IMG/VR virus record: IMGVR_UViG_3300021519_000006
Span: 35,939 to 99,938 of that record
DNA: 64,000 nucleotides
Reading direction: 5' to 3' (one strand)
From: a virus
The first letter of the stretch is position 1; every line of letters begins with the position of its first letter. Positions 1 to 64,000 of the stretch are shown piece after piece. The translations under genes were made by a program, and so were the position numbers. The notes under the pieces were generated by a model, which was not told the origin of the DNA, did not search any database, and was given only the letters and a program-made list of their open reading frames with translations.

Positions 1-26
1 ATTTAAGATCTTTAGGTACCTAAACC

Positions 27-1610
27 TTAAAAAAATGGCGAGGCGCTTACCTCAACCGTTGGCATAACCATATCCTGGGTTAGAGAACATGCAATGGCTA
101 AAGAGTCCACAAAGTCATCGTGAGCGTGAGCTTCATCCGGGGCAGCTACTAAGAAATTAGGCCCTTTGTATTGAACCTCTGCGTCAGTCATTTGCTGGAA
201 AAACTTCTTCCAAAGACGAAGTCGTCTGGTTTTAGCGTGAGCTGGCCAGGAAACCATTTGTCGTTGAATTAGGGATTGCAAGTGCTTCCACCGCTTAGAT
301 TGTTCTGAAGGGCTGGAGGTAATGGCGATAACTTCTGCTCTAGGCATTAGAACCTTTAGGCGACCAGCTACAGCATCACCAACTCCGTTAGAGTCAACTC
401 CTATAGCAAGTACGTCATAGTTACTCAAGAAGTTAACAATTTGGAAGTATTGCTCTTCCCAGTCATCTCCCTGAATTTCTAACCAGTTTAAAACTCTATG
501 ATCGTAATAACCAAACTCATCCGGCCTATCCCAGTCAACCCACACAACAGTTACAACTGTAGAATCGATCTTACGAGCGGGGTCAACACCAACTACAACT
601 GGAGAGCGATGCCAGCTTTTTACAATTTCTTGGGATGTATCACCTAGTTCTTCCATAATAGAAGAAGTAACAAACATACCGCGTTCTAGCAACCACTTGC
701 AGTTATAGGAAAGTTGGAACTCATCTGAGTCCTCTCCAATACGAAGCATTTCTTTTCTAATGAACTTCTCATAGTTAGGGTTGAACTTGGCTACGTCACG
801 CCAATCCCATTGGAAGTGGTTCTGACGTTTTCCACGTTCAGTCTGTCTACGCTTGTTTAGTTGAATAGCCCTATAAAAGTTGTTCTTAAAAGTTGTAGGT
901 GTTCCGGTCTTAACAATAGTAGCGTTGTAGTACGCACCCATAGGAGCAATAGACTTTGAAACTACAAAGTCATCTGCTTCTTGACACTCATCAATGATAA
1001 TTAGGTGGAAAGACTTAGATTCGATCTTAGCTCTTGGGTTAGCTGTCATCATCATAAGAGTTGACCCAGAGTTCTTAAGTTTGATGTTTCGTACAACTCC
1101 CGGAGTTTTTGTAGCCATATCGTCAATCTCAGGGTCACCAAGTACTTCTAGCGCTCGCTCTGAAGTCAATCGTGAAACTGTACGTCCGTACAGTGTTTCT
1201 ACCTGTGATTGAATAGGTGCAAACATTCCCACCCAAATTCCGTCTCCAAACTTACCTAGAAGATCTGGGTACATCTTTGCAAGGCGGGGAAGAATAACCA
1301 TAAGGGTTGCAACAGTATTTGCAATGGTTTCAGACTTACCCGACTGGCGAGAAGCTAACGCCGTTACCTCTTCACCGTCGTTAATAATTACAGACTCAAT
1401 AACTCGTCTTGCTAGAGGTTCTTGGTAGGCGTGAAGTTCGTGACCTACTAGGAGCTTCATAAACTCCATAATTTTATCTATCAATGCCAACACAAACTCT
1501 TTAGATAGTTCGTCTAGCTGTATCTCAGGGTTTTCGTCAGGCAGTTCTTCCGGGTCTTCGTATGCGGGATCTACGTCTAGCTCTTCGTATTGATCCTCTT
1601 CATAGCTCAC
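27..1610 (-). CDS. terL: terminase large subunit
   Basis: Walker A-like ASRQSGKS, Walker B LIIIDE, TGTP motif, RNase H-like nuclease domain (GVDPA...HDDFVDSLA). Confidence 0.92.
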   Translation of the reverse strand: MSYEEDQYEELDVDPAYEDPEELPDENPEIQLDELSKEFVLALIDKIMEFMKLLVGHELHAYQEPLARRVIESVIINDGEEVTALASRQSGKSETIANTVATLMVILPRLAKMYPDLLGKFGDGIWVGMFAPIQSQVETLYGRTVSRLTSERALEVLGDPEIDDMATKTPGVVRNIKLKNSGSTLMMMTANPRAKIESKSFHLIIIDECQEADDFVVSKSIAPMGAYYNATIVKTGTPTTFKNNFYRAIQLNKRRQTERGKRQNHFQWDWRDVAKFNPNYEKFIRKEMLRIGEDSDEFQLSYNCKWLLERGMFVTSSIMEELGDTSQEIVKSWHRSPVVVGVDPARKIDSTVVTVVWVDWDRPDEFGYYDHRVLNWLEIQGDDWEEQYFQIVNFLSNYDVLAIGVDSNGVGDAVAGRLKVLMPRAEVIAITSSPSEQSKRWKHLQSLIQRQMVSWPAHAKTRRLRLWKKFFQQMTDAEVQYKGPNFLVAAPDEAHAHDDFVDSLAIACSLTQDMVMPTVEVSASPFF

Positions 1611-1840
1611 TTAGTTGTTCTCCGAGTCAATGTTTCCGTAATCGTATGCAAAACTTCTGCGTGGACGCGTGCTTCTTCTAAAGCGGCCGCGCTATCGTGA
1701 CGTTGCCACTGAGCAAGGCTTCTACCTATTGTGTACATGGATTGTTCTGCCCAAGCAATAAGATCTCCCGCTGCAAGCATGCTTACGCGCTTTTCAATGC
1801 GAGATAGTTCCCGTTCTTTCTTATTCTTAAACTTAATCAT
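1607..1840 (-). CDS. hypothetical protein
   Basis: 77-aa ORF translationally coupled to terL. Confidence 0.65.
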   Translation of the reverse strand: MIKFKNKKERELSRIEKRVSMLAAGDLIAWAEQSMYTIGRSLAQWQRHDSAAALEEARVHAEVLHTITETLTRRTTK

Positions 1841-2130
1841 GAGTCCTCGTCTAGTACGCCGAATCTAACCGTATCCCAGTCAACTTCTGTTTGAGCCATT
1901 GCCCTTCCCCCAATAGCGTGGGTTAAAGCTTGGCTTTCTTCATACTGAGTCTTCCAACGACCTAATACTAGTCCAAGTCTGGTAAAGGGCAAACGTAAGG
2001 CAACCCCATCGCCACCGCGGTATGGAATATCAATTTCTTGTGTTTCTGCTTTTTCCCATAGTTCTTTAGGCTTTACCGGATAAACGATAGTGTGCCAATA
2101 AAAGGGACCAAAATCTTTTGGTTCCGCCAT
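1837..2130 (-). CDS. hypothetical protein
   Basis: 97-aa ORF in coupled leftward run. Confidence 0.65.
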   Translation of the reverse strand: MAEPKDFGPFYWHTIVYPVKPKELWEKAETQEIDIPYRGGDGVALRLPFTRLGLVLGRWKTQYEESQALTHAIGGRAMAQTEVDWDTVRFGVLDEDS

Positions 2131-2133
2131 GGA

Positions 2134-2397
2134 TTACTCTTCGCAGTCGTGCGAAAAAGTTTCGTGCTCCGCAAGTGTCATTTGGCAAATCTTACACGTA
2201 AACCAATTCAATGCTTGAAAATTATTTTGAGCGGTTCCACCTAACGGTATGGATTCTCCACCGCTATCTCCTTGTGGTTCATAATCAGAGATGATGGGCC
2301 CAGTTGCAAATAACTCTGGTGGGAAAGGTCCCTTGGGCGAGTGCGCTGTCGCTGGTACGGGGTGCCCTTGCCTCGTAGCGATGCGCTCAATTCTCAT
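2134..2397 (-). CDS. hypothetical protein with C-terminal CxxC...HxC metal-binding motif
   Basis: CKIC...HDC. Confidence 0.6.
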   Translation of the reverse strand: MRIERIATRQGHPVPATAHSPKGPFPPELFATGPIISDYEPQGDSGGESIPLGGTAQNNFQALNWFTCKICQMTLAEHETFSHDCEE

Positions 2398-2597
2398 TCT
2401 TCTACTGGTAACTCTTCTGCTGCAGGCTCTGTAACAACAACTTCAGGTGCTACCTCTACTACAACTTCAGGCTCAACTGCTTTCTTGCTAACCTTCTTTA
2501 CAGGCTCTACAACGGCCGCTGGAGCGATAACAGGTTCAACGAAGGGTACAGAAGGGGTTTTTCTCTTTGGTGCGTTCCACGGGGCTGCGTAGGCCAT
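2394..2597 (-). CDS. hypothetical low-complexity V/E/P-rich protein
   Basis: 67-aa ORF with GAGG SD, coupled to next gene. Confidence 0.55.
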   Translation of the reverse strand: MAYAAPWNAPKRKTPSVPFVEPVIAPAAVVEPVKKVSKKAVEPEVVVEVAPEVVVTEPAAEELPVEE

Positions 2598-2631
2598 GTG
2601 ATGATCCTCTCAAATAAATTGGGGTTGCGGG

Positions 2632-2661
2632 TTGTCTTACCCCTGTATTTACTGTTAGGGT
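2632..2661 (+). promoter_or_regulatory. putative sigma-A-type promoter for the transglycosylase gene
   Basis: TTGTCT-N18-TAGGGT with extended -10 TG in a divergent intergenic region. Confidence 0.35.
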
Positions 2662-2802
2662 AGTGGTCTATCCAAGAAATTGGGTAGCAAACCTCGAAGC
2701 AAAAAAGGTTGCAGACCAGCGCGGTAGACATAGACCGAGCTGCTCGGGTAAGGTGACAGATTACCAGGAGTTAGGGATGGCCTTCTAGACACAGGGGATG
2801 AC

Positions 2803-3336
2803 GTGCAATTTAATGTATATCAGAAATCAGCAATTGTAGTATTAGCGGCATACTTGCCCTTTATAACTAGCGCAGCTTTCGCCCAAGACGAGAGCCCAAC
2901 CGTTACCACCCAAGTACAACCTGTGAAGGTTGGACTAGACGCCTACGTAGGCGCCACAGAGCTCTCGCCAACAGAGTTGGTAGATCTGCTCCGTTTGGTT
3001 GGTTTTGAGGGTAAATCCTTAAAACTAGCCTGGGCCGTAACCATGAGGGAATCTAGAGGACACCCTCTCTCACACAACACCTCAAAGTATTCCGGAGACA
3101 ACTCCTATGGGTTGTTCCAAATTAACATGCTTGGGAGCCTCGGACCTGAACGTAGGGAGAAGTTTGGCATCAAGTCAAACTCACAACTACTTGATCCAGT
3201 AACCAATGCTAAGGCGGCGTTCTATATGAGCGCTAAAGGTACAGACTGGGGATCTTGGGGCCTTGGCCCCAATGCCTATGATGGTACCGCAGCAGAGCCG
3301 GCCGTAACCGTATGGCTGGTTGATTTTCCAAAGTAA
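2803..3336 (+). CDS. secreted lytic transglycosylase (SLT/lysozyme-like)
   Basis: signal peptide ending AFA; catalytic RES motif; YGLFQIN; NxxxA...WGSW. Confidence 0.85.
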   Translation: MQFNVYQKSAIVVLAAYLPFITSAAFAQDESPTVTTQVQPVKVGLDAYVGATELSPTELVDLLRLVGFEGKSLKLAWAVTMRESRGHPLSHNTSKYSGDNSYGLFQINMLGSLGPERREKFGIKSNSQLLDPVTNAKAAFYMSAKGTDWGSWGLGPNAYDGTAAEPAVTVWLVDFPK

Positions 3337-3340
3337 ATAG

Positions 3341-3366
3341 AAAAGGCCCCGAAAGGGGCCTTTTTT
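3341..3366. terminator. bidirectional intrinsic terminator
   Basis: AAAAGGCCCC-GAAA-GGGGCCTTTT between convergent genes. Confidence 0.9.
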
Positions 3367-3652
3367 ATTTCTTCTTAGCTCTACGTTTGTTTTCTTTGCC
3401 TACGTTCTTAGAGTGACTCATAGCTTGTAGGTTGGACATCTTGTCGTGACCTTTACGGCCTCCGTTGTCCTTATGATCTACGTCAGTGTCTTTAGATAGC
3501 TTGCCATGCTTGTCTTCATAGTCTGCACGAGCTTTATTCTTGGAAGTGGTGTGCCACTTTCCATCTTTACCCTTTGTCTTGTAAACATAAATAGGGCGGC
3601 CGCCATTAGCTGCAGAACCTTTATAAGGTCCAAACTTCTTGGTCTCAGCCAT
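3365..3652 (-). CDS. small HNH-motif protein
   Basis: DVDHKDN...SNLQAMSHSKN. Confidence 0.75.
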   Translation of the reverse strand: MAETKKFGPYKGSAANGGRPIYVYKTKGKDGKWHTTSKNKARADYEDKHGKLSKDTDVDHKDNGGRKGHDKMSNLQAMSHSKNVGKENKRRAKKK

Positions 3653-3845
3653 TCTTTTTATGCCAATCTTTAGTTGCTTTTACGCCTTGCTTAATAGTTT
3701 TGGCGCCAGCTTTCTTTGTAAGGTTAATCTTATCGTACTTGCCCTTGTTTCCGGCATGGTCAACAATTATCTCGCCCTTTTTGTTCTTCTTAATTGTGTG
3801 GCCTTCGCCAGCTACTTTAATAGTCTTAGCCATTAGCAGTCCCAC
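3645..3845 (-). CDS. small basic hypothetical protein
   Basis: Lys-rich ORF in coupled run; true start probably the internal Met (MAKTIK). Confidence 0.6.
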   Translation of the reverse strand: MGLLMAKTIKVAGEGHTIKKNKKGEIIVDHAGNKGKYDKINLTKKAGAKTIKQGVKATKDWHKKNG

Positions 3846-4102
3846 GCTCTACGTGCTTTATTTAAACGGCTGTCTGGATCTTTAGCTGCCTTAGGAAATT
3901 GCTTAGCTTGGCCAGCAGAACGTGCGCAATAAGACTTACGACGAGCAGCAGACTTTGGAGACTTAGCTGCTTCTTCCTTTTTAACAGGGGGTTTTAAATT
4001 GTGACCTTCTTTTTTAGCAGAAGCGCGACCCTTAGCATTGAGACCACCATTAGGGTTTTGACCTTCTTTACGTTGCCATGCTGCTGTTTTAGCCATGAAC
4101 AT
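3833..4102 (-). CDS. conserved small basic phage protein
   Basis: AWQRKEG.NP.GGLN.KGR...RRKSYCARS...SRLNKARRAWDC, a motif I recognise as common in aquatic phages. Confidence 0.7.
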   Translation of the reverse strand: MFMAKTAAWQRKEGQNPNGGLNAKGRASAKKEGHNLKPPVKKEEAAKSPKSAARRKSYCARSAGQAKQFPKAAKDPDSRLNKARRAWDC

Positions 4103-4266
4103 CTCCTAAGCATTTAGGACAAGGACGTACATCGTTTACCAAGCCGTATCGATATTCGGAGGAACCTGCTCCGTGAGGTGCTTTTGCTGAATGCACGGTT
4201 CTAGTGTTAGGAAGCTCTTCTGGAGTAGGTATCTGATGAACTGCTCCAATAGAAAACTCAAAGTTG

Positions 4267-4536
4267 TTATCCATCAATATCCTTTCGTTTAGGAACTTCG
4301 TTAAGTCCAGGCTTATCACAATTGTGAGTAAGTGCCATCTTGTCAATAGCTCTTTTTTGCTGGGCTCCACCGATCATTGTTTCGTATTTATTGCAATCTT
4401 GACAATGGTAGCCAAAAATATTTGTATTGTTAGGTCCTTCGCCCTCTTTTACAAAACGACGCACATCAGCGTTTGTAGGCTGTTGTGACGGCTTCTTAGG
4501 AGCACGTTTACGTGGGCGGCCAGGACTAGAGCGCAT
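4267..4536 (-). CDS. hypothetical protein, CxxC...HxC
   Basis: 89-aa ORF in coupled run. Confidence 0.55.
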   Translation of the reverse strand: MRSSPGRPRKRAPKKPSQQPTNADVRRFVKEGEGPNNTNIFGYHCQDCNKYETMIGGAQQKRAIDKMALTHNCDKPGLNEVPKRKDIDG

Positions 4537-4718
4537 TAGTTGCTTGACTCTCCGCTAGCGCCTCTTCCAGGCTTAGGGAGGGGCAAACCACGAGGTTCTG
4601 GGCTCTCGTACACTTGTTGAGTCATTGTTTCTCGGTATTCCCTAGCGTTATGCCGCAATGACTTGTAAGGATGCTCTTCGCCCCTATCAACTAGGAAGGA
4701 GTCAAAGTTTCTTGTCAT
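4536..4718 (-). CDS. hypothetical protein
   Basis: 60-aa ORF coupled on both sides. Confidence 0.55.
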   Translation of the reverse strand: MTRNFDSFLVDRGEEHPYKSLRHNAREYRETMTQQVYESPEPRGLPLPKPGRGASGESSN

Positions 4719-7693
4719 TTGTCTAGTGGCTTGCCAGTGTTTTCGCCAAGATCAAGAACACCTTCACGAGGCTCAGCAGTTTCCTTAATAGGCTTTGCTG
4801 CAAATTGTCCACGTGTTGGAACTCTAAGGTTCTTGTCTTCTTCACGAGATACTTCGCCGTGTGGAATATCTACAGCTTTGTCGGGGTTTGAATCGAAACG
4901 AACAGCAAGACCTGTTTCATCAGAACCAATTACGTGTCCCCCACCATGTTCTGGGTGAGTTATGCGAGTACCAGCTGCGTACATAGGAGTTTTTCCTGAA
5001 GTGCGAGAACGAGTTCCTCCTGAAGCTAATGCCGTTATGTCATCATCTTTTACTGTTTTAGCGAGTGAAGATTCTTTTTCAGTTAACTTATCGTTTTTCT
5101 TTACAACTTTACGAGGAGTTTGTGTTGGTGCGGGCGCAGAAGCTAAAGCTGCCATAGCCTGTTGGCGAGTAAACTGTTGGCTTACTTGCGAAGTCGGGGT
5201 ACCCAGTGTGCGAACAACTGCTGTATCCATAGCAGGAACAAAACTTTCACTTTCATCGTTAACTTTACCTGAGAACGGATTCTTACGTCCACCTTTTATG
5301 CTAACTCCGGATTCGTCTCCTGCATGTAATATAGGAAGTCCACGAAGATTTCTAACGGTAGTAGACTTTCCAGTTCCGCCTTCTGCAGTTGGCTTATCTA
5401 CCGTGTCTAAAGACACGCGAGCAGATTCTGAAGTTCCGGGAACAATTGCTCCTTTAAAACTAAGAAATTTCTTTTGTTTCTGTTTTTCAGTAAGTGGTGT
5501 TTTCTGCTTACCAGTAAGCGCGGGAGTGGAAGGAAAAGCTGCGCCTGGAGCTTGTGCAGGGGTAGGCTCAACTGGATCTGTGGATAGCCGTGTAATAGTG
5601 CCTTTCGTTGGCTTACCGCGGTGAACTTTAGATGCACCTGTAGGGTTAGCAAGTGTCTTAGCAATTTCTGCATGCTTAGCACGAGATAATGCTGAATCAC
5701 TTTGAGTAGGGGTTGCGGCACCAATTGTTGCAGCATTTTCTACTTCTCCTGTAGCCCAAGCTGCTCTTGCACGGCCAGTTGCTTGGTTTTGTGCAGAAGC
5801 TATTACGTTTGCACCTGTAGGCGCCCCACTACGGCTGCGTTTGTTTCGAGTATCAAGACCGTAAGTTTCTGTCTCCCCAGCAATAGCATTTTGTTTATCT
5901 GCTTCAGCACGGTTTGCCAAACGATCTTTTGTAGCCATCTTAGGGCTAATACGCTTGTACTTGTTAATGTGCTCTACTACGGTGTCAGCTGCATGCACGA
6001 TGTCTTTTGGAAGTTTGTTCTCAGTCCATACGTGGCGGGTGGTTCCGTCTTCAGCTCTGCGCTGTGTTCTAGTCCAACCTTCAAATCCACTTAGTGGACG
6101 AGTTTCACCAGCTGTGTAGTCTGATCCGGGAGCATTAGAAGTTACAAGTTCTCCAGAACCCTTAGGCAATTCATTTGTGCTGCGCTTAAAAGTATGACCA
6201 ATAGGTACTGGACGTTCTTCGTTAACGCCGTTAACTTTGTTTCCTGTTTCAAATGTATCGGTTGCACCAATGCCACCATTTTCATGGCTAAATGTATATT
6301 CTTTGCCTGAGCCAATACGTCCCTCTTCAAAACGCTTCTTCCCCATAACAAGGTCATGTACACCTAGAAGGCCTTCGCCCTTAAGGTTTTTAGCTGCGTT
6401 TTCTTTTACTCCGCCGTGAACAATCACGCGAGCACGGGTACGTGCCTCGGACATATGACCTTCAGACTTAAACTTAGGGTCATTAAGATCAGTACCGGCT
6501 AAGTTAGCTTCTTTAGCTAATACGTCTGGATGTTCGTATTCAAAATCACTTGCGTCTGGGGCGTTGTCAAAACGCTTTTGAGCATTTGCAGCAGCACGGT
6601 ATGCTTTTCCGGCAGGACGGTTAGTTCCTTCAGAAACCATGTTTTGTCCAGTAATGTTGTGAGGTCCTGGGTTAGGTCCTCGTTGCGCACGAGTTGCAGC
6701 CGCAGCCTCTACTTCAGAACGATCTGCGGGCTTTCCTTGCCAGTCTGTATTTGATTTTACAAACTTACGGTTTTGTCCACCTTCTTTTGCATCTGCAGCA
6801 ACAGTTAACCCTGCACGAACTTCGCTATCTTCATCTTCTGATAAATGGGTTACTTTTCCACGCTTACCGCGAGTACCCATCTTATCGGCTTTACTATCCC
6901 AAACATATTGTGTAGAAGGTTTAGGCACATTAGGTGCAACCTTTTCAGAACGTGCGCCCTTTTCGGCCTTAGTCTTTATAGCATCAATTCTTCCAGCTGT
7001 AGATGTCTCTCTATCTGTAGCCTCAGCAAGTTGCCCACGAACACTGGCAATTTGTTTATCATCTACTGTAAGTCCACCCTTTCCAGCTCTCTTTAACTTC
7101 TTGCCACTTTTTATTTTGCTGGCTTTATCGGCCTCAGCTGTAGCTAATGCAAGTGATAGGTCTGAAGATGAGAAGGGTTTACGTTCAGATTCTTCTTTAG
7201 TTTTAGGACCCATAAATTGAGGTCCTTTTACGCGCCGGTCTATTTCAGACAAAGGCTCTGTGTTTTGCCCGTACTTTTTTTGATTATCTTTTTTTCTTGC
7301 AGCGTAAGCATTTAATACTTTATCTTTATCTGGTTCAGCTGGATATTTTGGAGTAGGGCCAGCTGCTTTGCGAGCTTTTTCTGCAGCAAGCTCTTGATCT
7401 GATACGTGAAATTCATCTACTCTAGATCCTGCGGGTGCTGGACGTCCACCGTATGTAGGTGTAGGTGCAGGAGGAGGAGTTGTATCTACACGCGGTGCTG
7501 CGTTCATTAATATAGGCTTACCTTTAACCGGCTTTGCTTGTGCAGGTTTTTCTTTTGGCCCAATAAATGGTTCCGGTTGTTTCTTTACACGCAGTAACTT
7601 TGGTTTTGTTTTTAAATCATTATGCGCAGTGGCAACAGCGCGGTCAACATCTTCTTGACCAAAATCATTTACGTAATCTTTAATTGTAGCCAT
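4715..7693 (-). CDS. large basic low-complexity protein, possibly an internal virion protein
   Basis: 992-aa ORF rich in K/A/G/P/T; SH3-like C-terminal motif GTRITHPEHGGGHV. Confidence 0.75.
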   Translation of the reverse strand: MATIKDYVNDFGQEDVDRAVATAHNDLKTKPKLLRVKKQPEPFIGPKEKPAQAKPVKGKPILMNAAPRVDTTPPPAPTPTYGGRPAPAGSRVDEFHVSDQELAAEKARKAAGPTPKYPAEPDKDKVLNAYAARKKDNQKKYGQNTEPLSEIDRRVKGPQFMGPKTKEESERKPFSSSDLSLALATAEADKASKIKSGKKLKRAGKGGLTVDDKQIASVRGQLAEATDRETSTAGRIDAIKTKAEKGARSEKVAPNVPKPSTQYVWDSKADKMGTRGKRGKVTHLSEDEDSEVRAGLTVAADAKEGGQNRKFVKSNTDWQGKPADRSEVEAAAATRAQRGPNPGPHNITGQNMVSEGTNRPAGKAYRAAANAQKRFDNAPDASDFEYEHPDVLAKEANLAGTDLNDPKFKSEGHMSEARTRARVIVHGGVKENAAKNLKGEGLLGVHDLVMGKKRFEEGRIGSGKEYTFSHENGGIGATDTFETGNKVNGVNEERPVPIGHTFKRSTNELPKGSGELVTSNAPGSDYTAGETRPLSGFEGWTRTQRRAEDGTTRHVWTENKLPKDIVHAADTVVEHINKYKRISPKMATKDRLANRAEADKQNAIAGETETYGLDTRNKRSRSGAPTGANVIASAQNQATGRARAAWATGEVENAATIGAATPTQSDSALSRAKHAEIAKTLANPTGASKVHRGKPTKGTITRLSTDPVEPTPAQAPGAAFPSTPALTGKQKTPLTEKQKQKKFLSFKGAIVPGTSESARVSLDTVDKPTAEGGTGKSTTVRNLRGLPILHAGDESGVSIKGGRKNPFSGKVNDESESFVPAMDTAVVRTLGTPTSQVSQQFTRQQAMAALASAPAPTQTPRKVVKKNDKLTEKESSLAKTVKDDDITALASGGTRSRTSGKTPMYAAGTRITHPEHGGGHVIGSDETGLAVRFDSNPDKAVDIPHGEVSREEDKNLRVPTRGQFAAKPIKETAEPREGVLDLGENTGKPLDK

Positions 7694-8382
7694 TATGAAT
7701 TTCCTCCATTATTACCGGGTGGCGTTACTTTTAAACGTCGTCCGCTTGCTCCGAATTGTTTTAAATAAGATTCTTGATTTCCACCTGAGGCTACGTGTGA
7801 ACCGAAGTCTGCTGTCATTTTTGGGCTGATGCCTAGTTCAGGACCGTTCTCTCCGCCAGTTGCGTGATCAAAATTAATATGTCCACCTTTAATAGCCGCT
7901 ACCGTCGCAGCAATAGTTCCTCCACGGCCGCCCCCACCGCCACGGTTTTTTCCACCGGTTGTGCGTTTTTTATCTGGATTAGACGCATGCGCAGTGTTAC
8001 CAAGCTTTTGAAAAGTTGCGCTTGATTGTCCTACGCGTACGCCAGAAAGAACTTTAGAAATTGGTAGTCCGTGATTAGGGTTTGCAATAGGCGCACCTGT
8101 TTTAGGATCGGTAGCTTTTTCAGTAACGTTTCCTTGATCATCCATTTTGTCGCCAACTTGATAGGTAGCCATAAACTCTGCGTGCTTCTTTGCGTGCTTT
8201 ACTTCGTTACCTGCTTTTTGATCAGCAGTCCACACTTGTGCTTTAGATTGCATTTCAAGATTATTAAGTCGTTCGACGTTAGCACGACGACCTGCAAATA
8301 GGGCGAGAACCGGATTTAAGGCTCGACCGCCACTTAAATTAGAATTGGCTTGTGGAATATTCCAATTTTGTACGCCTGGCAT
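7693..8382 (-). CDS. Gly-rich hypothetical protein
   Basis: 229-aa ORF coupled to the 992-aa gene. Confidence 0.7.
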   Translation of the reverse strand: MPGVQNWNIPQANSNLSGGRALNPVLALFAGRRANVERLNNLEMQSKAQVWTADQKAGNEVKHAKKHAEFMATYQVGDKMDDQGNVTEKATDPKTGAPIANPNHGLPISKVLSGVRVGQSSATFQKLGNTAHASNPDKKRTTGGKNRGGGGGRGGTIAATVAAIKGGHINFDHATGGENGPELGISPKMTADFGSHVASGGNQESYLKQFGASGRRLKVTPPGNNGGNS

Positions 8383-8398
8383 TTATATATCCGTTCTT

Positions 8399-8584
8399 CT
8401 AATCTTGCGATATGTCCAAAAGTTTAGCAACCGCCCCACGTTCTGTAAGGGCTTGAGCGTTTTTATTGTAGTGATGGTGACAAAAGGCCAATTCCCCAGT
8501 TTTAAGGAGGACAACCGCATATGCTCTAGCAGAGCACTGGTCACATTGAACCCGTCCCGCCGCCGTCTCCAGAGCCTGCTCCAT
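8399..8584 (-). CDS. small Zn-binding protein of an actinobacterial type
   Basis: CDQC-ARAY...ELAFCHHH; start reassigned to MEQALE. Confidence 0.65.
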   Translation of the reverse strand: MEQALETAAGRVQCDQCSARAYAVVLLKTGELAFCHHHYNKNAQALTERGAVAKLLDISQD

Positions 8585-8837
8585 CTGAACCGTTTCCAGT
8601 ACCACTGTAGTCTCCTTCGCCGTAATTGTTTTGAGCTGTTTGGTTAGAGTTATTATCGTCATGATCATGGTCACCATCACCATATCCAATACCGGGGTAT
8701 CCATTGGATCCGCCAAAACCTATGCCGTAATAGTAGGCATACCAGGGAAGACCCGTAACTGGGTGGCGTTTGTGTCGGTCGGCAGTTCTGTAGCCATCAA
8801 CATTTGTAAAATCAAATTCTTGATGTTCTTTGGCCAT
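8541..8837 (-). CDS. hypothetical protein with G/D/N-rich tail
   Basis: 98-aa ORF with GAGG SD. Confidence 0.55.
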   Translation of the reverse strand: MAKEHQEFDFTNVDGYRTADRHKRHPVTGLPWYAYYYGIGFGGSNGYPGIGYGDGDHDHDDNNSNQTAQNNYGEGDYSGTGNGSDGAGSGDGGGTGSM

Positions 8838-8937
8838 ACGGCAATCCTCTCACTATTGTGTTCCATATAAATGCCAAAACCCCCTGCCACGTATTCGCCG
8901 TAGAAACAGGGGGCCTTGCGCTATTTAGTTGTAAGAC

Positions 8938-9699
8938 TTAGTAGTCGTATACGTTTAGGTAGCGAACGTGGATGTTAGTTCCTTCGTCCTTAATAGAGCC
9001 TGGTGCGTTCCAGAAACGTTGTAGAGTGATTACGTTTTCTGAGTCTGGTCCTTGCCATACGTTTCCAGCTGCATAATCATCAAGATTAAGTTCATCTGCT
9101 GTTTCAAACTCAATCCAGCTGTCATTTCCGTCAGCGTTTACCTGTGTAATTGTGATTAGGTCTCCAAAGTCATAAAGGTTGTTGTCAACCCAGACCTTGT
9201 CTCCAGCCTTAAGTCCTACAAGAGCTGCATCGTTATCCCAATAATCACTATCACTAGCCCAGACACGAACAGTTTTTCCTGTTGACTCAATGTAGTTAAT
9301 ATCAATGTTGTGGCCGATTGCAAACAGGTCAAGGTTTAACTTGTCAAGTTCGTAACTTGCTTCACCAAGAGTCTTACCAATTAAGTTAGGAACTACTTGC
9401 TCTAGCTCTGGATCTTCGTCGCCAGCATAGTTAGGAATATAAGCTGGGAAGTTTGAATAACCAAGAGTTGCAATTGTGTGGCTATCTGCTGGTGCTTTAA
9501 CTTCTAGGTTATTAAGTTCTAGATTGTAATCTGCTGTACGAAGAGTATCGCTTGTATACTTCCATGCGGCGCTCCAACCTACATCTTGAACCTGAGGGAT
9601 CGAGATGTATTGATCTGTACGGTCGTCATCAGGCTGCATAGGCATGTTACCCCAGACGAAGTCAACTTGGACATTGTCCAGGTCATCTCTATGTGTCAT
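8938..9699 (-). CDS. PASTA-domain protein, paralogue 1 (PASTA split by an insertion)
   Basis: N-motif DDLDNVQVDFVWGNMPMQP; VVPNLIGKTLGEA PASTA start; C-terminal PASTA-like strands after an insertion. Confidence 0.7.
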   Translation of the reverse strand: MTHRDDLDNVQVDFVWGNMPMQPDDDRTDQYISIPQVQDVGWSAAWKYTSDTLRTADYNLELNNLEVKAPADSHTIATLGYSNFPAYIPNYAGDEDPELEQVVPNLIGKTLGEASYELDKLNLDLFAIGHNIDINYIESTGKTVRVWASDSDYWDNDAALVGLKAGDKVWVDNNLYDFGDLITITQVNADGNDSWIEFETADELNLDDYAAGNVWQGPDSENVITLQRFWNAPGSIKDEGTNIHVRYLNVYDY

Positions 9700-9748
9700 T
9701 ATGTTTCCTATCTATAGATTGGTTAAGACCCTTACGTCTAAGGGAATA

Positions 9749-10483
9749 TTATGGGGCTGTGTAAGCGTACTTAACAAGTGCTACAGAAGAACCTGTATCA
9801 ACAGTTGTTCCTGCTGCAACTGATTGAGTCTTAATCTTGCCATCGTTAATGGCTGTTGCGCCAGCAGCGTTATCTGCTGTGGTTACTGCGCCTTTAACAA
9901 GGTGAGCGTTAGTCAACGCTACTCCAGCTGCTGTTTCTGTTAGACCAACAACATTAGGTACTTCTGGTGCGTTATATGTAACAATGCTCATAGCTACTGG
10001 CGATGCAATTGCTCCCGCAACAGGAGATTGAGTCTTAATAAGACCATCATTAGCTACAGTTGCGCCTACGTAAGTAGATGTAGATCCACTATCTATAAAG
10101 CCAGCGGCAGTTATGATTGGGCCAGCAGCTGAATATGTTAATCCAACTATATTAGGAACAACAAATTCTAAACCAGTGTCCCCATCACCAGCATAGTCAG
10201 GCAAGAATGCTGGGTAGTTTGAATAACCTGTTGTAGCAATATCATGGTTATCCCATGTAAAAGTCTGTTGACGAGAGCCGCCACCATCACCGGTAGAGAA
10301 AGTAAGAACATCCCAACCTGTTGCTAAGTTTTCGCTACCTACTGCTGGAAAGTTAGTCCAGTTACCATCTGTGGTTTGTGAGTACTCATTATAAGTATCA
10401 CGTTGTTGATCTGGCTGTAATGGGAATTGTCCCCACACAAAGTCAACTCGTGGGTTTCCTAGATCATCTACTGGATAAGTCAT
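9749..10483 (-). CDS. PASTA-domain protein, paralogue 2 (two PASTA repeats)
   Basis: VVPNIVGLT...IKTQSPVAG and VPNVVGLT...IKTQSVAAG...VALVKY. Confidence 0.8.
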   Translation of the reverse strand: MTYPVDDLGNPRVDFVWGQFPLQPDQQRDTYNEYSQTTDGNWTNFPAVGSENLATGWDVLTFSTGDGGGSRQQTFTWDNHDIATTGYSNYPAFLPDYAGDGDTGLEFVVPNIVGLTYSAAGPIITAAGFIDSGSTSTYVGATVANDGLIKTQSPVAGAIASPVAMSIVTYNAPEVPNVVGLTETAAGVALTNAHLVKGAVTTADNAAGATAINDGKIKTQSVAAGTTVDTGSSVALVKYAYTAP

Positions 10484-10638
10484 TATCGAGTTCCTCCAAC
10501 ACTTGGGGTTCCTACATATTTAAGTTCGTGCTTAGTTCCACAATCCTCGCAAGGATTGAAGAAATCTTTAGTTGGGCCAACGCCTGGCTTTTCCAGAAAT
10601 GTGCCGCAACCGCATTTAATTTCAACTTGAAGAGTCAT
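10483..10638 (-). CDS. 51-aa Zn-ribbon protein (absent from ORF track)
   Basis: MTLQVEIKCGCG...PCEDCG...; TAATG overlap with next gene. Confidence 0.6.
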   Translation of the reverse strand: MTLQVEIKCGCGTFLEKPGVGPTKDFFNPCEDCGTKHELKYVGTPSVGGTR

Positions 10639-10640
10639 AA

Positions 10641-11258
10641 TTAGTACCACCAATCTGCAGTGTTGTTCTTGCTAGGGTCGTTTGTAAAAGCTACAACAGC
10701 GTGGTTGTACCAGTCGGGAGACTCTGCTGCGCAAATCTCTACTTCGCTTCCAGGGTTTGCTACATAAGTAATAGTTTCGTGAAGGTCTTTACCTGTGTAA
10801 ACTGTTCCTGTTTCCCAGTCAATCCAAACAATTACACCTGCAGGGATGTAATCCCAGAAGATAATTCCGCTAGACGGATCTCTGTCGCCGTAATCTCCGA
10901 TAGTGCCCCAGTCGTACTCATTTTCTCCGCCAAGGAATGTTGCATCCTTAAGAAGGGTTTCGGGAATTCCTACTGTGCGAAGGTACTCAATGTAATCCCA
11001 AACGTTTCCATCTTTAGTCTTTAAGTTGCTCCAACAGAATGTGTAGGAAGGCACAATGTATGACATGCCACCATCTAGGGTTTTACCCTCTTCGTTTGCT
11101 TCAGATGGAAAACCATCCCATGCCACACCATTAATTGCGTGAATTCCTTTAGATCCTAATACTATATCGCCACGGTCGTCATTAGGTTGCATGGGTACAT
11201 TGCCCCACTCAAAAGCTATTCTTTGGTTACCGGAGTCATCGACTGCCATTGCACACAC
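10641..11258 (-). CDS. PASTA-family paralogue 3 (divergent)
   Basis: shares N-motif DDSGNQRIAFEWGNVPMQPNDDR. Confidence 0.65.
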   Translation of the reverse strand: MCAMAVDDSGNQRIAFEWGNVPMQPNDDRGDIVLGSKGIHAINGVAWDGFPSEANEEGKTLDGGMSYIVPSYTFCWSNLKTKDGNVWDYIEYLRTVGIPETLLKDATFLGGENEYDWGTIGDYGDRDPSSGIIFWDYIPAGVIVWIDWETGTVYTGKDLHETITYVANPGSEVEICAAESPDWYNHAVVAFTNDPSKNNTADWWY

Positions 11259-11291
11259 CTTTCAGGAAGATGTTACAAATGATGACAGAAA

Positions 11292-11858
11292 TTAAGCCTC
11301 TTGTACGTATGTATGGATTTCTCCACCTGAATAGATGTCGTGCTTGACAGCGACCTCGATTGCACGCCTCAAAGCTTTTTCGGCGGCCTCGGGTGTATTT
11401 ATTTTTGAGAAGTTCAGGGCTTCTAGTGCTCCCAGTGCAATGTCTCCTCCACTACCAGCGTAGTAGACGTTACGTGCTTCTCTATCCCAAGAGTAGTCAT
11501 TAAAGATTGGGTAGATCACTCCGCGGACAGAGACAAGTAAATTGCTGTCGTGGAAAGCTGCATCGCCATCTTCCTTACCTTCAAAGCCGGAATCCTGAAA
11601 AACTTTACGTAGAGAGGGAATAAACTTCTTAGTCATGAATACATCTAACTCTTCAGTTGCACGAGGCTTAGGAGGAGTCCAACCAAACTGTGCAATGTTT
11701 CCACCTCTAGAAGCGCCGGAGACAGCTATCAGTACACCATTGTTATTTACGATCTTATGAGTTGCAAGATCCATATAACGTCCGTCTTCATCTGATGCAC
11801 GAGAGTCGCATCCTATGACGGACCACCCATTTCCTTGGATTGCGGCAAGCGTTGTCAT
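11292..11858 (-). CDS. proteasome beta/HslV-like Ntn (Thr) protease
   Basis: N-terminal MTT, DSR, HKI, SG, GSG, DxxSGG motifs. Confidence 0.85.
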   Translation of the reverse strand: MTTLAAIQGNGWSVIGCDSRASDEDGRYMDLATHKIVNNNGVLIAVSGASRGGNIAQFGWTPPKPRATEELDVFMTKKFIPSLRKVFQDSGFEGKEDGDAAFHDSNLLVSVRGVIYPIFNDYSWDREARNVYYAGSGGDIALGALEALNFSKINTPEAAEKALRRAIEVAVKHDIYSGGEIHTYVQEA

Positions 11859-11891
11859 GTACTCCCTCTCGTAGGTGTTAAGCGTAACAGA

Positions 11892-12341
11892 TTAACGTTG
11901 ATGTAAAGCTTGACGGAACTCTCCGTCTTTGGTTCTAGGTAGTTCATCAGCTGCCTTGCTAGCTAACTCGTAGTAGCCCCAATCATCTAATCCAGATAAT
12001 TTTAGGTACTTCCCTGTGGAGTCAGTTGCTTTTAGATCTTTCCACATTGCATATGGGACATCTGGATATACACACCAGGTAAAGTCCCAGAAAATGATTA
12101 CCAATGTCTGAGTCTTAGCGTTGTAGCCTAGCTTTCTAGCTCTAGGACGATTCAAATTAGTAGTTGCTGCATCGATATCCTCGTACTCAGAGCCAAAATC
12201 CTCTGAATAAGCAGTTTTCCCGTCCTTTGGACCAAATTCATCATAAGAATTAGCTGATCTACCGGCTTTAAAGGCTGCTAACTCCTCTGAATCGGCATTC
12301 TGAGACCAAATTCCGCCGTTATTGCTGTTGATGTCCGCCAT
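11892..12341 (-). CDS. KTSC-domain protein
   Basis: GYN...TLVIIF...YPDVP..W..L....STGKYL. Confidence 0.75.
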   Translation of the reverse strand: MADINSNNGGIWSQNADSEELAAFKAGRSANSYDEFGPKDGKTAYSEDFGSEYEDIDAATTNLNRPRARKLGYNAKTQTLVIIFWDFTWCVYPDVPYAMWKDLKATDSTGKYLKLSGLDDWGYYELASKAADELPRTKDGEFRQALHQR

Positions 12342-12397
12342 TTGGTCAGTTTAGAGCCTGGCTACTGCCCTGTATCGCTCAATACCCCCCGATTTTT

Positions 12398-12560
12398 GGT
12401 GATGAGGTGATGAGGTGACGACCCAAAAGGTACATTTGATCCGGCAACAACAATTTCCCGACCAAATTTTCCCGAACTCTCATCATAGTTTGGCCACTGT
12501 AAAGCTATATATAGGTCCAACTATCAGTCTCACCTGCCGAATTCCTGTGTTTCCTGTGTT
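12398..12560. repeat. short tandem repeats at the strand-switch point
   Basis: GGTGA(T/C)GA x3 (12398-12421), AATTT(T)CCCGA x2, TTCCTGTGT x2. Confidence 0.6.
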
Positions 12561-12642
12561 CTAAGGGTGGGGGGTGTCGTTTTGATTTGTCTAAGGTTGT
12601 AATCGCAAAGAGCGAGCAAGAATTAGAAAGAGATTCTTTCCT

Positions 12643-12705
12643 CTTACGGTCGCTGACGCTGGCGCGCTCGCTGTAGTTCGATTCTACAGGTCAGCACGCC
12701 GTAAG
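12643..12705 (+). ncRNA. tRNA-like minihelix (T-arm plus acceptor-like stem, no anticodon arm)
   Basis: CTGTAG-TTCGATT-CTACAG stacked on GCTGAC/GTCAGC, closed by CTTACGG/CCGTAAG. Confidence 0.45.
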
Positions 12706-12749
12706 GCTAGGGGCAGGATAGTCCTGTCCCTATGTTCAAAGGATACTAA

Positions 12750-13253
12750 ATGTCTACATTGACACTAAGTATGAAGGAACAACTCGCGCCAGTAGTGGCT
12801 ATCGAGTTGGCAGTTCTCAACGAGGGTGCTACAGCCTTCGGGATAGGCAAGGCGAAGGGTATCTTCAAGACCTACGCTGATGCGACCTTTTATGATGTGT
12901 ATGACCACATCACAAAGCAATCAGCCTCAACAGCAACCGCTGTTCTGTCTGGTCTCATCTCAGCACGCTACAACGTGCCTATCTCGTTCCTCGTACCTAT
13001 GCAAGACGACCTTGCCGAGGTATGGAGCACGTTCGACGCCACAACAGGCGACACCGAAGTTATGTTCGGTCGTCTGGTAGCACTCAAGGCTCGTCTCAAG
13101 GACGAGCGTGAGACAGCAGAAGCATCTGCTATTGCAGATGGTTCACTAGCGTCATCAAAGACCGTGACGCTAGTCAAGTCCCTTGGTAATCTCAAGACCA
13201 AGGGTGTTACATTCACCGAAGAGGAAAAGGCTGCGATTATCGCTGCCTTGTAA
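12750..13253 (+). CDS. hypothetical protein, first gene of rightward early region
   Basis: 167-aa ORF, AAGGA SD downstream of a hairpin. Confidence 0.8.
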   Translation: MSTLTLSMKEQLAPVVAIELAVLNEGATAFGIGKAKGIFKTYADATFYDVYDHITKQSASTATAVLSGLISARYNVPISFLVPMQDDLAEVWSTFDATTGDTEVMFGRLVALKARLKDERETAEASAIADGSLASSKTVTLVKSLGNLKTKGVTFTEEEKAAIIAAL

Positions 13254-13472
13254 TCGGTAATGGGTAGTGGCGGGGGCTCTATGTCCCCGCCTCTATCTAT
13301 GTCCATAGACATCTGTGGGCATAGATAGGGAGCAACTATCCCTATGGTAAGGGGAATCCGAATCAACTCGGTACGCAGGTGTATGGAAGTGAGGAGATGG
13401 TCAAACATCTCGCAGTAAAACTCCAACTGTTACACCGCCCCCGTAAGAGAAAGAATCTCGTGTCTTCTGTCG

Positions 13473-13521
13473 AAGAGACCCTAGTCAGCCCTTCAGCTAG
13501 TACTGGCTAGGGTCTCTTTTC
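13473..13521 (+). terminator. intrinsic terminator-like hairpin
   Basis: AAGAGACCCTAGTCAG/CTGGCTAGGGTCTCTT followed by T run. Confidence 0.7.
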
Positions 13522-13656
13522 ACATCCAAGCATAACTCTCATCATAGATAGATAACTCTCATCATAGTTAGTTAGGCTACTACAAATCTCACAAGTTGAG
13601 ACACCGAGAGTACAAGCAGGTCTGGGCTAGGGTGGGACTGCTGTTAGCAGATAGTC

Positions 13657-13780
13657 GGTGGAAGATACATAGTGGGGAGAATACTCCTGTAGTTACTAGA
13701 TACCACCATGGGCTCTATGCCTGTAAATGGGTGGCAAGTATGGAATACCACTATGTATCTCTCACTCTCTATCTGAGAGT
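13657..13780 (+). ncRNA. long-stem RNA cassette 1 (72-nt interior)
   Basis: 19-bp arms 13657-13675/13748-13766 with one A-C mismatch; alternative hairpin ACTCTC/GAGAGT before SD. Confidence 0.55.
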
Positions 13781-13795
13781 AGAAGGAGGACTGAT

Positions 13796-14221
13796 ATGGG
13801 ATCACCTATCAGACTTGAGTTCAACTGTTCTGAGTGCAAAGCAGATAACACCTTGCATTCCGGATGTACTCCTCGCATCAACGAGGACCGTATGGATTGG
13901 ATTCCATTCGAAGTGGATTACAGATTCACATTCAGATGTACTGAGTGTGAGTTACCTAATCTATTCCAAGGCACAAAGGAGTCAGGCTTTACCCCCGTGC
14001 CAACACAAACAAACCCCGCCGTAGTGCACGCTGTTCTTATCTTAGGCTGGCGTTACGGAGAGCCTGTACAACGTCTCTTTGGTATCTATCAAGACATAGA
14101 GATAGCCCATGCATCTGCTACCACGTGGATCAAGCGTAACCCCGGCAAGTATGCAGATGATGAAAAGAACGATGATGGTGAAAATGCAACATTCTACATT
14201 AGAGAGATGCCCCTACTATGA
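13796..14221 (+). CDS. hypothetical protein with two CxxC motifs
   Basis: AAGGAGG SD before ATG 13796, in frame with track ORF 13727. Confidence 0.7.
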   Translation: MGSPIRLEFNCSECKADNTLHSGCTPRINEDRMDWIPFEVDYRFTFRCTECELPNLFQGTKESGFTPVPTQTNPAVVHAVLILGWRYGEPVQRLFGIYQDIEIAHASATTWIKRNPGKYADDEKNDDGENATFYIREMPLL

Positions 14222-14484
14222 AAGGAGAAGTAATGTCAGACGAACTTATTACCCTCAAAATCGGTATATTCGATTTTACTGTGATTACGGATGCACTCAC
14301 TGATTGTGATTGTCTAAGTAAGGAATGTAAACGTCTTATCAGTAATTTCCAAGCGCAGAAAGAAGGAGAAGCAGTAAATACCTGCTTTGGATGTAAGAAT
14401 GCGGTCACTGTTGCTGAGGCTATCTATTATGAGACTTATCGTCTTTGTCCAAAGTGTTACAAGTATTGGGACCCCACGCCATGA
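14218..14484 (+). CDS. Cys-rich hypothetical protein
   Basis: CFGC...CPKC. Confidence 0.65.
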   Translation: MKGEVMSDELITLKIGIFDFTVITDALTDCDCLSKECKRLISNFQAQKEGEAVNTCFGCKNAVTVAEAIYYETYRLCPKCYKYWDPTP

Positions 14485-14588
14485 CAATACTTGATTACTT
14501 AGACCCAATGCAATCAGGTCTGCCTATCACTCTTATGTGGCTATCTATCTCTGCATCTATCTGTTATCTCCTCTTTAGTAAGAAGTAA
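14481..14588 (+). CDS. 35-aa single-TM peptide (absent from track)
   Basis: MTILDYLDPMQSGLPITLMWLSISASICYLLFSKK; ATGA overlap. Confidence 0.5.
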   Translation: MTILDYLDPMQSGLPITLMWLSISASICYLLFSKK

Positions 14589-14627
14589 TACACCAAAAGG
14601 ACCCCGCGAAATTTTACCGTGTGAAGT

Positions 14628-14835
14628 GGTGGAAGGCACATAGATGGTGGACCTATACCGTGAGGTGGCTAACTTAGTTGATGCTATTCAAGGTGTTGGA
14701 AGGAACCAATAACGGATTAATTTCTGGACGGTTGCCGACCCATTACTCTCCACAGTTCCCGCTGTAACAGTAGTGCCTTTGGAATGCCCATTACTAAGAC
14801 TATCTATGTGTCTCTCACTCTCCACAAGGAGAGTG
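14628..14835 (+). ncRNA. long-stem RNA cassette 2 (150-nt interior)
   Basis: 21-bp arms 14628-14648/14799-14819 with one A-C mismatch; alternative hairpin CACTCTCC-ACAA-GGAGAGTG. Confidence 0.6.
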
Positions 14836-14853
14836 CTATACAAGGAGGACAAA

Positions 14854-15033
14854 GTGTCATCCGACACAAACAACACACCCGACTGGGAATACATCAAGAA
14901 GCAAGGGATGCGAGTCAATAAGCATCTTCATAACCACTATAACGACCTAATGCACCGAGCAGCCTGCGACATCTGTATGGCCTTCTTCATCGGTGAAAAT
15001 TATGGCAAGTTGACTGAGGAGGAAAAACAATGA
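14854..15033 (+). CDS. hypothetical protein
   Basis: AAGGAGG SD before GTG 14854. Confidence 0.6.
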   Translation: MSSDTNNTPDWEYIKKQGMRVNKHLHNHYNDLMHRAACDICMAFFIGENYGKLTEEEKQ

Positions 15034-15200
15034 GAGGTTATCTATTCAGATCGTTGATTGCGCTAGTTGCACCTAACTACGCTCTTGACAAGGATAACTA
15101 TGGGCAGATTATCATCTACACCCATAAGAAAGAAGTTGATGATGATCGGTATGTAGAGATGGTCTCTGCAGACTTTGGAATATATGACAAGGAGGACTAA
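15030..15200 (+). CDS. 56-aa hypothetical protein (absent from track)
   Basis: GGAGG SD, ATGA and TAATG overlaps. Confidence 0.6.
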   Translation: MRGYLFRSLIALVAPNYALDKDNYGQIIIYTHKKEVDDDRYVEMVSADFGIYDKED

Positions 15201-15442
15201 TGCCTGACGACGTAACAGTTATCAGCGTAGGCACACACATCGAGTCCAATGGAGGAGATGTTCTAGCTTGTAAGCCGGGCAGTTACCGAAATACAACTAT
15301 TGTCCTGTGTTACTTACCACAGAACAAAGTAACCCCTTTCGTTGTACACACATACAACGAGACTCAAGGTATCTGCTTTCGAGGTCAATATGGTTTCACA
15401 CTTGAAGAAGCAATAACCGACTACAAGAACAGGAGAACATAG
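15200..15442 (+). CDS. hypothetical protein
   Basis: 80-aa ORF with AAGGAGG SD. Confidence 0.65.
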   Translation: MPDDVTVISVGTHIESNGGDVLACKPGSYRNTTIVLCYLPQNKVTPFVVHTYNETQGICFRGQYGFTLEEAITDYKNRRT

Positions 15443-15672
15443 TGTCCAACACAAACCCCCGCGCAGCACACATCTATAACCCCGAAGACGGTGGCACTAA
15501 CATGGAAATTGTCATCAGCCCCGATACTTGGTGGCACGCCGTCTGTAACGATGACATCAGGCTGACCAACAAGGAATACAACGAGCTAGACGATAGTGAA
15601 GTGGACTTGTGCCATCCCTGCGTCAAGAAAGCCAAGGAGGATGATCCCGATGGCTTTATCTACAATCTATAA
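15442..15672 (+). CDS. acidic hypothetical protein
   Basis: 76-aa ORF with AGGAG SD. Confidence 0.6.
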   Translation: MSNTNPRAAHIYNPEDGGTNMEIVISPDTWWHAVCNDDIRLTNKEYNELDDSEVDLCHPCVKKAKEDDPDGFIYNL

Positions 15673-15776
15673 AACCTGTACAACAACAATCACTACAACA
15701 ACCACAATAACAACAAAAACAACCCGCATTGTGCACGGAATTACCGTGCCTGTGCACATCCTAGAAGGGAATACGA

Positions 15777-16292
15777 ATGGCAACATCTATGAATACGCTC
15801 ACAGTAAGACGAGTTGATCTATTAGAGCAACTCGAAGAGCGTTACACATACATGACCCAAGAAAAGGTAAAGTATGAGAAAGCTGTGGAAAAGTTCCACG
15901 CTTTGACTAAGAAATATGATGCAGACTTAGAGAAGTGGGAAGCACGTGTGCCCACACTACTAGAAGGTATGGTTAGAGGGTCTGACATAGACTACTCACA
16001 TAACACAGAGAGATACGGCAGATACCAGTGGAATCGTGAAACTTGGAATGCAAGCATTAGTGTATCTCTCAACCGCGATGAAGTAACACGACTAATAGGG
16101 CCAGAGCCTACAAGACCAGAGGCTCCTGATACCCCCGAATTTTTACAACAGCGTAGATTAACTAGAGGTTATTCTGCTCCTCCAGCCCCATCATTATACG
16201 AAGCTGTATACCAAGCCATTGCAATCCTTAGTATTTCTAATGATGATGATGTTAAAGCTCAGATGTTCAACGACGTAATGTTGGCACTCTAA
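15777..16292 (+). CDS. coiled-coil hypothetical protein (paralogue of 17425-17859)
   Basis: N-terminal coiled coil, G..P..P linker, Y..(V/I)..AIA(I/L) C-terminal motif. Confidence 0.75.
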   Translation: MATSMNTLTVRRVDLLEQLEERYTYMTQEKVKYEKAVEKFHALTKKYDADLEKWEARVPTLLEGMVRGSDIDYSHNTERYGRYQWNRETWNASISVSLNRDEVTRLIGPEPTRPEAPDTPEFLQQRRLTRGYSAPPAPSLYEAVYQAIAILSISNDDDVKAQMFNDVMLAL

Positions 16293-16513
16293 TGAAACTA
16301 TTCTGTGATTACATCAACGATAAACAAGAAGCACGGTTCCAAGAGCACCTCACAGTGTGTGATGATCCCCAACACAAACAATCCACCATCCACATCCACC
16401 GCCTGATAGTAGACATATTCGACACGGACCGCATCAAATACCCACGATGGCAATACTGGATCGATAGCATCCTCGTATTCCTTAGATTGGACGGAACCAA
16501 TGGAAAATATTAA
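16292..16513 (+). CDS. hypothetical protein
   Basis: coupled ORF. Confidence 0.5.
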   Translation: MKLFCDYINDKQEARFQEHLTVCDDPQHKQSTIHIHRLIVDIFDTDRIKYPRWQYWIDSILVFLRLDGTNGKY

Positions 16514-16970
16514 AACACACATAGTTGAGTGTTCACGATGTCAAGCGCCCCAAGTATTCAGGAACGCACCGGGGTACATGGACTCAGACATACCAGTAGC
16601 ACTGGAACTATCCCTAGATGGTGGCTACGCAATGTTCGTAGACAATATCTACTACGTTGGTGACAAGAACCCATTGGAGTTCATGCTCTGTCACAAATGT
16701 GCCCACGAATTTACACAGTTTATGAACATACCCGAGACAACAGTAACTAGTTGGCATCCTAAAACAGATGATGCTTTCTGTAATGGTTGGACAATGCTAG
16801 GAAGCATGGAACGTGAGTTAGAGGTATTCAAACAAAAGCTTTACGATCTTGTATACATCAACGAACACACGATGATAGTGCCGTTTGATGACTACGCACA
16901 TAAAAAAGCACAGTTAGAAGAACTAATCCAACTACAAGAAGAAAGGATCAAAGAATGTACATCGAACTAG
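16500..16970 (+). CDS. Zn-binding hypothetical protein
   Basis: CSRC...GGY..FVD...LCHKCA. Confidence 0.7.
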   Translation: MENIKTHIVECSRCQAPQVFRNAPGYMDSDIPVALELSLDGGYAMFVDNIYYVGDKNPLEFMLCHKCAHEFTQFMNIPETTVTSWHPKTDDAFCNGWTMLGSMERELEVFKQKLYDLVYINEHTMIVPFDDYAHKKAQLEELIQLQEERIKECTSN

Positions 16971-17047
16971 ATATGTCTAGCGCAACAACTATGACAATAG
17001 TTCTAGCCATCGTTGTTGTAGTTATTGTATTCATACGACGTAAGTAA
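16955..17047 (+). CDS. 30-aa single-TM peptide (absent from track)
   Basis: MYIELDMSSATTMTIVLAIVVVVIVFIRRK with AAGGA SD. Confidence 0.55.
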   Translation: MYIELDMSSATTMTIVLAIVVVVIVFIRRK

Positions 17048-17052
17048 TCGTA

Positions 17053-17358
17053 TTGATAGGGCAGAAGACATACGCATACAGGCTGTTATTACATAGAGGC
17101 CTAGGAATTTAGTGGATGAGTTACGAGTCTGCTATTTTTACTAGACGGAATTGGTAGCACCAATGAGCGAACGACTGTAGTGCCAGAGATACCCTGCGGG
17201 CTTGCGAAAACCTATTACAGTACCTCGGTTGAATTTGGGGGATACCCCAAGTTAGTTGTACGAGTGCAAGAAGGCGCTTGTGAAAGGAGTCTCGTCGTAA
17301 TTCGACAGTAGTATGCGTATGTCCTCTGTCTTATCAACAGAGAAAGGAGATAAGACAG
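17053..17358 (+). ncRNA. long-stem RNA cassette 3 (231-nt interior)
   Basis: 27-bp arms 17053-17079/17311-17337 (2 G-U, 1 A-C); alternative perfect 10-bp pairing 17326-17335/17349-17358. Confidence 0.65.
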
Positions 17359-17424
17359 CACCAACACAAACAAACACCCCCACAGCCGTGCTGGGTGTCC
17401 CGTACCAATAGAGAAAGGGTTACC

Positions 17425-17859
17425 ATGGCAGCAACCAAGGTAATTGCAACAACTTGGGATAAAGCACATTTACTCAAGAAGCTAAATGACACACTCAAGC
17501 GTATGGACGCAGAAATAGTTGCATGGGAAAAAGATAATGCAACTCTTGAAAAGCGTCAAGAAGCATGGGAGAAAAAAGCAGTTGCTTGGGCTCTTAAAAA
17601 CATGCCCAAATCAAAAGATACAGACGCAAGTATGTATCACAACCGATTCCAATTGAACATCTCGTTTGATCTTCAATTGGCTACGGATGCTTTAGGTGAA
17701 CGTCCTACTCAAGAACGTAAACCACAATACAAAGAAGGTCATTACTCTGAACTTAATGATTATGACCAAATTGAAAATGCTATTGCTTTGATTGAAGGCT
17801 CAACTGACACTGAGTTTAAAATCAATACCACATCAGTGTGGGCATCTTTCATTCGATAA
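17425..17859 (+). CDS. coiled-coil hypothetical protein (paralogue of 15777-16292)
   Basis: start reassigned to MAATK after AAAGGG SD. Confidence 0.75.
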   Translation: MAATKVIATTWDKAHLLKKLNDTLKRMDAEIVAWEKDNATLEKRQEAWEKKAVAWALKNMPKSKDTDASMYHNRFQLNISFDLQLATDALGERPTQERKPQYKEGHYSELNDYDQIENAIALIEGSTDTEFKINTTSVWASFIR

Positions 17860-17971
17860 CGCTTAACGCGGTTGGTTTCTATAGTTCTTCCTGAGGTAAA
17901 AGAACTCCTCACCTAAGCATGTGAAGGATAAACTGCTTACCAACACAAACACTCACAAAGGACAACAAACT

Positions 17972-18190
17972 ATGCTACAAACCTTTGGTAAATACATTCG
18001 AGACAAGTATGGAAACTTCGTGTGGAAAGAAACACAGGTTAAACCTCCGTCATTAGATAACTCAACAGCAAAATTACTATTCATTGTAGAAGCACAGCTG
18101 TTTCACGGCTGTACCCGCAAAGAAGCAATGATGCTGTGGGAAGACGGCATCGATACTCTATACAACACAATAAGTGAGGAGGAACTATGA
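17972..18190 (+). CDS. hypothetical protein
   Basis: AAGGA SD before ATG 17972. Confidence 0.6.
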   Translation: MLQTFGKYIRDKYGNFVWKETQVKPPSLDNSTAKLLFIVEAQLFHGCTRKEAMMLWEDGIDTLYNTISEEEL

Positions 18191-18324
18191 AACTATGGTT
18201 ACTGATCGGACTAACAACTAACATCATCTCTATTTGGACTGCGCTGTATTGGCGTGAACGATATTGGGATGCAGAGCGTATGCGAATGTATCTTCGCAAG
18301 TTAGATGCACGAAATGTTAAATAG
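18187..18324 (+). CDS. 45-aa membrane peptide (absent from track)
   Basis: MKLWLLIGLTTNIISIWTALYW...; GGAGG SD, ATGA overlap. Confidence 0.55.
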   Translation: MKLWLLIGLTTNIISIWTALYWRERYWDAERMRMYLRKLDARNVK

Positions 18325-18664
18325 TCTCAACAACCTATCTACATACAATCCAGACAACTTCAAGTGGCAAGATAATGCAGCGTGCAAAGACTTGCCCGTA
18401 AGTATGTTCTACTACGATCACAATGAACGTGGTCCCGACAGAGATTACAGGGAGCGTACCGCGCTTGCTGTATGCAATACCTGCCCAGTCAAGGCAGTGT
18501 GTCTACAAGACGCAATTGACAGAAACGATACACACTCTATACAGGGTGGAACTACTCCAGTGATGCGTGGGCACAAGCTTCGTAGTGTGCCTGAGTATCC
18601 TATTGAAGTAGTTAGAGTAGAAATGGAGGAAACAAATGCGACTACGACATCGCAAACTAGCTAA
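18305..18664 (+). CDS. whiB: WhiB-family transcription factor
   Basis: WQDNAAC...CNTCPVKAVC...IQGGTT. Confidence 0.88.
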   Translation: MHEMLNSLNNLSTYNPDNFKWQDNAACKDLPVSMFYYDHNERGPDRDYRERTALAVCNTCPVKAVCLQDAIDRNDTHSIQGGTTPVMRGHKLRSVPEYPIEVVRVEMEETNATTTSQTS

Positions 18665-18941
18665 GCTCATAGAACGCAAGATGGTTGAGGAAGAAATTGA
18701 ACTCAATGATCTAGAATCACAGCACAGTCGTGCATACCATACTGGTGTAATTGATGGATTAGGTCAAGCCCTATTCCTTATTGCACCGGAACGTGCACGA
18801 CGCAATCCAATCAGCATCGTATGGTTTGATGAAGACTACGATGTGCCCCAACACAAACAATCACGCCTACAAGAAATCGACAGAGAACAAAGTTTCGACG
18901 TCAACCATTCAGCTCTGTTTGACACATCCGAGGCACGTTAA
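18636..18941 (+). CDS. hypothetical protein
   Basis: 101-aa ORF with GGAGG SD. Confidence 0.65.
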   Translation: MRLRHRKLAKLIERKMVEEEIELNDLESQHSRAYHTGVIDGLGQALFLIAPERARRNPISIVWFDEDYDVPQHKQSRLQEIDREQSFDVNHSALFDTSEAR

Positions 18942-19633
18942 TGCGTGTCTATGACTATGTCACAGGTGAGTTATGGCTCAAAGGTGGACAAAAGAAAATA
19001 GAACGACCCCTATATACACGCGGTGCTAGGCTATTTCAACGAGCCGATCACATTGCCGTAGCCCTTGGTTGGGCTCAATCATACGATGTGGTGTTGTTTT
19101 ACCCAGATGGCACCACAACTATTCAATGTCAAGCCAATGGTCATTGGAATCCTTTATGGAGTCAAGGAGTTAGAGCAATTATCCGTGACTTCTCAGGCTT
19201 ACACGACGTACATCAACGTAAGAATAAATGGTACATAGTGGAAGCCAATCCATCACGCACGCCACCAAAGATTCAAGGTTGCAGAATGTGCAAACGCACA
19301 GGTTTGGTAGACGTACAGTGTTGGGGTCCGCGCAGTTGTTACAACAGCATACCGTGCGAAGACCATCCCACAGCAGTACTCGACCCTAAGAACCCTCACG
19401 CAAGATGGCATGAAGCAGAACAATGTGAGCACAATAAAACTGCTAGGCACATGATGTACAGAGCAGATAAGTGTTATTCCTGTAGCGGTATGGGAATGCG
19501 CGACTACGGTAGTAAATTAGTTTCTCTTCAATGGGATGGTTTCCCAGTCCGATTGAGAGAAGGCAAGGTAATAAAGCAAGAACCAACCGAACTAGAGAAG
19601 AGGATAGCAAACTATGTCAAACCCAACAGTTGA
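18941..19633 (+). CDS. hypothetical protein with DnaJ-like CxxCxxxG motifs
   Basis: CRMCKRTG and CYSCSGMG. Confidence 0.7.
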   Translation: MRVYDYVTGELWLKGGQKKIERPLYTRGARLFQRADHIAVALGWAQSYDVVLFYPDGTTTIQCQANGHWNPLWSQGVRAIIRDFSGLHDVHQRKNKWYIVEANPSRTPPKIQGCRMCKRTGLVDVQCWGPRSCYNSIPCEDHPTAVLDPKNPHARWHEAEQCEHNKTARHMMYRADKCYSCSGMGMRDYGSKLVSLQWDGFPVRLREGKVIKQEPTELEKRIANYVKPNS

Positions 19634-20120
19634 GTATGACAGTTCAGCAACAATAAACACAGGAGCCACAGCAGAACAACCAGTAACAGCACGAAGAATA
19701 CTGAGTAGCGGTGGTATCCCTGAGAACTTAGTAACAACTTCAAGAGCTAGTAAAAACTACAGAGATGCCGTGTTAGCAGACCTATTACTTAATGTTGAAC
19801 CTGGGCAACCAACTTCAACAATTGTTTTAGATACATTGCGAACTGCAGTCCGAGCATCACAAGATGGAAGCATTGACTTGCAGGTATACACCGAGTATCT
19901 TGCAGCTTTAGCCTTTGCTTGGGGTGACAAAGAACTAGCTGCCGTTACGATCATGCGTAGTAAGCCTGAGTATGCTGCAGTATCAACCCATACTATGAGC
20001 ATTGTATCTGCCATAACTAAACAGATGCCTAGCCCATTTTACTTAAGCTTGCTGGTATCGCAAGGGCCAGCAGCTTCAGACGCATGGTTACAAGAACAGT
20101 CTTCCCACTTCCCTAACTAA
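19614..20120 (+). CDS. DUF4192-like helical protein
   Basis: RDA.L...LAALAFAWGD.ELA......PEY. Confidence 0.55.
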   Translation: MSNPTVEYDSSATINTGATAEQPVTARRILSSGGIPENLVTTSRASKNYRDAVLADLLLNVEPGQPTSTIVLDTLRTAVRASQDGSIDLQVYTEYLAALAFAWGDKELAAVTIMRSKPEYAAVSTHTMSIVSAITKQMPSPFYLSLLVSQGPAASDAWLQEQSSHFPN

Positions 20121-20478
20121 CGCCAACACAAACAAACCAGCCTATTAGACGGTCAGCGGGAGCCATTTATGACGAAAACTGCCTTCCTAAGAACTGGTAT
20201 GTCGTTGGTAAATGCTGCAGAACACAGAGAAGTAGTCTGCAACATACTTGATCAAACCCAAGCCGGAAACAAGACGGCACCAGCACGCGTGGATGGTTAA
20301 ACGGGACCAGTTAGTCTCACCAACCGCCACCTGCCAGTCGGACCTGAGTCGCCCGTAGTTGCTAATGCATCCAGTCCCTGTACCACTTCCTACGTAATGT
20401 GTTCAACTCAGCCCCTAGAGGGCACGTCATATTGGCGTGCTCTCTAGGTTTACCTACTACAACAAAGGAGATAGACAT

Positions 20479-20733
20479 ATGTGTGAAGCATGTGAGAACA
20501 ACGACGATGAAGACTTCTCATCACAAGATTTTAATTTTAATAGTCTTAATGATGAAGAAAAAGAAGAGTTCTTTGAGTACCTCAGTAAGCAGATGAACCT
20601 CGTAATAAATAAAGCCGAATCACACGGCGTGTTGTTTGACCTAATTACGGAGTGGCCTCGAGGCAAGGTAGTAGCATTCGAGATGGCTACCGTATTAGAG
20701 AACCGCGTCTTAAATGACGACGATGAGGAGTAA
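20479..20733 (+). CDS. acidic hypothetical protein
   Basis: AAGGAG SD before ATG 20479; D/E-rich ends. Confidence 0.65.
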   Translation: MCEACENNDDEDFSSQDFNFNSLNDEEKEEFFEYLSKQMNLVINKAESHGVLFDLITEWPRGKVVAFEMATVLENRVLNDDDEE

Positions 20734-20830
20734 CTAAGTTTCCTCTGCGCAAGCAGAGGGATGCTACCGATAGTCGGTAGTAGTTGTCGCAAGACAACAA
20801 CGATTCCAATACCTAGAAGGGGTAAGTTAT

Positions 20831-22270
20831 ATGGATATCGCAATATTCACAGAGTCATACACACCAAGCATGGGGGCTAAGCGCCGTCAGGTGCTAATAA
20901 CTCCGCATGGTGACGATGTACGCATCTACTCACGTGAGACAGATGGGACCAAGGGTCCCCACAATAAGTGGGAAGAAACAGACTTCGATGGTCTCACTGG
21001 ACAGATTGACAGCGACGAGCAACTCACTCGTACGCCTGTTGCTGTGTACGTTACAGCGACAGATGAAGAAGCTATGACTGCTAAGGGCTATTCCCCAGTA
21101 CTCGGCACCAAAGCATGTCAAGCACATACCAAGGCTGCACTCAACGTAGATCCAAGTTCATTCTTGGAACGTGTGTGCGAGTTGTATGAGCAAGTTACAT
21201 CGCAAGATGTAGCGTTGAGTGAGTACATCATCGACAACCGTCGTGGTTCTGGTTCTACTGTGCCTTTGGTAACTATGCCAACACAAACAACTCCAGCCCC
21301 ACAACTAAACCAACACGTATTAGATAAGTTTGAAATTAAAATGGAATCTAATACTAACAACGGTTCGGTTATCATGGCGTCACTAGCATCAGTGCCACGC
21401 ATTGAGCTAGCCAAGCGCTATGTTCATCGTAAAGTCTTCGAAGTAGAAGACTTCAAGGTGTTCGATCATGCTCGTGCCAACAACATCAACGTACTTATTT
21501 ACGGCCCTACTGGTCCAGGTAAGACAACGTCTGTTGAAGCATGGGCTGCTGAGCGTGGCCTACGTATGGCTACCGTATCTGGTAATGCTTCTATGGAGCC
21601 AAGCCAGATGACTGGTAAGTTCGTATCCGATGGCAACGGTTCGTTTGCATGGATTGATGGCCCTGTTACTGACGTAGTCCGTAACGGTGGTGTCTTGCTT
21701 CTTGATGAGGTTAATTTCATCAGTCCTAAAATCTATACCGTCTTGTATTCCCTACTTGACGGACGTCGCATGATTACATTGCTTGATCATCATGGCGAGA
21801 CTATTGAGGCGCACAAAGACCTCACTATCTTCGCAACTATGAATCCGGATTACATCGGCACAACGTCGTTGAACTTCGCATTCCGCAATCGCTTCGACAT
21901 CCAAATCCCTTGGGATTACGATGACAAGGTTGAAGAGAAATTAGTTTCATCTAAGTCTCTTCGTGTCTTAGCGAAGCAATTACGTACTGAAGCAGCCAAG
22001 GGTCAGTACGAGACTCCAATCTCAACCAATATGTTGATGGAGTTCCACCATTTCGTAGACGCATTGGGTTATGAGTTCGCAGTTGAGAACTTCATCGCTC
22101 ACTTCTCTACGGATGAACAGCCAAGCGTTCGCTTGGTGTTTCAGACACACGAATACAATATCAAAGGTGACTTTGGTATTGAGATTCCTATGCCTGAACA
22201 AGCAGCAGAAGGACAGTCAATTGAAGAGAAGTTGACTGAGTGGGCTGGCAATCTTGCCGGTCAAGTATAA
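20831..22270 (+). CDS. MoxR/CbbQ/CobS-like AAA+ ATPase
   Basis: GPTGPGKT, WIDGP, LLLDEVN, ATMNPDY, FRNRF. Confidence 0.9.
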   Translation: MDIAIFTESYTPSMGAKRRQVLITPHGDDVRIYSRETDGTKGPHNKWEETDFDGLTGQIDSDEQLTRTPVAVYVTATDEEAMTAKGYSPVLGTKACQAHTKAALNVDPSSFLERVCELYEQVTSQDVALSEYIIDNRRGSGSTVPLVTMPTQTTPAPQLNQHVLDKFEIKMESNTNNGSVIMASLASVPRIELAKRYVHRKVFEVEDFKVFDHARANNINVLIYGPTGPGKTTSVEAWAAERGLRMATVSGNASMEPSQMTGKFVSDGNGSFAWIDGPVTDVVRNGGVLLLDEVNFISPKIYTVLYSLLDGRRMITLLDHHGETIEAHKDLTIFATMNPDYIGTTSLNFAFRNRFDIQIPWDYDDKVEEKLVSSKSLRVLAKQLRTEAAKGQYETPISTNMLMEFHHFVDALGYEFAVENFIAHFSTDEQPSVRLVFQTHEYNIKGDFGIEIPMPEQAAEGQSIEEKLTEWAGNLAGQV

Positions 22271-22282
22271 GAAAGGTAAACC

Positions 22283-24214
22283 ATGTATAACGAAGAGTTA
22301 GACGATGGTTATCGTTACAGGGAAGCCAGAGATGAAGAAGCACAAGAACGTGCTGTCCGACTCAATGCACTGTGCCGTGTTTACGAACAAGGTGACCGTG
22401 TATTAACTGGCGACCCAGTCATCGTAAATGTGATGCCGGATGGCCCCGCACCAGCGTGGTCAGACGGTGCCGCTATCTACATCAATCTTGATCAGATTGA
22501 GGACATGGACCTTGAGACATTAACTCAAGTTACTGGCCTCAACTATCATGAGTTAAGCCATCACTTGTACTCGCCCCGTAAGGGAACGACGTTCATGCAA
22601 TGGGTTATAGAAAATGGTCAGATTCAAGCTACAAATATTCTCGAAGATCAACGTATCGAAACATTATTTGTAGCACGCTATCCAGCTGTTGCTTCATACC
22701 TTACAGCCATGGTTTCTAGGTGGTTAGGTAAAGATGAAGATGGCATGCATGGTAACTACATCTGTATACGCGGACGTCGTTACCTACCTGTTGAGATTCG
22801 TCAAGCGTTCCGTGATGAGTTCGCTTTCCCAGATGTAATCCCAGCAGCTATTGACATCATCGATCAGTATCGTCTCTTAGCATTTCCTCGTGACTATGAC
22901 AAGGGCAAGGAACTGATTGAGCGATTCACCAATGAGGTACTGATTCCTATGGGCATCAAAGATGACCACACACATCAGGGTGGTCCCAATGGTTGCGGTC
23001 AACGCATGCCCGTAAGTAAGGGTCGACCTGAGCCCGGCAAAGCTCAAGAGAAAGACTCTGATCGTGCCAAGGGTATGGGTACAGCAGAAGCTCCGTGGTA
23101 TCCAAAACCTAAGCAAGCTCCAACACAAACACCCACCAACGACGCCGATAAACCAATTGGCAGCAATGATGATGGTGATGGTGATGGTGATGGTGATGAT
23201 CCATATAGCAAACCGTTACAACCTATTACTACAGAACAAGCACTAGATATACGCGACAAGGGTGTAGACCATACGCCAGCGTCTACCGCAGGTTCTGGTC
23301 ACGTTGATAGTCTCGGCGGTATTCCTAAGAATATCAATGACATGCTCAACGATGCTATTGATAATGTCCTTGCACGCAAGGATGTTCAAGCAGACATCAA
23401 AGCCAAGCAGAAAGTTATTGTTGGTGGAGATGGTAAGCATGATGACATTACTAAGAAGGGTAAGTTCGACAAGACTTCCGTTCCCAACGAATCCATCATT
23501 GCATACCGCAAATTCGCTCAAGAGTTACAACGTTTACGCGATGACATGGAACCTACGTGGGATAAAGAAACACCCACCGGTAGGCTTAATGTTCAACGTG
23601 TTATCCGAGGCTGTGAGATTGATGCAGCCTTCGATCGTTGGGATGAGGGCGACGATGGATGTGATATTGAGGCCGTCATCCTAGTGGATCGATCAGGATC
23701 AATGTCCAGTCAACAGAACGATAAGAAGGCTTCCATCGCCTGCTGGACTATCAAGCGTGCTCTTGAGTCAATTCAAGCGCCCGTTACTGTCTATGCCTTT
23801 GATGACGCAGCTGAGGTTGCTTACTCCCGCAAAGAGTTAGCAGACAAGACTCAGTACAAGTTCATCTACGGCAACGGCGGTACTGAACCATACCCAACAC
23901 TGTTAGTTGCAGAGCAGTTACTTATGTCTTCTCGCAAGAAGAACAAAATGCTGTTCATGGTAACTGATGGTGTGTTCGACTCCCAGAAAAATGATGTAAT
24001 TATTGAGCGTATCGGTAAGCGTGGCATTCTCACAGCCATGACGCTGATTATGACTGACAGTGATTACAAATACTATGTGGATGATCGAGGTCAAGATCCA
24101 AAGCAATTCCATCATAATGCTGAGGTTTTTGCTCGTATCAACAATGCCAGTGACTTACTGCCGTTTGCTAAGCAAGTAGTTACATCCGCAATCAAAAAGC
24201 GTGGAAGACGCTAA
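22283..24214 (+). CDS. VWA-domain protein with N-terminal HExxH (CobT-like partner of the AAA+)
   Basis: HELSH, NILEDQRIE, MIDAS DRSGSM, GGT, VTDG. Confidence 0.88.
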   Translation: MYNEELDDGYRYREARDEEAQERAVRLNALCRVYEQGDRVLTGDPVIVNVMPDGPAPAWSDGAAIYINLDQIEDMDLETLTQVTGLNYHELSHHLYSPRKGTTFMQWVIENGQIQATNILEDQRIETLFVARYPAVASYLTAMVSRWLGKDEDGMHGNYICIRGRRYLPVEIRQAFRDEFAFPDVIPAAIDIIDQYRLLAFPRDYDKGKELIERFTNEVLIPMGIKDDHTHQGGPNGCGQRMPVSKGRPEPGKAQEKDSDRAKGMGTAEAPWYPKPKQAPTQTPTNDADKPIGSNDDGDGDGDGDDPYSKPLQPITTEQALDIRDKGVDHTPASTAGSGHVDSLGGIPKNINDMLNDAIDNVLARKDVQADIKAKQKVIVGGDGKHDDITKKGKFDKTSVPNESIIAYRKFAQELQRLRDDMEPTWDKETPTGRLNVQRVIRGCEIDAAFDRWDEGDDGCDIEAVILVDRSGSMSSQQNDKKASIACWTIKRALESIQAPVTVYAFDDAAEVAYSRKELADKTQYKFIYGNGGTEPYPTLLVAEQLLMSSRKKNKMLFMVTDGVFDSQKNDVIIERIGKRGILTAMTLIMTDSDYKYYVDDRGQDPKQFHHNAEVFARINNASDLLPFAKQVVTSAIKKRGRR

Positions 24215-24245
24215 CCAACACAAACAAAGACAAAGGAGCAACAAA

Positions 24246-24437
24246 ATGTACGTTATATTCGATAGCTTAACAGAAACACTTATAGGCCCGTTCAATGATG
24301 AGGAAAGCGCAAGCATGTTCTTGCTATATGCCTCCGACGAATTGGCAGATGGTGGTGTAAACCTATCCGTTGAGTGCGTATCTGAGCCAGCTGAATGGGC
24401 CCAAGATAACGCCCCCGCACTAATGGCGTCGTTGTAA
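24246..24437 (+). CDS. small acidic hypothetical protein
   Basis: AAGGAG SD before ATG 24246. Confidence 0.6.
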   Translation: MYVIFDSLTETLIGPFNDEESASMFLLYASDELADGGVNLSVECVSEPAEWAQDNAPALMASL

Positions 24438-24783
24438 TGAGTAAGCAAGAGCTAAAGTACAGCGAAGAACTCTTGCGCATAGATATGGAACGTCTTGCTC
24501 AAGACAGAGTAAAAGCAAAAGCCTTATTAATCTCAAAAGGTGCCGACGATGTCTTAGAGATGTTAGGGCTGCAAGACGATGAGTTGTAGTCATTGCGGCT
24601 CCCCCATCTACGGCAAGTTTATAGAACTTCGCGTAGACAATGGTCTTAGGATTATTGAGTTTCACGATAACCCTAAGGAATGTTACATCAAAGAAGTTAG
24701 ATACAAACGTAGCTTTGACAAAGCTATACGACAAGAAATTGTGCTCAACGGTGGGTACATGGAAGACTAGAGGAGGAAACAAA

Positions 24784-25260
24784 ATGACAACAATAACTAG
24801 GAGAGAAGCGTGCGAATTAGTACGTGAATCTATTGGTAAAGAACAATTGCTTGAGGAAGACGTCAAGCGTATTATCTATGCTGTTAATAATGACCTACAA
24901 GTAAGAGATTTCTTAATGGGCATACCTATGCATTATTCAATGGTGGAATGCGCCACACTATTAAAGAACATAGTTGCTGTAGCGGATCCGCAAGAAGCGG
25001 TACCCTTTGCAGCAGTCCTTGCTGCGTACGCATATGAAATGGATGATCATCAAACTGTTAAAGACTCTATTTCATTCTCTATAAGTGTTAATCCTACATA
25101 TTCATTAACTCTCTTGTTAATGAGAGTAATAGCATCTGGTTGGCCTAAAGAAGCCTTTAAAAAGATGCGTGAAGAACTTCACCTTAAGGTTATGGCATCC
25201 TGCTATAGCCCAGAAGGTGATGAAGCTATCCCACTACAAAGTAAGGAGGAAAACAAATGA
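24784..25260 (+). CDS. DUF4192-like helical protein
   Basis: VRDFL...P.AAVLAA.AYE......NPTYSL..LL.R....GWP. Confidence 0.65.
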   Translation: MTTITRREACELVRESIGKEQLLEEDVKRIIYAVNNDLQVRDFLMGIPMHYSMVECATLLKNIVAVADPQEAVPFAAVLAAYAYEMDDHQTVKDSISFSISVNPTYSLTLLLMRVIASGWPKEAFKKMREELHLKVMASCYSPEGDEAIPLQSKEENK

Positions 25261-25417
25261 AAGGCGGTATATCACTAGCAGACATGCAAGAACTCAACGA
25301 TCTTATGAATCAATTCAATACATTTGAAGAGACTAAAGAAGCAGTTGAGTCTCGCTTCCCCGGCATCACAGCTATACGTACGGAAACCGGAATCTCTATA
25401 ACATCAGAGGAGGAATA

Positions 25418-25642
25418 ATGTCAACAATGTGCGAAGAATGCAGGTGCACAGTGTTTGGTGACGAAGCATGTGGCAATGGGTGTGGGTGTTGCGGAGGAGG
25501 TCCAAATACTGTAATCTGGAAATCCGTCGTAACAAAAGAAATGGTCGAGGGTTGGAGTGACGATGAGATTGAAATGCTCGTTACAGACCTAGACGATGCC
25601 GTCATGGCAACGTTACAAGACTATGAAGGACACGACCACTAA
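25418..25642 (+). CDS. Cys-rich/acidic hypothetical protein
   Basis: GGAGG SD; CEECRC...CGNGCGCC. Confidence 0.6.
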   Translation: MSTMCEECRCTVFGDEACGNGCGCCGGGPNTVIWKSVVTKEMVEGWSDDEIEMLVTDLDDAVMATLQDYEGHDH

Positions 25643-25671
25643 CCCACCAACACAAACAAGATCGGAGCACT

Positions 25672-25863
25672 ATGGCAGACGATCTAATCTATAAGGTTCG
25701 CATTGTGTACGAAGTGAGCCTAGCCAAATGGCGTATAGACGAAGATGATAACGACTGGTGTCTATGGGTCTTTGACAGGAATTTAGGAGAGTGGATCCCC
25801 ACCAATAAACTAAATAGACCTGGCGAAGATGTAGAAATTGTAGACATCAAGTTTATAAAGTAA
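25672..25863 (+). CDS. hypothetical protein
   Basis: GGAG SD. Confidence 0.55.
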   Translation: MADDLIYKVRIVYEVSLAKWRIDEDDNDWCLWVFDRNLGEWIPTNKLNRPGEDVEIVDIKFIK

Positions 25864-25976
25864 GGGAGGTGAAGCCTCCGGACGCACTCCGGAGGTCTCA
25901 TCAATGGCGTTAACTCTTAGTTCTAAAAGAGATTACGGCATAAGTATATCCCCTCAAATCAAAGAAAGGAACAACT

Positions 25977-26234
25977 ATGGCCATATGGGCAGTAGTTAAT
26001 ATAAAACTACGGGATAAACACATACGCAAACTCGTATCAGCACTAGAAGGTGCGGGTCTTGAGGTATCTATTACACCGGGTAAGAAGCACGTAAGGGTAA
26101 GAAACCCTGATACAGGCAAAATAGTCTTCTTCGGTAGCCAATCGTTGGGAGACTTTAGAGCTGCAAAAAATATCAAACGAGACCTAAAGATGGTAGGGTT
26201 TGACCTATCCGAACATGGAATCAAACTAGGATAA
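25977..26234 (+). CDS. HicA-like protein
   Basis: L..AG..V...GKKHVRV...G...A.KN..RDL. Confidence 0.65.
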   Translation: MAIWAVVNIKLRDKHIRKLVSALEGAGLEVSITPGKKHVRVRNPDTGKIVFFGSQSLGDFRAAKNIKRDLKMVGFDLSEHGIKLG

Positions 26235-26243
26235 GGAAACAAT

Positions 26244-26483
26244 ATGGCAAAAACCAATTACTTCTTCGCAGTTAAGAAGAACCTAGATAAGGGTGGCGCA
26301 TGGCTAGCAATTGTTAGCGATGAGATTAACGGCCCTATTCTAAAAGCAGCTGCATTTTCCAGTGCTGCACCAGCAAAACGTTGGGCAGCTGAACAAATTG
26401 ATCGTAGTCGTTTACCGTGGGAAGTATCAGAAGACGGTAAATCTATGACAGCAGTTGCGCAATTCAAAGAGCCAAAGGAATGA
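26244..26483 (+). CDS. hypothetical protein
   Basis: 79-aa ORF with TAAGGA SD. Confidence 0.65.
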   Translation: MAKTNYFFAVKKNLDKGGAWLAIVSDEINGPILKAAAFSSAAPAKRWAAEQIDRSRLPWEVSEDGKSMTAVAQFKEPKE

Positions 26484-26590
26484 TTATGGACTTTGAGACA
26501 GTGTTGCCAATGAAAACAGTTAACGACATCATTAAAGAAGTTAAAGAAACAAAAGAATGCGATTGCGGTAACTGTACGTGTAAATAAAAC

Positions 26591-26624
26591 ATTAAGCCCC
26601 TCACCTTGCGGTGGGGGGCTTAAT
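26591..26624. terminator. bidirectional terminator at convergence of the two arms
   Basis: ATTAAGCCCCTCACC-TTGC-GGTGGGGGGCTTAAT with T-rich flanks on both strands. Confidence 0.8.
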
Positions 26625-26643
26625 TGTTTGTGTTGGGCGCGGG

Positions 26644-26778
26644 CTAAGCCTCGCTATCTTCACTTTCATCTTCTAGGAACATCGACTCGATATCCTCTAG
26701 GTCTTCTTCATCCATATTCAACTCTTCAAGGTCATCCTCAAAGTCTTCAAATAGGTCAGGACTCAATTCATCTGACAT
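26644..26778 (-). CDS. 44-aa extremely acidic peptide (absent from track)
   Basis: MSDELSPDLFEDFEDDLEELNMDEEDLEDIESMFLEDESEDSEA; GGGAG SD. Confidence 0.6.
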   Translation of the reverse strand: MSDELSPDLFEDFEDDLEELNMDEEDLEDIESMFLEDESEDSEA

Positions 26779-26819
26779 GCGTGTCTCCCAGTACTAGTAG
26801 GTGTAGAAATCGTACACTA

Positions 26820-28850
26820 TTATCTATTATCTGTAATCAATCTAACTTCACAAGCATCTGTGGTGCAATAAGCTTCGCCAACCGCATCAGCGGCCATACC
26901 GGCATACACGCCCTTAAAGTCAATAGGGAATAAGGTCATAGTTGCCTTTTCATACTCGGCTTCTGTAATTTGGGTATACGGCATCTGTGGATACACGGCA
27001 TTGCCCGAAGGTAAGAATGAGACAGTCTTCAGTTGGCCGTCATACATATGTAGGACAGTCCCAACGTGTTGGGCTTCAGTCTCTGGATCAAAGCTTATAG
27101 TTACCGATACCGAGTTATCAGACCAGTAACGCTGTGCTGTAGCGGCGAGCGCCATCTTTTCATAGATAGTTACATCTTTTTCAGAACGTACCGCATTAGA
27201 CTTTACCGGAAAGAATACAACCGATGTAGTCTTTGGGGATTCTGATGCTGGTTCAACTCGATATTGAGCCATTTTGAACAATGGGAGCATTGGGTCACTA
27301 TTAGCAAACCTAATTGCTCTCATAAAGTATTGCCCACCTACAGGCCAATGAACCCCGGGAGATTCTCCCGCTAAAATTGACACGGTGCCTGAAGGCTTCA
27401 CTGTCGTCATCTTAATAGATTCACGAATACCCAACCATTCAGAGTAACTCTTGTCATAGTTCTTAATGGTTTCATACCCGGCATCCATCCAGCTCCGGAG
27501 CATTGGTAAACCTTTATTGTCCGCAAAGTTAGCAACTCCGCTCATAGATGTTCCAATACGGCGGTTACGCTGCATGATCGCGTTAGTTTCTTCCCAGTGA
27601 GTTGGGAGCAATGTAACAGTCTTGGCATAGAGATATGCAAACTTGAGAGTTCGCTTGAAATCGTCTAATGAATCGTGACGGCCAAGGTATGTCTCAACCA
27701 AAGTGCAACACTCCATAGACTCTAATGATTGTTCTGCGCAAGGGTTGTATCCAGCGGCTCGCCAGTCTTTGTTATTAATTGGATCAGACAGGCGACCGTA
27801 CTGACGAGTAACGTCCATCCAGATAACGCCAGGTTCACCGTTGCGGGCAATACCATCAATGATGGGAGTTAAGTCTTGACCTACAGAGACCTCAACAGAG
27901 TTGTTTGACATCCAACCCCACCCGGGAGCTGCCGGATCGTAACTATTGCGTTCTGGGTAAACATCTTTATTCTTTAAGTTCAGAAAGTCTTGGTCGTCAA
28001 TACGGCCGATTAGTAACTCAGCAGAACGACGAACGTTGCCAGAAACTACGCACACTCCAATTAAATTTCCAAGATCCGCTATGTCGCGGCGAGTTAGTTT
28101 TTGACCTTCTCTACCATCAAAGATCATAGAGATATAATCGTGAAGTTTAATTAAAGGTTCTGCTCCGGCTGCTGTTCCGCCAAACGTTTTGATTGGCGTT
28201 CCTGCTGGTCTAATTTCTTCGTAACGAAATACTGGAGCCTTTGTATCTGCTCGTAAGTAAGCATTGATGAGAGCGGATGTAGATTCGACCCATCCTTCTC
28301 GGGTGTCGGGGATGACATATTCTTCTCCTTGTGATGGTTTGTAGATTTGGAAATCTTTGTCTGCGCCCTTATCGTCAAAGCCTACTCCAACTCCCAGCAT
28401 AGATGCTTCCATTAAGAAGGCAAATGGCTTGGCCGGATCTAGCTTGGTCATCGAGTTTGTAGATACGAAGCTGCAGTTCTGAAGGGCAGCCGAGTTGCGC
28501 TCTTTATTAACAATGGGAGTTCCCATTACCCAGAGTCCGCGACCTGGTGGGGTCCACTTCAGTTGAAATAGGCGATCGAAAGCTTCCTTTGCTGAAGCTT
28601 GGGCCTTGGAGTCTGACCAAGGTAGTCGTTGGGATTTAGCGTGATCCTTTTGTAGGGAATACATTCCGTTGATTACGCGTTCGCAGACTTCGACCCAAGT
28701 TTCCTTGGTTCCGTCCTCTTTAAGACGAGAGTAGGTACGAAGGAAAGTAATCTCCCCTACAGAATTGCCGGCGGCATCCGTATATCCCCAAGGGACTTTC
28801 TTCCCTCTGTATGAATTGACGAAATCTTCTGTAAGTTTAAATGAAAACAC
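26820..28850 (-). CDS. nrdJ: class II (B12-dependent) ribonucleotide reductase, monomeric RTPR type
   Basis: PPGRGLW, NCSF, NPCAEQ, TVKPSGT, C-terminal CTTDAC. Confidence 0.93.
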   Translation of the reverse strand: MFSFKLTEDFVNSYRGKKVPWGYTDAAGNSVGEITFLRTYSRLKEDGTKETWVEVCERVINGMYSLQKDHAKSQRLPWSDSKAQASAKEAFDRLFQLKWTPPGRGLWVMGTPIVNKERNSAALQNCSFVSTNSMTKLDPAKPFAFLMEASMLGVGVGFDDKGADKDFQIYKPSQGEEYVIPDTREGWVESTSALINAYLRADTKAPVFRYEEIRPAGTPIKTFGGTAAGAEPLIKLHDYISMIFDGREGQKLTRRDIADLGNLIGVCVVSGNVRRSAELLIGRIDDQDFLNLKNKDVYPERNSYDPAAPGWGWMSNNSVEVSVGQDLTPIIDGIARNGEPGVIWMDVTRQYGRLSDPINNKDWRAAGYNPCAEQSLESMECCTLVETYLGRHDSLDDFKRTLKFAYLYAKTVTLLPTHWEETNAIMQRNRRIGTSMSGVANFADNKGLPMLRSWMDAGYETIKNYDKSYSEWLGIRESIKMTTVKPSGTVSILAGESPGVHWPVGGQYFMRAIRFANSDPMLPLFKMAQYRVEPASESPKTTSVVFFPVKSNAVRSEKDVTIYEKMALAATAQRYWSDNSVSVTISFDPETEAQHVGTVLHMYDGQLKTVSFLPSGNAVYPQMPYTQITEAEYEKATMTLFPIDFKGVYAGMAADAVGEAYCTTDACEVRLITDNR

Positions 28851-28894
28851 AAAATACCCATTTCTCTATAAAAGTTGACTGTTATCAGGTGATG

Positions 28895-30406
28895 CTATTC
28901 GAGTTGCTCAGAGATTATTCTAGTCGTTTCCTCTTCAGAAATACCTCCGTTTGGAAGTTCTCTTAAAGTATTGGCCCTATCTCCGAACAGCGCTGACATT
29001 ACACCACCCGAGGTTTGACGTTCTACCGTCATTCTTACGAACTCTTTATTCTCTTCAAGTTCTTTGACATTCTTTACCAATTTAAAGAGTCTATCAATTT
29101 CTTGACCTGTATTTGGATCAGGGTAACCACCGTTTAGTTCTTCCGCAAATCGTGCAAAAGCTACTCTAGCGCCTTGCATTTCGATGATTGCGTTCAATAA
29201 ACCCTTAAGTTGTTCTTTAGTTTTTACCTCAACTGGCAAATTAAACGCACATGTGTTAGAGGGTTTGAAGGCTGGGCAATTCGCTGCAACGAAGCAAGTA
29301 TCGCATTGACGTAATGACGTTGAGTTACTTTGCATGATTGAGACGTCTTTAACAACGTCTCTACCGGACTCATCTTTGTCCACAACTGTCTTAGTGGATA
29401 TTGAAAAAACTGGCAAATTGAGCATCTCTGAAGGGTCTCTAACCGTAACTTTTGCTGGTTCCAGGCCAGATTCTTTCCGCACCTCAACCTCTCTGTTATC
29501 AGGATCTACACCTAGCGTTTCCGCGTCTCCGGGACTATCTATGTTCACACTCTTATCAGATAACTTCTCGTCATTAACGACAGTTAAATGACCGGGCTTC
29601 TTTTTATCCAAGTTTTTCTCCAGCTGCAAGTAGCTCCAAATAGCGAGGCGGGTTACCTCGGTACTATCATCATTCATAATCTTATCGAAGTCCAAGCCCG
29701 CTTTTTCTATAACAGATTTATAACGGGGACGAGCTTGGTCTTTTTGTTTCTTCTGGTATCGGACTAATCTAGTCCCATCCCATACAATTGTTTCTCCCCG
29801 CATCATTGGACTAAGCCAAGATAAAGTGCTAGCGGTAGCCAGGGGAACTTGACGAAGGTTATCGGGTTTGGCGCAACCTAGTCCGTGAAAGGTAGTACCA
29901 AATTGGCTCTGTAGAGCCCGTGTGCGCCCGGCTAGCGTAACGTCAGCCTCTATGGTCTCTCCTAGTATGGCTACGTTCTTCCATTGTTCAGCAAGCGCAA
30001 ATAGCCCTGTATGGCTTGAGTCCTGATGCCATACCGGCCAGTATTTATCCCCTAATTCAAAGCCAATGGTGCGGCGTTGTTCTGCGATCCAAGAGTTTCC
30101 TAGTGTTGCTGAGTCAAACTCCACAGCCGCCTCAATACGGTCATAGTTCATAGCAATAAAGTCATCGTAACCAGCCGCTAGATCCTCAAGCTCCCGAGTA
30201 CTTAAGATGGTGGAGGTGGCGGCGGTTCCTGCAGTAACGTAGATTTTTACGTCATCTGGGTACTTCTCTGATAATAGATAGTCTTTGGTTTTAGGCAGGC
30301 CGCGCTTAGTTAGCCCGGTGTAACTGACGCTAATGTTCTTGACTCCAGCATCAATAAGAAGTAATCTGTGGGACGGAACTTCCCCGCCCATAAATACGAT
30401 ACTCAT
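28895..30406 (-). CDS. degenerate tRNA-guanine-transglycosylase-like barrel fused to a Cys4 domain
   Basis: PVWH, FHGLG, ...SW pattern of phage TGT-like proteins; C-terminal CDTC....CP......C. Confidence 0.55.
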   Translation of the reverse strand: MSIVFMGGEVPSHRLLLIDAGVKNISVSYTGLTKRGLPKTKDYLLSEKYPDDVKIYVTAGTAATSTILSTRELEDLAAGYDDFIAMNYDRIEAAVEFDSATLGNSWIAEQRRTIGFELGDKYWPVWHQDSSHTGLFALAEQWKNVAILGETIEADVTLAGRTRALQSQFGTTFHGLGCAKPDNLRQVPLATASTLSWLSPMMRGETIVWDGTRLVRYQKKQKDQARPRYKSVIEKAGLDFDKIMNDDSTEVTRLAIWSYLQLEKNLDKKKPGHLTVVNDEKLSDKSVNIDSPGDAETLGVDPDNREVEVRKESGLEPAKVTVRDPSEMLNLPVFSISTKTVVDKDESGRDVVKDVSIMQSNSTSLRQCDTCFVAANCPAFKPSNTCAFNLPVEVKTKEQLKGLLNAIIEMQGARVAFARFAEELNGGYPDPNTGQEIDRLFKLVKNVKELEENKEFVRMTVERQTSGGVMSALFGDRANTLRELPNGGISEEETTRIISEQLE

Positions 30407-30867
30407 TCAAAACGCTTTTCACTGCTACCCAGGTGGGCCTCTAGTAACGCTAGGCGTTGACGTTCAACTTCATCCGCCAATACATCCCAAGACCTAATTT
30501 CCCTAGAAGCTCTAATGAACTTAGGGTGGGCAAATAACAAAGTTGTAATTCCCATAGCAGCAGCTTCTGCGCAACGGTCAGCATCTACGTCTATAAATAA
30601 ATCTACTCTGCCGGCGGCCCTAGCTATAGCTAAATGCCTGGATCGCAAGTCTTGGCCTTCATAAAAGTATCTATCATCATAGATCTCTCCGTAACCAACA
30701 ATAAGGTTGGATCGAAGCCAATGATCAGTTTTTTGCCAGGACATGTCGGAGGTAATTACAACCCGGTAATGTTCGGCAAGGATGCGGTAGAGCTTTATAC
30801 CTTCTGGTATTGGGTCGCCAGTTTCAGTCTTAAGTACGCCTTCTAATGCAACGAGTGCTGTAGCCAT
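30403..30867 (-). CDS. HAD-fold protein lacking the nucleophile Asp
   Basis: LVALEGVL...PIPEG...VVITS...WL...FIDVD. Confidence 0.55.
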   Translation of the reverse strand: MATALVALEGVLKTETGDPIPEGIKLYRILAEHYRVVITSDMSWQKTDHWLRSNLIVGYGEIYDDRYFYEGQDLRSRHLAIARAAGRVDLFIDVDADRCAEAAAMGITTLLFAHPKFIRASREIRSWDVLADEVERQRLALLEAHLGSSEKRFE

Positions 30868-30875
30868 TTTGTCCT

Positions 30876-31274
30876 CTAGTTATTTAATGCTCTTTTTGCC
30901 TTCAATACTTCAAAGTCTTTTTTCTTTGTCCCGCCGTCATAACCCCAAGCATACCCTTTGTCTACCATCTCTTGGTTTAAAGAGATGCCATCAACGGTTA
31001 AAGTCCCTAGTATACGGCCATATTTTTCAGAACTATCCGGTTTTTCCGTTTTAATTACAATATCTGTCTTTCCTTCAAGCCGATGCTTCAGGTACTCTTT
31101 AACTTCAAGCCCTAACTTCTTTTCTTCAAGGTTGGTAGTACGACTTTCTGGTGTATCTATACCGTTAAGACGGACTCTTTGAGAGTAACTTATGTCAAAC
31201 CCCAAATCAATCTCTACGTCAATAGTGTCACCATCTACTACCTTAGTAACTTTTTTTACCCTGTATTCATACAT
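30876..31274 (-). CDS. thermonuclease (SNase-like)
   Basis: VVDGDT, VRLNGIDTPE, KYGRIL, N.EMV.KGYA. Confidence 0.92.
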   Translation of the reverse strand: MYEYRVKKVTKVVDGDTIDVEIDLGFDISYSQRVRLNGIDTPESRTTNLEEKKLGLEVKEYLKHRLEGKTDIVIKTEKPDSSEKYGRILGTLTVDGISLNQEMVDKGYAWGYDGGTKKKDFEVLKAKRALNN

Positions 31275-31439
31275 TAAATTGACCACCAAACGTGAGGGGC
31301 TTGATAAAACAAACCGTATTTTTCTTTATGTAAGCGCCTATCTTCATGCACGACTTTCCAATCAGTTTCATGCGTATCTTTTCCACATAAGGGGCAGATA
31401 CTGCTACCCATATATTTATAAACGTGCTCGCATAGCATG

Positions 31440-31550
31440 TTATTTGTACTTTTTCTCTGCTTTTTCTTTTTTAGCAACACGCTTTTCCATTAAGGTTAGC
31501 TTTGCTTCTTTCTTTTTATTTGCATTACTTTTTTGTTCTTTATTGGCCAC
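31440..31550 (-). CDS. 36-aa Lys-rich peptide (absent from track)
   Basis: MANKEQKSNANKKKEAKLTLMEKRVAKKEKAEKKYK. Confidence 0.45.
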   Translation of the reverse strand: MANKEQKSNANKKKEAKLTLMEKRVAKKEKAEKKYK

Positions 31551-32469
31551 GAAGTGTTCTCCTAATCAAGGTTGAGGCATCTGGAAGTTCTACGCCGTAC
31601 TTTTCTTTTTGTTCTTCAAGAGTAACTGCTTTTTTATGTTCTTTAATAGTTCTAAGAGCCTGAACTGCACCGGAACGTTTACCAGCTTGCCAGCGGTAAT
31701 TGTTGTAGTCGGAATACCCGGCGCCAACTTTGCTAAAAGCTATTTTACGTCCTGCGTGAATATCATCATAGAAAGCTGTAACTTGTTCTGTAGCTAGCTG
31801 TAGCTTTCGTTCTGCGTTAATCTTATGGGCTGGGTTTGTAGCTGAGCGTAACTCATTAAGCGCAGAGTTATAACGGTTTAAGAGTTCTTGCGAATTAGCG
31901 CGATCTCGTTCAGCCCGTTGTTCCCAAGCACGGCTATAAGGAGGCTGAGGATTTTGCTCTGGTTCTACTGTCCAGGAATCGTTGATCAAGTCATACGCTG
32001 CGTACGGGTTAATATCTCGAATGTCGGACTGTGGATTTACATAGAATGTAAGCTCATAACCTTCCCAATTACGGGTATTAGGAGTCAAATCAACACTAAA
32101 TCGTTCATTAAAAGTAGCAGCTATTTCTTGATCAGATAGGGCTACATACTCTGGATTAGCTCTGCGAAACGTTACGTAATCTATTCCTATTAAACAATCA
32201 AGATCACCTGGCTCTCTAGCTGCTTCCCATTGATAAGAGATGCCTGAACCAGCAAGCCAAACTTTAGTCCAAGTATTTGGACGAGAGTAGTTTACGGCTA
32301 AATGATCAAACAATAAAGATGTAATCCCAGAACGAACCCACGACTGTAAGTGATTGCCCTCAAATAGTCGTGGGTCTAGTTCTGCAGAAGGTGTACTGAA
32401 GTATGACGTAGAGCCCGGTGTTATTTCCGGCATCGGGGCATCTACGAAGTTCATACCCCTATTCTTCAT
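31540..32469 (-). CDS. Pol-beta-superfamily nucleotidyltransferase
   Basis: LAGS-x13-DLD motif plus downstream ELTFYV strand. Confidence 0.7.
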   Translation of the reverse strand: MKNRGMNFVDAPMPEITPGSTSYFSTPSAELDPRLFEGNHLQSWVRSGITSLLFDHLAVNYSRPNTWTKVWLAGSGISYQWEAAREPGDLDCLIGIDYVTFRRANPEYVALSDQEIAATFNERFSVDLTPNTRNWEGYELTFYVNPQSDIRDINPYAAYDLINDSWTVEPEQNPQPPYSRAWEQRAERDRANSQELLNRYNSALNELRSATNPAHKINAERKLQLATEQVTAFYDDIHAGRKIAFSKVGAGYSDYNNYRWQAGKRSGAVQALRTIKEHKKAVTLEEQKEKYGVELPDASTLIRRTLRGQ

Positions 32470-32508
32470 CTTCTTCGTCGTTACGTCTCACCAAACAGGG
32501 AGAAGTAA

Positions 32509-32775
32509 CTATTCCTGTTCTTTTGTTACAGCTTCTTTAGGCTGGTTTGCTTGTGCTAAACGAATCATTGTGTATTCGGCTGCAGACTGCGCTTGGATAT
32601 CCATAAGAATTTCTGATGCGTAGCGGCGAACTTCAAGGAGAGTTGCTTCTCGCTCTAATTCAACGTTAAGGGCCTCAACGTTACGTTCGATATACACGTG
32701 GCCCTTGTCGTCAATTAACACGGCAAAACCTGTTGTTAATTTAGGTTCGTTTGGGGTTGTTGTTTCTTCTGACAT
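32509..32775 (-). CDS. hypothetical protein
   Basis: GAGGAG SD. Confidence 0.65.
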   Translation of the reverse strand: MSEETTTPNEPKLTTGFAVLIDDKGHVYIERNVEALNVELEREATLLEVRRYASEILMDIQAQSAAEYTMIRLAQANQPKEAVTKEQE

Positions 32776-32785
32776 GTTTCTCCTC

Positions 32786-33364
32786 TTAGTCGTATAAACC
32801 GGCAGCCTTGCGCTGCTGGGTTGCGTAGAATGTTTTTACTGGGCAAAAATCGCATAGGAATACTTTGGTTCCCGCAGATTTTTCTGCTGAAACTAAACCA
32901 ATTTCCTTACGCAATTCTGCAGTGTTTTTAGGTACTAAGCGTTTGTTCTTTGAGCGCCAATCCCCACAAGTTCCCTTAGGACGCAAATGATCTGAGTAGC
33001 ACTTCATTGCATCATCATAGAAGGTGGCTTTAGTTGTGTAATAGTCTGGGTCTAAATCAGAAAGTCCGCCACCGTATTTAGTGCGCATATTTTTAATAAT
33101 TTCTTCACGATTTTTTTTATTTTCCCAAGTTTTTACACCTACATCAGACAATTGACCATTGTGAGGGATTCCTGCGGATTCATGACGATCAATGCAAACT
33201 TGAAGAGTTACATCGTCATCTGGGTGCCCTTTAAAATCAGGAAGCTCTTCAATTGTTTTACAGTTGTAGCAGTACAGTAAACGAATGCGAGGACCAGTGT
33301 CCTTAATTTCTGTATAGCTGCCTTGATCGGCGGGTAGTCCGCCACCTAAAATAGGAATGTCCAT
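32786..33364 (-). CDS. Cys/His-rich hypothetical protein
   Basis: CYNC...CYSDH...C...LCDFCP. Confidence 0.7.
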   Translation of the reverse strand: MDIPILGGGLPADQGSYTEIKDTGPRIRLLYCYNCKTIEELPDFKGHPDDDVTLQVCIDRHESAGIPHNGQLSDVGVKTWENKKNREEIIKNMRTKYGGGLSDLDPDYYTTKATFYDDAMKCYSDHLRPKGTCGDWRSKNKRLVPKNTAELRKEIGLVSAEKSAGTKVFLCDFCPVKTFYATQQRKAAGLYD

Positions 33365-33402
33365 AGATCCTCCATGTGTTATGAAGGAATCCTAGCACAA
33401 GA

Positions 33403-34305
33403 TTATTCGGAGGTAGATCCTCGGTATTTTTTAGTTTCTCTTGCTGTACTGGAGCCGGTATCTTCCATAAGTCCAGCTGCTTCTCTAAATGCGGCATCAC
33501 GATCTCCAGCTGCACCGGATCCGCGGGTTTCCTCTACAGCGCTTACTATCTCGGTACGTGGGCGTGGGGCAACTATGCTCGTAATTCCCTGTTGTTTCTC
33601 ATAACTTCTAGCTCCGTGTATTAATGCAGTTTTTGCTTCAGGAACAGTTAAACCGCCGATGTGTATGGCGTGATGAAGATAAGCCTCAAAATTAGGGCCA
33701 GAGTTATTGCCGTTTTCTACTGCAAACGCCATAGCATTATGTGCAGCACGGATGTGGGCTCTAGGTGGAAGTGGAGCTGATTCAGATTCCGTGATAGATT
33801 CATCTTTATTTTTGCTTGCTCTACCTGGGCCGCGTGTTTCTTTTTTACGCTGACTCCAAGGGAAATCATTCCCTACGTGCTGGTGTACCCAGTCCTCTGT
33901 TCTAAATAAACCTTCATCTTGGTTATTAGCTCGCTCAACTTTATAAGCTTCATGGTCGTCAAGAGGTTCAGAATAAGTATTAGGATCAATCTTAGTTAAA
34001 TGATGCTTAGTATGCATGTCGCAAGTAGCTATAGGATCTGCACCTGCTGGTCGCAATACGTTAGTAGCTGGGCCGGAGTGGTGTAAGCCACCGTATTCGC
34101 AAGAAACTGCGCTTCCTTTAGTTCTATTTTTTGGGCTAGCTATTAAATCGCCTTTGTACTTAAAGGTACGACGATTAGCGCCTTCAGGCGTTAATCTATT
34201 AGTATCGGGGTCAATAACAGTAGCTTCAGGTGAAAATACCAAAGCTCTGGAAGTTTGTTCTAGGTGGGTACCTTCACCCGTATCTTCATTAGAACCTTTT
34301 GCCAT
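33403..34305 (-). CDS. hypothetical protein
   Basis: 300-aa ORF. Confidence 0.7.
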   Translation of the reverse strand: MAKGSNEDTGEGTHLEQTSRALVFSPEATVIDPDTNRLTPEGANRRTFKYKGDLIASPKNRTKGSAVSCEYGGLHHSGPATNVLRPAGADPIATCDMHTKHHLTKIDPNTYSEPLDDHEAYKVERANNQDEGLFRTEDWVHQHVGNDFPWSQRKKETRGPGRASKNKDESITESESAPLPPRAHIRAAHNAMAFAVENGNNSGPNFEAYLHHAIHIGGLTVPEAKTALIHGARSYEKQQGITSIVAPRPRTEIVSAVEETRGSGAAGDRDAAFREAAGLMEDTGSSTARETKKYRGSTSE

Positions 34306-34319
34306 GCGTAAATCCTAAC

Positions 34320-34631
34320 TTAGTAGTTAGCACCCATTTGATTGTTGCTGATGTCCGCAACTGGCATAGGTGAACGTGGCTTTGAGTTGGCTGTGGTTGA
34401 TCCCGGAGATACCTTTGATGGCGCTTCTTGATCAATAAAGTCATAGTTCCAATATGGGTGTAGTCCACGACGGTTAGCAAGAGTTAAATCTTCGCCAGTG
34501 CCTGGTGCAACAGTTGTATTAGGACGAACCTTACGGTATTTGCCGTCAGTTGCTCCTTCGTTCATAGAAGTGTTAAGTGAACGTGATTCGTTAGTTGCCA
34601 TTGTTATCCTCTTTCTGATTGTAGAAATCAT
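34320..34631 (-). CDS. hypothetical protein
   Basis: ORF; likely start at internal MATNE. Confidence 0.6.
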   Translation of the reverse strand: MISTIRKRITMATNESRSLNTSMNEGATDGKYRKVRPNTTVAPGTGEDLTLANRRGLHPYWNYDFIDQEAPSKVSPGSTTANSKPRSPMPVADISNNQMGANY

Positions 34632-34949
34632 GACTTTTTCCAGGCTTTAAAATACGTTGTACTCCTGGAGTCTTAAGTCCGTGCTTATCAAATTCATCTG
34701 AGCCGGCAGGGTCAAAGCCCATTTGACCGCCAATAGCGCCCATGGCACGACTCCAAGTACGAACAGATTTACGATCGTTTTCACGACGACGAATAGGTTT
34801 CATTTCTTCACCGGTTTCTTAGGTTTAGCGGCTTCTTTTTCTTTTGCTACTTGGGCAGAAGTTTTGACCTTAACGGGTACGACCTTGTATTGGGCCGGCT
34901 TACCTTTATGATCTGTTAACTTTGCCATGAGGCCAGTATCCCCCTATTT

Positions 34950-35249
34950 TTATGACTTGTCTGCTTGTTTACGAACTCTAGGGCGAATAACCTTCTTCTT
35001 TTGTGCCTGGTATTTCTTAGAGTTTTGACGACGACTTATTGCCGCAGTAGATCCTGGGTTAAGACCGCTGGCTTGGCCCGAAGTCCAGTGTCCGCTAGAG
35101 CGTTTTTCCCAGCTCTCTACAGAAGCAAAGGTCTTGGTTTCGCCCTTTTGTTTAATAACCTTAGGTTCTGGTGCACCTGATTTTGTTTTTTTAGGGGCGT
35201 GGGACTTAGGGCGGGGAGCTTTGCCACCAGAGTTTGCTTTAGTCGCCAC
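34950..35249 (-). CDS. basic hypothetical protein
   Basis: K/R-rich 99 aa. Confidence 0.55.
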   Translation of the reverse strand: MATKANSGGKAPRPKSHAPKKTKSGAPEPKVIKQKGETKTFASVESWEKRSSGHWTSGQASGLNPGSTAAISRRQNSKKYQAQKKKVIRPRVRKQADKS

Positions 35250-35408
35250 TCATTCGTCCCTTCATATGCTTGCCGTACAAATCGTTACGACAAGTAGGGC
35301 ACATCTTTCCGTCAGTGTACATAGCCTCTAACGGAGTCATAAACATGCCGCACTTAGGGCAGACCACACTACCGTCATAGATAGTTTCTGTGGTGATCTC
35401 TTCTTCCA

Positions 35409-35663
35409 TTAGAATAAACTCGCTAGCTGTTCTTCTGAGTGAACGCCGTCAACGCGTTTGGGTTCCCCATTGCCATTAAAAACAATAAAAGTAGGAAAAC
35501 CATTAATATTGTTTTGTGCAATCGCATCTGCATTTTCAGACTCTAAAATCTTTATTACTGAAAGTTTTGGGTTATTTTCAATAAATTTGTCTAAAATTGG
35601 GTTTTGTTGCTGGCAAAAAGAACACCAGTCAGCATAGAAATACCAAAGCTCTTTCATTACCAA
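35409..35663 (-). CDS. thioredoxin
   Basis: FYADWCSFC, GFPTF. Confidence 0.88.
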   Translation of the reverse strand: MVMKELWYFYADWCSFCQQQNPILDKFIENNPKLSVIKILESENADAIAQNNINGFPTFIVFNGNGEPKRVDGVHSEEQLASLF

Positions 35664-36010
35664 ATGCCTTCCGTCATGTTTCGTGAGGTTCCTTGCATAG
35701 ATGTGGGTGAACCGGAGAAGTCTGTGCGCTCAGGCTCAAACTCTTCGTTAACGTTCATAACATCCATTATACCTAACTGACGGGTTCTATATCCAAATCG
35801 GGGTGGGAACAACTGGATCTGGGGCAAAGGTGGTCGAACAATGTCTTGGATCATATCTTTGGGCAAAGTTACAGAACGAATAGCTCTAGTTAAAAGGGCT
35901 TCGGTTGTGCTAGCAAATGGGCCCATATAGTCGTAACGGATCTTAGGACCGTTATCGACAATATCACGGGGTTTACTATGGTCATAAACACTATCTTGTG
36001 ATTCAGCCAT
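35657..36010 (-). CDS. hypothetical protein
   Basis: 117-aa ORF. Confidence 0.65.
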   Translation of the reverse strand: MAESQDSVYDHSKPRDIVDNGPKIRYDYMGPFASTTEALLTRAIRSVTLPKDMIQDIVRPPLPQIQLFPPRFGYRTRQLGIMDVMNVNEEFEPERTDFSGSPTSMQGTSRNMTEGIW

Positions 36011-36013
36011 GGT

Positions 36014-36847
36014 TTATTCCTCTGTGTAGGGATAACGTGTAGCTAAGTGCGTGCCACCAGCTCTTTTAATAGATTCTGCAATATTTTGATGCGCAAATTG
36101 AACTTTCTTGCGTCTCCCACTGGTCATAATAAATTCTGAATGCACGCGGCCTTTTGGCAAATGCCAAGTACTATTAATAAACGTACGGTTATCTTTAAGA
36201 GTAGGTACGGTTTCTCCGGCAGCCTTGCGCTCTTCAATTCTTTTTTGATGTCCAGCAAGCCGTGTTGAGTACTCTTGATGAAGAGCTGCGTCTTTGTCAG
36301 ACATGTGTTTACGAGAAGCAAGGTGTGCTACAACATCAGCTAGCTTGTAATACGTGCGGCTGTTTCCTACGTCTTCTCGTGTACCGCCATACTTATTCTC
36401 TACGGTCTTAGTTGCTAATGCTTTTTTACGTTTACCTGGCGTAGGCGCTCCAGCAGCGTTACTTGTTATGGTTATGTATTGTGGAATTGGGCTATAGCTC
36501 GCTTTACGAGCATCTGTTTTACCTGTAATACCTAAAGCATGTTTTAAAGAAGTACCTTCTGGTCCTTCATTGGTTAAGAAAGGAATTCCGTCTTCATCAA
36601 CAGGTGTTGGAGATTTTTCAGAGGCTCTACGCTCTGGCTTCATTGACATATTTGCACGAGTAATTTGCATTTCATCGTCAGCAGTAGATAGGTTACTTGC
36701 AGCCCGGGGTGCTACAGCAGCTGTATTTAGTATCTCGCCTTTAGGTGCGCTAGCGGGAGCGAAGTTTTCAGAACGGCTACCGCTAAAAGGAATATCAATT
36801 ACCCCAGACTTAGGTACATTTGGTTTTTCAGTAGCCATTAATTCCAC
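36014..36847 (-). CDS. basic hypothetical protein
   Basis: 277-aa ORF. Confidence 0.65.
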   Translation of the reverse strand: MELMATEKPNVPKSGVIDIPFSGSRSENFAPASAPKGEILNTAAVAPRAASNLSTADDEMQITRANMSMKPERRASEKSPTPVDEDGIPFLTNEGPEGTSLKHALGITGKTDARKASYSPIPQYITITSNAAGAPTPGKRKKALATKTVENKYGGTREDVGNSRTYYKLADVVAHLASRKHMSDKDAALHQEYSTRLAGHQKRIEERKAAGETVPTLKDNRTFINSTWHLPKGRVHSEFIMTSGRRKKVQFAHQNIAESIKRAGGTHLATRYPYTEE

Positions 36848-37380
36848 CGTGGTTTTAAATGCGTAAACTGCTGTGCAATTCGGGGATTAAATTCTGCAGG
36901 TACGTTTGCGGAAATATTTGCTTTACCATCATTAACTAGGTGAGGAGCTGGGGCCAAATCAAACTTAGGACTATTACGAATTACGTTCATAGTTAGTCCT
37001 CCGTCAATGTCGTCTTCTTTTACTCGCACCTTAAGTCTACGATCTGGTTTAAAATTTTCTGGCCACATGTAATCGCCTGGATCAATACGCTCGCCTTTGT
37101 GTACGCCGCGTTGGTAGCCACGTTGAGTTTGACGTGCTTTTAAAGAATCAAGAACTGTGTCTGATGCGGCATAAGGTTTTCCTTTATCATCACGACGTGA
37201 ACGAATTGTTCCTAGGTAACCATCTGGATACTCAGCGGAAGGGGTTCGCCCTACACCAAGGCGCAAAAAATCCATAGAGCTGCGAGGTACGATAGGAGTT
37301 CCGCCGCCACCGGTAGTGGTGTAGGCGCCTATGTACCCGCTAGCTCCTAGGTATTGCCAATTTTGGTGTGATTGAGGCAT
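36838..37380 (-). CDS. hypothetical protein
   Basis: 180-aa ORF; YPDGYLGT, YQRGVHKGER motifs. Confidence 0.7.
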   Translation of the reverse strand: MPQSHQNWQYLGASGYIGAYTTTGGGGTPIVPRSSMDFLRLGVGRTPSAEYPDGYLGTIRSRRDDKGKPYAASDTVLDSLKARQTQRGYQRGVHKGERIDPGDYMWPENFKPDRRLKVRVKEDDIDGGLTMNVIRNSPKFDLAPAPHLVNDGKANISANVPAEFNPRIAQQFTHLKPRWN

Positions 37381-37389
37381 GCCTAAATT

Positions 37390-37674
37390 TTACTTCTTTT
37401 TCTTGGCTGTGGCTTTCTTAGCTGCCTTATTATTTGAGTCATTTAGGATGGCATCTAGCTGCTTAGTGATCTCTGGAAGGGCTAGATTTACAAGGCCAAA
37501 TGCTGGGTCCTTTGGATTTAAAGCACGAAGTACTACAGGAAGGACTGCGGCAGCTCCTGCTGCGGCTAGACCTTTAAGGTCATGATTTCCTGTGCTCCAT
37601 ACTGCAAGAGCTGCTGCTAGGAATGAGCGGCCGTATGATGAAAGTGCTGCTGTTAATTTTGGATCGATTTTCAT
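37390..37674 (-). CDS. holin-like membrane protein
   Basis: SYGRSFLAA, two TM segments, LNPKD.AFG, basic tail. Confidence 0.65.
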   Translation of the reverse strand: MKIDPKLTAALSSYGRSFLAAALAVWSTGNHDLKGLAAAGAAAVLPVVLRALNPKDPAFGLVNLALPEITKQLDAILNDSNNKAAKKATAKKKK

Positions 37675-37677
37675 TTA

Positions 37678-37884
37678 CTACTCCTTATTATTTTTATCTG
37701 CGAGTAACGCATATAAGTCGTCAATTCTAGATTCAAGACGATTGACTGCGTCTTTCATTGAACTGCCCCCGTTTGGTTTTAATTCTGCTAGGTAGTGTTT
37801 AACCATCCAACGAATCATTATGGCAATTGAACCAATTAAGGAACAAATGGTTACTGCAAATGCTGCCCAGTCTTGAGGTGTCAT
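37678..37884 (-). CDS. single-TM coiled-coil membrane protein
   Basis: TM then ELKPNGGSSMKDAVNRLE. Confidence 0.7.
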   Translation of the reverse strand: MTPQDWAAFAVTICSLIGSIAIMIRWMVKHYLAELKPNGGSSMKDAVNRLESRIDDLYALLADKNNKE

Positions 37885-37983
37885 TGATTCTCCAGGGGAA
37901 GTTTAAGTGGTAAGGGTAACTATGATACACAAAATACACCGTGTCATGTTAAAGTATGATCATAGTCTTAAGGAGATAATACT

Positions 37984-40308
37984 ATAAGAACTCTGCGCCT
38001 ACTTGCAGCCTCATTTGTAGCACTATCCGCAGCTTTTTTTCCCATATTATTCGCAGAACCAGCCCACGCCACGTGTGTAACAACCGCACAGTCTATAGCT
38101 GCAGCGGCGACAGCCCCTGTTGTTTTAAATACTGAAGTAATTACACCGGGGGATACGCCTACAGCTACGTCTACACCCGTGCTTGTACAGGATACCTGTG
38201 GTGGAGATGATGTTTCTTATCAAGTTGCCTTACCCACCGCTATAAATTTTCAAGGCGATACTTATACAGCTGTCTACGCAACAACTAATTCAACTATTGT
38301 TTTTGGCCAACAAGATAATAATTACGCCACTTTTCCAAATAGACCTTCAATCTCAGTTAATGCTTATGATTGGGTGGTACTAGACCCTAATAACCCAAAC
38401 CCATCTAACTCATACCCAGCAGGGTGGAGGGCGCCTGACGAGCATTTAATTATTACTTCAAGTCAAGCAGGTTTTCAAGTTGATTTGGCGGTCCGCCCTT
38501 ATGGACAAAACGCCTCAGCCAACCCACTTTCAACAATTGTGGTGACTGCGGCAATTAACCCTGATAATACTTTGACTATTACTTATCTTTCAGATGTTCA
38601 GCAAGGCCTGAATACTAGAACAGGGGTTCGTTTACCTAATGGTCAGGTAGTTACTTTAGAACAAGCAGGTCTTACTCGTGTGTATATAGCACCAGTTGTA
38701 ACAGCAGAAGTAATTGTAGAACCTACTCCGAGTCCAACTCCCAGTCCAACTCCAACTCCAACGCCTTCACCATCTCCTTCAGAAACAGCAACGCCCCAGC
38801 CGAGCCCAACACCAGAACCAACAGTGACACCAGAACCTTCTTCATCGCCTAGTCCTTCCCCATCGCCTTCGATTTCGCCTGATCCAGAGCCATCTCCAAC
38901 TCCGACTGTTTCACCTTCACCGTCTCCCACTCCGACTTCTGAACCCACACCCACTCCGAGTCCAACGTCGACTTCAGGCACGGAAGTTTCGCCCACGCCT
39001 CAGCCACAGCAGTCTCCTGAGCCAACTCCTTCTCCAAGCGCCACACCCGAAGCAACACCGACCAGTACCCCAGCACCGAGCCCAGAGCCAACGCCAACAC
39101 CAATTCCACAACCATCACCATCTCCTACTCCTGATCCTGTTGCGCCAATAGTGCCTCCGAGTGTACCCGCAGTTGAGCCAACCCCTGCGCCGCAACCTCA
39201 ACCGCCGAGCGAACCGACTCCCGGACCTGCTCCCGACCCCGTTCCTCTTCCTCCATCAACGACTCCACCAGAGACTCCTCAGATCCCGACTCCATCCACC
39301 GATTTACCATCTGACGTGCCTCCTCCAGATACTGCTCCCATAGAGCCTCTTCCAGATTCCCCATTACCTATTTCTCCTGATCCTGTTGAAAATGTTCCAA
39401 CGCCCGCTCCAGAGCCTTCTCCAGAGGAAACACCCATTCCGGAACCTGCCCCTGTTGATACCCCTGTTGACGAATCTCCTGCACCTGTGCCAGTAGATCC
39501 TGCACCTGTAGAGGAACCTGCTCCAGTTGATGTACCATCCGTAGATCCTACCACTCCTGAAGAGCCACCTGTTGCAATTCCTGACCCTATAGATGCAATT
39601 GGTGATCCAGTGGACCCCCCAATAGATCCCCCACTACCTGTTGAAGAGCCTCCAGCAACTGTTGAAGAAGCAGTAACAGCTACTGTGGATGATGCGTTAT
39701 CTGATGGAAAGCTTTCTGCTTCAGATGCTGATGCAATTATGGAATCTTTAAACGCAGATGGAGAAGTTACTGCAGAAGAAGTGTCCGCCCTATCTGATGC
39801 TTTATCAGCAGATGGCAAACTTACTACTGCTGAAAAAGATCTTGTAGCGGAAGCACTTATTGAGTCAGTAGCGCCAGGAGAAACTCTTACTAAAGAGCAA
39901 ATTCAAGACGCGGGCATTGAGTATAAAGACCTTCCACCAGAGACTCCTGTTGAGGTTAGGCAGGATGAAAATGGAAATGAAGTTATCATTACAGCAGACG
40001 TTGCCGCAGCTCTTGTATTACTAGAGAACCCAGCGGAATTAATTGGTGAATTATTTAGTGACCCAGGTCAAGCCCTCCAAGCACTCGGAAGTATCGGTGC
40101 GGATATGAGCCCACAAGAACGAGAAGAAGCACAAAAGATGGTTGTTGCTGCCGTTATTGCAGGTAATGCTGCTATTAACGCAGTAGGGGCCGCAGCTTCT
40201 GCTGCAGGTGGAGCTACCCAAAGTGGTGGTAGTACCGGTGGCGGTGGCAGTTCTGGTGGCGGTGGAGCTTCCGGAGAAACTAAAGGCGTTAGGAGACGTA
40301 AACCTTGA
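37984..40308 (+). CDS. secreted, C-terminally anchored Pro/Ser/Thr-rich surface protein; probable ATA start
   Basis: frame open back to TAA at 37969; signal peptide [29 protein letters not shown]; (PS/PT)n linker; DGKL repeats; hydrophobic segment then RRRKP. Confidence 0.75.
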
Positions 40309-40478
40309 AAAAAGTATTCACAGACATGATTAACCAATTATGGACATTGTTAGGCATGTTTATTGCCTGGGTTGTTCTTGATGGATCTGCTAAGACAATT
40401 GTTGGTTATGGAATTATTGGAACACTATTTGCTTGGGCGATCACCTACTCACTTCGTAACCCAAAGGATGAAGAATAA
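40305..40478 (+). CDS. 57-aa two-TM membrane protein (absent from track)
   Basis: [27 protein letters not shown]...; AGGAG SD; overlaps both neighbours. Confidence 0.7.
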
Positions 40479-40849
40479 TGTTTAAAACATTTGGAAATAT
40501 CATTCTCCGTATCGTTGCAGTTTTTGCTGCTAGCGGTCTCGGAGTTATTGGTGCTGGCTCTATTGCCGGCATCTCTGTATTAAAAGCTGTAACAGTAGCT
40601 GGCCTAACAGCGGTTGCAGCAGTGGTAGAAAAACTTGCTCGTGGTTTTATGAACGATGGCAAGCTTTCATTAGATGAAATTAATTCAGCGTTTGCTGCAG
40701 TTGACGTAAATTCTAAGACAGCAGCTGATCTTCAAGTTGAAGCTAACCAGTCAGGCGTAGCCGTAACAATTGCGCCAACAACTACTTTAGGTAAAGCTGA
40801 AGGAGAAGTTCCTGCAGAACATCCAGTAGATGAGGATTGGGACAAGTAA
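40478..40849 (+). CDS. holin-like membrane protein
   Basis: two hydrophobic helices, NDGKLSLDEIN motif, directly upstream of endolysin. Confidence 0.65.
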   Translation: MFKTFGNIILRIVAVFAASGLGVIGAGSIAGISVLKAVTVAGLTAVAAVVEKLARGFMNDGKLSLDEINSAFAAVDVNSKTAADLQVEANQSGVAVTIAPTTTLGKAEGEVPAEHPVDEDWDK

Positions 40850-41397
40850 TGGCAGATAAAGGAACAGCAGCTAAGCTCATTGAAGTTGCTACAGCTGAAC
40901 TTGGAACAATTGAAGGTCCTAAGGACAACGAAACTAAGTACGGTGCTTACACAAAAGCTAACTTTCAGCCATGGTGCGGGTCATTTGTAAACTGGTGCGC
41001 TAACGAAGCCGGTGTAAAGGTACCCAATACTGTTTACACTCCTGGTGGAGCAGCAGCATTTAAGAAAGCTAACTCTTGGATTGATGGGGATTTAGCTGAT
41101 CCAGATGCAGGCGATATTGCTTATTTTGATTTCCCATCAGATGGCGTAGACCGTATCTCTCACGTTGGAATTGTTATCAAGGACAACGGCGATGGAACTG
41201 TTTGGTGCATTGAAGGAAACACAAGCCCAGATGATAAAGGTTCACAGCGTAACGGTGGTCAAGTTTCTAAAAAGCTTCGTGCTTACAAGAAAAACCCTAA
41301 AAAGGTTATGATTTCAATTGTAGGCTTCGGTCGCCCTAAGTTTGGTGCAGCACCAGCTAAAGCAGCTTCAACTAAGTGCCCAACTTGCGGTAAATAA
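40849..41397 (+). CDS. CHAP-domain endolysin
   Basis: PWCGSFV, SHVGIV, IEGNT. Confidence 0.88.
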   Translation: MADKGTAAKLIEVATAELGTIEGPKDNETKYGAYTKANFQPWCGSFVNWCANEAGVKVPNTVYTPGGAAAFKKANSWIDGDLADPDAGDIAYFDFPSDGVDRISHVGIVIKDNGDGTVWCIEGNTSPDDKGSQRNGGQVSKKLRAYKKNPKKVMISIVGFGRPKFGAAPAKAASTKCPTCGK

Positions 41398-41485
41398 TGT
41401 ATTACCTCACACACATCACATTCCAAGGAACGTTTTTAGTAACGTTAGTCGTTACTACTGTCCTTGGAATGTGGTGGTCTGAGCG

Positions 41486-42673
41486 CTAGCGGTCGTTTCT
41501 ACCGCCTAAAACAACTAACTCACGTCGAGGATCCATATCCTCACCAAGTACTAACGAAATAATTCCTGGTGCGCTTTCAAGCCCAGACTTATCACGGAAC
41601 CATGCTGAACCGTTGTCCATTGCTGGGTTCTGAATAAACAATCTTGGCCCTACGTTTTGTGAACGATAATGATGGTAATGGCCAACGTTAAGAATATCTG
41701 CTTGTGCTACAGAGCAACGGCCCATAGCTTGTCCAGCCCACCACTTAACCATGTCACGAGCTTGGTGACCGTGAGCCATGCCGTACATAACCCCACTTAG
41801 ATTAATTGTAAGTGTGCTGTCATCTGATGCTGGGTAACGGAATTCAACGCGATCTCGCAAGAAATCATTTTCTTTACAAATGTCTTCTACTGAAGCTACT
41901 ACGTCGATCTGCCAAGAATCTTCTGGCCGTCCAACTAAGAAACGCTGAACTTCGTCGTGGTTACCGGGCACTACAGGGACAATAATCTTCTCTGCTAATG
42001 GTGCAAATGCTTTAATCTGCGCAAGAAGCATACGACGTCCTACACGTACTTGTTCTGATACGCCAATGTCATGGCGCCCCATTACTTTACCTTTTTGGCT
42101 TGTCATACCTTCAATGCAATCGCCCAGTTGTGGCAACGCAATTTGACCAATGTTGTACTTCTTTGTTAAATATTTATGGTGTTCTACCGCTTCGTCTAAA
42201 GAACGTAGCACTCTGTTTATGATTGCGGGAGTGTCGTCTTTTCCGTACTGCGTGTCACCAATGCTGTATACAGCAGTCAATTCACCTTTGTTTTCTGAAA
42301 CTTTTCCTGGCTTCCATTTATTAATAGTGCCAAGTAATTCTGCTAAGTCGTAATCTTTTTCTAATGTACCGTGTACCGGTACAACGTTAACTCTAAATGA
42401 CTCTAACCAGTCTCCGTCATACTTTTGCCAACGTGAGCGACGATGTGAAATTACTGCCCACTCTGCGGGATCTAAATTTGCTTCACGTAAAATTTCTTCA
42501 GCGTTAGGTGTATTACCATCTGGTCGTGGTGTTGATACTACAAAGCCCCCATCAGTACCGATTTCAGAACGTGGACGCCAAGCTTCTGGAATACTTTTAT
42601 TTGCTTTGTCAGATCCTTCTTGACCTGCTTTTATAATTGATTCGTTGTAATCATCCGCTAGGGACATCCGCAT
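41486..42673 (-). CDS. calcineurin-like metallophosphoesterase
   Basis: GDTQ, GDCIE, GNHD, HGH, GHYH. Confidence 0.85.
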   Translation of the reverse strand: MRMSLADDYNESIIKAGQEGSDKANKSIPEAWRPRSEIGTDGGFVVSTPRPDGNTPNAEEILREANLDPAEWAVISHRRSRWQKYDGDWLESFRVNVVPVHGTLEKDYDLAELLGTINKWKPGKVSENKGELTAVYSIGDTQYGKDDTPAIINRVLRSLDEAVEHHKYLTKKYNIGQIALPQLGDCIEGMTSQKGKVMGRHDIGVSEQVRVGRRMLLAQIKAFAPLAEKIIVPVVPGNHDEVQRFLVGRPEDSWQIDVVASVEDICKENDFLRDRVEFRYPASDDSTLTINLSGVMYGMAHGHQARDMVKWWAGQAMGRCSVAQADILNVGHYHHYRSQNVGPRLFIQNPAMDNGSAWFRDKSGLESAPGIISLVLGEDMDPRRELVVLGGRNDR

Positions 42674-42891
42674 TCTCCGTTTCGGTGTATGAGCAAAGAC
42701 GATAGCCCAAAGGTTGCGCCAGCTTTTTTATACAATTTAAAAAGACCTCTTGTTGAGAAGTCTACATCATTAATTGATGTATCAAAGGCTGCTTTATCAG
42801 ATTCTGATAAAGATATTGCCCATTGCCCTATTAAACAATAGTTACTAAATTTAATTTGTTCTTTAGCGTCTAAGTATAAATCGTCTAACAT
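42658..42891 (-). CDS. hypothetical protein
   Basis: C...HRNGECGC; GGAGG SD. Confidence 0.65.
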   Translation of the reverse strand: MLDDLYLDAKEQIKFSNYCLIGQWAISLSESDKAAFDTSINDVDFSTRGLFKLYKKAGATFGLSSLLIHRNGECGCP

Positions 42892-42910
42892 GTATACCCT
42901 CCGTAATGCA

Positions 42911-42942
42911 GAAATAGGCCCCGGGATTAATCCCGAGGCCTA
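42911..42942 (-). terminator. intrinsic terminator
   Basis: minus strand TAGGCCTCGGGA-TTAA-TCCCGGGGCCTA-TTTC. Confidence 0.65.
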
Positions 42943-42957
42943 CAACTGTACACGAAA

Positions 42958-43323
42958 TTAGTACGAAGCGCCGTTTCCTGCGTCAAAGTTTGAGCGAGAA
43001 CGGTCTGTTGCTGTATTAATAATGATGCCATTTGCCTGAGTTTCACCAGCTGCTGGGTCAGTCATTTTTGTGTAGCGTACTGCTGAAATTCCATATGAAG
43101 CGCCTTTGCGCTCGCCAGTGTAAGGAACGTTGGCACGAGTGCCTTTTCCTCCAGCTGTTGGGTCTCCAGCTTGTGCTCCCTTTTTGGGAACCAATGTTGT
43201 ATTTGTATTTCCTGATGCTCCTGGAGCTGTAAAGGCTACGCCTTCACGACCCATAACTGAACGTCCTTGCTGTGCTGCGCCTGCTAAGGCTTCTTCAGGA
43301 CTAGGAATTGTTGAGCGTGCCAT
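42958..43323 (-). CDS. A/G/T-rich hypothetical protein
   Basis: 121-aa ORF. Confidence 0.65.
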   Translation of the reverse strand: MARSTIPSPEEALAGAAQQGRSVMGREGVAFTAPGASGNTNTTLVPKKGAQAGDPTAGGKGTRANVPYTGERKGASYGISAVRYTKMTDPAAGETQANGIIINTATDRSRSNFDAGNGASY

Positions 43324-43368
43324 GTGGGTACCTATCTATGATTAGAGATCTCTTGGAATAAGGATATA

Positions 43369-43650
43369 TCAACTTACGTTAATGGTAAAGACTATCGCAG
43401 AAATTTGTCCATCTCTTGAGTCAACTGTTGTAAAACCTGGGCGACAGGTTAAATCTAAGCCACGGGGAGCGACGTACCCTCTGGCAATAGCAATTGCTTT
43501 GACAGCCTGATTTACTGCGGAGGCTCCTACTGCTCTTAGTTTGACCTGAGGGGTCTCGTAAAGGGCATGTGCAATAGCCGATCCAACAGATTGTGCATTA
43601 GATCCTGCGCCTACGCGAAGGAACTTTTCTTCATTTTCTTTATCAATCAC
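43369..43650 (-). CDS. spoVS: SpoVS-family (Alba-like) protein
   Basis: SVGSAIA...AVGASAVNQAVKAIAIARGYVAP.G.DL...PGF; start reassigned to GTG after AAGGA. Confidence 0.88.
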   Translation of the reverse strand: MIDKENEEKFLRVGAGSNAQSVGSAIAHALYETPQVKLRAVGASAVNQAVKAIAIARGYVAPRGLDLTCRPGFTTVDSRDGQISAIVFTINVS

Positions 43651-43709
43651 GATTTTGTAGTCCTTTAGGTTCGAATTAAATTCGCCCACCTAAGAACAAG
43701 GTACGTGAT

Positions 43710-44060
43710 TTATGTGGTTCCGTCAGCGTATCCAGCTTCTTTTAATAATTGTACAAAGTCTTCTAATCGCAAGATTACTGGCCACTCCCCGATACTGACC
43801 TCTCCTTGGCCATTGAGGCGTAGAACTGCTACCGGCAGGTCTTTGCCATTGTGTCGGTCCTTGAGCTGTTTTATAGCTGCACTGGGGTTGAACCCTGTGC
43901 GAGCTTTTACTTCCCAATCAATGCCTATAGTTCCTGTGACATCTGTGCCTGAACGCCCTGCCCCAGTGGACTCGGCGTATGGCCAACCATTTTCAACCAG
44001 GTAATTAGCTACAATTTTTTGAGATTTATAGCCCCTGTGTTTACGACTCTGGGAAGGCAT
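43710..44060 (-). CDS. Holliday junction resolvase (PD-(D/E)xK)
   Basis: RKHRG, GTDV, EVK. Confidence 0.75.
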   Translation of the reverse strand: MPSQSRKHRGYKSQKIVANYLVENGWPYAESTGAGRSGTDVTGTIGIDWEVKARTGFNPSAAIKQLKDRHNGKDLPVAVLRLNGQGEVSIGEWPVILRLEDFVQLLKEAGYADGTT

Positions 44061-44164
44061 TATTTGTGCTCCTTCATATGTCTACTTAAACTGTCATGAG
44101 CAAAAATGCCCCAGCGTAATTCCCATTCTTTTTTACAAGTTGGGCAAACTACTACCCTAGACAA
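44060..44164 (-). CDS. 34-aa C2H2-type Zn finger peptide (absent from track)
   Basis: CPTC...L.RHMKEH; fills the gap with overlaps on both sides. Confidence 0.5.
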   Translation of the reverse strand: MSRVVVCPTCKKEWELRWGIFAHDSLSRHMKEHK

Positions 44165-44690
44165 TATTTGCCATCCTTGTTTGAAGAAGGGTTTTAAGCT
44201 CCTCAATAGAACCATTATTAGTAAAAATTTGATCTACTGGATAACCCTCTAGCTCATGTTCTGAAACATGACTGTTTACAGCTGTAATCCCAGTGCGTTT
44301 AATTCGCCAAACTTGACCGCCATAATTTTCAACGGCCTCCGCTTCATTTGTAAACCTAACGTCAGGTATAACAATTTTATTAGTAGGAACTACGGTTTTT
44401 AAAGCCTCATAAATCCAAAAATCTTCACCAAATAATTTACGAGCGCCAACACCCATATCTTGCAATAATCGTCGTACTTGAGGCTCTTGTTTAGCCGCAT
44501 CCCAGCCAACAAGATTTATTAAATCTTGTAAATATCCAGTTGGGCTACAACCAACCATGGGGTTAACTTCATATAAAAAGTTACGAATTTTGTCAGCAAA
44601 AGCTATGCGTGTGTATCCATACTCTTCTACAAGAATGTTTGCAAGAGTGTCTTTACCTGACTGGGCGTACCCCGTAAGTCCAATAATCAT
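44157..44690 (-). CDS. deoxynucleoside monophosphate kinase
   Basis: GYAQSGKDT, FAD, RRLLQ, DVRF.NE, HVSE. Confidence 0.9.
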   Translation of the reverse strand: MIIGLTGYAQSGKDTLANILVEEYGYTRIAFADKIRNFLYEVNPMVGCSPTGYLQDLINLVGWDAAKQEPQVRRLLQDMGVGARKLFGEDFWIYEALKTVVPTNKIVIPDVRFTNEAEAVENYGGQVWRIKRTGITAVNSHVSEHELEGYPVDQIFTNNGSIEELKTLLQTRMANIV

Positions 44691-45172
44691 GTTGTAAATT
44701 TCCTTTGTCTAGATCGAAGTCCGCCACCGTCGGAGGTGCGCCGGGTAAGTTCACGGCTTACTACTTGAGAGTCACGCTCTACGTTATTAGCTCTAGTCTC
44801 TAATAGTTTACGAAAAGCATACTTAGTATTTAGATCGTCATACAACTCCTCTACTTCAGGACTAGCGGTAACCTGTGCTTTAATAACGGTAACTTTGTCT
44901 CCGCCTTTTGCTCCAGTCCAATTAGCCATCATTGCTCTAGCCTCTGCAACGTCTACGTTGCGTTGAGCCTCACGTTCATTAATCACTGCAAGTGCATGTG
45001 CACCTGAAAGGTGATCGTTCCATTGAGTAAACTGTACAAATAGATCCATAAGACCTTCGTCGTCTAGTTCAGTAATATCACGAGGAAGATCTGGAATGCT
45101 GTAGCCAGGTTTAGCTGACAAACTAATGCCAAGCTCCCCCAAAGAATCTAATACTTTACGGCTGATACTCAC
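44687..45172 (-). CDS. coiled-coil hypothetical protein
   Basis: SRELTRR motif; start likely GTG overlapping upstream stop. Confidence 0.65.
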   Translation of the reverse strand: MSISRKVLDSLGELGISLSAKPGYSIPDLPRDITELDDEGLMDLFVQFTQWNDHLSGAHALAVINEREAQRNVDVAEARAMMANWTGAKGGDKVTVIKAQVTASPEVEELYDDLNTKYAFRKLLETRANNVERDSQVVSRELTRRTSDGGGLRSRQRKFTT

Positions 45173-45336
45173 TGTCCGCCCCACCCTCCGCCTTTAAAGT
45201 GAACGGCCGGTGGCGTAAAAACTTTAGTCATAAAGTTGCCGCACCTATCGCAAGCTGGACGCTCTACTGAATCAACAGTAATGTGCATTTCAACAGTAGA
45301 GTCGCAAGGTACACATGTAAAATCATACTTTGGCAT
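45169..45336 (-). CDS. FmdB-family Zn-ribbon protein (absent from track)
   Basis: MPKYDFTCVPC...CDRCG...FKGGGW. Confidence 0.8.
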   Translation of the reverse strand: MPKYDFTCVPCDSTVEMHITVDSVERPACDRCGNFMTKVFTPPAVHFKGGGWGGQ

Positions 45337-46210
45337 TTTTTACCTCCTGGTAAGGCTCGCAACGGGTACAGCCCTTTACAGGATCAATACTACACACCGG
45401 TGGGCGGTTGTTGTCAACGGCCCAAGAAACGTCCATAGCTTTCTCAAAGATCTCAGCTGTAAACTCTGGGTTGTACTTTACTGTGAACTCTTTGTAATCT
45501 TGATTAGATTTAAGTTCATAAATAAATACAATCTCTTTTGGAGCAGACTTTAGTAGACCTTCTTCAACCATTAGATGGCAAAGATGTAGGTAAACCTGAC
45601 CTTGAAGTTGGTGGGTGCGGAATGGCGCACGAATATTGCGCCACGCTTTGTCTAAATCTCCGTCAGCTTGTGCAAGTAATGCTGGGGCTTCAAAGCGAAG
45701 AGTTCCTGCACCAATAGATTTAATTTCAATTAAGAAGTCAGCACCTAAAGTTTTAACCCAACCATCAGTATGCCCAGCCATCTTATGCTTTGCACTAGTT
45801 AAGGGGAACTCAGCATAGGTGTGTGCACTAGTTACTTTAGAAGAAAGCTTTGGCCCACTTCTTTTATTGCCTTTTTGCCAATAGCCATAAAGCACGCCCA
45901 TCTCTTGTAGCCAAGTTTGCCACTTAGCGTGAATGGTGTGTCCTTCTGCAAAGATAGATGCCAGACGAAGTGCTGGCTTCTCTCTAGTCTCTACATAGTC
46001 TCCGCGTAGTGCATGGTATTGAGCCAATGAACACCACTCTGGTTTAATAATGTCAGAAGGATGAATAACATCCATACGACGATTATCAAAAGGTTTTGCT
46101 AATAGGTGGCGCTCAACTGAGCCCATCAAACGTGTATCTCGCTTAGCAGCATTAAGAAAAGTCTTAAGCTCTTTACTCTGAAGTATGCGAGGTTTCTCTG
46201 TACTTGCCAT
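45323..46210 (-). CDS. Cas4-like PD-(D/E)xK exonuclease
   Basis: HPS...C, GHTDG, EIKS, Q.Q.Y, C-terminal C...CxxC. Confidence 0.8.
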   Translation of the reverse strand: MASTEKPRILQSKELKTFLNAAKRDTRLMGSVERHLLAKPFDNRRMDVIHPSDIIKPEWCSLAQYHALRGDYVETREKPALRLASIFAEGHTIHAKWQTWLQEMGVLYGYWQKGNKRSGPKLSSKVTSAHTYAEFPLTSAKHKMAGHTDGWVKTLGADFLIEIKSIGAGTLRFEAPALLAQADGDLDKAWRNIRAPFRTHQLQGQVYLHLCHLMVEEGLLKSAPKEIVFIYELKSNQDYKEFTVKYNPEFTAEIFEKAMDVSWAVDNNRPPVCSIDPVKGCTRCEPYQEVKNAKV

Positions 46211-46514
46211 CCTTGTTTATCCATTCATCTAACGTTAGGCCTTGCTTTTTGTACTTACGTTGAGCCGCGTTTCTCTCTCGGTGCGACATGCCGCCGAATA
46301 TCCCATGAAGCTCATCGTTAACTATAGCCTCTTTTAGACATTCTTTGCGAACTGGGCAAGGGGCGTTTCCGTCTTTACCCCAACATATCGCCTTAGCCTG
46401 GTCCGCTATTGGTTTGTACAAAGCCTTGTCTCTTGGGGGAAAGAATATCTCTGTATCTACTCCGCGACACTTTGCTTCATATCTCCACGTCCATGCTGGA
46501 TCGTCTGGATTCAT
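46173..46514 (-). CDS. whiB: WhiB-family transcription factor
   Basis: AKC...IC...PCPVRKEC...GIFGG...ER. Confidence 0.9.
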   Translation of the reverse strand: MNPDDPAWTWRYEAKCRGVDTEIFFPPRDKALYKPIADQAKAICWGKDGNAPCPVRKECLKEAIVNDELHGIFGGMSHRERNAAQRKYKKQGLTLDEWINKDGKYRETSHTSE

Positions 46515-46832
46515 TTACTCACCTTTTATTAGGTTTCGAAGTTCGAAAAAGTCCTCCTCTAGTAGAACTACGTAGTTTTCGCCATCAAGATGCAAACCTA
46601 ATACCGGCTTTCGGCTATCAAGAATTGCTTCTGTTGTAATTTTCTTCAAGACTTCTGATTTAATAGTGACAGATTTTTTACCTGTCCACTTGTGCTCAAT
46701 CAAAAGCTCGTCGTTTCTTACATCACCTTTACGAGACCAAAAGGCTCCAGAAGCGGCTGTGCGCGAGCCGTTAATCTTCTTTGCCAATCGCTTTTCATGA
46801 CTTAGCGATTGCTTTTGTCCCTCACTCTTCAT
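46515..46832 (-). CDS. PD-(D/E)xK nuclease / resolvase-like
   Basis: HE, SGA, KGD, IEHK. Confidence 0.7.
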   Translation of the reverse strand: MKSEGQKQSLSHEKRLAKKINGSRTAASGAFWSRKGDVRNDELLIEHKWTGKKSVTIKSEVLKKITTEAILDSRKPVLGLHLDGENYVVLLEEDFFELRNLIKGE

Positions 46833-47880
46833 TGTCTGTATTCAGCAAAATTGCTGGATGAGACTTAAGAGTGTCCATAACAGCAACACTGATCTGTTCA
46901 CGCAGATCAATTTCTTCTCGAAGGGAATCAATAAGAGCCTGGGCTCCGTTCCACTTACGATCACCATAATACAGCCATCCGCCACGGCGTTCAACAATTC
47001 CGTTTAAAATAGATAAAGCAACAATTTCTTTACCCGTGTCATAGTTACCGGCATCTACAGCGCCACCTGGGGCAAAGTAAAAGTCTAGATATGCCGTTTG
47101 TTGCGGTGGGAAGGTTTTGTTTTTGATTGTCCGAACACGAATAGTCTGTCCAACACGGCGCTTATCTTGTCCAGTTCCGACCTCAAGCCACTCATCGCGC
47201 TTGACTTCTGCTCGGATACTATAGGCGTAGTCTTTTCCAAGGCCGCCTGGTGTGGTACGTGGGTCTCCATGCATAACTCCAATTTTCATACGATATTGAT
47301 TAATCATAATTCCAAGGACTGGGCGCTCTACGTCAATAAGATCTCGTTTAGTAGCAGCGGCTACCTTTCTAAAGAACTTATTAGTTAACTGTGCGCCACG
47401 GCCTACAGTAAATTCTTCCATTGTTTTATCATCTTCAGCGCCAGGTACAAGGGCTGGAAGTGAATCGATAACTACTAAATCAACAGATTGGCTTTCCATA
47501 AATTGGATGACCGCATCAAACGCGTGCTCCATGCTATTGGTCTCTACTAGTAGAACACGGCTTGTATCTACTCCGCAAAGCTCTGCGTACTTAGCATCAA
47601 AGTCTTCTGCTGCAATCCATACTGCAGTAAAGTTTGGATCTCTAACCTGATTAGCAGCAATGGTACGTAAAGCAATAGCTGTTTTACCGTGTGAAGCTTC
47701 TCCTACAAGTTCTACCCAACGGTTCATAGGCCAACCCCCACCTAAAACTACGTCAAGGGTTAAAGATCCGGTAGGGATACGGGTAGGAAGTTGAGCTGCT
47801 CCTGCAAGTACAACTGTATTTGCACCAAGTTTTTTGTTAATGCTTGCTGCAATCTTTAATGCTTCTGCGTTCAATGTCAT
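46822..47880 (-). CDS. recA: RecA-family recombinase
   Basis: TGSL.LD..LGGG.P, GEASHGKT, VIDS, INQ.R, PGG, KNK. Confidence 0.93.
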   Translation of the reverse strand: MTLNAEALKIAASINKKLGANTVVLAGAAQLPTRIPTGSLTLDVVLGGGWPMNRWVELVGEASHGKTAIALRTIAANQVRDPNFTAVWIAAEDFDAKYAELCGVDTSRVLLVETNSMEHAFDAVIQFMESQSVDLVVIDSLPALVPGAEDDKTMEEFTVGRGAQLTNKFFRKVAAATKRDLIDVERPVLGIMINQYRMKIGVMHGDPRTTPGGLGKDYAYSIRAEVKRDEWLEVGTGQDKRRVGQTIRVRTIKNKTFPPQQTAYLDFYFAPGGAVDAGNYDTGKEIVALSILNGIVERRGGWLYYGDRKWNGAQALIDSLREEIDLREQISVAVMDTLKSHPAILLNTDNEE

Positions 47881-48266
47881 TATCCGATCCTGTCTACGAT
47901 TACGTTTGGATTAAATCCGCCACCTTGGTTGACTTGTTTTGCTGCAATTGTTGCTCCGCCACCAGCACCGCTAGGCATTCCTGCTCCGCTACCGGCTTGA
48001 ACAATTGGATAACCGCAATCATAGCAACGTTTACGTTGACCTGTTTGCGCCATGTAATTGCCTGACATACAGTTTGGACAACGCTCCGCATCTCTGGCAC
48101 TTACTGCTTTAGAAACAAGTTGATCTGTATCCGGGTTGTATGAAACTCGTGTGTTTGGATCTCCCGGTCGAGGAATATACACCTCGCTAGGTGCTTGTCT
48201 AGTTGGGGGAGTACTGCTTGTAGACGCAGGTTGTCCCAATTTATTAGCCCACCAGTTATTACTCAT
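47880..48266 (-). CDS. Zn-ribbon hypothetical protein
   Basis: CPNC...CYDCG. Confidence 0.7.
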   Translation of the reverse strand: MSNNWWANKLGQPASTSSTPPTRQAPSEVYIPRPGDPNTRVSYNPDTDQLVSKAVSARDAERCPNCMSGNYMAQTGQRKRCYDCGYPIVQAGSGAGMPSGAGGGATIAAKQVNQGGGFNPNVIVDRIG

Positions 48267-48696
48267 GTGATACCACCTTTGATTCGATTAACCCTAAACT
48301 AATTAACGTTGATACGCAAGATACTGAGGAAGCTAAAGACACTAACCTAAATAAACGAGTCATGCCCTCAAGTTCTTCGGCCTCTACTTCGTCCATATTA
48401 TCATCCTCTAATACATACGCTGCTGTTGCAATCTTGGCAGCTATATCTGCGTGGGAGTCGATAAAGGGTAGTAACGCTGAAAATTTATACAACCGCTCTT
48501 CACTTGCACGCTCTTCCATCTCAGATACTTCATTTGAAATAGGGGGCAAGCCCATAGCCATTGCAATGCCCTCCGTAGGAGTTAGCATTGAATCGTAAAT
48601 TACTTGGCGAATAAGAATTGGCAAAGAAACTTGCGTAACAGTTTTAAGTTTCCTCTTTCGTTTCCATTTACTAAACATTACTTTGCCTCTCCCCAA
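48259..48696 (-). CDS. hypothetical protein
   Basis: coupled ORF. Confidence 0.6.
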   Translation of the reverse strand: MGRGKVMFSKWKRKRKLKTVTQVSLPILIRQVIYDSMLTPTEGIAMAMGLPPISNEVSEMEERASEERLYKFSALLPFIDSHADIAAKIATAAYVLEDDNMDEVEAEELEGMTRLFRLVSLASSVSCVSTLISLGLIESKVVSHE

Positions 48697-50654
48697 CGTT
48701 TAACAATCGTTATATCTGCAAGCAGCGGAATACTGAGCGCATTGATACCTTCCATAGCAAGTCTAATCTGTGCTGCAGTCTCTTCTGCCAACTCTGTGGG
48801 AGTTACAGTTACAAGTTCGTCGTGAATTGTAAGGATAAGAGAAGCCTTGTCAGGGATCATCTTGTGGGCCCTAATCATAGCAACTTTGATAAGGTCTGCA
48901 GCAGACCCTTGAATAACGGTGTTAAACGCTTGCCGTTCAGCTCGGGAACGTTTCCAAACTTCGTTAGATCTAAGATCTGGGAGGTACCGGCGACGCTTAA
49001 GCAGGGTGCTAGCAAAAGGTGTCGGGCTTTGGCGTCGGCAGTCACTGACAACCTGTCGCTTATATCGAGCTACCGCGGGAAATTTACGAACAAACTCGTC
49101 TAAAAGAGTACGAGCTTCGGCGAGGGTACAGCCAATAGAGTCCGCAATCTTATCAGGTCCTACACCGTACGCTAGGGAAAGTACAAGAACTTTTCCAGCT
49201 TTACGATCTACGCCCATAGTATTACCAATAGTTGTATAAATGTCTTCACCATTCATGTATGCACCGCACATAATTCTGTCTTGGCTAAACGATGCAATTA
49301 CACGAGGTTCAATCTGAGAATAGTCTGCTACTACTAAAGAATATCCTTCTGGAGCAACAAAAAGATTACGAATTGCTTTACCATTAGCAGTATGCGGAGC
49401 CGGCACATTCTGCAAATTCGGATTACGACTCGAGAATCGGCCGGTCTCCGCACCATACTGTACAAAGTCTGTATGGATGCGGCCCTTAAACAGTAAGCTC
49501 TTCTTAGCTACTGTTTTAGATTTTCCAGATAACGTGCGAGTAATATCTCCACCTAGATATGGAACTACGTAAGTAGTTAAAAGTTTATTTAAATCCGAGT
49601 AATTAGACAAGGCATCAACCAAAGCATCTTTACCCCTAAACATAACCAATGCAGGCTCTGCTACAGAGAAGTCAGACACGGTAGGTTCTACGCCGCTATC
49701 AACACGTTTTTGACCTGCAGGAGTAAGAACCTTGGGGCGCAGACCACGACCGCCTTCACTCTTCTTAGAGAACAAAAGCTTTTGTTTTTCTGGCACGCTG
49801 TTGATATTAAAAGCCTTACCGGCTACCTTGTAGATATCGGCTTTGGTAGTTTCTAACTGGATCTCAAGACTAGCTTTGAGCTTAGTTAGTTCAACAACGT
49901 CAATGTCTGCTCCACGTAGTTCCATATTGCAGATAACATCAAGGACATCCATCTCTAGATTGAAGATCCCACGCAACCCGTCAGAATCTAACTGTGCGGA
50001 TAGTTTGAGCCATAGTTTCCAAGTCCACTCGGCATCTAACGCTGCATAAGTTGCAACCTCAGTAAAGCTGTACTTCTCTACTTCCTTACCAACACCTTTA
50101 ACCATCTCATACCCAAACTCACGCTTAAGGCAGTCATCAAGACCAAGGTTGTTTCTATTTTGACTATCAATAATAAAAGATGCATTAAGCGTGCAAGCAT
50201 AAGGCTGTGCAGGAAGCCCGCCAATGTACTTAGCAACGCTCTGTAGATCAAACTTAAGGTTATGCCCTACCTTAACTTTGTCACCCATTAGAAGAGGCTT
50301 CAAAGCTTTAAAAACCTCACCAGGAGTTAACTGATCTGGAGCCTCGGTAAATACGCGAGTTGCCTTGCGTTCGTCCTTACTGTAATCAGATGCACGCAAA
50401 TCAAGACCCTTCTCTACACGAAGGTGGGCTGAAGGAAGGATTGGATAATCAGTGTGGGTATATTCACCATTTGGATGTCCCATAGGAATCACATCGACTC
50501 GACCATAGGTAGCTAATGAAATCCATACAACAATATTTTGACGTGGATCTCCGCGATGATCTCCAACGGTTTCTACGTCGTAAGCAAAAGAATCTACTGC
50601 GTCATACGCAGCAATAAGTTCATCTAGTTGTTTTTTGGTTGTTACTACGTTCAT
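48678..50654 (-). CDS. polA: family A DNA polymerase with 3'-5' exonuclease
   Basis: DVET, HNLKFD, YAALDA, TGRFSS.NPNLQN, ADYSQIE, QGSAAD, HDE. Confidence 0.95.
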   Translation of the reverse strand: MNVVTTKKQLDELIAAYDAVDSFAYDVETVGDHRGDPRQNIVVWISLATYGRVDVIPMGHPNGEYTHTDYPILPSAHLRVEKGLDLRASDYSKDERKATRVFTEAPDQLTPGEVFKALKPLLMGDKVKVGHNLKFDLQSVAKYIGGLPAQPYACTLNASFIIDSQNRNNLGLDDCLKREFGYEMVKGVGKEVEKYSFTEVATYAALDAEWTWKLWLKLSAQLDSDGLRGIFNLEMDVLDVICNMELRGADIDVVELTKLKASLEIQLETTKADIYKVAGKAFNINSVPEKQKLLFSKKSEGGRGLRPKVLTPAGQKRVDSGVEPTVSDFSVAEPALVMFRGKDALVDALSNYSDLNKLLTTYVVPYLGGDITRTLSGKSKTVAKKSLLFKGRIHTDFVQYGAETGRFSSRNPNLQNVPAPHTANGKAIRNLFVAPEGYSLVVADYSQIEPRVIASFSQDRIMCGAYMNGEDIYTTIGNTMGVDRKAGKVLVLSLAYGVGPDKIADSIGCTLAEARTLLDEFVRKFPAVARYKRQVVSDCRRQSPTPFASTLLKRRRYLPDLRSNEVWKRSRAERQAFNTVIQGSAADLIKVAMIRAHKMIPDKASLILTIHDELVTVTPTELAEETAAQIRLAMEGINALSIPLLADITIVKRWGEAK

Positions 50655-50733
50655 ACATGCTCCTGATGTTAGAGGTCGGAGGGCCAGGAAGAGAAAGGAG
50701 GTAAAAGACCTGGCCCTCCAACATTAATGGGAA

Positions 50734-51468
50734 TTAATTTGCTGCTGCAATTTCACGAGCAATTTCGGCGAGTTCCGCATTGGTAGAGGTGTGAAGTGCC
50801 TCTGGTCCAAGTGGTTTCATTTCCTTAGTTGCTGCAGATACTGCAACAGGATCAATTTCCCAATCCTCTAGCAAATCACGCTCTTTTACGGGCATGATTG
50901 AGTATGAAGTTTTTGTACCGGTGCCAGACTTGCTAACAGCCCAGTAAAGATCAGAACGGTTAAGTGGGCCGGTCTTCTTGTCAGAAGCCAACTTCTCTAA
51001 CTGTCCGCATAGACGTACGCCAACAACCATCAACTGTAGTTGTGGATCTTCGTCTGAAAGGTTAAGTACTGTGAATGCAAACTTTTGATCAGGCTTGCTT
51101 CCAACTGCGATAAGCGGATCGTTTTCGCCAGTACTGATGAAGGATTTCTTTCCTGGGCGATTAACCCAGTGCTGCATAAATGAGAGTGGGTCAGATGAGA
51201 TGAACTTAATAAGCTGAACGTCTTCATCGAAACGGAAGTCAGTTGCAAATGTTTTGCTTGACTTTGCTACAGCCTTCTTTGCTGCTGCCCAACCTGATTG
51301 AATTGATGAGGAACGCTCAGCGGCCTCATTCTCGTTTTCTTGTTCGAACTCTTCTACTAGAAGCTCTTCAGCTTCTACTACAGGAGTTGTATCGACGTAT
51401 GAATCAAGGTTTGGTGCTTCTTTAGCAACCTTGAATGGATTTGTTACTGCGGTTTGTTGAACGCTCAT
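50734..51468 (-). CDS. probable ssDNA-binding protein
   Basis: position in replication block; QHW, KSGTG.KTSY motifs. Confidence 0.5.
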   Translation of the reverse strand: MSVQQTAVTNPFKVAKEAPNLDSYVDTTPVVEAEELLVEEFEQENENEAAERSSSIQSGWAAAKKAVAKSSKTFATDFRFDEDVQLIKFISSDPLSFMQHWVNRPGKKSFISTGENDPLIAVGSKPDQKFAFTVLNLSDEDPQLQLMVVGVRLCGQLEKLASDKKTGPLNRSDLYWAVSKSGTGTKTSYSIMPVKERDLLEDWEIDPVAVSAATKEMKPLGPEALHTSTNAELAEIAREIAAAN

Positions 51469-51506
51469 GCGAGTGTTCCTCTCTTAGCCATAGCCATAGG
51501 TAGTAG

Positions 51507-51977
51507 TTAGTTTGTTTCTTCATTGTGGATCCTAGTCCATTTCTCCACTAATTCAAAGGAGAGATCTGGATGTCGATTCCAATCAATCCGCGGAGCTTCT
51601 AAAAGCCCTCTAGATTGAAATGACTCAATAGTTGCTTCGACAATAGCTTTGCTGTACATCCGCCATCCGGGCTTCTTTACACCATTAACCATCATTGACT
51701 TTAAGCGATAGGGTGCACGTGGTATATAACCTTTTCGTTCCCAAAGCCTCAAAGTAACTAGCGGTCTGTTTAGAGCAAGAGCCATAGCTCCTGCACTGAA
51801 CAATTCTAGCACCTTTCCGTTAGGTAAAGTTTTTACCTGGGGAGTTGAATCCCACGAGCCGGGTGTAGAAACTTCTCTTTTCTTTGCATTTGGATCTGGA
51901 GCGCGACGTTTCCGTTTTGATCCCGGGTAGTACTCTTCCAGGTCTCCGAAGAGTTTGTCAAATGCATCGTCTTTCAT
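51507..51977 (-). CDS. MerR-like HTH DNA-binding protein
   Basis: A.ALNR..VTLRLWE.KG.IP...R.YS. Confidence 0.75.
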   Translation of the reverse strand: MKDDAFDKLFGDLEEYYPGSKRKRRAPDPNAKKREVSTPGSWDSTPQVKTLPNGKVLELFSAGAMALALNRPLVTLRLWERKGYIPRAPYRLKSMMVNGVKKPGWRMYSKAIVEATIESFQSRGLLEAPRIDWNRHPDLSFELVEKWTRIHNEETN

Positions 51978-51979
51978 AG

Positions 51980-52414
51980 TTAGCTCTTACTTGGTACAAA
52001 CGCCCAGGTAATGCTCTTTGGATACATAAGGTCAATCTCTTCTTCTGTGAGTAGACCTTCGTATAGACAAGCCATTACTTCATCTTCTTGAAGTACAGGC
52101 ATCTGTGTGTAGCAACGAGTATCTAAACCCTTTGCCTTAAGTAAGTTTTCTGCAGCCTCTGCATCTAGGCGCTGTGAGATTCTTTTCTGTCGTTGTAGTG
52201 ACCGGTAACCATCAATTTCTTCTGGTAAAGGTAACCATAAATGGCCTTTGTCATCTGGCTCACCGGTTTCATCAACTAAATCAGAAAGTTCTGTTTTGAT
52301 TACACTTTGTTCTTTTGATAAATCGTCAATTTGACGCTTAAGAGTTATAAATTTACGAACCTGTGCAACAAGTCCTGTTTCTGGCGTACGTGCTGGTGGA
52401 ATAATTTTTGGCAT
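51980..52414 (-). CDS. hypothetical protein
   Basis: 144-aa ORF, AAGGAGG SD. Confidence 0.65.
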   Translation of the reverse strand: MPKIIPPARTPETGLVAQVRKFITLKRQIDDLSKEQSVIKTELSDLVDETGEPDDKGHLWLPLPEEIDGYRSLQRQKRISQRLDAEAAENLLKAKGLDTRCYTQMPVLQEDEVMACLYEGLLTEEEIDLMYPKSITWAFVPSKS

Positions 52415-52470
52415 ATTTTGCCCTCCTTAAAACCAAACTCTATACCACGCCACTGACATGATGCAACTTG

Positions 52471-52542
52471 CTGACCCTCCTGGATTCGAACCAGGGACCT
52501 AGAAGTTAACAGCTTCCCGCTCTGCCGCTGAGCTAAGGGCCA
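52471..52542 (-). tRNA. trnN: tRNA-Asn(GTT), CCA not encoded
   Basis: full cloverleaf: TGGCCCT/AGGGTCA, GCTC/GAGC, GGAAG-CTGTTAA-CTTCT, CCTGG-TTCGAAT-CCAGG. Confidence 0.93.
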
Positions 52543-52550
52543 AATCCCAA

Positions 52551-53042
52551 TTACGAGATTTTGATTACTTTTGGCTTCTTCTCTTCAGGAAGTTCCTGAC
52601 GTAGAAGGATCCTAAGCATACCGTCTTTCATCTCAGCACCGTCAACTACAACGTACTCAGCTAAGCAAAAATCTTGCTTGAAGTCTCTAGATGCAATACC
52701 TTTATGAACATAGTTATCCACAGACGGAAGGGCAGAGCCTTCTACGGTCAGTGTTAGTTCTTTAATAGAGATTTTGATGTCTTCTTTAGCAAACCCAGCT
52801 GCAGCGATCTCCAAGACATAGTTATCCTTAGTCTTAAAAATGTTATACGGTGGGTAAGAAGTTAGCTTTGATTCTGATGAAATTGCTTTTAGTGTTTCAA
52901 GCAAGGGGTCAAATCCAATAGCCCAACGGTCAAAATTTGGGAATAAAGTTTGGATTGTCATTGGCCGTGAAACTGTGGCCATTCTTTCTTTGCTAGTCCA
53001 GTCGTGATCTGGGTAGCCTTTTCCAGCAGGCATAATAGCCAT
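52551..53042 (-). CDS. small heat-shock protein Hsp20
   Basis: YPPYNI, AAAGF, HKGIA.R.F, A.MKDGML.I. Confidence 0.92.
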   Translation of the reverse strand: MAIMPAGKGYPDHDWTSKERMATVSRPMTIQTLFPNFDRWAIGFDPLLETLKAISSESKLTSYPPYNIFKTKDNYVLEIAAAGFAKEDIKISIKELTLTVEGSALPSVDNYVHKGIASRDFKQDFCLAEYVVVDGAEMKDGMLRILLRQELPEEKKPKVIKIS

Positions 53043-53122
53043 AATTATCTCCTTAGACGATAACTAGTAGAGACCCCCCGTTGTTGGGCAGGTCTTAGGG
53101 TAGAACAAGTGTATCCCGGAAT

Positions 53123-53266
53123 TTATTCCGAGATGTATGCCTTTAACGCCTCAATGATGACGTCTGTTACGGTACGGCCCTCAATGGCGGCCTTTTCTTT
53201 AACGGCAGCCCAAAGGTCTGCGGAGACACGGATCGTACGTGTCGGAGTCTTAGGTGCATTAGGCAT
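53123..53266 (-). CDS. 47-aa ribbon-helix-helix protein (absent from track)
   Basis: TRTIRVSADLW...KAAIEGRTVTDVIIEAL. Confidence 0.75.
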   Translation of the reverse strand: MPNAPKTPTRTIRVSADLWAAVKEKAAIEGRTVTDVIIEALKAYISE

Positions 53267-53275
53267 CCTATAAGT

Positions 53276-54838
53276 TTAAACTGTAATGTTACTTAGAAAA
53301 GCCCTAAGTGTACCTACGTTTAATTCAACCCCACCTTGAGCATTAATGCCCTCACCGTCGATTACAGCGTTTGCTACAGCCATTTTCTGGACCAACATAG
53401 AGTGTTGACGTTCCTCAATTGAGCCATCCATAAGAAAATCTTGGATCACAATTGAAGGCCATGTGCTGGATGCTCTTCGGATTCGTCCATTACGTTGAAG
53501 TGCAAGTCCTGCATTCCACGGAAGGTCATAATTGATAAGAAGATTAGCCTGAGGCAAATCCACACCATACCCACCGGCATCAGAACTAACAAGAATACGA
53601 CAACTTGGATCAGTTTGGAAAGTAACCTTTGCAGTCTCTTTATCTTTAGCATTCATTACTCCCGTATACGGACGGCTTTCATAACTTAATGAGTCTCTAA
53701 TCATATCAACCATGTGCACGTAACTTGTAAAGATAACAACTTTGTTTCGATCATCCGACTCTAGGAAGTTGTTGACATATTCCTTAAGTGCGGAAAGCTT
53801 TGGTGCTTTGTTTACCTTATCAAGGCGTCCTGCAGTAGATAGTTCTTCAACGTACCCCGACGTAGAGATTGAGAACTGTAGTAGCTCAGGATTATCGCAG
53901 AGCATACGTAAAGCAGTTAGCTTTGACATTATCCGGCCACGTAGCGCGTCGGCCCCATCCCATTGGTCTGCTTGACCGTAGTGCGAAAAAATATCAAAAG
54001 ATGCTCCATAAGAGTCAACCGCTTCATCAAGATCAGTCAAGATCTCATTGGCAATTGATTTATACAACTTAGCCCCTGCTGAATCAAATTCTACCAAAAT
54101 GGGCTCCGCGAAAATGGTTTCGGGAAGGAAGGGTGCGACGTCTGCATCTGTTTGACGTTTGCGAACGCATGCTTTACTAAGTGTTTTATTTAGTACTGGT
54201 AGGTTGCGATAACGCTCTACACCACCAAAGCGGTTGCGCACAATAAAAGTTGAATCAAATAAATCAAAGCGCCCCAAGACCTTAGGGTCTACAAACTGCA
54301 TAATTGAGAAAAGCTCTTCCGGCTTACCATTTTCAACGGGTGTGCCGGTTAGAGCAAATTTATATGGGCTACTTAATTTTTTAACGTATTTAGATCTTTT
54401 AGATCTAAAGCTTTTGATTGCGGTTGCTTCGTCGCAGACAATGAATCCCGTAGAGAGTTGTCGTACATACTCCCAGTCGTTAACAACTTGCTCGTAGTTA
54501 ATAATGACGTAATCAACAAGCGAATGCCCCCAGTCGATTGCCTCGGCGTATTGCGCTGCGCGTTGCTTCGGCGTACCGTCAATGACCAAAGGTGTTGAAG
54601 ACTCATCTGTAAACTTTCTGATTTGTTCCGCCCACTGATATTTAAGGCTGGAAAGACAGATAATGATACCAGGCTCCCGGATTGAACCACTGTCCATCAG
54701 CGATTCGAGCGCAGCAATCGTTAATACAGTCTTTCCTAGCCCTAAATCATAGGCAACCAACATTTTTCCGCGTTCGACCATGGCGTCGACGGCTTCCGGT
54801 TGGTAGGGAAGTAACGTTCCTGTAAAAGTCATTTCCAA
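53276..54838 (-). CDS. SNF2-family helicase
   Basis: DLGLGKT, DEA, LTGTP, G.DL, YDLPWN, QRNGR. Confidence 0.9.
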   Translation of the reverse strand: MEMTFTGTLLPYQPEAVDAMVERGKMLVAYDLGLGKTVLTIAALESLMDSGSIREPGIIICLSSLKYQWAEQIRKFTDESSTPLVIDGTPKQRAAQYAEAIDWGHSLVDYVIINYEQVVNDWEYVRQLSTGFIVCDEATAIKSFRSKRSKYVKKLSSPYKFALTGTPVENGKPEELFSIMQFVDPKVLGRFDLFDSTFIVRNRFGGVERYRNLPVLNKTLSKACVRKRQTDADVAPFLPETIFAEPILVEFDSAGAKLYKSIANEILTDLDEAVDSYGASFDIFSHYGQADQWDGADALRGRIMSKLTALRMLCDNPELLQFSISTSGYVEELSTAGRLDKVNKAPKLSALKEYVNNFLESDDRNKVVIFTSYVHMVDMIRDSLSYESRPYTGVMNAKDKETAKVTFQTDPSCRILVSSDAGGYGVDLPQANLLINYDLPWNAGLALQRNGRIRRASSTWPSIVIQDFLMDGSIEERQHSMLVQKMAVANAVIDGEGINAQGGVELNVGTLRAFLSNITV

Positions 54839-55215
54839 CCACGCTGTTGTCGGTATTTTTGGCTTTTATACACGTTTGAGTGTAAATTTCTTGCTTTACG
54901 ACTAATTCTAATAGCGTCTCTAGTAGCGTAATGCAATCCCTTTTTTTGGTATTTTGGAGTTTTGTGTAAAGTATGAACTGCTTGATGGCAGTCTGGACAA
55001 AGTAAAATTAAATCTGTTAGTTTTTCTACACCTAAATTTTTATAAGTCTTGTGGTGCATATGAAACCCCGATTTTTTTGGCACGTCGCATCCCCAACAAA
55101 ATTGGGGCAAATTACTTGCAAAATACAATTCTCTTTTTGCACGCCAAGCATTGGACTGGATATATAACCGATACTTTGTACTGGGTAGTGCACCCAATCT
55201 AGGCTTAGAAGCCAT
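54829..55215 (-). CDS. HNH endonuclease
   Basis: CWGC...HHKTY...L..LCPDCH..VH. Confidence 0.85.
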   Translation of the reverse strand: MASKPRLGALPSTKYRLYIQSNAWRAKRELYFASNLPQFCWGCDVPKKSGFHMHHKTYKNLGVEKLTDLILLCPDCHQAVHTLHKTPKYQKKGLHYATRDAIRISRKARNLHSNVYKSQKYRQQRGWK

Positions 55216-56182
55216 AAATAGCCCCCTCTCCAAACACACAGTGCTTAGCATTCTCTAGGCCATATCGTATACGGTCCTCTGTCATATCGCCAACATCTTT
55301 GACGCCAGAGTCTCCGTAATTAAAGAACCAGCATTCCATACCCAAAGACTTAACCTTTGCCAAGATCGCTAGTGCAGCTTTTTTGCCAGCGGCATCGATA
55401 TTAGGGTTATCAAAAGCCATAATTAACCTATCCGCTTTACGAAATAGTTCTACCTGAGCATCGCTGACAACAGCTCCAAAAGTTGATACGCCCTGACTCA
55501 AGTTTACAGCTGCTAATTTTACAACGTCCAAAGGGGACTCGACAATGATCATAGTTCCAGGATTCCAAGCTTCTAACCCGAATAGAGCTGTTGATTTAGC
55601 TACTCCGGTAGGGCGGTTACGAAAAGTTCTATTGGTCTGACCTTTTTCTTGCCAACCAAGTAACTTACCGGTATCTGGATTACGGATAGGAGTAATCCAA
55701 GTCTCTGCACGTTGGTCCCATTTAACTGAATATGTTTTGCACGCTTCGGTGGTTAAGCCCCTTGCATCTAACGCCCATTGGGGAGGTTCAGAATAAACAG
55801 CTAACCGCGCCTCGCTCATCTCAAGGGGGCGAGAGGGAGGGACGTAAGAATCTTTTAATGCCTCAAGTTCCTTTGATAGAAGCTCAAAGTCAATCTCAAC
55901 ATTACTACGTAGCCACGTTTTAGCAGCTTCGTAATCTAAACGTCCCCAGCTAGTCTGAAAATCCTGAACCTCCGCAACGAGCGTCAGGAGCGTGCCTTTG
56001 TATCCACAGGAGAAGCAATGGTGGACACCGGTTTCTAGGTTGATAGACCACGAAGGGTTATGGTCTTCTTGCCCAGTACGTTCTAGGTGCATAGGGCAAA
56101 TACCCATCAACTCACTATTGCGTTGATCGGTTGGAATGCCTAAGCGCAGAAGTGCTTTCTGCACGTCCCCTTCTCTATACAT
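55205..56182 (-). CDS. dnaG: DNA primase (CHC2 Zn finger plus TOPRIM)
   Basis: CPMH...CFSC; VESPLD; FDN.D.AG; KDVGD. Confidence 0.88.
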   Translation of the reverse strand: MYREGDVQKALLRLGIPTDQRNSELMGICPMHLERTGQEDHNPSWSINLETGVHHCFSCGYKGTLLTLVAEVQDFQTSWGRLDYEAAKTWLRSNVEIDFELLSKELEALKDSYVPPSRPLEMSEARLAVYSEPPQWALDARGLTTEACKTYSVKWDQRAETWITPIRNPDTGKLLGWQEKGQTNRTFRNRPTGVAKSTALFGLEAWNPGTMIIVESPLDVVKLAAVNLSQGVSTFGAVVSDAQVELFRKADRLIMAFDNPNIDAAGKKAALAILAKVKSLGMECWFFNYGDSGVKDVGDMTEDRIRYGLENAKHCVFGEGAIYGF

Positions 56183-56437
56183 TTAATTCCTTTTTGGTCC
56201 AACTATAAAATCACCGGCAACATGCCGAGCAATTTCTAAATAAATCTCTGCGTTAGAAAACAAATCTTCTGGGTGATAAAGCTCATCAGGTTTACATCCC
56301 CAATTATGCTTTAAATACTCCTTAAGACCCGGAACCAATGCATCCACAAATTCACCCGGCGTCATGTAGCCGTGTGCACGCAGATCTTCTTCTCTAGTCT
56401 TCTTCTTCGCCATCGTATTCCTCCTTAGGACGATCAT
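56183..56437 (-). CDS. hypothetical protein
   Basis: ORF in coupled run. Confidence 0.55.
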   Translation of the reverse strand: MIVLRRNTMAKKKTREEDLRAHGYMTPGEFVDALVPGLKEYLKHNWGCKPDELYHPEDLFSNAEIYLEIARHVAGDFIVGPKRN

Positions 56438-56720
56438 CCATCATTACGTAGTCTTCCGGCATATCCGGCAAAGTTGGCGCTGTAGCCATAGACCCACACT
56501 CAGCACACTCCATGTCTAAAAAATACATAGAAATTTCGTAGTCTTGAAACATAGCCTTTATATCCCACAAAGTAGATCCACAAACACATACGTGTGTAGG
56601 TTCTCCTCTAAGGTCCATAGCGTTCTCATAACTTGGTTTTAAATCTTTAATTTCTTTCATATTGATACCTTCTTCCGGCGACGCATGTTGCGACGCTCTC
56701 TGGGAGTTGTAGCTCCCCAA
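56394..56720 (-). CDS. Zn-ribbon hypothetical protein
   Basis: DLRG.PTHVC.CG...CAECG; likely start MKEIK. Confidence 0.65.
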   Translation of the reverse strand: MGSYNSQRASQHASPEEGINMKEIKDLKPSYENAMDLRGEPTHVCVCGSTLWDIKAMFQDYEISMYFLDMECAECGSMATAPTLPDMPEDYVMMDDRPKEEYDGEEED

Positions 56721-56908
56721 ATTCCGTCAAGATCTGGGTGAGCTAATGCGTATGTTAAACATGCACTTGTTAAAGGGCATTCATTGCAAACAGACTTTGC
56801 AGTAAGAACTGCGTTCCTGTTTTCATACTCTTCGGGAAAGAACAACTCCGGATCAACTTCGGCGCATAGCTGGCTTCCGTTAAATGGACTTAAATTGAGG
56901 AGATCCAT
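56657..56908 (-). CDS. whiB: WhiB-family transcription factor
   Basis: C.EVDPELFFP...CNECP...C...GIWG..TPRER. Confidence 0.9.
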   Translation of the reverse strand: MDLLNLSPFNGSQLCAEVDPELFFPEEYENRNAVLTAKSVCNECPLTSACLTYALAHPDLDGIWGATTPRERRNMRRRKKVSI

Positions 56909-58124
56909 ACTCTTCAAACTTCCCTTCTTCCCAGTCCCAAAGTAGATCGCTGGTTGCTGGTCCGCAGTTACGGCTAGCAACAATACGTAGTTCACGAGAA
57001 CTATCGTCGTCTTCATCTTGCTTTTGTAATCCAAGGATTACGTCTGAGTCTTGATAGAAAGAAGAGGAGTAACCAATGGCATCCGCGGATACTTGGCGCT
57101 TCTTCATCTTCCATAACAAAACTTGGGTAGAAACAACAATAGGAAGTTGCTTAGCCATAGCTAAGTGCTTCAGATTGCGAGTGATGCTTGTTAGTGCTTG
57201 TGGAGTATTTTGCTCTCCACTAACGTCGTCAGTCATAAGATAGACGCCGTCAATAAACACAATGTCTGGACGAATCTTTTCAATCTTTGCCGCTAGTCCA
57301 GTAACGGTCATTGCAGATATAGAATCAGTTAAATAAAACTTGTGCATCTGCTCCATCTCTTCCAAAGCTTTTATATAGCGGGCTTCTTCGTCCTTATTAA
57401 GGTTTCCACGAATAAGGCGTGAGTGAGCAATCTGAGCTCTCATAGAGTCATGGCGATGTTGTTGCTCCATGTTTGTCATTTCAAACGACTGAAACATAGG
57501 AACAAACCCATCCCGGTGAACATTTACTGCCATCTGCATTGCAAGGACTGACTTACCTGTTTTAGGTGGGGCAATGATTGTTACTAACTGTCCTGGTTGC
57601 AGTCCGGCAGTAGCTTCGTCAATAGTTTTAAATCCGGTTGCAAAACCAATCAAACCGTTGGGGCGAGTTTTTATATTTAAATACTCTTCAAAACGCTGTG
57701 TTGCATTCTCAGTCAAATCAATGTCTGTTGATTTAGATGGGCCATCATCTGCAATACGTGCAATGCCTTGGTTCATTGCTGCTAAAGCAGCGTTGTGATC
57801 TCCACTAGCAATTGCTTCTGCTGAAGTCTGTACAACATCAATAATGCTTTGGCGTTTACGATATTCAATTAATTGATCAAGAAGATACTCTGCTGAATCA
57901 TCTACTGCTAATAATCTGTAAGTTGGAAAATTATCTTTAACTGTTACTGCTGTTGGAACTTCTGCGTACTTAGTCCAATGCTGACGAAGAAATCTCCACA
58001 CCTGTCGGTTTTCATCTACAAAAAACCAATTGTCTTCTACACCGGCTTCAAGTAATGGGGCTATGTCACGAGTACGAATTGCTCTAGATAAAAGACGGAG
58101 TTCGTTATCTGCTGCCATTTGCAA
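56880..58124 (-). CDS. dnaB: DnaB-like replicative helicase
   Basis: TGF..ID..T.G.QPG, APPKTGKS, FEM, IDG, STQ, QDSD. Confidence 0.9.
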   Translation of the reverse strand: MQMAADNELRLLSRAIRTRDIAPLLEAGVEDNWFFVDENRQVWRFLRQHWTKYAEVPTAVTVKDNFPTYRLLAVDDSAEYLLDQLIEYRKRQSIIDVVQTSAEAIASGDHNAALAAMNQGIARIADDGPSKSTDIDLTENATQRFEEYLNIKTRPNGLIGFATGFKTIDEATAGLQPGQLVTIIAPPKTGKSVLAMQMAVNVHRDGFVPMFQSFEMTNMEQQHRHDSMRAQIAHSRLIRGNLNKDEEARYIKALEEMEQMHKFYLTDSISAMTVTGLAAKIEKIRPDIVFIDGVYLMTDDVSGEQNTPQALTSITRNLKHLAMAKQLPIVVSTQVLLWKMKKRQVSADAIGYSSSFYQDSDVILGLQKQDEDDDSSRELRIVASRNCGPATSDLLWDWEEGKFEEYGSPQFKSI

Positions 58125-58524
58125 TCGCCTCCATGTCTAAGTACCAAGATCCATAGCGTCCAGCTCTTGCTGGAATGTCTACAACATACTTTAATTCCGG
58201 TCGATATGGAAGTTCTGCAACTAGATCTGCCGGTACGTTATAAGAGTGTGCATAGTTAAACGGATTAGTCCCCAGGTTGTCAAGATCTGACAACACATCG
58301 TCCATATCCTTTTGTGAATAGTCGAACCCAACCAACTCTAGGGCGTAACCCTGCTTGTCTGCAAATCGCCAAAACAAAGATAAAGCTTGACGGTTATAGG
58401 TAACTTCTTCGCCAGTTACTGGAACACCTAATACTTTTTTGATTGTCGGTCTACGGGAAAGTACACAATCTAGTGTTACAGCAACTCGGAGAGGAACCTC
58501 ATTTGAGATGTCCCCTCCACGCAT
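58105..58524 (-). CDS. hypothetical protein
   Basis: coupled ORF, MRGGDISN start. Confidence 0.65.
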   Translation of the reverse strand: MRGGDISNEVPLRVAVTLDCVLSRRPTIKKVLGVPVTGEEVTYNRQALSLFWRFADKQGYALELVGFDYSQKDMDDVLSDLDNLGTNPFNYAHSYNVPADLVAELPYRPELKYVVDIPARAGRYGSWYLDMEAIANGSR

Positions 58525-58824
58525 TTATACAACCTCGATTTTGCCGTAATGAACTAAAAGCTCTCTAAATGCTTTTGGATCCTTGCTAGCAATGAGGCTG
58601 TCTACTTTTGAAGCACGATTAGAAATTTCTGTGGGATAAACGCCATTGTTAGCATTCATGCGTTGTTTTACAAAACGAGTGTGTTTGCAACTAAGGCGTG
58701 TGGCATAGCCACTGCACTTACAGCGAAGTCGATAGCTAGAAGCGCTAACTTCTACTTCAAAAACACCATTGTCAGAAAGAAAAATCTGAGTGGTTTGCCA
58801 ATCGTTTGTCATTGAGGTCCTCAT
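58525..58824 (-). CDS. SWIM Zn-finger protein
   Basis: CKC.......CKH. Confidence 0.7.
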   Translation of the reverse strand: MRTSMTNDWQTTQIFLSDNGVFEVEVSASSYRLRCKCSGYATRLSCKHTRFVKQRMNANNGVYPTEISNRASKVDSLIASKDPKAFRELLVHYGKIEVV

Positions 58825-59498
58825 CGTCGTCGGTCTCCTTGCTTAGCTATTATGGCAAGTGGAATGAAAGCTTCACGGGCAAAACTACCCATAGGTTCTC
58901 CATACACTGTGCCCCAGTTTTTGAGTGGAACGTTAGTTGTAACAATAGTGGGAAGACCCGCATTAAAGCGAGCTCGTAGCAAAGCGTCAAAAGTATTCTC
59001 AGCCCAACCGTTGGCAGTTCGGTACTCTTTGCCAAGATCGTCTAGAACAAATGTTCGAACGACGTTTTCCTTGGAAGCCTCTCCGTAAATCCCATTGATC
59101 ATAGTTTCGGTTACGTCGTCAAATTCAGACCATTGGGCCTTCTGAAGGCGTAGTAGCTTTGGATAGTCCATGAACATGCCTGGTCGCTTAGGAGTCAGAT
59201 CTGGAACTCCCCAACCAACCTTTGGCATAGTCATTAGAAGCTCCTGGAGGGCCACAGACGCAAGAGTAGTCTTGCCGTGACCTGGTTCCCCTACCAGCAT
59301 TAATCCTAGGCCACAGGTACGTTCTCCGGCAGCTTGGATGACTTTTCCAGACCGAACTAATTCGACCCAGTCCCTAACTTTGTCTAAAGATTCACTTGGC
59401 TCTAAATCATCAAATTGCCACCCAACGGTTTTCATTGGGAGACCTGCTGCATTGATCTGCGCCCGGATACTTCCGGGGAGTTCTGCAATGTTGTACAT
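58821..59498 (-). CDS. DnaC/IstB-like helicase loader ATPase
   Basis: GEPGHGKT, LDDLGKE, R.R....PTIVTTN. Confidence 0.85.
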   Translation of the reverse strand: MYNIAELPGSIRAQINAAGLPMKTVGWQFDDLEPSESLDKVRDWVELVRSGKVIQAAGERTCGLGLMLVGEPGHGKTTLASVALQELLMTMPKVGWGVPDLTPKRPGMFMDYPKLLRLQKAQWSEFDDVTETMINGIYGEASKENVVRTFVLDDLGKEYRTANGWAENTFDALLRARFNAGLPTIVTTNVPLKNWGTVYGEPMGSFAREAFIPLAIIAKQGDRRR

Positions 59499-60439
59499 CA
59501 GCCCTCCAGTAACTTAAGCATCTTTTCTTGGTGTGCCTTCATATCTTCGTCTTCGTAAACAGTTTCTGCAACTCGAGAAACAATTCCGTGGACAGATTGG
59601 TAGTAGGCAATAAAGCGACTATACAGAGGACTTCCAACTCCTGCATCTCTGGTAAGTCGTGGATCCGCAAAAAACATCCGGATTGCTTTTAGTAAAGCTA
59701 GGCGAGTAACGCCCTCACCAACCATCTTGTTCATCCAAGTAGTCAAATGCTTACCGTTAACTTGGCTAGGTGCGCCATGGTCTGCGTCGCGGTTTAAATC
59801 GTAGAACTCTGCAACAAGGTCTGATGTAGTCCATTGATCTTCAGGGCGTTCGCTACGGCGCATTGATTCGGGAACAGCCATGAACTTGTTTTTCTTGTAC
59901 TTCTTGTTTCGAAGGGCTGTTTTATCTTCAACCTTACCGACAGCGCCTGGAGTGGCGTCGGATTCTTCTTGAACTCGAAAACTGTATTTTTTGCGTTCAG
60001 GTTGCTCTTCATCAAAAGTGGGCCAAGTCATTACGGTACCTTTCTTCTCAAGGGGCTCCGCCCCTATAGATACAGTTACGTTAGTAACTGTATCTATATT
60101 AGAGCTATTAGCTGTACTAGTACTATTGTCTATAGCTATAGTACTAACAGTGGACAGAACACTCGTATTTGGAGTGTCGGCTTCAGTTACATATAAGTTT
60201 AGTTTTGGGTCAGAAAATTTAAGAAAGGTATTCCATTGCCCGGCGTTTTGCTGGAATCGGACGGCCTTAATATAGTGACTGTCTTTCAATTCTTTCATTG
60301 CTTTTGTCATAGCGTATTTACTTTCGGGGTGCGCAGCAGACATCTCGTCTACAGATGCAACACGACCGATTTCCAAAAAAAATGCGTATAGCCCTTTTGC
60401 AGCTAACGACAAACTTGGATCTGAGATTGGTGACCTCAT
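59498..60439 (-). CDS. replication initiator (N-terminal wHTH)
   Basis: LSL.AKGLY...KEL....YI; directly upstream of DnaC-like gene; internal AT-rich palindromes. Confidence 0.65.
   Translation of the reverse strand: MRSPISDPSLSLAAKGLYAFFLEIGRVASVDEMSAAHPESKYAMTKAMKELKDSHYIKAVRFQQNAGQWNTFLKFSDPKLNLYVTEADTPNTSVLSTVSTIAIDNSTSTANSSNIDTVTNVTVSIGAEPLEKKGTVMTWPTFDEEQPERKKYSFRVQEESDATPGAVGKVEDKTALRNKKYKKNKFMAVPESMRRSERPEDQWTTSDLVAEFYDLNRDADHGAPSQVNGKHLTTWMNKMVGEGVTRLALLKAIRMFFADPRLTRDAGVGSPLYSRFIAYYQSVHGIVSRVAETVYEDEDMKAHQEKMLKLLEG
60065..60146. other. candidate replication origin inside initiator gene
   Basis: perfect 15-bp inverted repeat 60065-60098 and 9-bp inverted repeat 60118-60146, AT-rich. 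Confidence 0.5.
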
Positions 60440-60466
60440 AGTTCCTCCTTCTAAGGGAGGCTTACT

Positions 60467-60742
60467 CTATAGCGGAGGAATTCGTTTTGGCAAACCGAGT
60501 TCTTCGCGTCGGGTTCTGCCGGTAAACAAGGTCTCAACAACTACAGAGACCGTAAGGGCTAAAAAGGTTGATGCAAAGATATAAAAGACCTGGTCCCAGT
60601 CAAACGGGCGCATAACTAAGCAGCCAACTGTGGACATAATTAAAGCAATTAAGCCTTTAAGCTTATCTAAAGGCATTAATAGTTCTTCAACTGCCGTTAT
60701 TACAAACGCAGCTGACATAGCCACCACAAATAGGGTTGTCAT
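60467..60742 (-). CDS. small multi-TM membrane protein
   Basis: three hydrophobic segments. Confidence 0.65.
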   Translation of the reverse strand: MTTLFVVAMSAAFVITAVEELLMPLDKLKGLIALIMSTVGCLVMRPFDWDQVFYIFASTFLALTVSVVVETLFTGRTRREELGLPKRIPPL

Positions 60743-60753
60743 AGCTCCAGAAC

Positions 60754-63700
60754 CTACTCCCTAAATAAAACCTTGTCAATATGGAAAGTACGACCAATTC
60801 CAGGAAAGTCTGGGGTTGAAAAAACTTCAATAACTGCCGTATACATGCCCGTAGATAAAAACACTGCCGTAGTAGTAATTTCAGTTTCTGGCTCGTCTCC
60901 CCCAGCAAAATCAAACGAAAAGGTAGAGTCAGTTATGCTTGAGATAGTATATGAGCCTCCACCTAAAGTGTACGGAAACGTAGATACTGTTCCCGCAACG
61001 GTACCTAAAGTTATTACTTCACCTGTAGACAACCCATGTGGGGCAGAAGTTGTTATGGTAGCTGTACCTGAAGATACTGACGCAGAAATAACACTTACAG
61101 TTTTAGACCCTGCGGCAACAATTTGAAGGTGAGCCCAACGATCGTGTCGTTGAAGGTCTACTGACGTCTCTTTGTAATACAAAAAGTCATTATTTTCGTC
61201 ATACCAGTTTATACGCATAGTATAAAGACCATAAGCATCTTCATTTTCAGGCCTAATAGCAGAAGTTACGTAATAACCAATACCTGCGGATACGTCAATT
61301 GAATTAGTTTTTATACCAAAAGATCCAGAAACAGTAGCGGACACCTTGCAGTATGCACTGCCATGTGTTTGGTTATCATCAAATAAAGTTCCACGAGTTA
61401 TTGTTTTAGTTAACGTAGATGAAGACGAAACCCAACCTTCTAAACCTTCTTCAAAAGAAGGTGAAATTAATAAATTTTTAAGGGTGGTTTCTTTAAATCC
61501 AGCATAATTTGGTGGAGTTCCTATTTGCCACGAAGTACCAATAGGTAAAATAGAAGGAAGTGTTACAGAGAGGCGCGTAAGTTTAGCCGCGTATCTATTT
61601 GAATAGTAACTTGTACTAGAATGGGTTAATTCAGTATGCGAGTAGTAAATATTTTTAGTTGCGTCCGCAGGATTTAAATCTGTTGTAGTAGTAATAGAAG
61701 TTACGTCAATGTAAGGGGTAGGAATTCTTCCGTATTCAGCTTGAACTCCGTCTACATAGAATACTGCTGCAGAAATAGTTCCGGTGTTTAAAGAAATAGT
61801 TAATGTAAACTGGGTTTCACCAACCGTATCGATTCTAGTTACATCTAGTCGTGTCCATTGATCTTTATTTGCTTCTGATACAACAAATGTATTTACTGTT
61901 TGTCCTGTAGTACCTATTGAATACGTGCCCGCTTTGTTTTTTACATAGGCCGAAATAACTATATTTCTACCGCCTACGGACGTTCCACTAGGTAAAACGA
62001 CTACGGTAGAAATTTCTCCACCACCGGTTTTAGATACTTTTGCTGATTTTGAGCCGTAAAGCGCAAAATCTGTAGATGCAGTTAAAGTAGTCCCTGAACC
62101 AGCAGTCCAGTTGGTTGTATCAGTAAATTGAGGGTTAGAAACAAAGTTTAATTGATGTCGTTTTTCCCAACGACAGTCGGAAGGGTAATAAACTTGCGCT
62201 GTATTTGGGTCTACAGGTTCAGGTCCTCCATTTCCTTGAAAGTAATCTTGAATACTAGGAAATGGGGCCAACATTGCAGAATCAACGTAAAAAACATCAC
62301 CAGCTACTGCATCTGGAAAATAAATAGAAACTTTAACTAGTGGGGAGCCGTAATCCGGGGTAAACGCGGAAGAAACTAAAGACACATTTAAACGTTGCGC
62401 ATTAGCGGTTAGTATAAACTCTTCAGAATCTATATAGTAAGGAGTTGGATCATAATAAAAAGAACCGTCAACTTCATCGGTGTTTATTTTAGACTGTTCG
62501 TAATCTGTTGCTGGGGATGAAAATTCAATTCTGGCTATAGCTGTTCTTCCCACAGCTCCGCTAACATATGCGGTAAAAGTATGCGGCGTACTTTCGTAAG
62601 TTGTTAGCCAATCAGATACTAAAGCAATAGTCCCCGTAGTTGTTGCTTTAAGTTTTGCTACAGAGGTGCCATAAACTAAAGAGCCAGTTGGAGGGTTGAA
62701 CTCTTGAACTAATTCCGCGTTTAATGGTCTCCACCAACCTGTTCCGTTTTCAAATCCTGGATTAGGTATAATATTTTCTAAATCTGCTTCAATGTTGACA
62801 TTAACTAAACGGGCGTCTTGGTATTCTAGCGCGGGTAGCACACCGTAGGGAGCTATGTCATCCGAGCTACTAATTTTAAATTCAAGAAAATCAAGCAAAT
62901 ATTTATTAGCTGAACTTGTTGGATCAATAATTATGTTTATTTTTGCGTAAGTTGCGTTATCCGGGGCTACTTGACCATTTTGAATAAAATCTGATTTTGA
63001 TCTAAATTCTTGCCAAGAAATAGTTGTTGTTACCGCTGTGTCTGGCAAAGTTGTAGAAATTAAAGTTCCTGTAAGGTCATACCAGGAAATTGTCGCTACT
63101 ACAGTACCAGCAGTTGCTACGTGTCTTATTTGTCCTTTTACAATATATCTACGACCTGCTTTTACAGGTATTCCTTTTGTTATAACTTTTGTGTTTGGCA
63201 AAGTAAGGGTAACAATAGATCCGCTTGTAGAAGTAACTAATCCACAGGCAGTATCTCTTGGGGGAAAATCTAAATCATATAATTTTGGCGTTGGAGCAAA
63301 TACTGATACGCCAAGCGTAGAAGTTGCGGTTAAATAAGGTTGCCTAATTAATGTACCACCACTAATAGACCAATTTCCAATAGACTCTTCAAAAGAAGAG
63401 TCATTATAATTAAGCATGAGATTAGATCCAATTGCAACTTCGCTTGGCCAGTGCGTTAAAGCGGTTGTATACGCAGTAATTCCAAGTGTTGTGCCTTTTA
63501 AAGCATTTACAATATGCCCCACTTTATATAAAGATCGGTGGTAAATGTCTCCAAGAGAAGGTTCGTATAAAAATCCAAGTTCAGTTACTTTCTTTTCAAG
63601 TAATACTGTTGGAGTTCTAGCTGGATCTACGGAATCCTCTAATAAAGACGCTTGTACTTTAAGTTTGTCGTATTCAAAAGAATAAGCGTCAATTGTTGTA

Positions 63701-63999
63701 GTTAAGTCTGAACTTTCAGACTCACCAATAGCATCACCAATACCATAGTTTTCGTTTAACCATACTGCTGGCAACCAACGTTTAAAAGTTGTTTGAGTAG
63801 AAGTTTGTGAAACAACGTTTACGGTTACTCCGCCAGTGTTTATCCACTCTGCTCCGTTGTAGACCCAAATAGTATAGGTAGCCTCCGCATTGTCCAACAA
63901 CGCAGTGTCTGTATCAATATAAGTTAATCTATAGTTAGAAATAGTGTCTGAGTCTAAAACCGTTCCGCTATACGGAGAGTCTGGAAGACCTACAAAACT
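60754..63999 (-). CDS. tail/baseplate protein with four CBM-like repeats (5' partial)
   Basis: frame open to window edge; KGT..G motif like phage tail protein I; four N(L/I/F)..N..F(E)....W repeats. Confidence 0.75.
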   Translation of the reverse strand, partial: SFVGLPDSPYSGTVLDSDTISNYRLTYIDTDTALLDNAEATYTIWVYNGAEWINTGGVTVNVVSQTSTQTTFKRWLPAVWLNENYGIGDAIGESESSDLTTTIDAYSFEYDKLKVQASLLEDSVDPARTPTVLLEKKVTELGFLYEPSLGDIYHRSLYKVGHIVNALKGTTLGITAYTTALTHWPSEVAIGSNLMLNYNDSSFEESIGNWSISGGTLIRQPYLTATSTLGVSVFAPTPKLYDLDFPPRDTACGLVTSTSGSIVTLTLPNTKVITKGIPVKAGRRYIVKGQIRHVATAGTVVATISWYDLTGTLISTTLPDTAVTTTISWQEFRSKSDFIQNGQVAPDNATYAKINIIIDPTSSANKYLLDFLEFKISSSDDIAPYGVLPALEYQDARLVNVNIEADLENIIPNPGFENGTGWWRPLNAELVQEFNPPTGSLVYGTSVAKLKATTTGTIALVSDWLTTYESTPHTFTAYVSGAVGRTAIARIEFSSPATDYEQSKINTDEVDGSFYYDPTPYYIDSEEFILTANAQRLNVSLVSSAFTPDYGSPLVKVSIYFPDAVAGDVFYVDSAMLAPFPSIQDYFQGNGGPEPVDPNTAQVYYPSDCRWEKRHQLNFVSNPQFTDTTNWTAGSGTTLTASTDFALYGSKSAKVSKTGGGEISTVVVLPSGTSVGGRNIVISAYVKNKAGTYSIGTTGQTVNTFVVSEANKDQWTRLDVTRIDTVGETQFTLTISLNTGTISAAVFYVDGVQAEYGRIPTPYIDVTSITTTTDLNPADATKNIYYSHTELTHSSTSYYSNRYAAKLTRLSVTLPSILPIGTSWQIGTPPNYAGFKETTLKNLLISPSFEEGLEGWVSSSSTLTKTITRGTLFDDNQTHGSAYCKVSATVSGSFGIKTNSIDVSAGIGYYVTSAIRPENEDAYGLYTMRINWYDENNDFLYYKETSVDLQRHDRWAHLQIVAAGSKTVSVISASVSSGTATITTSAPHGLSTGEVITLGTVAGTVSTFPYTLGGGSYTISSITDSTFSFDFAGGDEPETEITTTAVFLSTGMYTAVIEVFSTPDFPGIGRTFHIDKVLFRE

Positions 64000-64000
64000 T

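Follow-up and report, generated by a model that had tools for sequence, protein, structure and literature searches.

Conserved RNA clamps with interchangeable cargo in the early region of an actinobacterial lake-water phage

Three long stems ahead of early genes

The early region of a 99.9-kb lake-water phage contains three long stems that lie between genes, and the question they raise is whether such structures serve to release the segments that they enclose, as the initial annotation proposed, or act in some other way. The phage carries a WhiB gene and its host is therefore an actinobacterium. In the 64,000-nt stretch of this genome analyzed here (the window), all genes listed from 12750 to 24214 are encoded on the + strand, and the stems, also read on the + strand, are located directly 5' of an RBS. 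We refer to these structures as clamps, each being a purine-rich 5' arm paired with a CU-rich 3' arm over about 20–30 bp. C1, C2 and C3 are the sole non-coding long clamps across the 99.9-kb genome.

All three stems were recovered at the coordinates originally proposed and, within the spans first assigned to them, every deviation from Watson-Crick pairing is a G-U pair, save for a single A-C mismatch per stem that lies within a GAAG motif. The 5' arm of C1 (13648..13675) consists of an outer CAGATAG (13648-54), a 2-nt loop and the inner GGTGGAAGATACATAGTGG (13657-13675), and is followed by a 72-nt cargo (13676..13747) and the CU-rich 3' arm (13748..13775; CCACTATGTATCTCTCAC-TCT-CTATCTG). Its inner stem (13657-13675/13748-13766) leads through a 2x2 internal loop to an outer 7-bp helix (13648-13654/13769-13775), spanning about 28 positions. 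C2 comprises the 5' arm GGTGGAAGGCACATAGATGGT (14628..14648), a 150-nt cargo (14649..14798) and the 3' arm ACTATCTATGTGTCTCTCACT (14799..14819), and C3 a 5' arm (17053..17079), an interior (17080..17310) and a 3' arm (17311..17337). The sole A-C mismatches are A13662xC13761 in C1 and A14633xC14814 in C2, in both of which the A is the first A of GAAG, and A17066xC17324 in C3, in which, unlike in C1 and C2, it is the second.

No inverted repeat in the window is longer than C1 and C3, whose scores (21.0 and 23.5, respectively) lie above the maximum of 18.0 found in 30 dinucleotide shuffles of the window. The score of C2 (16.5) is within the chance range when taken alone (0.37 such stems per shuffle), and C2 is accepted as real because relatives conserve it and because it is a homologue of C1. 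The whole-element RNAfold z-scores are -3.3 for C1, -1.8 for C2 and -5.55 for C3. The duplexes, which are supported by covariation, have 19-28 paired positions in C1, C2 and C3, and 29-33 in the Streptomyces phages described below.

Upstream of C1, and 3' of a terminator hairpin (13473-13518), there is a direct repeat of two copies of ATAACTCTCATCATAG (13534..13569, + strand). This motif and a partial inverted copy of it are kept in relatives beside TTGGCT-N17-TATGAG, according to an alignment of upstream regions; the latter sequence is promoter-like and we infer a promoter there, and a sigma-70 scan detected nothing strong at the repeat region (13534..13569). Small hydrophobic ORFs, both on the + strand, are located directly 5' of C2 (35 aa, 14482..14588) and of C3 (30 aa, 16955..17047). 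The motif GTAATACACCAA..CCCCGCGAA comes after the former ORF and also stands 5' of C3-type elements in relatives; the end of the latter ORF (..CGTAAGTAA) likewise has equivalents 5' of such elements. The covariance models of Rfam 15, among them those for tRNA, tmRNA, 6S, Y RNA, riboswitches and ribozymes, gave no hit in 13300-17600 even at E up to 5, none in the window that reached gathering score, and none on the cassettes of four relatives at E up to 1, and the sole ARAGORN match was tRNA-Asn at 52470. A VWA protein gene (22283-24214) adjoins a gene for a MoxR-type AAA_5 ATPase; when a Ro/Y RNA system was sought, the TROVE domain was not detected in this VWA protein at E up to 1, nor did the protein have a solved relative.

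One scaffold and many cargos

Sequence comparison places C1, C2 and C3 in a conserved, undescribed clamp family with interchangeable cargo. The arms of C1 and C2 recur in 55 related loci from viral and lake metagenome contigs, which represent 44 unique cassettes. In 33 unique C1/C2-type arm pairs, with position 5 set aside, the non-Watson-Crick oppositions comprise 46 G-U pairs, a single A-C and 3 others, and the excess of G-U over A-C argues that the structure acts as sense-strand RNA. At position 5 a C is mismatched in every cassette, with A in 39 and U in 5, and this fixed mismatch lies roughly one turn of the helix (11-14 bp) below the cargo. Double compensatory changes are found at arm positions 9 and 13-16. 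The pairing pattern shows the clamps to be sense-strand RNA structures on one conserved scaffold; it upholds the initial view of the stems as plus-strand RNA structures that have an architecture in common and a conserved mismatch against C. The proposed check for covariation in homologous loci likewise uncovered compensatory changes, both in the C1/C2 arms and in C3.

The strand bias also bears on the idea that the clamps are parts of a DNA-level mobile or invertible element, such as an inverton, an integron-attC-like site, a MITE or a retron. Segments of 30-400 bp flanked by imperfect inverted repeats of 20-30 bp would fit such an element, but the G-U pattern is strand-biased and recurring cargo types each occur in one orientation only, which makes this explanation highly improbable. 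Individual candidates were rejected as well. The genome has no match to Phage_integrase or Resolvase (tyrosine/serine recombinases), as would be needed for an inverton or integron attC site, nor to RVT_1 (reverse transcriptase), as for a retron; in four DNA runs only 'skip' joints without strand changes were seen, which is weak evidence against an inverton as these are contigs; and, against a MITE or small transposon, the interiors are mutually unrelated, single-copy in the genome and free of target-site duplications.

The 44 unique C1/C2-type cassettes enclose 24 unrelated cargo types of 27-158 nt, the shortest cargo in any cassette being not under 27 nt. The presence of 24 types in the same arms and their swapping among close relatives support the view that the interiors behave as exchangeable cargo. 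The 72-nt cargo type of C1 occurs elsewhere only in G001, a close relative from the same record as L099, whereas unrelated cargos fill the C1 arms in other relatives, and a contig in other lake samples skips exactly over the C1 cargo (13672->13751). At the place of C2, G001 has an unrelated 68-nt cargo, and homologues of the C2 cargo are found in L125 and, within an upstream tandem cassette, in L104. The C2 cassette shows 98.4% identity over 252 nt in L125, above the 81-91% identity of the flanks, which suggests that its cargo is under selection or was recently exchanged. Some cassettes stand in gene-free tandem arrays with units 17-31 nt apart, in which the covariation of the arms is consistent with pairing inside each unit. 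In the window, no coding interior was detected for C1 or C3: the 72 nt of C1, like the short cargos of the family, are too short for a gene, and the pattern in C3 is structural. No cargo complementarity to the phage genome was found, nor any meaningful match of the cargos to 401 sampled Actinomycetota genomes. Taken alone, the short cargos are not unusually structured (mean z -0.59, with 6 of 24 below -1.5), so the earlier statement that each interior folds holds only in part; the interior of C3 does covary as a structure.

Such exchange might mean that the arms matter mainly as DNA, that is, as short homology blocks for recombination that shuffles early modules, with the RNA fold being secondary. 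Breakpoints between relatives do fall at the arms, and contigs skip the cargo. In one X2 contig 13779 is directly connected to 14627, an X2 contig matching to 14644 (in the C2 5' arm) runs into another cargo type, and L096 and L103 have a small gene inserted between duplicated TTATCAGGTA motifs. The T4-type PeSL provide a precedent, as these and the clamps are short conserved regulatory motifs in hyperplastic early regions and module-swap points among related phages (PMC2839356, PMC4122927). However, a PeSL is a promoter with a small local stem-loop flanking genes, whereas a clamp consists of two distant arms that pair around the swapped segment, with the pairing itself selected. Homology blocks have no need to be mutual inverted repeats, neither the 46:1 bias of G-U over A-C nor the compensatory changes would be expected of them, and recombination at the arms is an expected by-product of any conserved sequence; we consider this explanation quite unlikely.

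A conserved structured RNA at C3

The interior of C3 is, on the evidence of alignment A1, RNAalifold, pair counts and model R1, the multi-branched core of a conserved structured RNA family of ~290 nt. In the alignment, 32 of the 53 pairs are changed on both sides, a number reached in 0 of 500 shuffles, and 90.4% of the cells are paired, as opposed to 37-50% with the partners slid. Outside the window, model R1 detected full-length C3 copies in ten distinct related records, G004 included, several records being matched via overlapping loci. The interior varies by compensatory pairs and by non-triplet indels. Not all C3-type members have the mismatch: in G003, from the same record as L101, this position is paired and a C-A mismatch occurs three positions away, while L100 shows G-G at the mismatch position.

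Clamps in cultured Streptomyces phages

In the cultured Streptomyces phages BRock, GiJojo, pSt2308 and Alone3, a clamp of 29-33 bp with the same A-C mismatch and with compensatory changes in its outer part surrounds the first early gene. This clamp is similar, and probably homologous, to that of the lake phages. The enclosed gene (gp9) is a real gene (39% aa identity) with its RBS and stop codon inside the loop, and only in Streptomyces phages is the cargo coding. Since a clamp can enclose a protein-coding gene, it is a general bracketing module rather than specifically the sRNA-delivery device of the original proposal.

The sequence of the arms, and of the 3' arm above all, is conserved far past pairing needs, with the qualification that search patterns fixed the 3' arm and its invariance is partly ascertainment. 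This conservation suggests that something reads the arms by their sequence, as RNase III is not known to do. The clamp could be a site for a sequence-specific protein, either an early protein of the phage or a dsRNA-binding host enzyme titrated by decoy arrays, with the mismatch as an identity element. Arm sequence, G-U positions and mismatch are all kept from the lake phages to the Streptomyces phages, whose PolA is just 37-39% identical, and arrays would multiply the copies of such a site. Still, no candidate partner was found, no known protein family being detected for any gene neighbouring the clamps, and a pure decoy would have no use for variable cargo, yet none is shorter than 27 nt. 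We therefore find the protein-site interpretation doubtful.

A second partner for the 3' arm

The distal 3' arm had also been noted to have alternative pairings downstream (ACTCTC/GAGAGT, CACTCTCC/GGAGAGTG and CTGTCTTATC/GATAAGACAG), and all of these were found. Relatives retain this alternative partner directly downstream of the outer 3' arm, with covariation in the C3 type, and the resulting hairpin B follows 41 of 41 distinct terminal 3' flanks. Hairpin B of C1 (13764..13780, + strand; ACTCTC, loop TATCT, GAGAGT) is mutually exclusive with the outer clamp helix and lies just 5' of the RBS (13783-13790) and the ATG at 13796. That of C2 (14816..14835, + strand; CACTCTCC, ACAA, GGAGAGTG), located 5' of an RBS and the GTG at 14854, merely abuts the clamp (2-3 nt overlap) without real competition, and is compensated in G001 (ACTCTTC/GAAGAGT). 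Hairpin B of C3 (17326..17358, + strand; CTGTCTTATC, a 13-nt loop, GATAAGACAG) competes with the outer 10 bp of the clamp, and this arrangement is kept with different, compensated sequences in 9 of 10 family members.

The existence of two mutually exclusive conserved pairings is what would be expected if the clamp stayed uncut and acted in cis as a structural insulator or switch, looping out the cargo, masking the C-rich, G-poor 3' arm (e.g. from Rho or 5'-end-dependent RNases) and toggling between outer helix and hairpin B to affect the translation or stability of the next gene. In some relatives (L092, L119), hairpin B overlaps the RBS; in BRock, the ORF, RBS and stop codon fit in the loop with the clamp undisturbed; and the retention of the 3' arm sequence past pairing needs would be in line with such a role. 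On the other hand, gene-free tandem arrays offer no gene between units to regulate, the RBS stays clear of hairpin B in C1 and C2 of the window, and the 24 swapped cargo types are left without a reason. A switch of this kind is possible, with a probability well short of even.

A putative processing module

The clamp is probably an RNA processing and stabilizing module. We give about an even chance to a specific version of this reading, with a putative cut by host RNase III, release of the cargo and refolding of hairpin B. Each clamp in the early polycistronic transcript would fold once its 3' arm is transcribed, and a host double-strand-specific endonuclease, most likely RNase III, would cut it and thereby free the cargo with paired, exonuclease-resistant termini. 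The leftover 3' arm would refold into hairpin B, a protective 5' stem-loop on the downstream mRNA directly before the RBS, and the fixed mismatch may position or limit the cut. A family search of the genome found no RNase III gene encoded by the phage, the control search giving a match in the actinobacterium Corynebacterium glutamicum, so the enzyme would need to come from the host. No RNA run was found to contain the sequence. Three features weigh against this reading: the mismatch is missing from some C3-type members, the arm sequences are kept past pairing needs, and hairpin B of C2 scarcely overlaps its clamp.

Among the substrates of RNase III are duplexes of about two helical turns, such as the stems flanking pre-rRNA and the T7 early sites, and helix imperfections restrict its cut (PMC8708148). 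Like these stems (T7 R0.3, R0.5, R1.1 and others; pre-16S/23S), clamps are duplexes of at least about two helical turns between polycistronic units, and imperfections are common to both (PMC8708148). As in pre-rRNA stems, the strands of a clamp are far apart and enclose the product; as with the T7 sites, clamps occur in an early operon, that of BRock bracketing the first early gene. In contrast to the RNase III stems, one conserved scaffold sequence serves many unrelated cargos and tandem arrays, the helix is interrupted by a single fixed mismatch against C instead of an internal loop, the 3' arm then has a conserved second partner, and cleavage is putative.

Stabilization by paired ends has been engineered: flanking inverted repeats stabilize RNA inserts in E. 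coli (PMC1635301), and a paired-termini design has been used in Streptomyces (PMC3694883). In paired-termini antisense RNAs, as in clamps, the flanking repeats form a double-stranded clamp and the insert needs no structure; stabilization of the insert is the declared aim of that design (PMC1635301). The former, however, are a laboratory design with a 38-bp perfect repeat, whereas the clamp occurs naturally, is imperfect and conserved, and has a switch hairpin after it, and for none of its cargos was an antisense target found in the phage genome or the 401 Actinomycetota genomes. C3 resembles the RNA polymerase-binding 6S RNA and the actinobacterial Ms1 RNA in that all are about 300 nt long, have their 5' and 3' ends in a long helix and share an actinobacterial setting (PMC9130861, PMC4191392); Ms1 homologues are undetectable by sequence even among actinobacteria (PMC9130861). 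The likeness is one of size and topology only, as the C3 core is multi-branched and 6S/Ms1 form a rod with a central bubble, and there is neither sequence likeness nor an Rfam match.

A tentative extension of the processing reading, which we rate as conceivable but not likely, is that the clamp is a natural portable RNA expression platform, in which a mismatch-reading nuclease would free trans-acting cargos (antisense RNAs or protein decoys) that actinobacterial phages load singly or in arrays. In animals, pri-miRNA clusters are tandem hairpins cut by Drosha, with a positioned mismatch motif in the lower stem and a variable upper part. Clamps are similar, by analogy only, in having tandem units in one transcript and a mismatch-bearing lower stem; they differ in that pri-miRNAs are cut by a eukaryotic enzyme and yield the stem as product, whereas the product of a clamp would be the loop. 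If the platform reading is true, its cargos would change fast from one strain to the next owing to a part in host takeover or counter-defence, and the clamps would be a bacterial-virus counterpart of pri-miRNA clusters.

Three clamps in the window

The initial annotation had described three intergenic elements, C1 (13657-13766), C2 (14628-14819) and C3 (17053-17337), each built as a clamp, that is, a long RNA stem whose 5' arm pairs with a distant 3' arm around an enclosed cargo, the whole forming a cassette. All three stems are present at these positions. C3 (27 bp) and C1 (28 positions including the outer helix) are the longest two inverted repeats of the 64-kb window, and their G-U-permitting scores of 23.5 and 21.0 exceed the maximum of 18.0 in 30 dinucleotide shuffles; the C2 score of 16.5 is insufficient on its own against the shuffles. 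Outside coding repeats, the genome contains no other long clamp. As had been noticed, each stem contains one A-C mismatch (A13662/C13761, A14633/C14814 and A17066/C17324), all remaining deviations being G-U pairs. Folding of the whole elements gave z of -3.3 (C1), -1.8 (C2) and -5.55 (C3); most cargos folded alone are not unusually structured (mean z -0.59). The suggested Rfam search, run together with ARAGORN, assigned the cassettes to no RNA family and found no tRNA-like gene on them, whether in the window or in relatives.

Another inverted repeat, on the minus strand at 55768-55987 (27 bp, 166-nt spacer), has a minus-strand score equal to that of the cassettes; it was excluded as a clamp because it is coding, inside the primase gene (55205-56182). 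Upstream of the window (positions 27600-29400 of the whole genome), long GGTCCT-type triplet repeats coding for collagen-like Gly-X-Y produce many spurious inverted repeats.

The phage, its host and the early region

The source, an IMG/VR virus record of 99,938 bases of which the window comprises bases 35939-99938, is rated complete by CheckV. The phage encodes PolA, an SNF2 helicase, a primase, a class II ribonucleotide reductase and a MoxR/VWA pair, as well as a WhiB protein (18305-18664) that indicates an actinobacterial host. A search with the ribonucleotide reductase found actinobacterial relatives (Saccharopolyspora, Actinotalea), without naming a host. By PolA, the closest cultured relatives are Streptomyces phages (37-39% identity). 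No close DNA relatives of the window were found in the GenBank phage collection; IMG/VR contains 210 related contigs, among them several genomes of about 100 kb, and the public runs containing the phage sequence are lake-water metagenomes, with no RNA run among those listed. The MoxR/VWA pair (20831-24214) consists of a MoxR-type AAA_5 ATPase (479 aa) and, after it, a protein of 643 aa that has a VWA domain at its C-terminus and whose N-terminal part matches no known family. A Y RNA/Ro system was considered and rejected, as this VWA protein is not a TROVE protein.

From 12750 to 24214, every listed gene is on the plus strand. C1 is preceded by a terminator hairpin (13473-13518) and a conserved intergenic region, and a sigma-70 scan detected no convincing promoter beside any cassette. 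Also upstream of C1, the direct repeat ATAACTCTCATCATAG occurs twice (13534-13569); in relatives, a promoter-like TTGGCT-N17-TATGAG is flanked by one ATAACTCTCATCATAG copy and, facing it, a partial inverted copy (CTATGAGCATTGAGAG). The region could be an operator and promoter of the early operon. The proteins flanking the cassettes belong to no PHROG or Pfam family, and a peptide-pattern search of IMG/VR found no close relatives of them. Tiny hydrophobic ORFs at 14482-14588 (35 aa) and 16955-17047 (30 aa) terminate just ahead of C2 and C3, respectively. The motif GTAATACACCAA...CCCCGCGAA follows the ORF preceding C2 and is also present upstream of C3-type RNAs in four related loci (L095, L101, L100 and L102). 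A CA-rich motif, CCAACACAAAC(AA), is repeated across the early region (14000-14014, 14862-14880, 15445-15457, 16369-16383 and 17362-17376), often at the extreme start of a gene, where it is translated as M-P/S-T-Q-T-N; it is also found downstream of cassettes in the related loci L099, L096 and L114.

A family of scaffolds of the C1/C2 type

Related viral and lake metagenome contigs were scanned with patterns on the 3' arm, after which the partner arm was located. At least one cassette was found at 55 loci, yielding 44 unique cassettes with 33 unique arm pairs. Their consensus starts with TTATCAGGTAG and 3-4 free bases, followed by GTGGAAG and a variable inner stem; beyond the cargo come the complementary strand of that stem, CTCTCAC, TCT and CTATCTG. 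The invariance of the 3' arm core is partly by construction, as the patterns fixed it; they placed no constraint on the inner stem, on the flanks or on the 5' arm. The outer helix is paired in 41-43 of the 44 cassettes, and the 16-bp inner stem shows two-sided joint changes at positions 9 and 13-16 (TA/GC/CG, AT/CG/TA and so on). Position 5 is mismatched against C in every cassette (A in 39, U in 5). The remaining non-Watson-Crick pairs comprise 46 G-U, one A-C and three others. A DNA inverted repeat would be expected to accumulate G-T and A-C equally, so this bias indicates that pairing has been selected as sense-strand RNA, bearing out the proposal of a plus-strand RNA structure.

The same bias speaks against a mobile or invertible element acting at the DNA level, which is an unlikely explanation of the repeats: the phage genome encodes no recombinase or reverse transcriptase, and no inversion was seen in contigs from the DNA runs, although such contigs are weak evidence. 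Retron, inverton and integron variants of this idea were rejected for the missing enzymes and the lack of observed inversion.

C3 represents a separate structured RNA family

Nine homologues of C3 were aligned over about 290 nt. RNAalifold predicted 53 pairs, with compensatory changes in 31. Pair counts gave 90.4% of cells paired, as opposed to 37-50% with the partners slid, and two-sided changes in 32 pairs; none of 500 shuffles reached any of the five measures. A covariance model recovered full-length copies not only in the window, whose copy is the most divergent (175 bits), but also in ten distinct related records, G004 being one of them; it had no match in Streptomyces phages. The C3-type clamp is fully compensated, and in the record G005 (containing locus L085) the outer helix has been replaced outright. 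Most members retain the A-C mismatch; locus L100 has G-G at this position, and in G003 (the L101 record) the position is paired and a C-A mismatch lies three positions away.

Relatives possess further clamp classes, with interiors of 100-181 nt, that the C3 model fits poorly (L085:760-915 in G005, L096:4174-4406, L097:2335-2565, L104:1692-1920 and L093:13915-14132). Their arms are in the style of the cassettes, with a purine-rich 5' strand, ..CACAC.. and one A-C mismatch. Rfam holds no family for C3 or for these classes. The C3 family of about 290 nt, which covaries strongly and lacks known relatives, is a new structured RNA.

Exchange of cargos and tandem arrays

The 44 cassettes enclose 24 mutually unlike cargo types of 27-158 nt, in agreement with the earlier view that unrelated interiors sit in shared arms; none is shorter than 27 nt, in a search that allowed lengths down to 7. 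The same cargo type is found with differing arm variants, and relatives having the arms and flanks of C1 carry different cargos. Contigs of other lake samples skip the C1 cargo (13672 to 13751), and another contig follows the window as far as 14644, within the C2 5' arm, and then enters a cargo type otherwise known from C1-type cassettes of other phages. The C2 cassette is 98.4% identical to its counterpart at locus L125, with flanks at 81-91%. A role of the arms mainly in recombination is a rival explanation of the scaffold. An ORF of 32 aa, Cys-rich and zinc-ribbon-like, is inserted between two TTATCAGGTA copies in L096 (approximately 1560-1690) and in L103 (upstream of 7620); the outer 5' strand of the clamp has served there as an insertion or recombination junction.

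Gene-free tandem units spaced by 17-31 nt are found in loci L142 and L114 and, with variant arms, in L096 and L104. A CRISPR-like repeat-spacer arrangement, in which each 3' arm would pair with the 5' arm of the next unit, was rejected because the inner stems of L142 are unlike between units and match within them, so arm covariation fits within-unit pairing only and the clamp reading is right. In a variant contig from the public DNA run X2, the three genes between C1 and C2 are missing and 15 other bases link the C1 end (13779) with the C2 start (14627); this would be a tandem array in a close relative.

Cargos antisense to the phage itself were rejected: the sole complementarity of at least 14 nt is a 16-nt, one-mismatch match at chance level (E 0.13), from a cargo type absent in this window. 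An origin from, or action on, the host found no support in 401 sampled Actinomycetota genomes, a sample that may omit the true host lineage: 13640-17360 gave only chance-level short matches. The best, of 23 nt, falls in an intergenic stretch rich in AT, and about 0.6 such matches would be expected by chance across the sample.

An alternative pairing of the 3' arm

Where a cassette is the last before a gene, the bases that directly follow CTCTCAC have a GAGAGT-type partner downstream in all 41 distinct flanks, with compensated variants such as ACTCTTC/GAAGAGT and CACTCCT/GGGAGTG. In the C1/C2 type, this pairing (hairpin B) leaves in its loop the bases that would otherwise be one strand of the outer clamp helix. 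In C3-type elements, a better copy of the 5' arm lies downstream as a partner for the outer ~10 nt of the 3' arm, and the arrangement is kept in 9 of 10 members despite quite different sequences. The switchable 3' arm, previously proposed from inspection, is thus supported by comparison. A structural switch that operates uncut is one rival account of the clamps.

A probably homologous clamp in cultured Streptomyces phages

In Streptomyces phage BRock (L186), a generic search for stems identified one long clamp, 5505-5535 with 5941-5971, containing one G-U pair and one A-C mismatch, the latter 14 bp from the inner end. Its 5' arm starts with TTAGCAGGCAGT, compared with TTATCAGGTAGT in the lake consensus. 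This clamp recurs in GiJojo (L187), pSt2308 and Alone3, where its outer part shows compensatory changes and the mismatch is unaltered. Here the cargo is a gene, gp9 (BRock L186:2053-2427; GiJojo gp202, L187:1128-1484), so the clamp is not limited to non-coding cargo. The gene encodes an acidic protein of about 120 aa (39% identity between BRock and GiJojo), and its ribosome-binding site and stop codon lie within the loop, each about 15 nt from an arm. This early gene is the first to follow a strong promoter-like site with its long CA-rich leader; the BRock and GiJojo leaders contain CA-rich repeats (CAGCAAGACAGCAACAC) similar to those of the window. The protein is very acidic, has a D/Y-rich tail and resembles DNA-mimic anti-restriction proteins such as T7 Ocr in position and charge. 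The Streptomyces-phage clamp is probably homologous, as well as similar, to the lake clamp, which would therefore predate the split of the two phage groups.

Possible mechanism and significance

At the level of sequence comparison, the scaffold is established as a sense-strand RNA with a fixed helix defect, a free cargo and a conserved alternative pairing. In the best reading, a double-strand-specific nuclease would cut the clamp, releasing the cargo with paired ends, and the downstream mRNA would acquire a 5' hairpin. Such cutting would be like that by RNase III at pre-rRNA stems and T7 early sites (PMC8708148), and the effect on the cargo like that of paired termini on engineered RNAs (PMC1635301, PMC3694883). 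The phage encodes no RNase III gene. The arms are strongly conserved in sequence, which hints at a reader more specific than an RNase III-type nuclease, and a protein-binding or decoy site is a further rival to cleavage.

The scaffold is described in no Rfam family and in no paper found in literature searches. It is best filed as a variant of processing or paired-termini stems, with a real chance that it is an RNA expression platform in its own right. Should the clamps indeed process and stabilise RNA, they would join the few RNA-processing signals known from actinobacterial phages, and their retention from uncultured lake phages to cultured Streptomyces phages makes them testable at the bench. 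It also offers a ready-made natural counterpart to the paired-termini design for stabilising expressed RNAs, in a phylum for which such tools are scarce. That one scaffold serves 24 unrelated short RNAs, swapped among close relatives and stacked in gene-free arrays, points to a hidden, fast-evolving repertoire of non-coding RNAs in phage early regions, which are usually read only for small orphan proteins.

Follow-up and report, generated by a model that had tools for sequence, protein, structure and literature searches.

An oriented word of C and A repeated along one gene block of lake actinophages: a candidate site for the control of transcription elongation

The repeated word and its sites

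The DNA analysed here (the window) is a stretch of 64,000 nucleotides from a 99,938-bp phage genome. It contains a block of plus-strand genes that converges on a minus-strand ribonucleotide-reductase operon. Within this block an exact word of 11 to 13 letters, CCAACACAAAC followed by AA and made of C and A only, occurs again and again. The core of 11 nt is followed by an A (97%) and then by a second A (65%). Tolerated variants are nearly all transitions (Y1, R3, Y7). Genes were called with a crude ad hoc script.

Exact copies of CCAACACAAAC begin on the plus strand at 14000, 15446, 16369, 17361, 17940, 18848, 20123, 21278, 23120, 24215, and 25647, and a one-mismatch copy, CCGACACAAAC, at 14861 (plus strand) completes the 12 copies of the block. 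A sequence-only reading of the window had listed the same 12 positions, and every one of them was reproduced. It had also described the word as usually extended and as read in several frames; 9 of the 12 block copies do reach the final AA, and the intragenic copies use all three frames, reading PTQT, PQHKQ, or S(N/D)TN. Its list of copies outside the block span was correct for the exact copies at 1487 (plus), 5118 (minus), and 26626 (minus), and overlooked a one-mismatch copy at 8768 (minus).

Altogether, the window holds 16 matches with at most one mismatch. In 100 dinucleotide-preserving shuffles the mean was 1.44 and the maximum 5, so that none reached the observed count. An exact count over the full phage genome ranks the word first among all 11-mers, with 14 forward and 3 reverse copies. 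The block has about 0.95 copies per kb, and the rest of the genome 0.06. The earlier proposal of a signal belonging to this region thus held up against the rest of the genome and against shuffled sequence, and it held up in orthologous regions as well, where the word is kept in 75 related loci.

The sites have varied genetic settings. Site 1 (CCAACACAAACAA, 14000–14012) lies within an ORF at 13796–14221, in a linker, PVPTQTNP, that separates a Cys-rich N-terminal part from a hydrophobic segment. Site 2 (14861–14873), the variant CCGACACAAAC in which the third letter is changed from A to G, covers codons 3–6 of an ORF starting with GTG at 14854; it is located 43 nt past an inverted repeat (14629–14648/14799–14818). 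Site 3 (15446–15456) covers codons 2–5 (SNTN) of the ORF 15442–15672. Site 4 (16369–16381), within the ORF 16292–16513, is read in the PQHKQ frame, as is site 7 (18848–18860) within a conserved 101-residue gene at 18636–18941. In orthologues of the latter gene (L025, L021), the word is found at the same place in the PTQT frame.

Sites 5 and 6 follow potential RNA structures, as had been observed before. Site 5 (17361–17373) is non-coding, upstream of an ORF at 17395/17425–17859, and begins 24 nt past the 3' arm of a 27-nt inverted repeat (17053–17079/17311–17337). Site 6 (17940–17950) directly adjoins the 3' side of a conserved structured element (17872–17938), and an ATG at 17972 comes 32 nt downstream of its first base.

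Three further sites follow stop codons closely, again in agreement with the earlier description. The intergenic site 8 (20123–20135) begins 2 nt after the stop of the ORF 19614–20120 and is followed by an ATG at 20169, 46 nt downstream. Site 11 (24215–24227) abuts, with a gap of 0 nt, the TAA stop (24212–24214) of a VWA (CobT-like) gene, and a Shine-Dalgarno sequence and an ATG at 24246 come 31 nt downstream. Site 12 (25647–25659) lies 4 nt past the stop of the ORF 25418–25642, with an ATG at 25672, 25 nt downstream. The remaining two sites are deep within genes. Site 9 (21278–21290) encodes linker residues 150–153 (PTQT) of an AAA_5 (MoxR/CobS-like) protein whose gene spans 20831–22270, and nearly all relatives have a copy here. 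Site 10 (23120–23130) is found in a low-complexity linker of the VWA gene (22283–24214).

Among the extra copies, the exact one at 1487–1497 (plus strand) is antisense to the large-terminase gene; a 90% relative has CCGACACAAAC at this place, and more distant relatives have no copy. The exact copy at 5118–5128 (minus strand) is in sense orientation in the gene of a 992-residue protein (APAPTQTPRK, residue 855 of 993), and the one-mismatch copy CCGACACAAAC at 8768–8778 (minus strand) is in sense orientation in the minus-strand gene 8541–8837.

Conservation in related phages

The carriers of the word are a family of uncultured lake phages of actinobacteria, with genomes of about 100 kb, and the 75 loci that keep it come from IMG/VR. 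The 57 loci that were retrieved together with the AAA ATPase contain 368 forward and 48 reverse copies. No locus has more than one reverse copy, and it always lies at the terminator that ends the block, 3–4 nt from the hairpin; the orientation bias of the window is present in the relatives too. Copies in the block always point the way its genes are transcribed, and the one opposite copy points along the converging operon. In three genomes (G003–G005), no copy lies elsewhere than in the block or at its end. G002 and G005 have a word-free stretch of about 3.5 kb at the start of the block. The block had no Megablast match among GenBank phages, Rfam returned nothing for positions 12000–27500 at E<=1, and literature matches to the word and its complement were primers only.

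In orthologous genes the word keeps its place although the frame in which it is read differs, and so selection acts on the nucleotides and not on the protein. This had been claimed from the window, and the relatives bear it out further. PTQT is invariant amid an otherwise variable AAA linker, and in L226 a Pro has changed to Ser while a permitted variant, TCAACACAAAC, is retained. In one lineage (L222, L234) the word itself has shifted, to CCAAC-GT/AT-AAAC; in L222 the internal copy of the AAA gene has moved to another place in the gene and is still present. Since 75 loci keep the word unchanged, oriented, and within the block, one factor appears to read the whole block, much as the sequence-only reading had suggested.

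Extra copies outside the block number 4–6 per genome in three genomes, compared with 0.07 expected. About 10 are sense and 5 antisense, most are not conserved, and no model explains them cleanly. A scan of IMG/VR for a 14-mer form outside the family yielded mostly chance single matches. The outsiders with several matches (L032, L043, L076, L077) proved to be Pro/Thr-rich coding repeats, which are a different thing.

Spacing and flanking sequence

Copies are spaced regularly in 15 of the 16 loci tested, with a coefficient of variation of 0.16–0.47 against about 0.85 for random placement. The exception is L015 (0.56, p=0.21). The AAA gene, 1.4 kb long, and the VWA gene, 1.9 kb long, both hold internal copies.

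The word is anchored to the stop codon before it. In 68 of 238 non-redundant sites (29%) the upstream stop ends 0–5 nt before the word, where 4.2 would be expected. The next start codon is not at a fixed distance but 22–60 nt away. At 41 of 79 sites, compared with 15.5 in controls, this range holds a start codon with a Shine-Dalgarno sequence; in the larger set the figure is 91 of 238 compared with 28. Of the 238 sites, 82 are deep inside long ORFs.

The 5' edge of the word is sharp, and its 3' side fades into a G/C-rich stretch. Positions +14 to +22 downstream are rich in C and G and depleted of T (about 7%), a bias that hints at some requirement outside the word at the stage when polymerase has just moved past it. 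Predicted structure upstream of the word is marginally raised (p=0.04), and the 60 nt downstream have less structure than in controls. Folding predictions leave the word itself unpaired (84%), and stems close around it less often than they do when its flanks are shuffled.

The inverted copy at the terminator

The plus-strand block and the minus-strand operon meet at a GC-rich bidirectional terminator hairpin (26591–26624). The single inverted copy of the word (26626–26636, minus strand) is located 7 nt past the stop of an ORF at 26644–26778 and 3–4 nt before this hairpin; its plus-strand complement forms the T/G-rich tail of the terminator. All 48 related loci that extend this far have exactly one such copy. 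In most loci the last forward copy is about 1.0–1.3 kb away from it.

The same arrangement occurs in a second, independent context. In L192, L195–L197, L199, and L236, an internal copy also stands 3–4 nt upstream of a terminator hairpin, as the copy at the block end does. In the motif zone of the window, a consensus scan gave no internal plus-strand terminator-like site beyond one weak 7-bp stem at 24848–24869. A looser and poorly specific scan found strong internal hairpins that do not adjoin the word in some relatives. Upstream of the motif zone the window has a separate hairpin terminator together with a different repeated element (AACTCTCATCATAG).

The sequence-only reading had listed the copy at 26626 but had not recognized it as a conserved part of the bidirectional terminator; nor had it picked up the regularity of the spacing, the tightness with which copies abut upstream stop codons, or the lineage with an altered word.

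Search for a reader

Candidate readers were sought among the phage proteins. Conserved proteins of the block could not be assigned to a Pfam or PHROG family. The 99.9-kb genome encodes neither a tyrosine nor a serine integrase or recombinase, and no repressor-like Pfam or PHROG match was found among the scanned proteins, a subset of the ORFs. The phage shows no sigma-70 region 2 (Sigma70_r2) and no NusG NGN domain or paralog. A T7-like RNA_pol domain was absent from proteins of at least 800 residues; a genome-wide search with PF00940, which its own control did not validate, gave no T7-like polymerase match; and the DxDGD polymerase signature does not occur in called genes outside a low-complexity stretch. 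The 1047- and 992-residue proteins had no sequence match in the PDB.

Two proteins and one RNA partner were considered and set aside. A 156-residue protein has a weak PPR-like match (E=3e-4), in which one segment of about 50–75 residues (roughly 48–123) was matched over and over to the repeats of a synthetic repeat protein. Because a single segment was matched repeatedly, and largely outside the conserved part, the match is treated as spurious. For a Cys-rich protein of 230 residues, all Atlas neighbours were below threshold. As for an antisense partner encoded by the phage, the only conserved complement of the word is the terminator copy, and the pairing fails in L226, where the forward sites have A and the terminator copy G at position 3.

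On the host side, a sample of 401 Actinomycetota genomes showed no enrichment of the word; most have 0–1 copies, like the reversed-word control. This tally is independent of the unpublished G056 and G128. In Actinomycetota genomes with at least 5 matches, the word is not in rRNA or in rRNA-bearing loci.

Comparison with known systems

The closest known systems are the stoperators, the start-associated sequences of Cluster K, and the CA-rich iRAPs, and the word is a member of none of them. Stoperators belong to Cluster A mycobacteriophages, where oriented 13-mers stop elongation; they are known for L5 gp71 and the TipsytheTRex repressor (PMC9283540). Like the word, they are asymmetric sites of about 13 bp, dispersed in many copies, oriented with transcription, and often at gene junctions; one set serves a large part of an actinophage genome, and the consensus drifts between lineages. 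The stoperator analogy drawn earlier is thus apt for site length, asymmetry, and orientation. It does not extend to the genetic context. The word occurs in a phage without a recognizable repressor among the scanned proteins and, since no integrase was found, without a sign of lysogeny. It is confined to one block instead of being genome-wide, has a third of its copies within genes, is regularly spaced, and is nearly invariant across the whole family; stoperators, by contrast, diverge along with the immunity groups.

Start-associated sequences are found in Cluster K mycobacteriophages, and their function is still unknown (PMC3203893; PMC12699233). They too are asymmetric 13-mers, present roughly 2–19 times and only in the non-structural part of the genome. 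They share one orientation, apart from one opposite copy located away from gene starts, and they are conserved across subgroups, precede unrelated genes, and are absent from the host genomes checked. However, they have a Shine-Dalgarno core, are located 3–7 bp before the start codon, and are almost never inside ORFs. The word has no G, is found 22–60 nt before starts or deep in genes, is anchored to stops, and is paced at about 1 kb.

In E. coli, iRAPs are CA-rich elements of nascent RNA that bind RNA polymerase and induce Rho termination; they relieve interference between convergent genes, curb antisense transcription, and act in untranslated stretches and at the ends of ORFs (PMC6847712). 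The word is likewise C/A-rich on the transcribed strand, with a putative cis action on the nascent transcript, and its copies at the convergent junction and after stop codons match these settings. The difference is that iRAPs are a loose CA-rich motif, defined by SELEX and Rho dependence in E. coli, while the word is an exact 11–13-mer in phages of an actinobacterial host.

Two other analogies from the sequence-only reading fare worse. For nut/boxA sites there is no boxA-like sequence, no conserved hairpin or flanks, and no NusG paralog. A translational enhancer of the GcvB type fails on the conserved intragenic copies, on the kilobase pacing, and on the genomes in which all forward copies are intragenic.

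A possible role in transcription elongation

The model tentatively preferred here, at somewhat less than an even chance, is that the word is a polar cis-acting site controlling transcription elongation by termination, pausing, or antitermination. That transcription is the process, which way the effect goes, and what kind of reader acts are inferences from the anatomy described above. In this model the DNA from about 13.6 to 26.6 kb of the window would be one long transcription unit under the control of the word, which would be read in the direction of transcription only. It could be read during the passage of RNA polymerase, either on the non-template strand or on the nascent RNA. Alternatively, a protein bound to the asymmetric DNA site could be met head-on by the polymerase. 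One copy would be needed for roughly every 1–1.4 kb, so that long genes would hold the word in linkers that tolerate it. Intergenic gaps would have it immediately behind the upstream stop codon. The opposite-strand copy would end the converging operon just before the shared terminator hairpin.

As to the sign of the effect, we lean towards a "stop" function, in which factor-dependent pausing or termination would shut the block within a kilobase and guard the convergent junction. Such an action would resemble that of stoperators or of the CA-rich iRAP elements, which bind RNA polymerase and trigger Rho. With the opposite sign, the word may re-load an antiterminator. Known processive antiterminators need one loading site and not one per kilobase.

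Several points count against elongation control. Terminators inside an operon of the phage's own need a reason, and timing, for example, is an assumption. If the roadblock were a protein on the DNA directly after a stop codon, the polymerase would stall before reaching that stop. Relatives with internal hairpins away from the word, the word-free first 3.5 kb or so in G002 and G005, and the extra copies in both orientations outside the block also speak against it.

A more specific version is rather unlikely to be right in full. It proposes that a family of lytic freshwater actinophages times or insulates a putative early operon by conditional stops spaced a kilobase apart, which host RNA polymerase and Rho would recognize directly on the nascent transcript. 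The word would then be an exact, high-affinity iRAP-like element, and the copy at the junction would shield the operon from antisense read-through.

Other explanations

The excess of start codons with Shine-Dalgarno sequences 22–60 nt downstream fits an mRNA element for translation or message stability, an unstructured C/A-rich leader before selected genes. It might serve ribosomes as a standby or enhancer site, or it might be bound by a protein that represses translation or protects the message. Folding predictions leave the word unpaired, with enclosing stems fewer than expected; it is always sense inside the block, and the Cluster K sequences set a precedent for a start-linked word (PMC3203893). 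Such an element is unlikely all the same, given that about a third of the sites are deep in long ORFs, the most conserved copy (in the AAA linker) among them, and that both forward copies are intragenic in L022, L023, and L027. The word also keeps its distance to the stop codon before it rather than to the start codon after it, its kilobase spacing has no translational rationale, and the minus-strand copy precedes a terminator and not a gene. Processing of the RNA would account for the sharp 5' edge abutting stop codons and for a unit size near 1 kb: cleavage at that edge by a sequence-specific endoribonuclease, encoded by phage or host, would leave each unit with the same unstructured leader. 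The region has long double-stranded stems resembling RNase III sites, and the block has a weak HicA-like ORF. Yet the intragenic copies would have the conserved AAA and VWA messages cut in every relative, and a cut at the minus-strand copy just before the terminator would be purposeless, which makes processing very doubtful.

Two further explanations place the function in the DNA. The phage 23-bp promoters of T7 are read by a polymerase that the phage encodes, and the sets of class II/III type resemble the present sites in being exact, co-oriented, about one per kilobase, and partly within coding sequence. A phage-specific promoter or promoter core, to which an adaptor would redirect host RNA polymerase for about one start per kilobase, would suit the sharp 5' edge with gradual 3' decay into a G/C-rich stretch and the frequent position upstream of genes; the word-free first unit of the block could encode the adaptor, and WhiB-like proteins are encoded in the block. 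It is nevertheless quite unlikely. The searches described above revealed no sigma factor, T7-like polymerase, or DxDGD signature, there is no -10-like TANNNT at a fixed distance, the downstream region is depleted of T, and the shortest spacings leave a leader of only about 12 nt. Moreover, the conserved minus-strand copy would fire into a terminator hairpin 3–4 nt away. A DNA-level site unrelated to transcription is improbable; it could be a short universal linker or crossover site for cassette exchange between co-infecting relatives, or a polar site for replication, a nuclease, or translocation. Homology between relatives often breaks near copies (17358/17361, 18841–18843, 23112–23131, 24202), and RNA contigs of relatives, from one metatranscriptome run that records neither transcript ends nor strand, join at 20122. 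Gene content between copies varies among relatives, extra copies in both orientations far exceed expectation, and one lineage changed its whole set together. Against this, many of the breakpoints are simply fast-evolving linkers, no tyrosine or serine recombinase is encoded, and second-order selection for exchangeability is unlikely to hold about 370 exact sites where AAA identity is only 53%. A Chi-like site would have to be over-represented in the host chromosome, and the 401 sampled Actinomycetota genomes, which need not include the host, showed no such excess. Strict co-orientation with transcription, which includes the opposite-strand copy, is not predicted either.

Significance

Few regulatory features of actinophage genomes are understood as poorly as dispersed oriented words of the stoperator or start-associated type, and 14 years after their description the start-associated sequences still have no assigned function. 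The present family is an unusually clean case, with about 370 sites in 57 loci, exact and periodic, and with a clear anatomy of stop-codon anchoring, terminator adjacency, and one inverted copy. It includes a natural specificity variant (CCAAC-GT/AT-AAAC in L222 and L234), and several of the models give sharp and cheap predictions. If the reader is the host polymerase or Rho, the word would be a portable part for transcription control in low-GC actinobacteria, for which, to our knowledge, genetic tools are currently lacking. If the kilobase-spaced conditional stops exist, they would be the first natural RNA words binding RNA polymerase to serve as a timing device in a phage.

Phage genome and gene layout

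The window covers bases 35939-99938 of a 99,938-bp IMG/VR virus record (IMGVR_UViG_3300021519_000006), which comes from lake-water metagenomes. The phage encodes a large terminase, a portal, collagen-like fibres, a DNA polymerase, helicases, a ribonucleotide reductase (26820-28850, minus strand) and a tRNA-Asn(GTT) (52470-52542, minus strand). It also carries a WhiB gene (18305-18664) and encodes a DUF4192 protein; these two suggest that the host is an actinobacterium of about 44% GC. The minus strand carries nearly all genes. The plus-strand exceptions are a block at about 12750-26500, which includes the WhiB gene, and a small block at 38179-41397.

Within the larger block lies a conserved module (18636-24437, plus strand), present in all or nearly all of 19 related loci retrieved from IMG/VR with its VWA protein (59-90% identity). 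Besides AAA_5 (MoxR/CobS-like) and VWA (CobT-like) proteins, the module encodes smaller ones: one of 101 aa (18 of the 19 loci), a Cys-rich one of 230 aa with CxxCxGxG motifs, one of 168 aa and an acidic one of 63 aa. In 14 of the 19, a gene for an 84-aa protein separates the 168-aa and AAA_5 genes. None of the module's small proteins received a Pfam or PHROG assignment. A 156-aa protein at 16500-16970 (plus strand) has two CxxC pairs in a zinc-ribbon-like arrangement. Its similarity to a synthetic PPR protein is weak (E=3e-4), confined to one repeat-like segment, and probably spurious.

Beside the reductase gene lies a queuine tRNA-ribosyltransferase/DpdA-like gene (28895-30391, minus strand; PHROG 887, E=5e-56), which suggests 7-deazaguanine modification of the phage DNA; the top strand of the word contains no G. 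Elsewhere in the genome, at 19214-20812 and so not in the window, lies the gene for a tail-fibre-like protein that combines an Mtd N-terminal domain with collagen repeats (locus L029:1217-2812, minus strand). Mtd is a target of diversity-generating retroelements.

Copies of the word

The word, CCAACACAAAC in phages outside one lineage (L222/L234), occurs on the plus strand at 14000-25657 in 11 exact copies and one with a single mismatch. All positions listed in the sequence-only reading proved correct on renewed search. Beyond this span, exact copies are found at 1487 (plus), 5118 (minus) and 26626 (minus), and a further one-mismatch copy at 8768 (minus). The word is the commonest 11-mer in the whole genome, and none of 100 shuffles approached its copy number.

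In three genomes (G000-G002), copies outside the block are rare, yet at 4-6 per genome they far exceed the 0.07 expected under Markov models of order 1-5. About 10 are sense and 5 antisense, and they mostly lie at non-orthologous places and are not conserved between relatives. The exact copies span genome positions 4057-95428, for instance window 1487 and 5118, 14069 in G001 and 21234 in G002. One 359-aa gene (genome 18016-19095) has gained a copy at differing positions and orientations in two relatives.

Conservation and selection on nucleotides

The word is conserved in orthologous regions, being the top k-mer in nearly all related loci. Alignment of the AAA ATPase gave 57 loci (42-97% identity), in which the pattern YCRACRYAAAC occurs 368 times forward and 48 times in reverse, the reverse copy never more than once per locus. 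Nine loci have no reverse copy; eight of them stop short of its position, and the other one is L239, a distant locus of high GC. All copies in three complete relatives, G003-G005, lie within the block or at its end. The word is absent from L239 (IMGVR_UViG_3300045970_000027, 64% GC), which at 42% identity is the AAA relative furthest from the rest. That locus carries seven copies of a 13-mer inverted repeat with arms TTCACA and TGTGAA around a central C or G, four as TTCACACTGTGAA and three as its complement; together they resemble a set of classical operators.

Selection had been proposed to act on nucleotides rather than on the encoded peptide, and the relatives bear this out. At the same place in the gene for the 101-aa protein, the word is read in different frames, giving PQHKQ here and PTQT in two relatives (L025 and L021). 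The PTQT of the AAA protein stays invariant amid an otherwise variable linker; in one relative (L226) the proline has become serine while the allowed variant TCAACACAAAC is kept. Single-mismatch variants on the sense strand comprise 73 transitions and 12 transversions, with hot spots at C1>T (47), C7>T (20) and A3>G (5). At C2, C5 and C11, transitions were never seen and transversions number three in total.

A position matrix was built from 96 non-redundant instances, with the 11 core positions fixed by the search pattern itself. It holds no information 5' of the first C. Past the core, position +12 is A in 90-97%, and the stretch from +14 to +22 is rich in C/G and depleted of T.

The L222/L234 lineage carries mainly CCAAC-GT/AT-AAAC, also in its terminator copy. 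Given this changed form, the reader of the word would be either encoded by the phage lineage or different with the host. Candidate readers on the phage side are the 101-, 230-, 168- and 63-aa proteins of the module, the WhiB of the block and a SpoVS protein (43369-43650).

Spacing and stop codons

The copies are paced. In 15 of 16 tested loci, the coefficient of variation of the gaps is 0.16-0.47, where random placement would give about 0.85 (p<0.05 in each of the 15, <0.01 in nine); the exception is L015 (0.56, p=0.21). The mean gap is 1.05-1.5 kb in most loci and about 2.2 kb in two (L016 and L017), and the minimum about 0.45-0.6 kb.

Many copies directly follow a stop codon. Among 238 non-redundant sites, 68 lie 0-5 nt behind the end of an upstream ORF that is 50 codons or longer, against a control expectation of 4.2, and at 30 the ORF ends exactly at the word. 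The distance to the next start codon varies from 22 to 60 nt. Of the 238 sites, 82 are deep within ORFs. The long AAA and VWA genes have internal copies; in the L222 AAA gene the copy is relocated but still present. L022, L023 and L027 each have two forward copies, both of them within genes.

Terminators and other repeats

A GC-rich hairpin stands where the block converges with the reductase operon, and the reverse copy always lies 3-4 nt from it. Read on its own strand, this copy comes after the operon's last stop codon. A subgroup of relatives also has a strong hairpin 3-4 nt after one internal site. A consensus scan of the motif zone of the window found no plus-strand terminator-like site other than a weak 7-bp stem at 24848-24869.

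Upstream of the motif zone, a hairpin-plus-T terminator (13473-13518) ends the first, one-gene unit. The repeat AACTCTCATCATAG occurs singly in the strand-switch gap (12475-12488) and as a tandem pair just past this terminator (13534-13547 and 13554-13567), and probably serves both transcription units as promoter or operator. The zone that carries the word begins past the second occurrence of this repeat.

At 17872-17942 (plus strand) lies a conserved element, about 70 nt long, that many relatives share and that has a three-helix consensus fold. Five base pairs show compensatory changes, such as CAC/GTG versus GTC/GAC, and some relatives have an extra inserted hairpin. It has no match in Rfam and seems to be a previously undescribed structured RNA within the block; in some genomes only, the word lies 3' of it. 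Three long inverted repeats (17053-17079/17311-17337, 13648-13675/13748-13775 and 14629-14648/14799-14818) have related arms of 20-28 nt, 72-231 nt apart. They could form long dsRNA stems, such as sites of RNase III-type processing; alternatively, they could be cassettes.

Possible functions

The word may well be a polar elongation-control site, taking that class as a whole. In this model, something would move along the template with transcription and need the word about once per kilobase. The reading is suggested because copies are co-oriented on both strands, paced without regard to gene boundaries, placed after stop codons and next to terminator hairpins, with a compositional requirement just downstream. 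Within the class, we lean towards a conditional stop signal, since the copy that closes the converging operon then makes sense and the two known precedents are of this type, Cluster A stoperators working on DNA (PMC9283540) and CA-rich iRAPs through Rho on the nascent RNA (PMC6847712). A re-loading site for an antiterminator is possible. The nut/boxA analogy drawn from the sequence did not hold up: the word is probably not such a site, as neither a boxA-like sequence, a conserved hairpin nor a NusG paralog was found. An immunity-type stoperator is also improbable, since the phage encodes no integrase of either family.

An element acting on mRNA translation or stability is fairly unlikely. The word is probably not a pure translational enhancer, a reading that leaves intragenic copies, pacing and stop-codon anchoring unexplained. 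It is unlikely that the word is a phage-specific promoter. A host-type or T7-type promoter is probably not the answer either, as a -10 element is lacking and one of the conserved copies points into a terminator; neither sigma-70 region 2 nor a DxDGD motif was found in the phage, nor a T7-like polymerase domain in any large protein. A recombination or other DNA-metabolic site seems quite unlikely. Neither enrichment nor an rRNA location of the word was seen in a sample of 401 Actinomycetota genomes, which may speak against a Chi-like site or a host-RNA mimic; two of these genomes are unpublished, and the result stands without them. The chance of an RNA processing site is slight. A target of a phage antisense RNA is also doubtful, as the sole conserved complement is the terminator copy and its pairing fails in L226.

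Comparison with known systems

In overall genomic behaviour, the word is closest to the start-associated sequence of Cluster K mycobacteriophages (PMC3203893). Each is an asymmetric 13-mer, restricted to the non-structural genome part and found in one orientation with a single opposite copy. Both are absent from the host genomes examined and have no known function (PMC3203893; for Cluster K, still so in PMC12699233). The word differs in lacking the positional feature that defines the Cluster K sequence, and it also lacks the genetic context that defines stoperators. It can therefore be placed, as a variant of its own, among the dispersed oriented regulatory words of actinophages. Its distinguishing features are the kilobase pacing, the stop-codon anchoring and the terminator copy.
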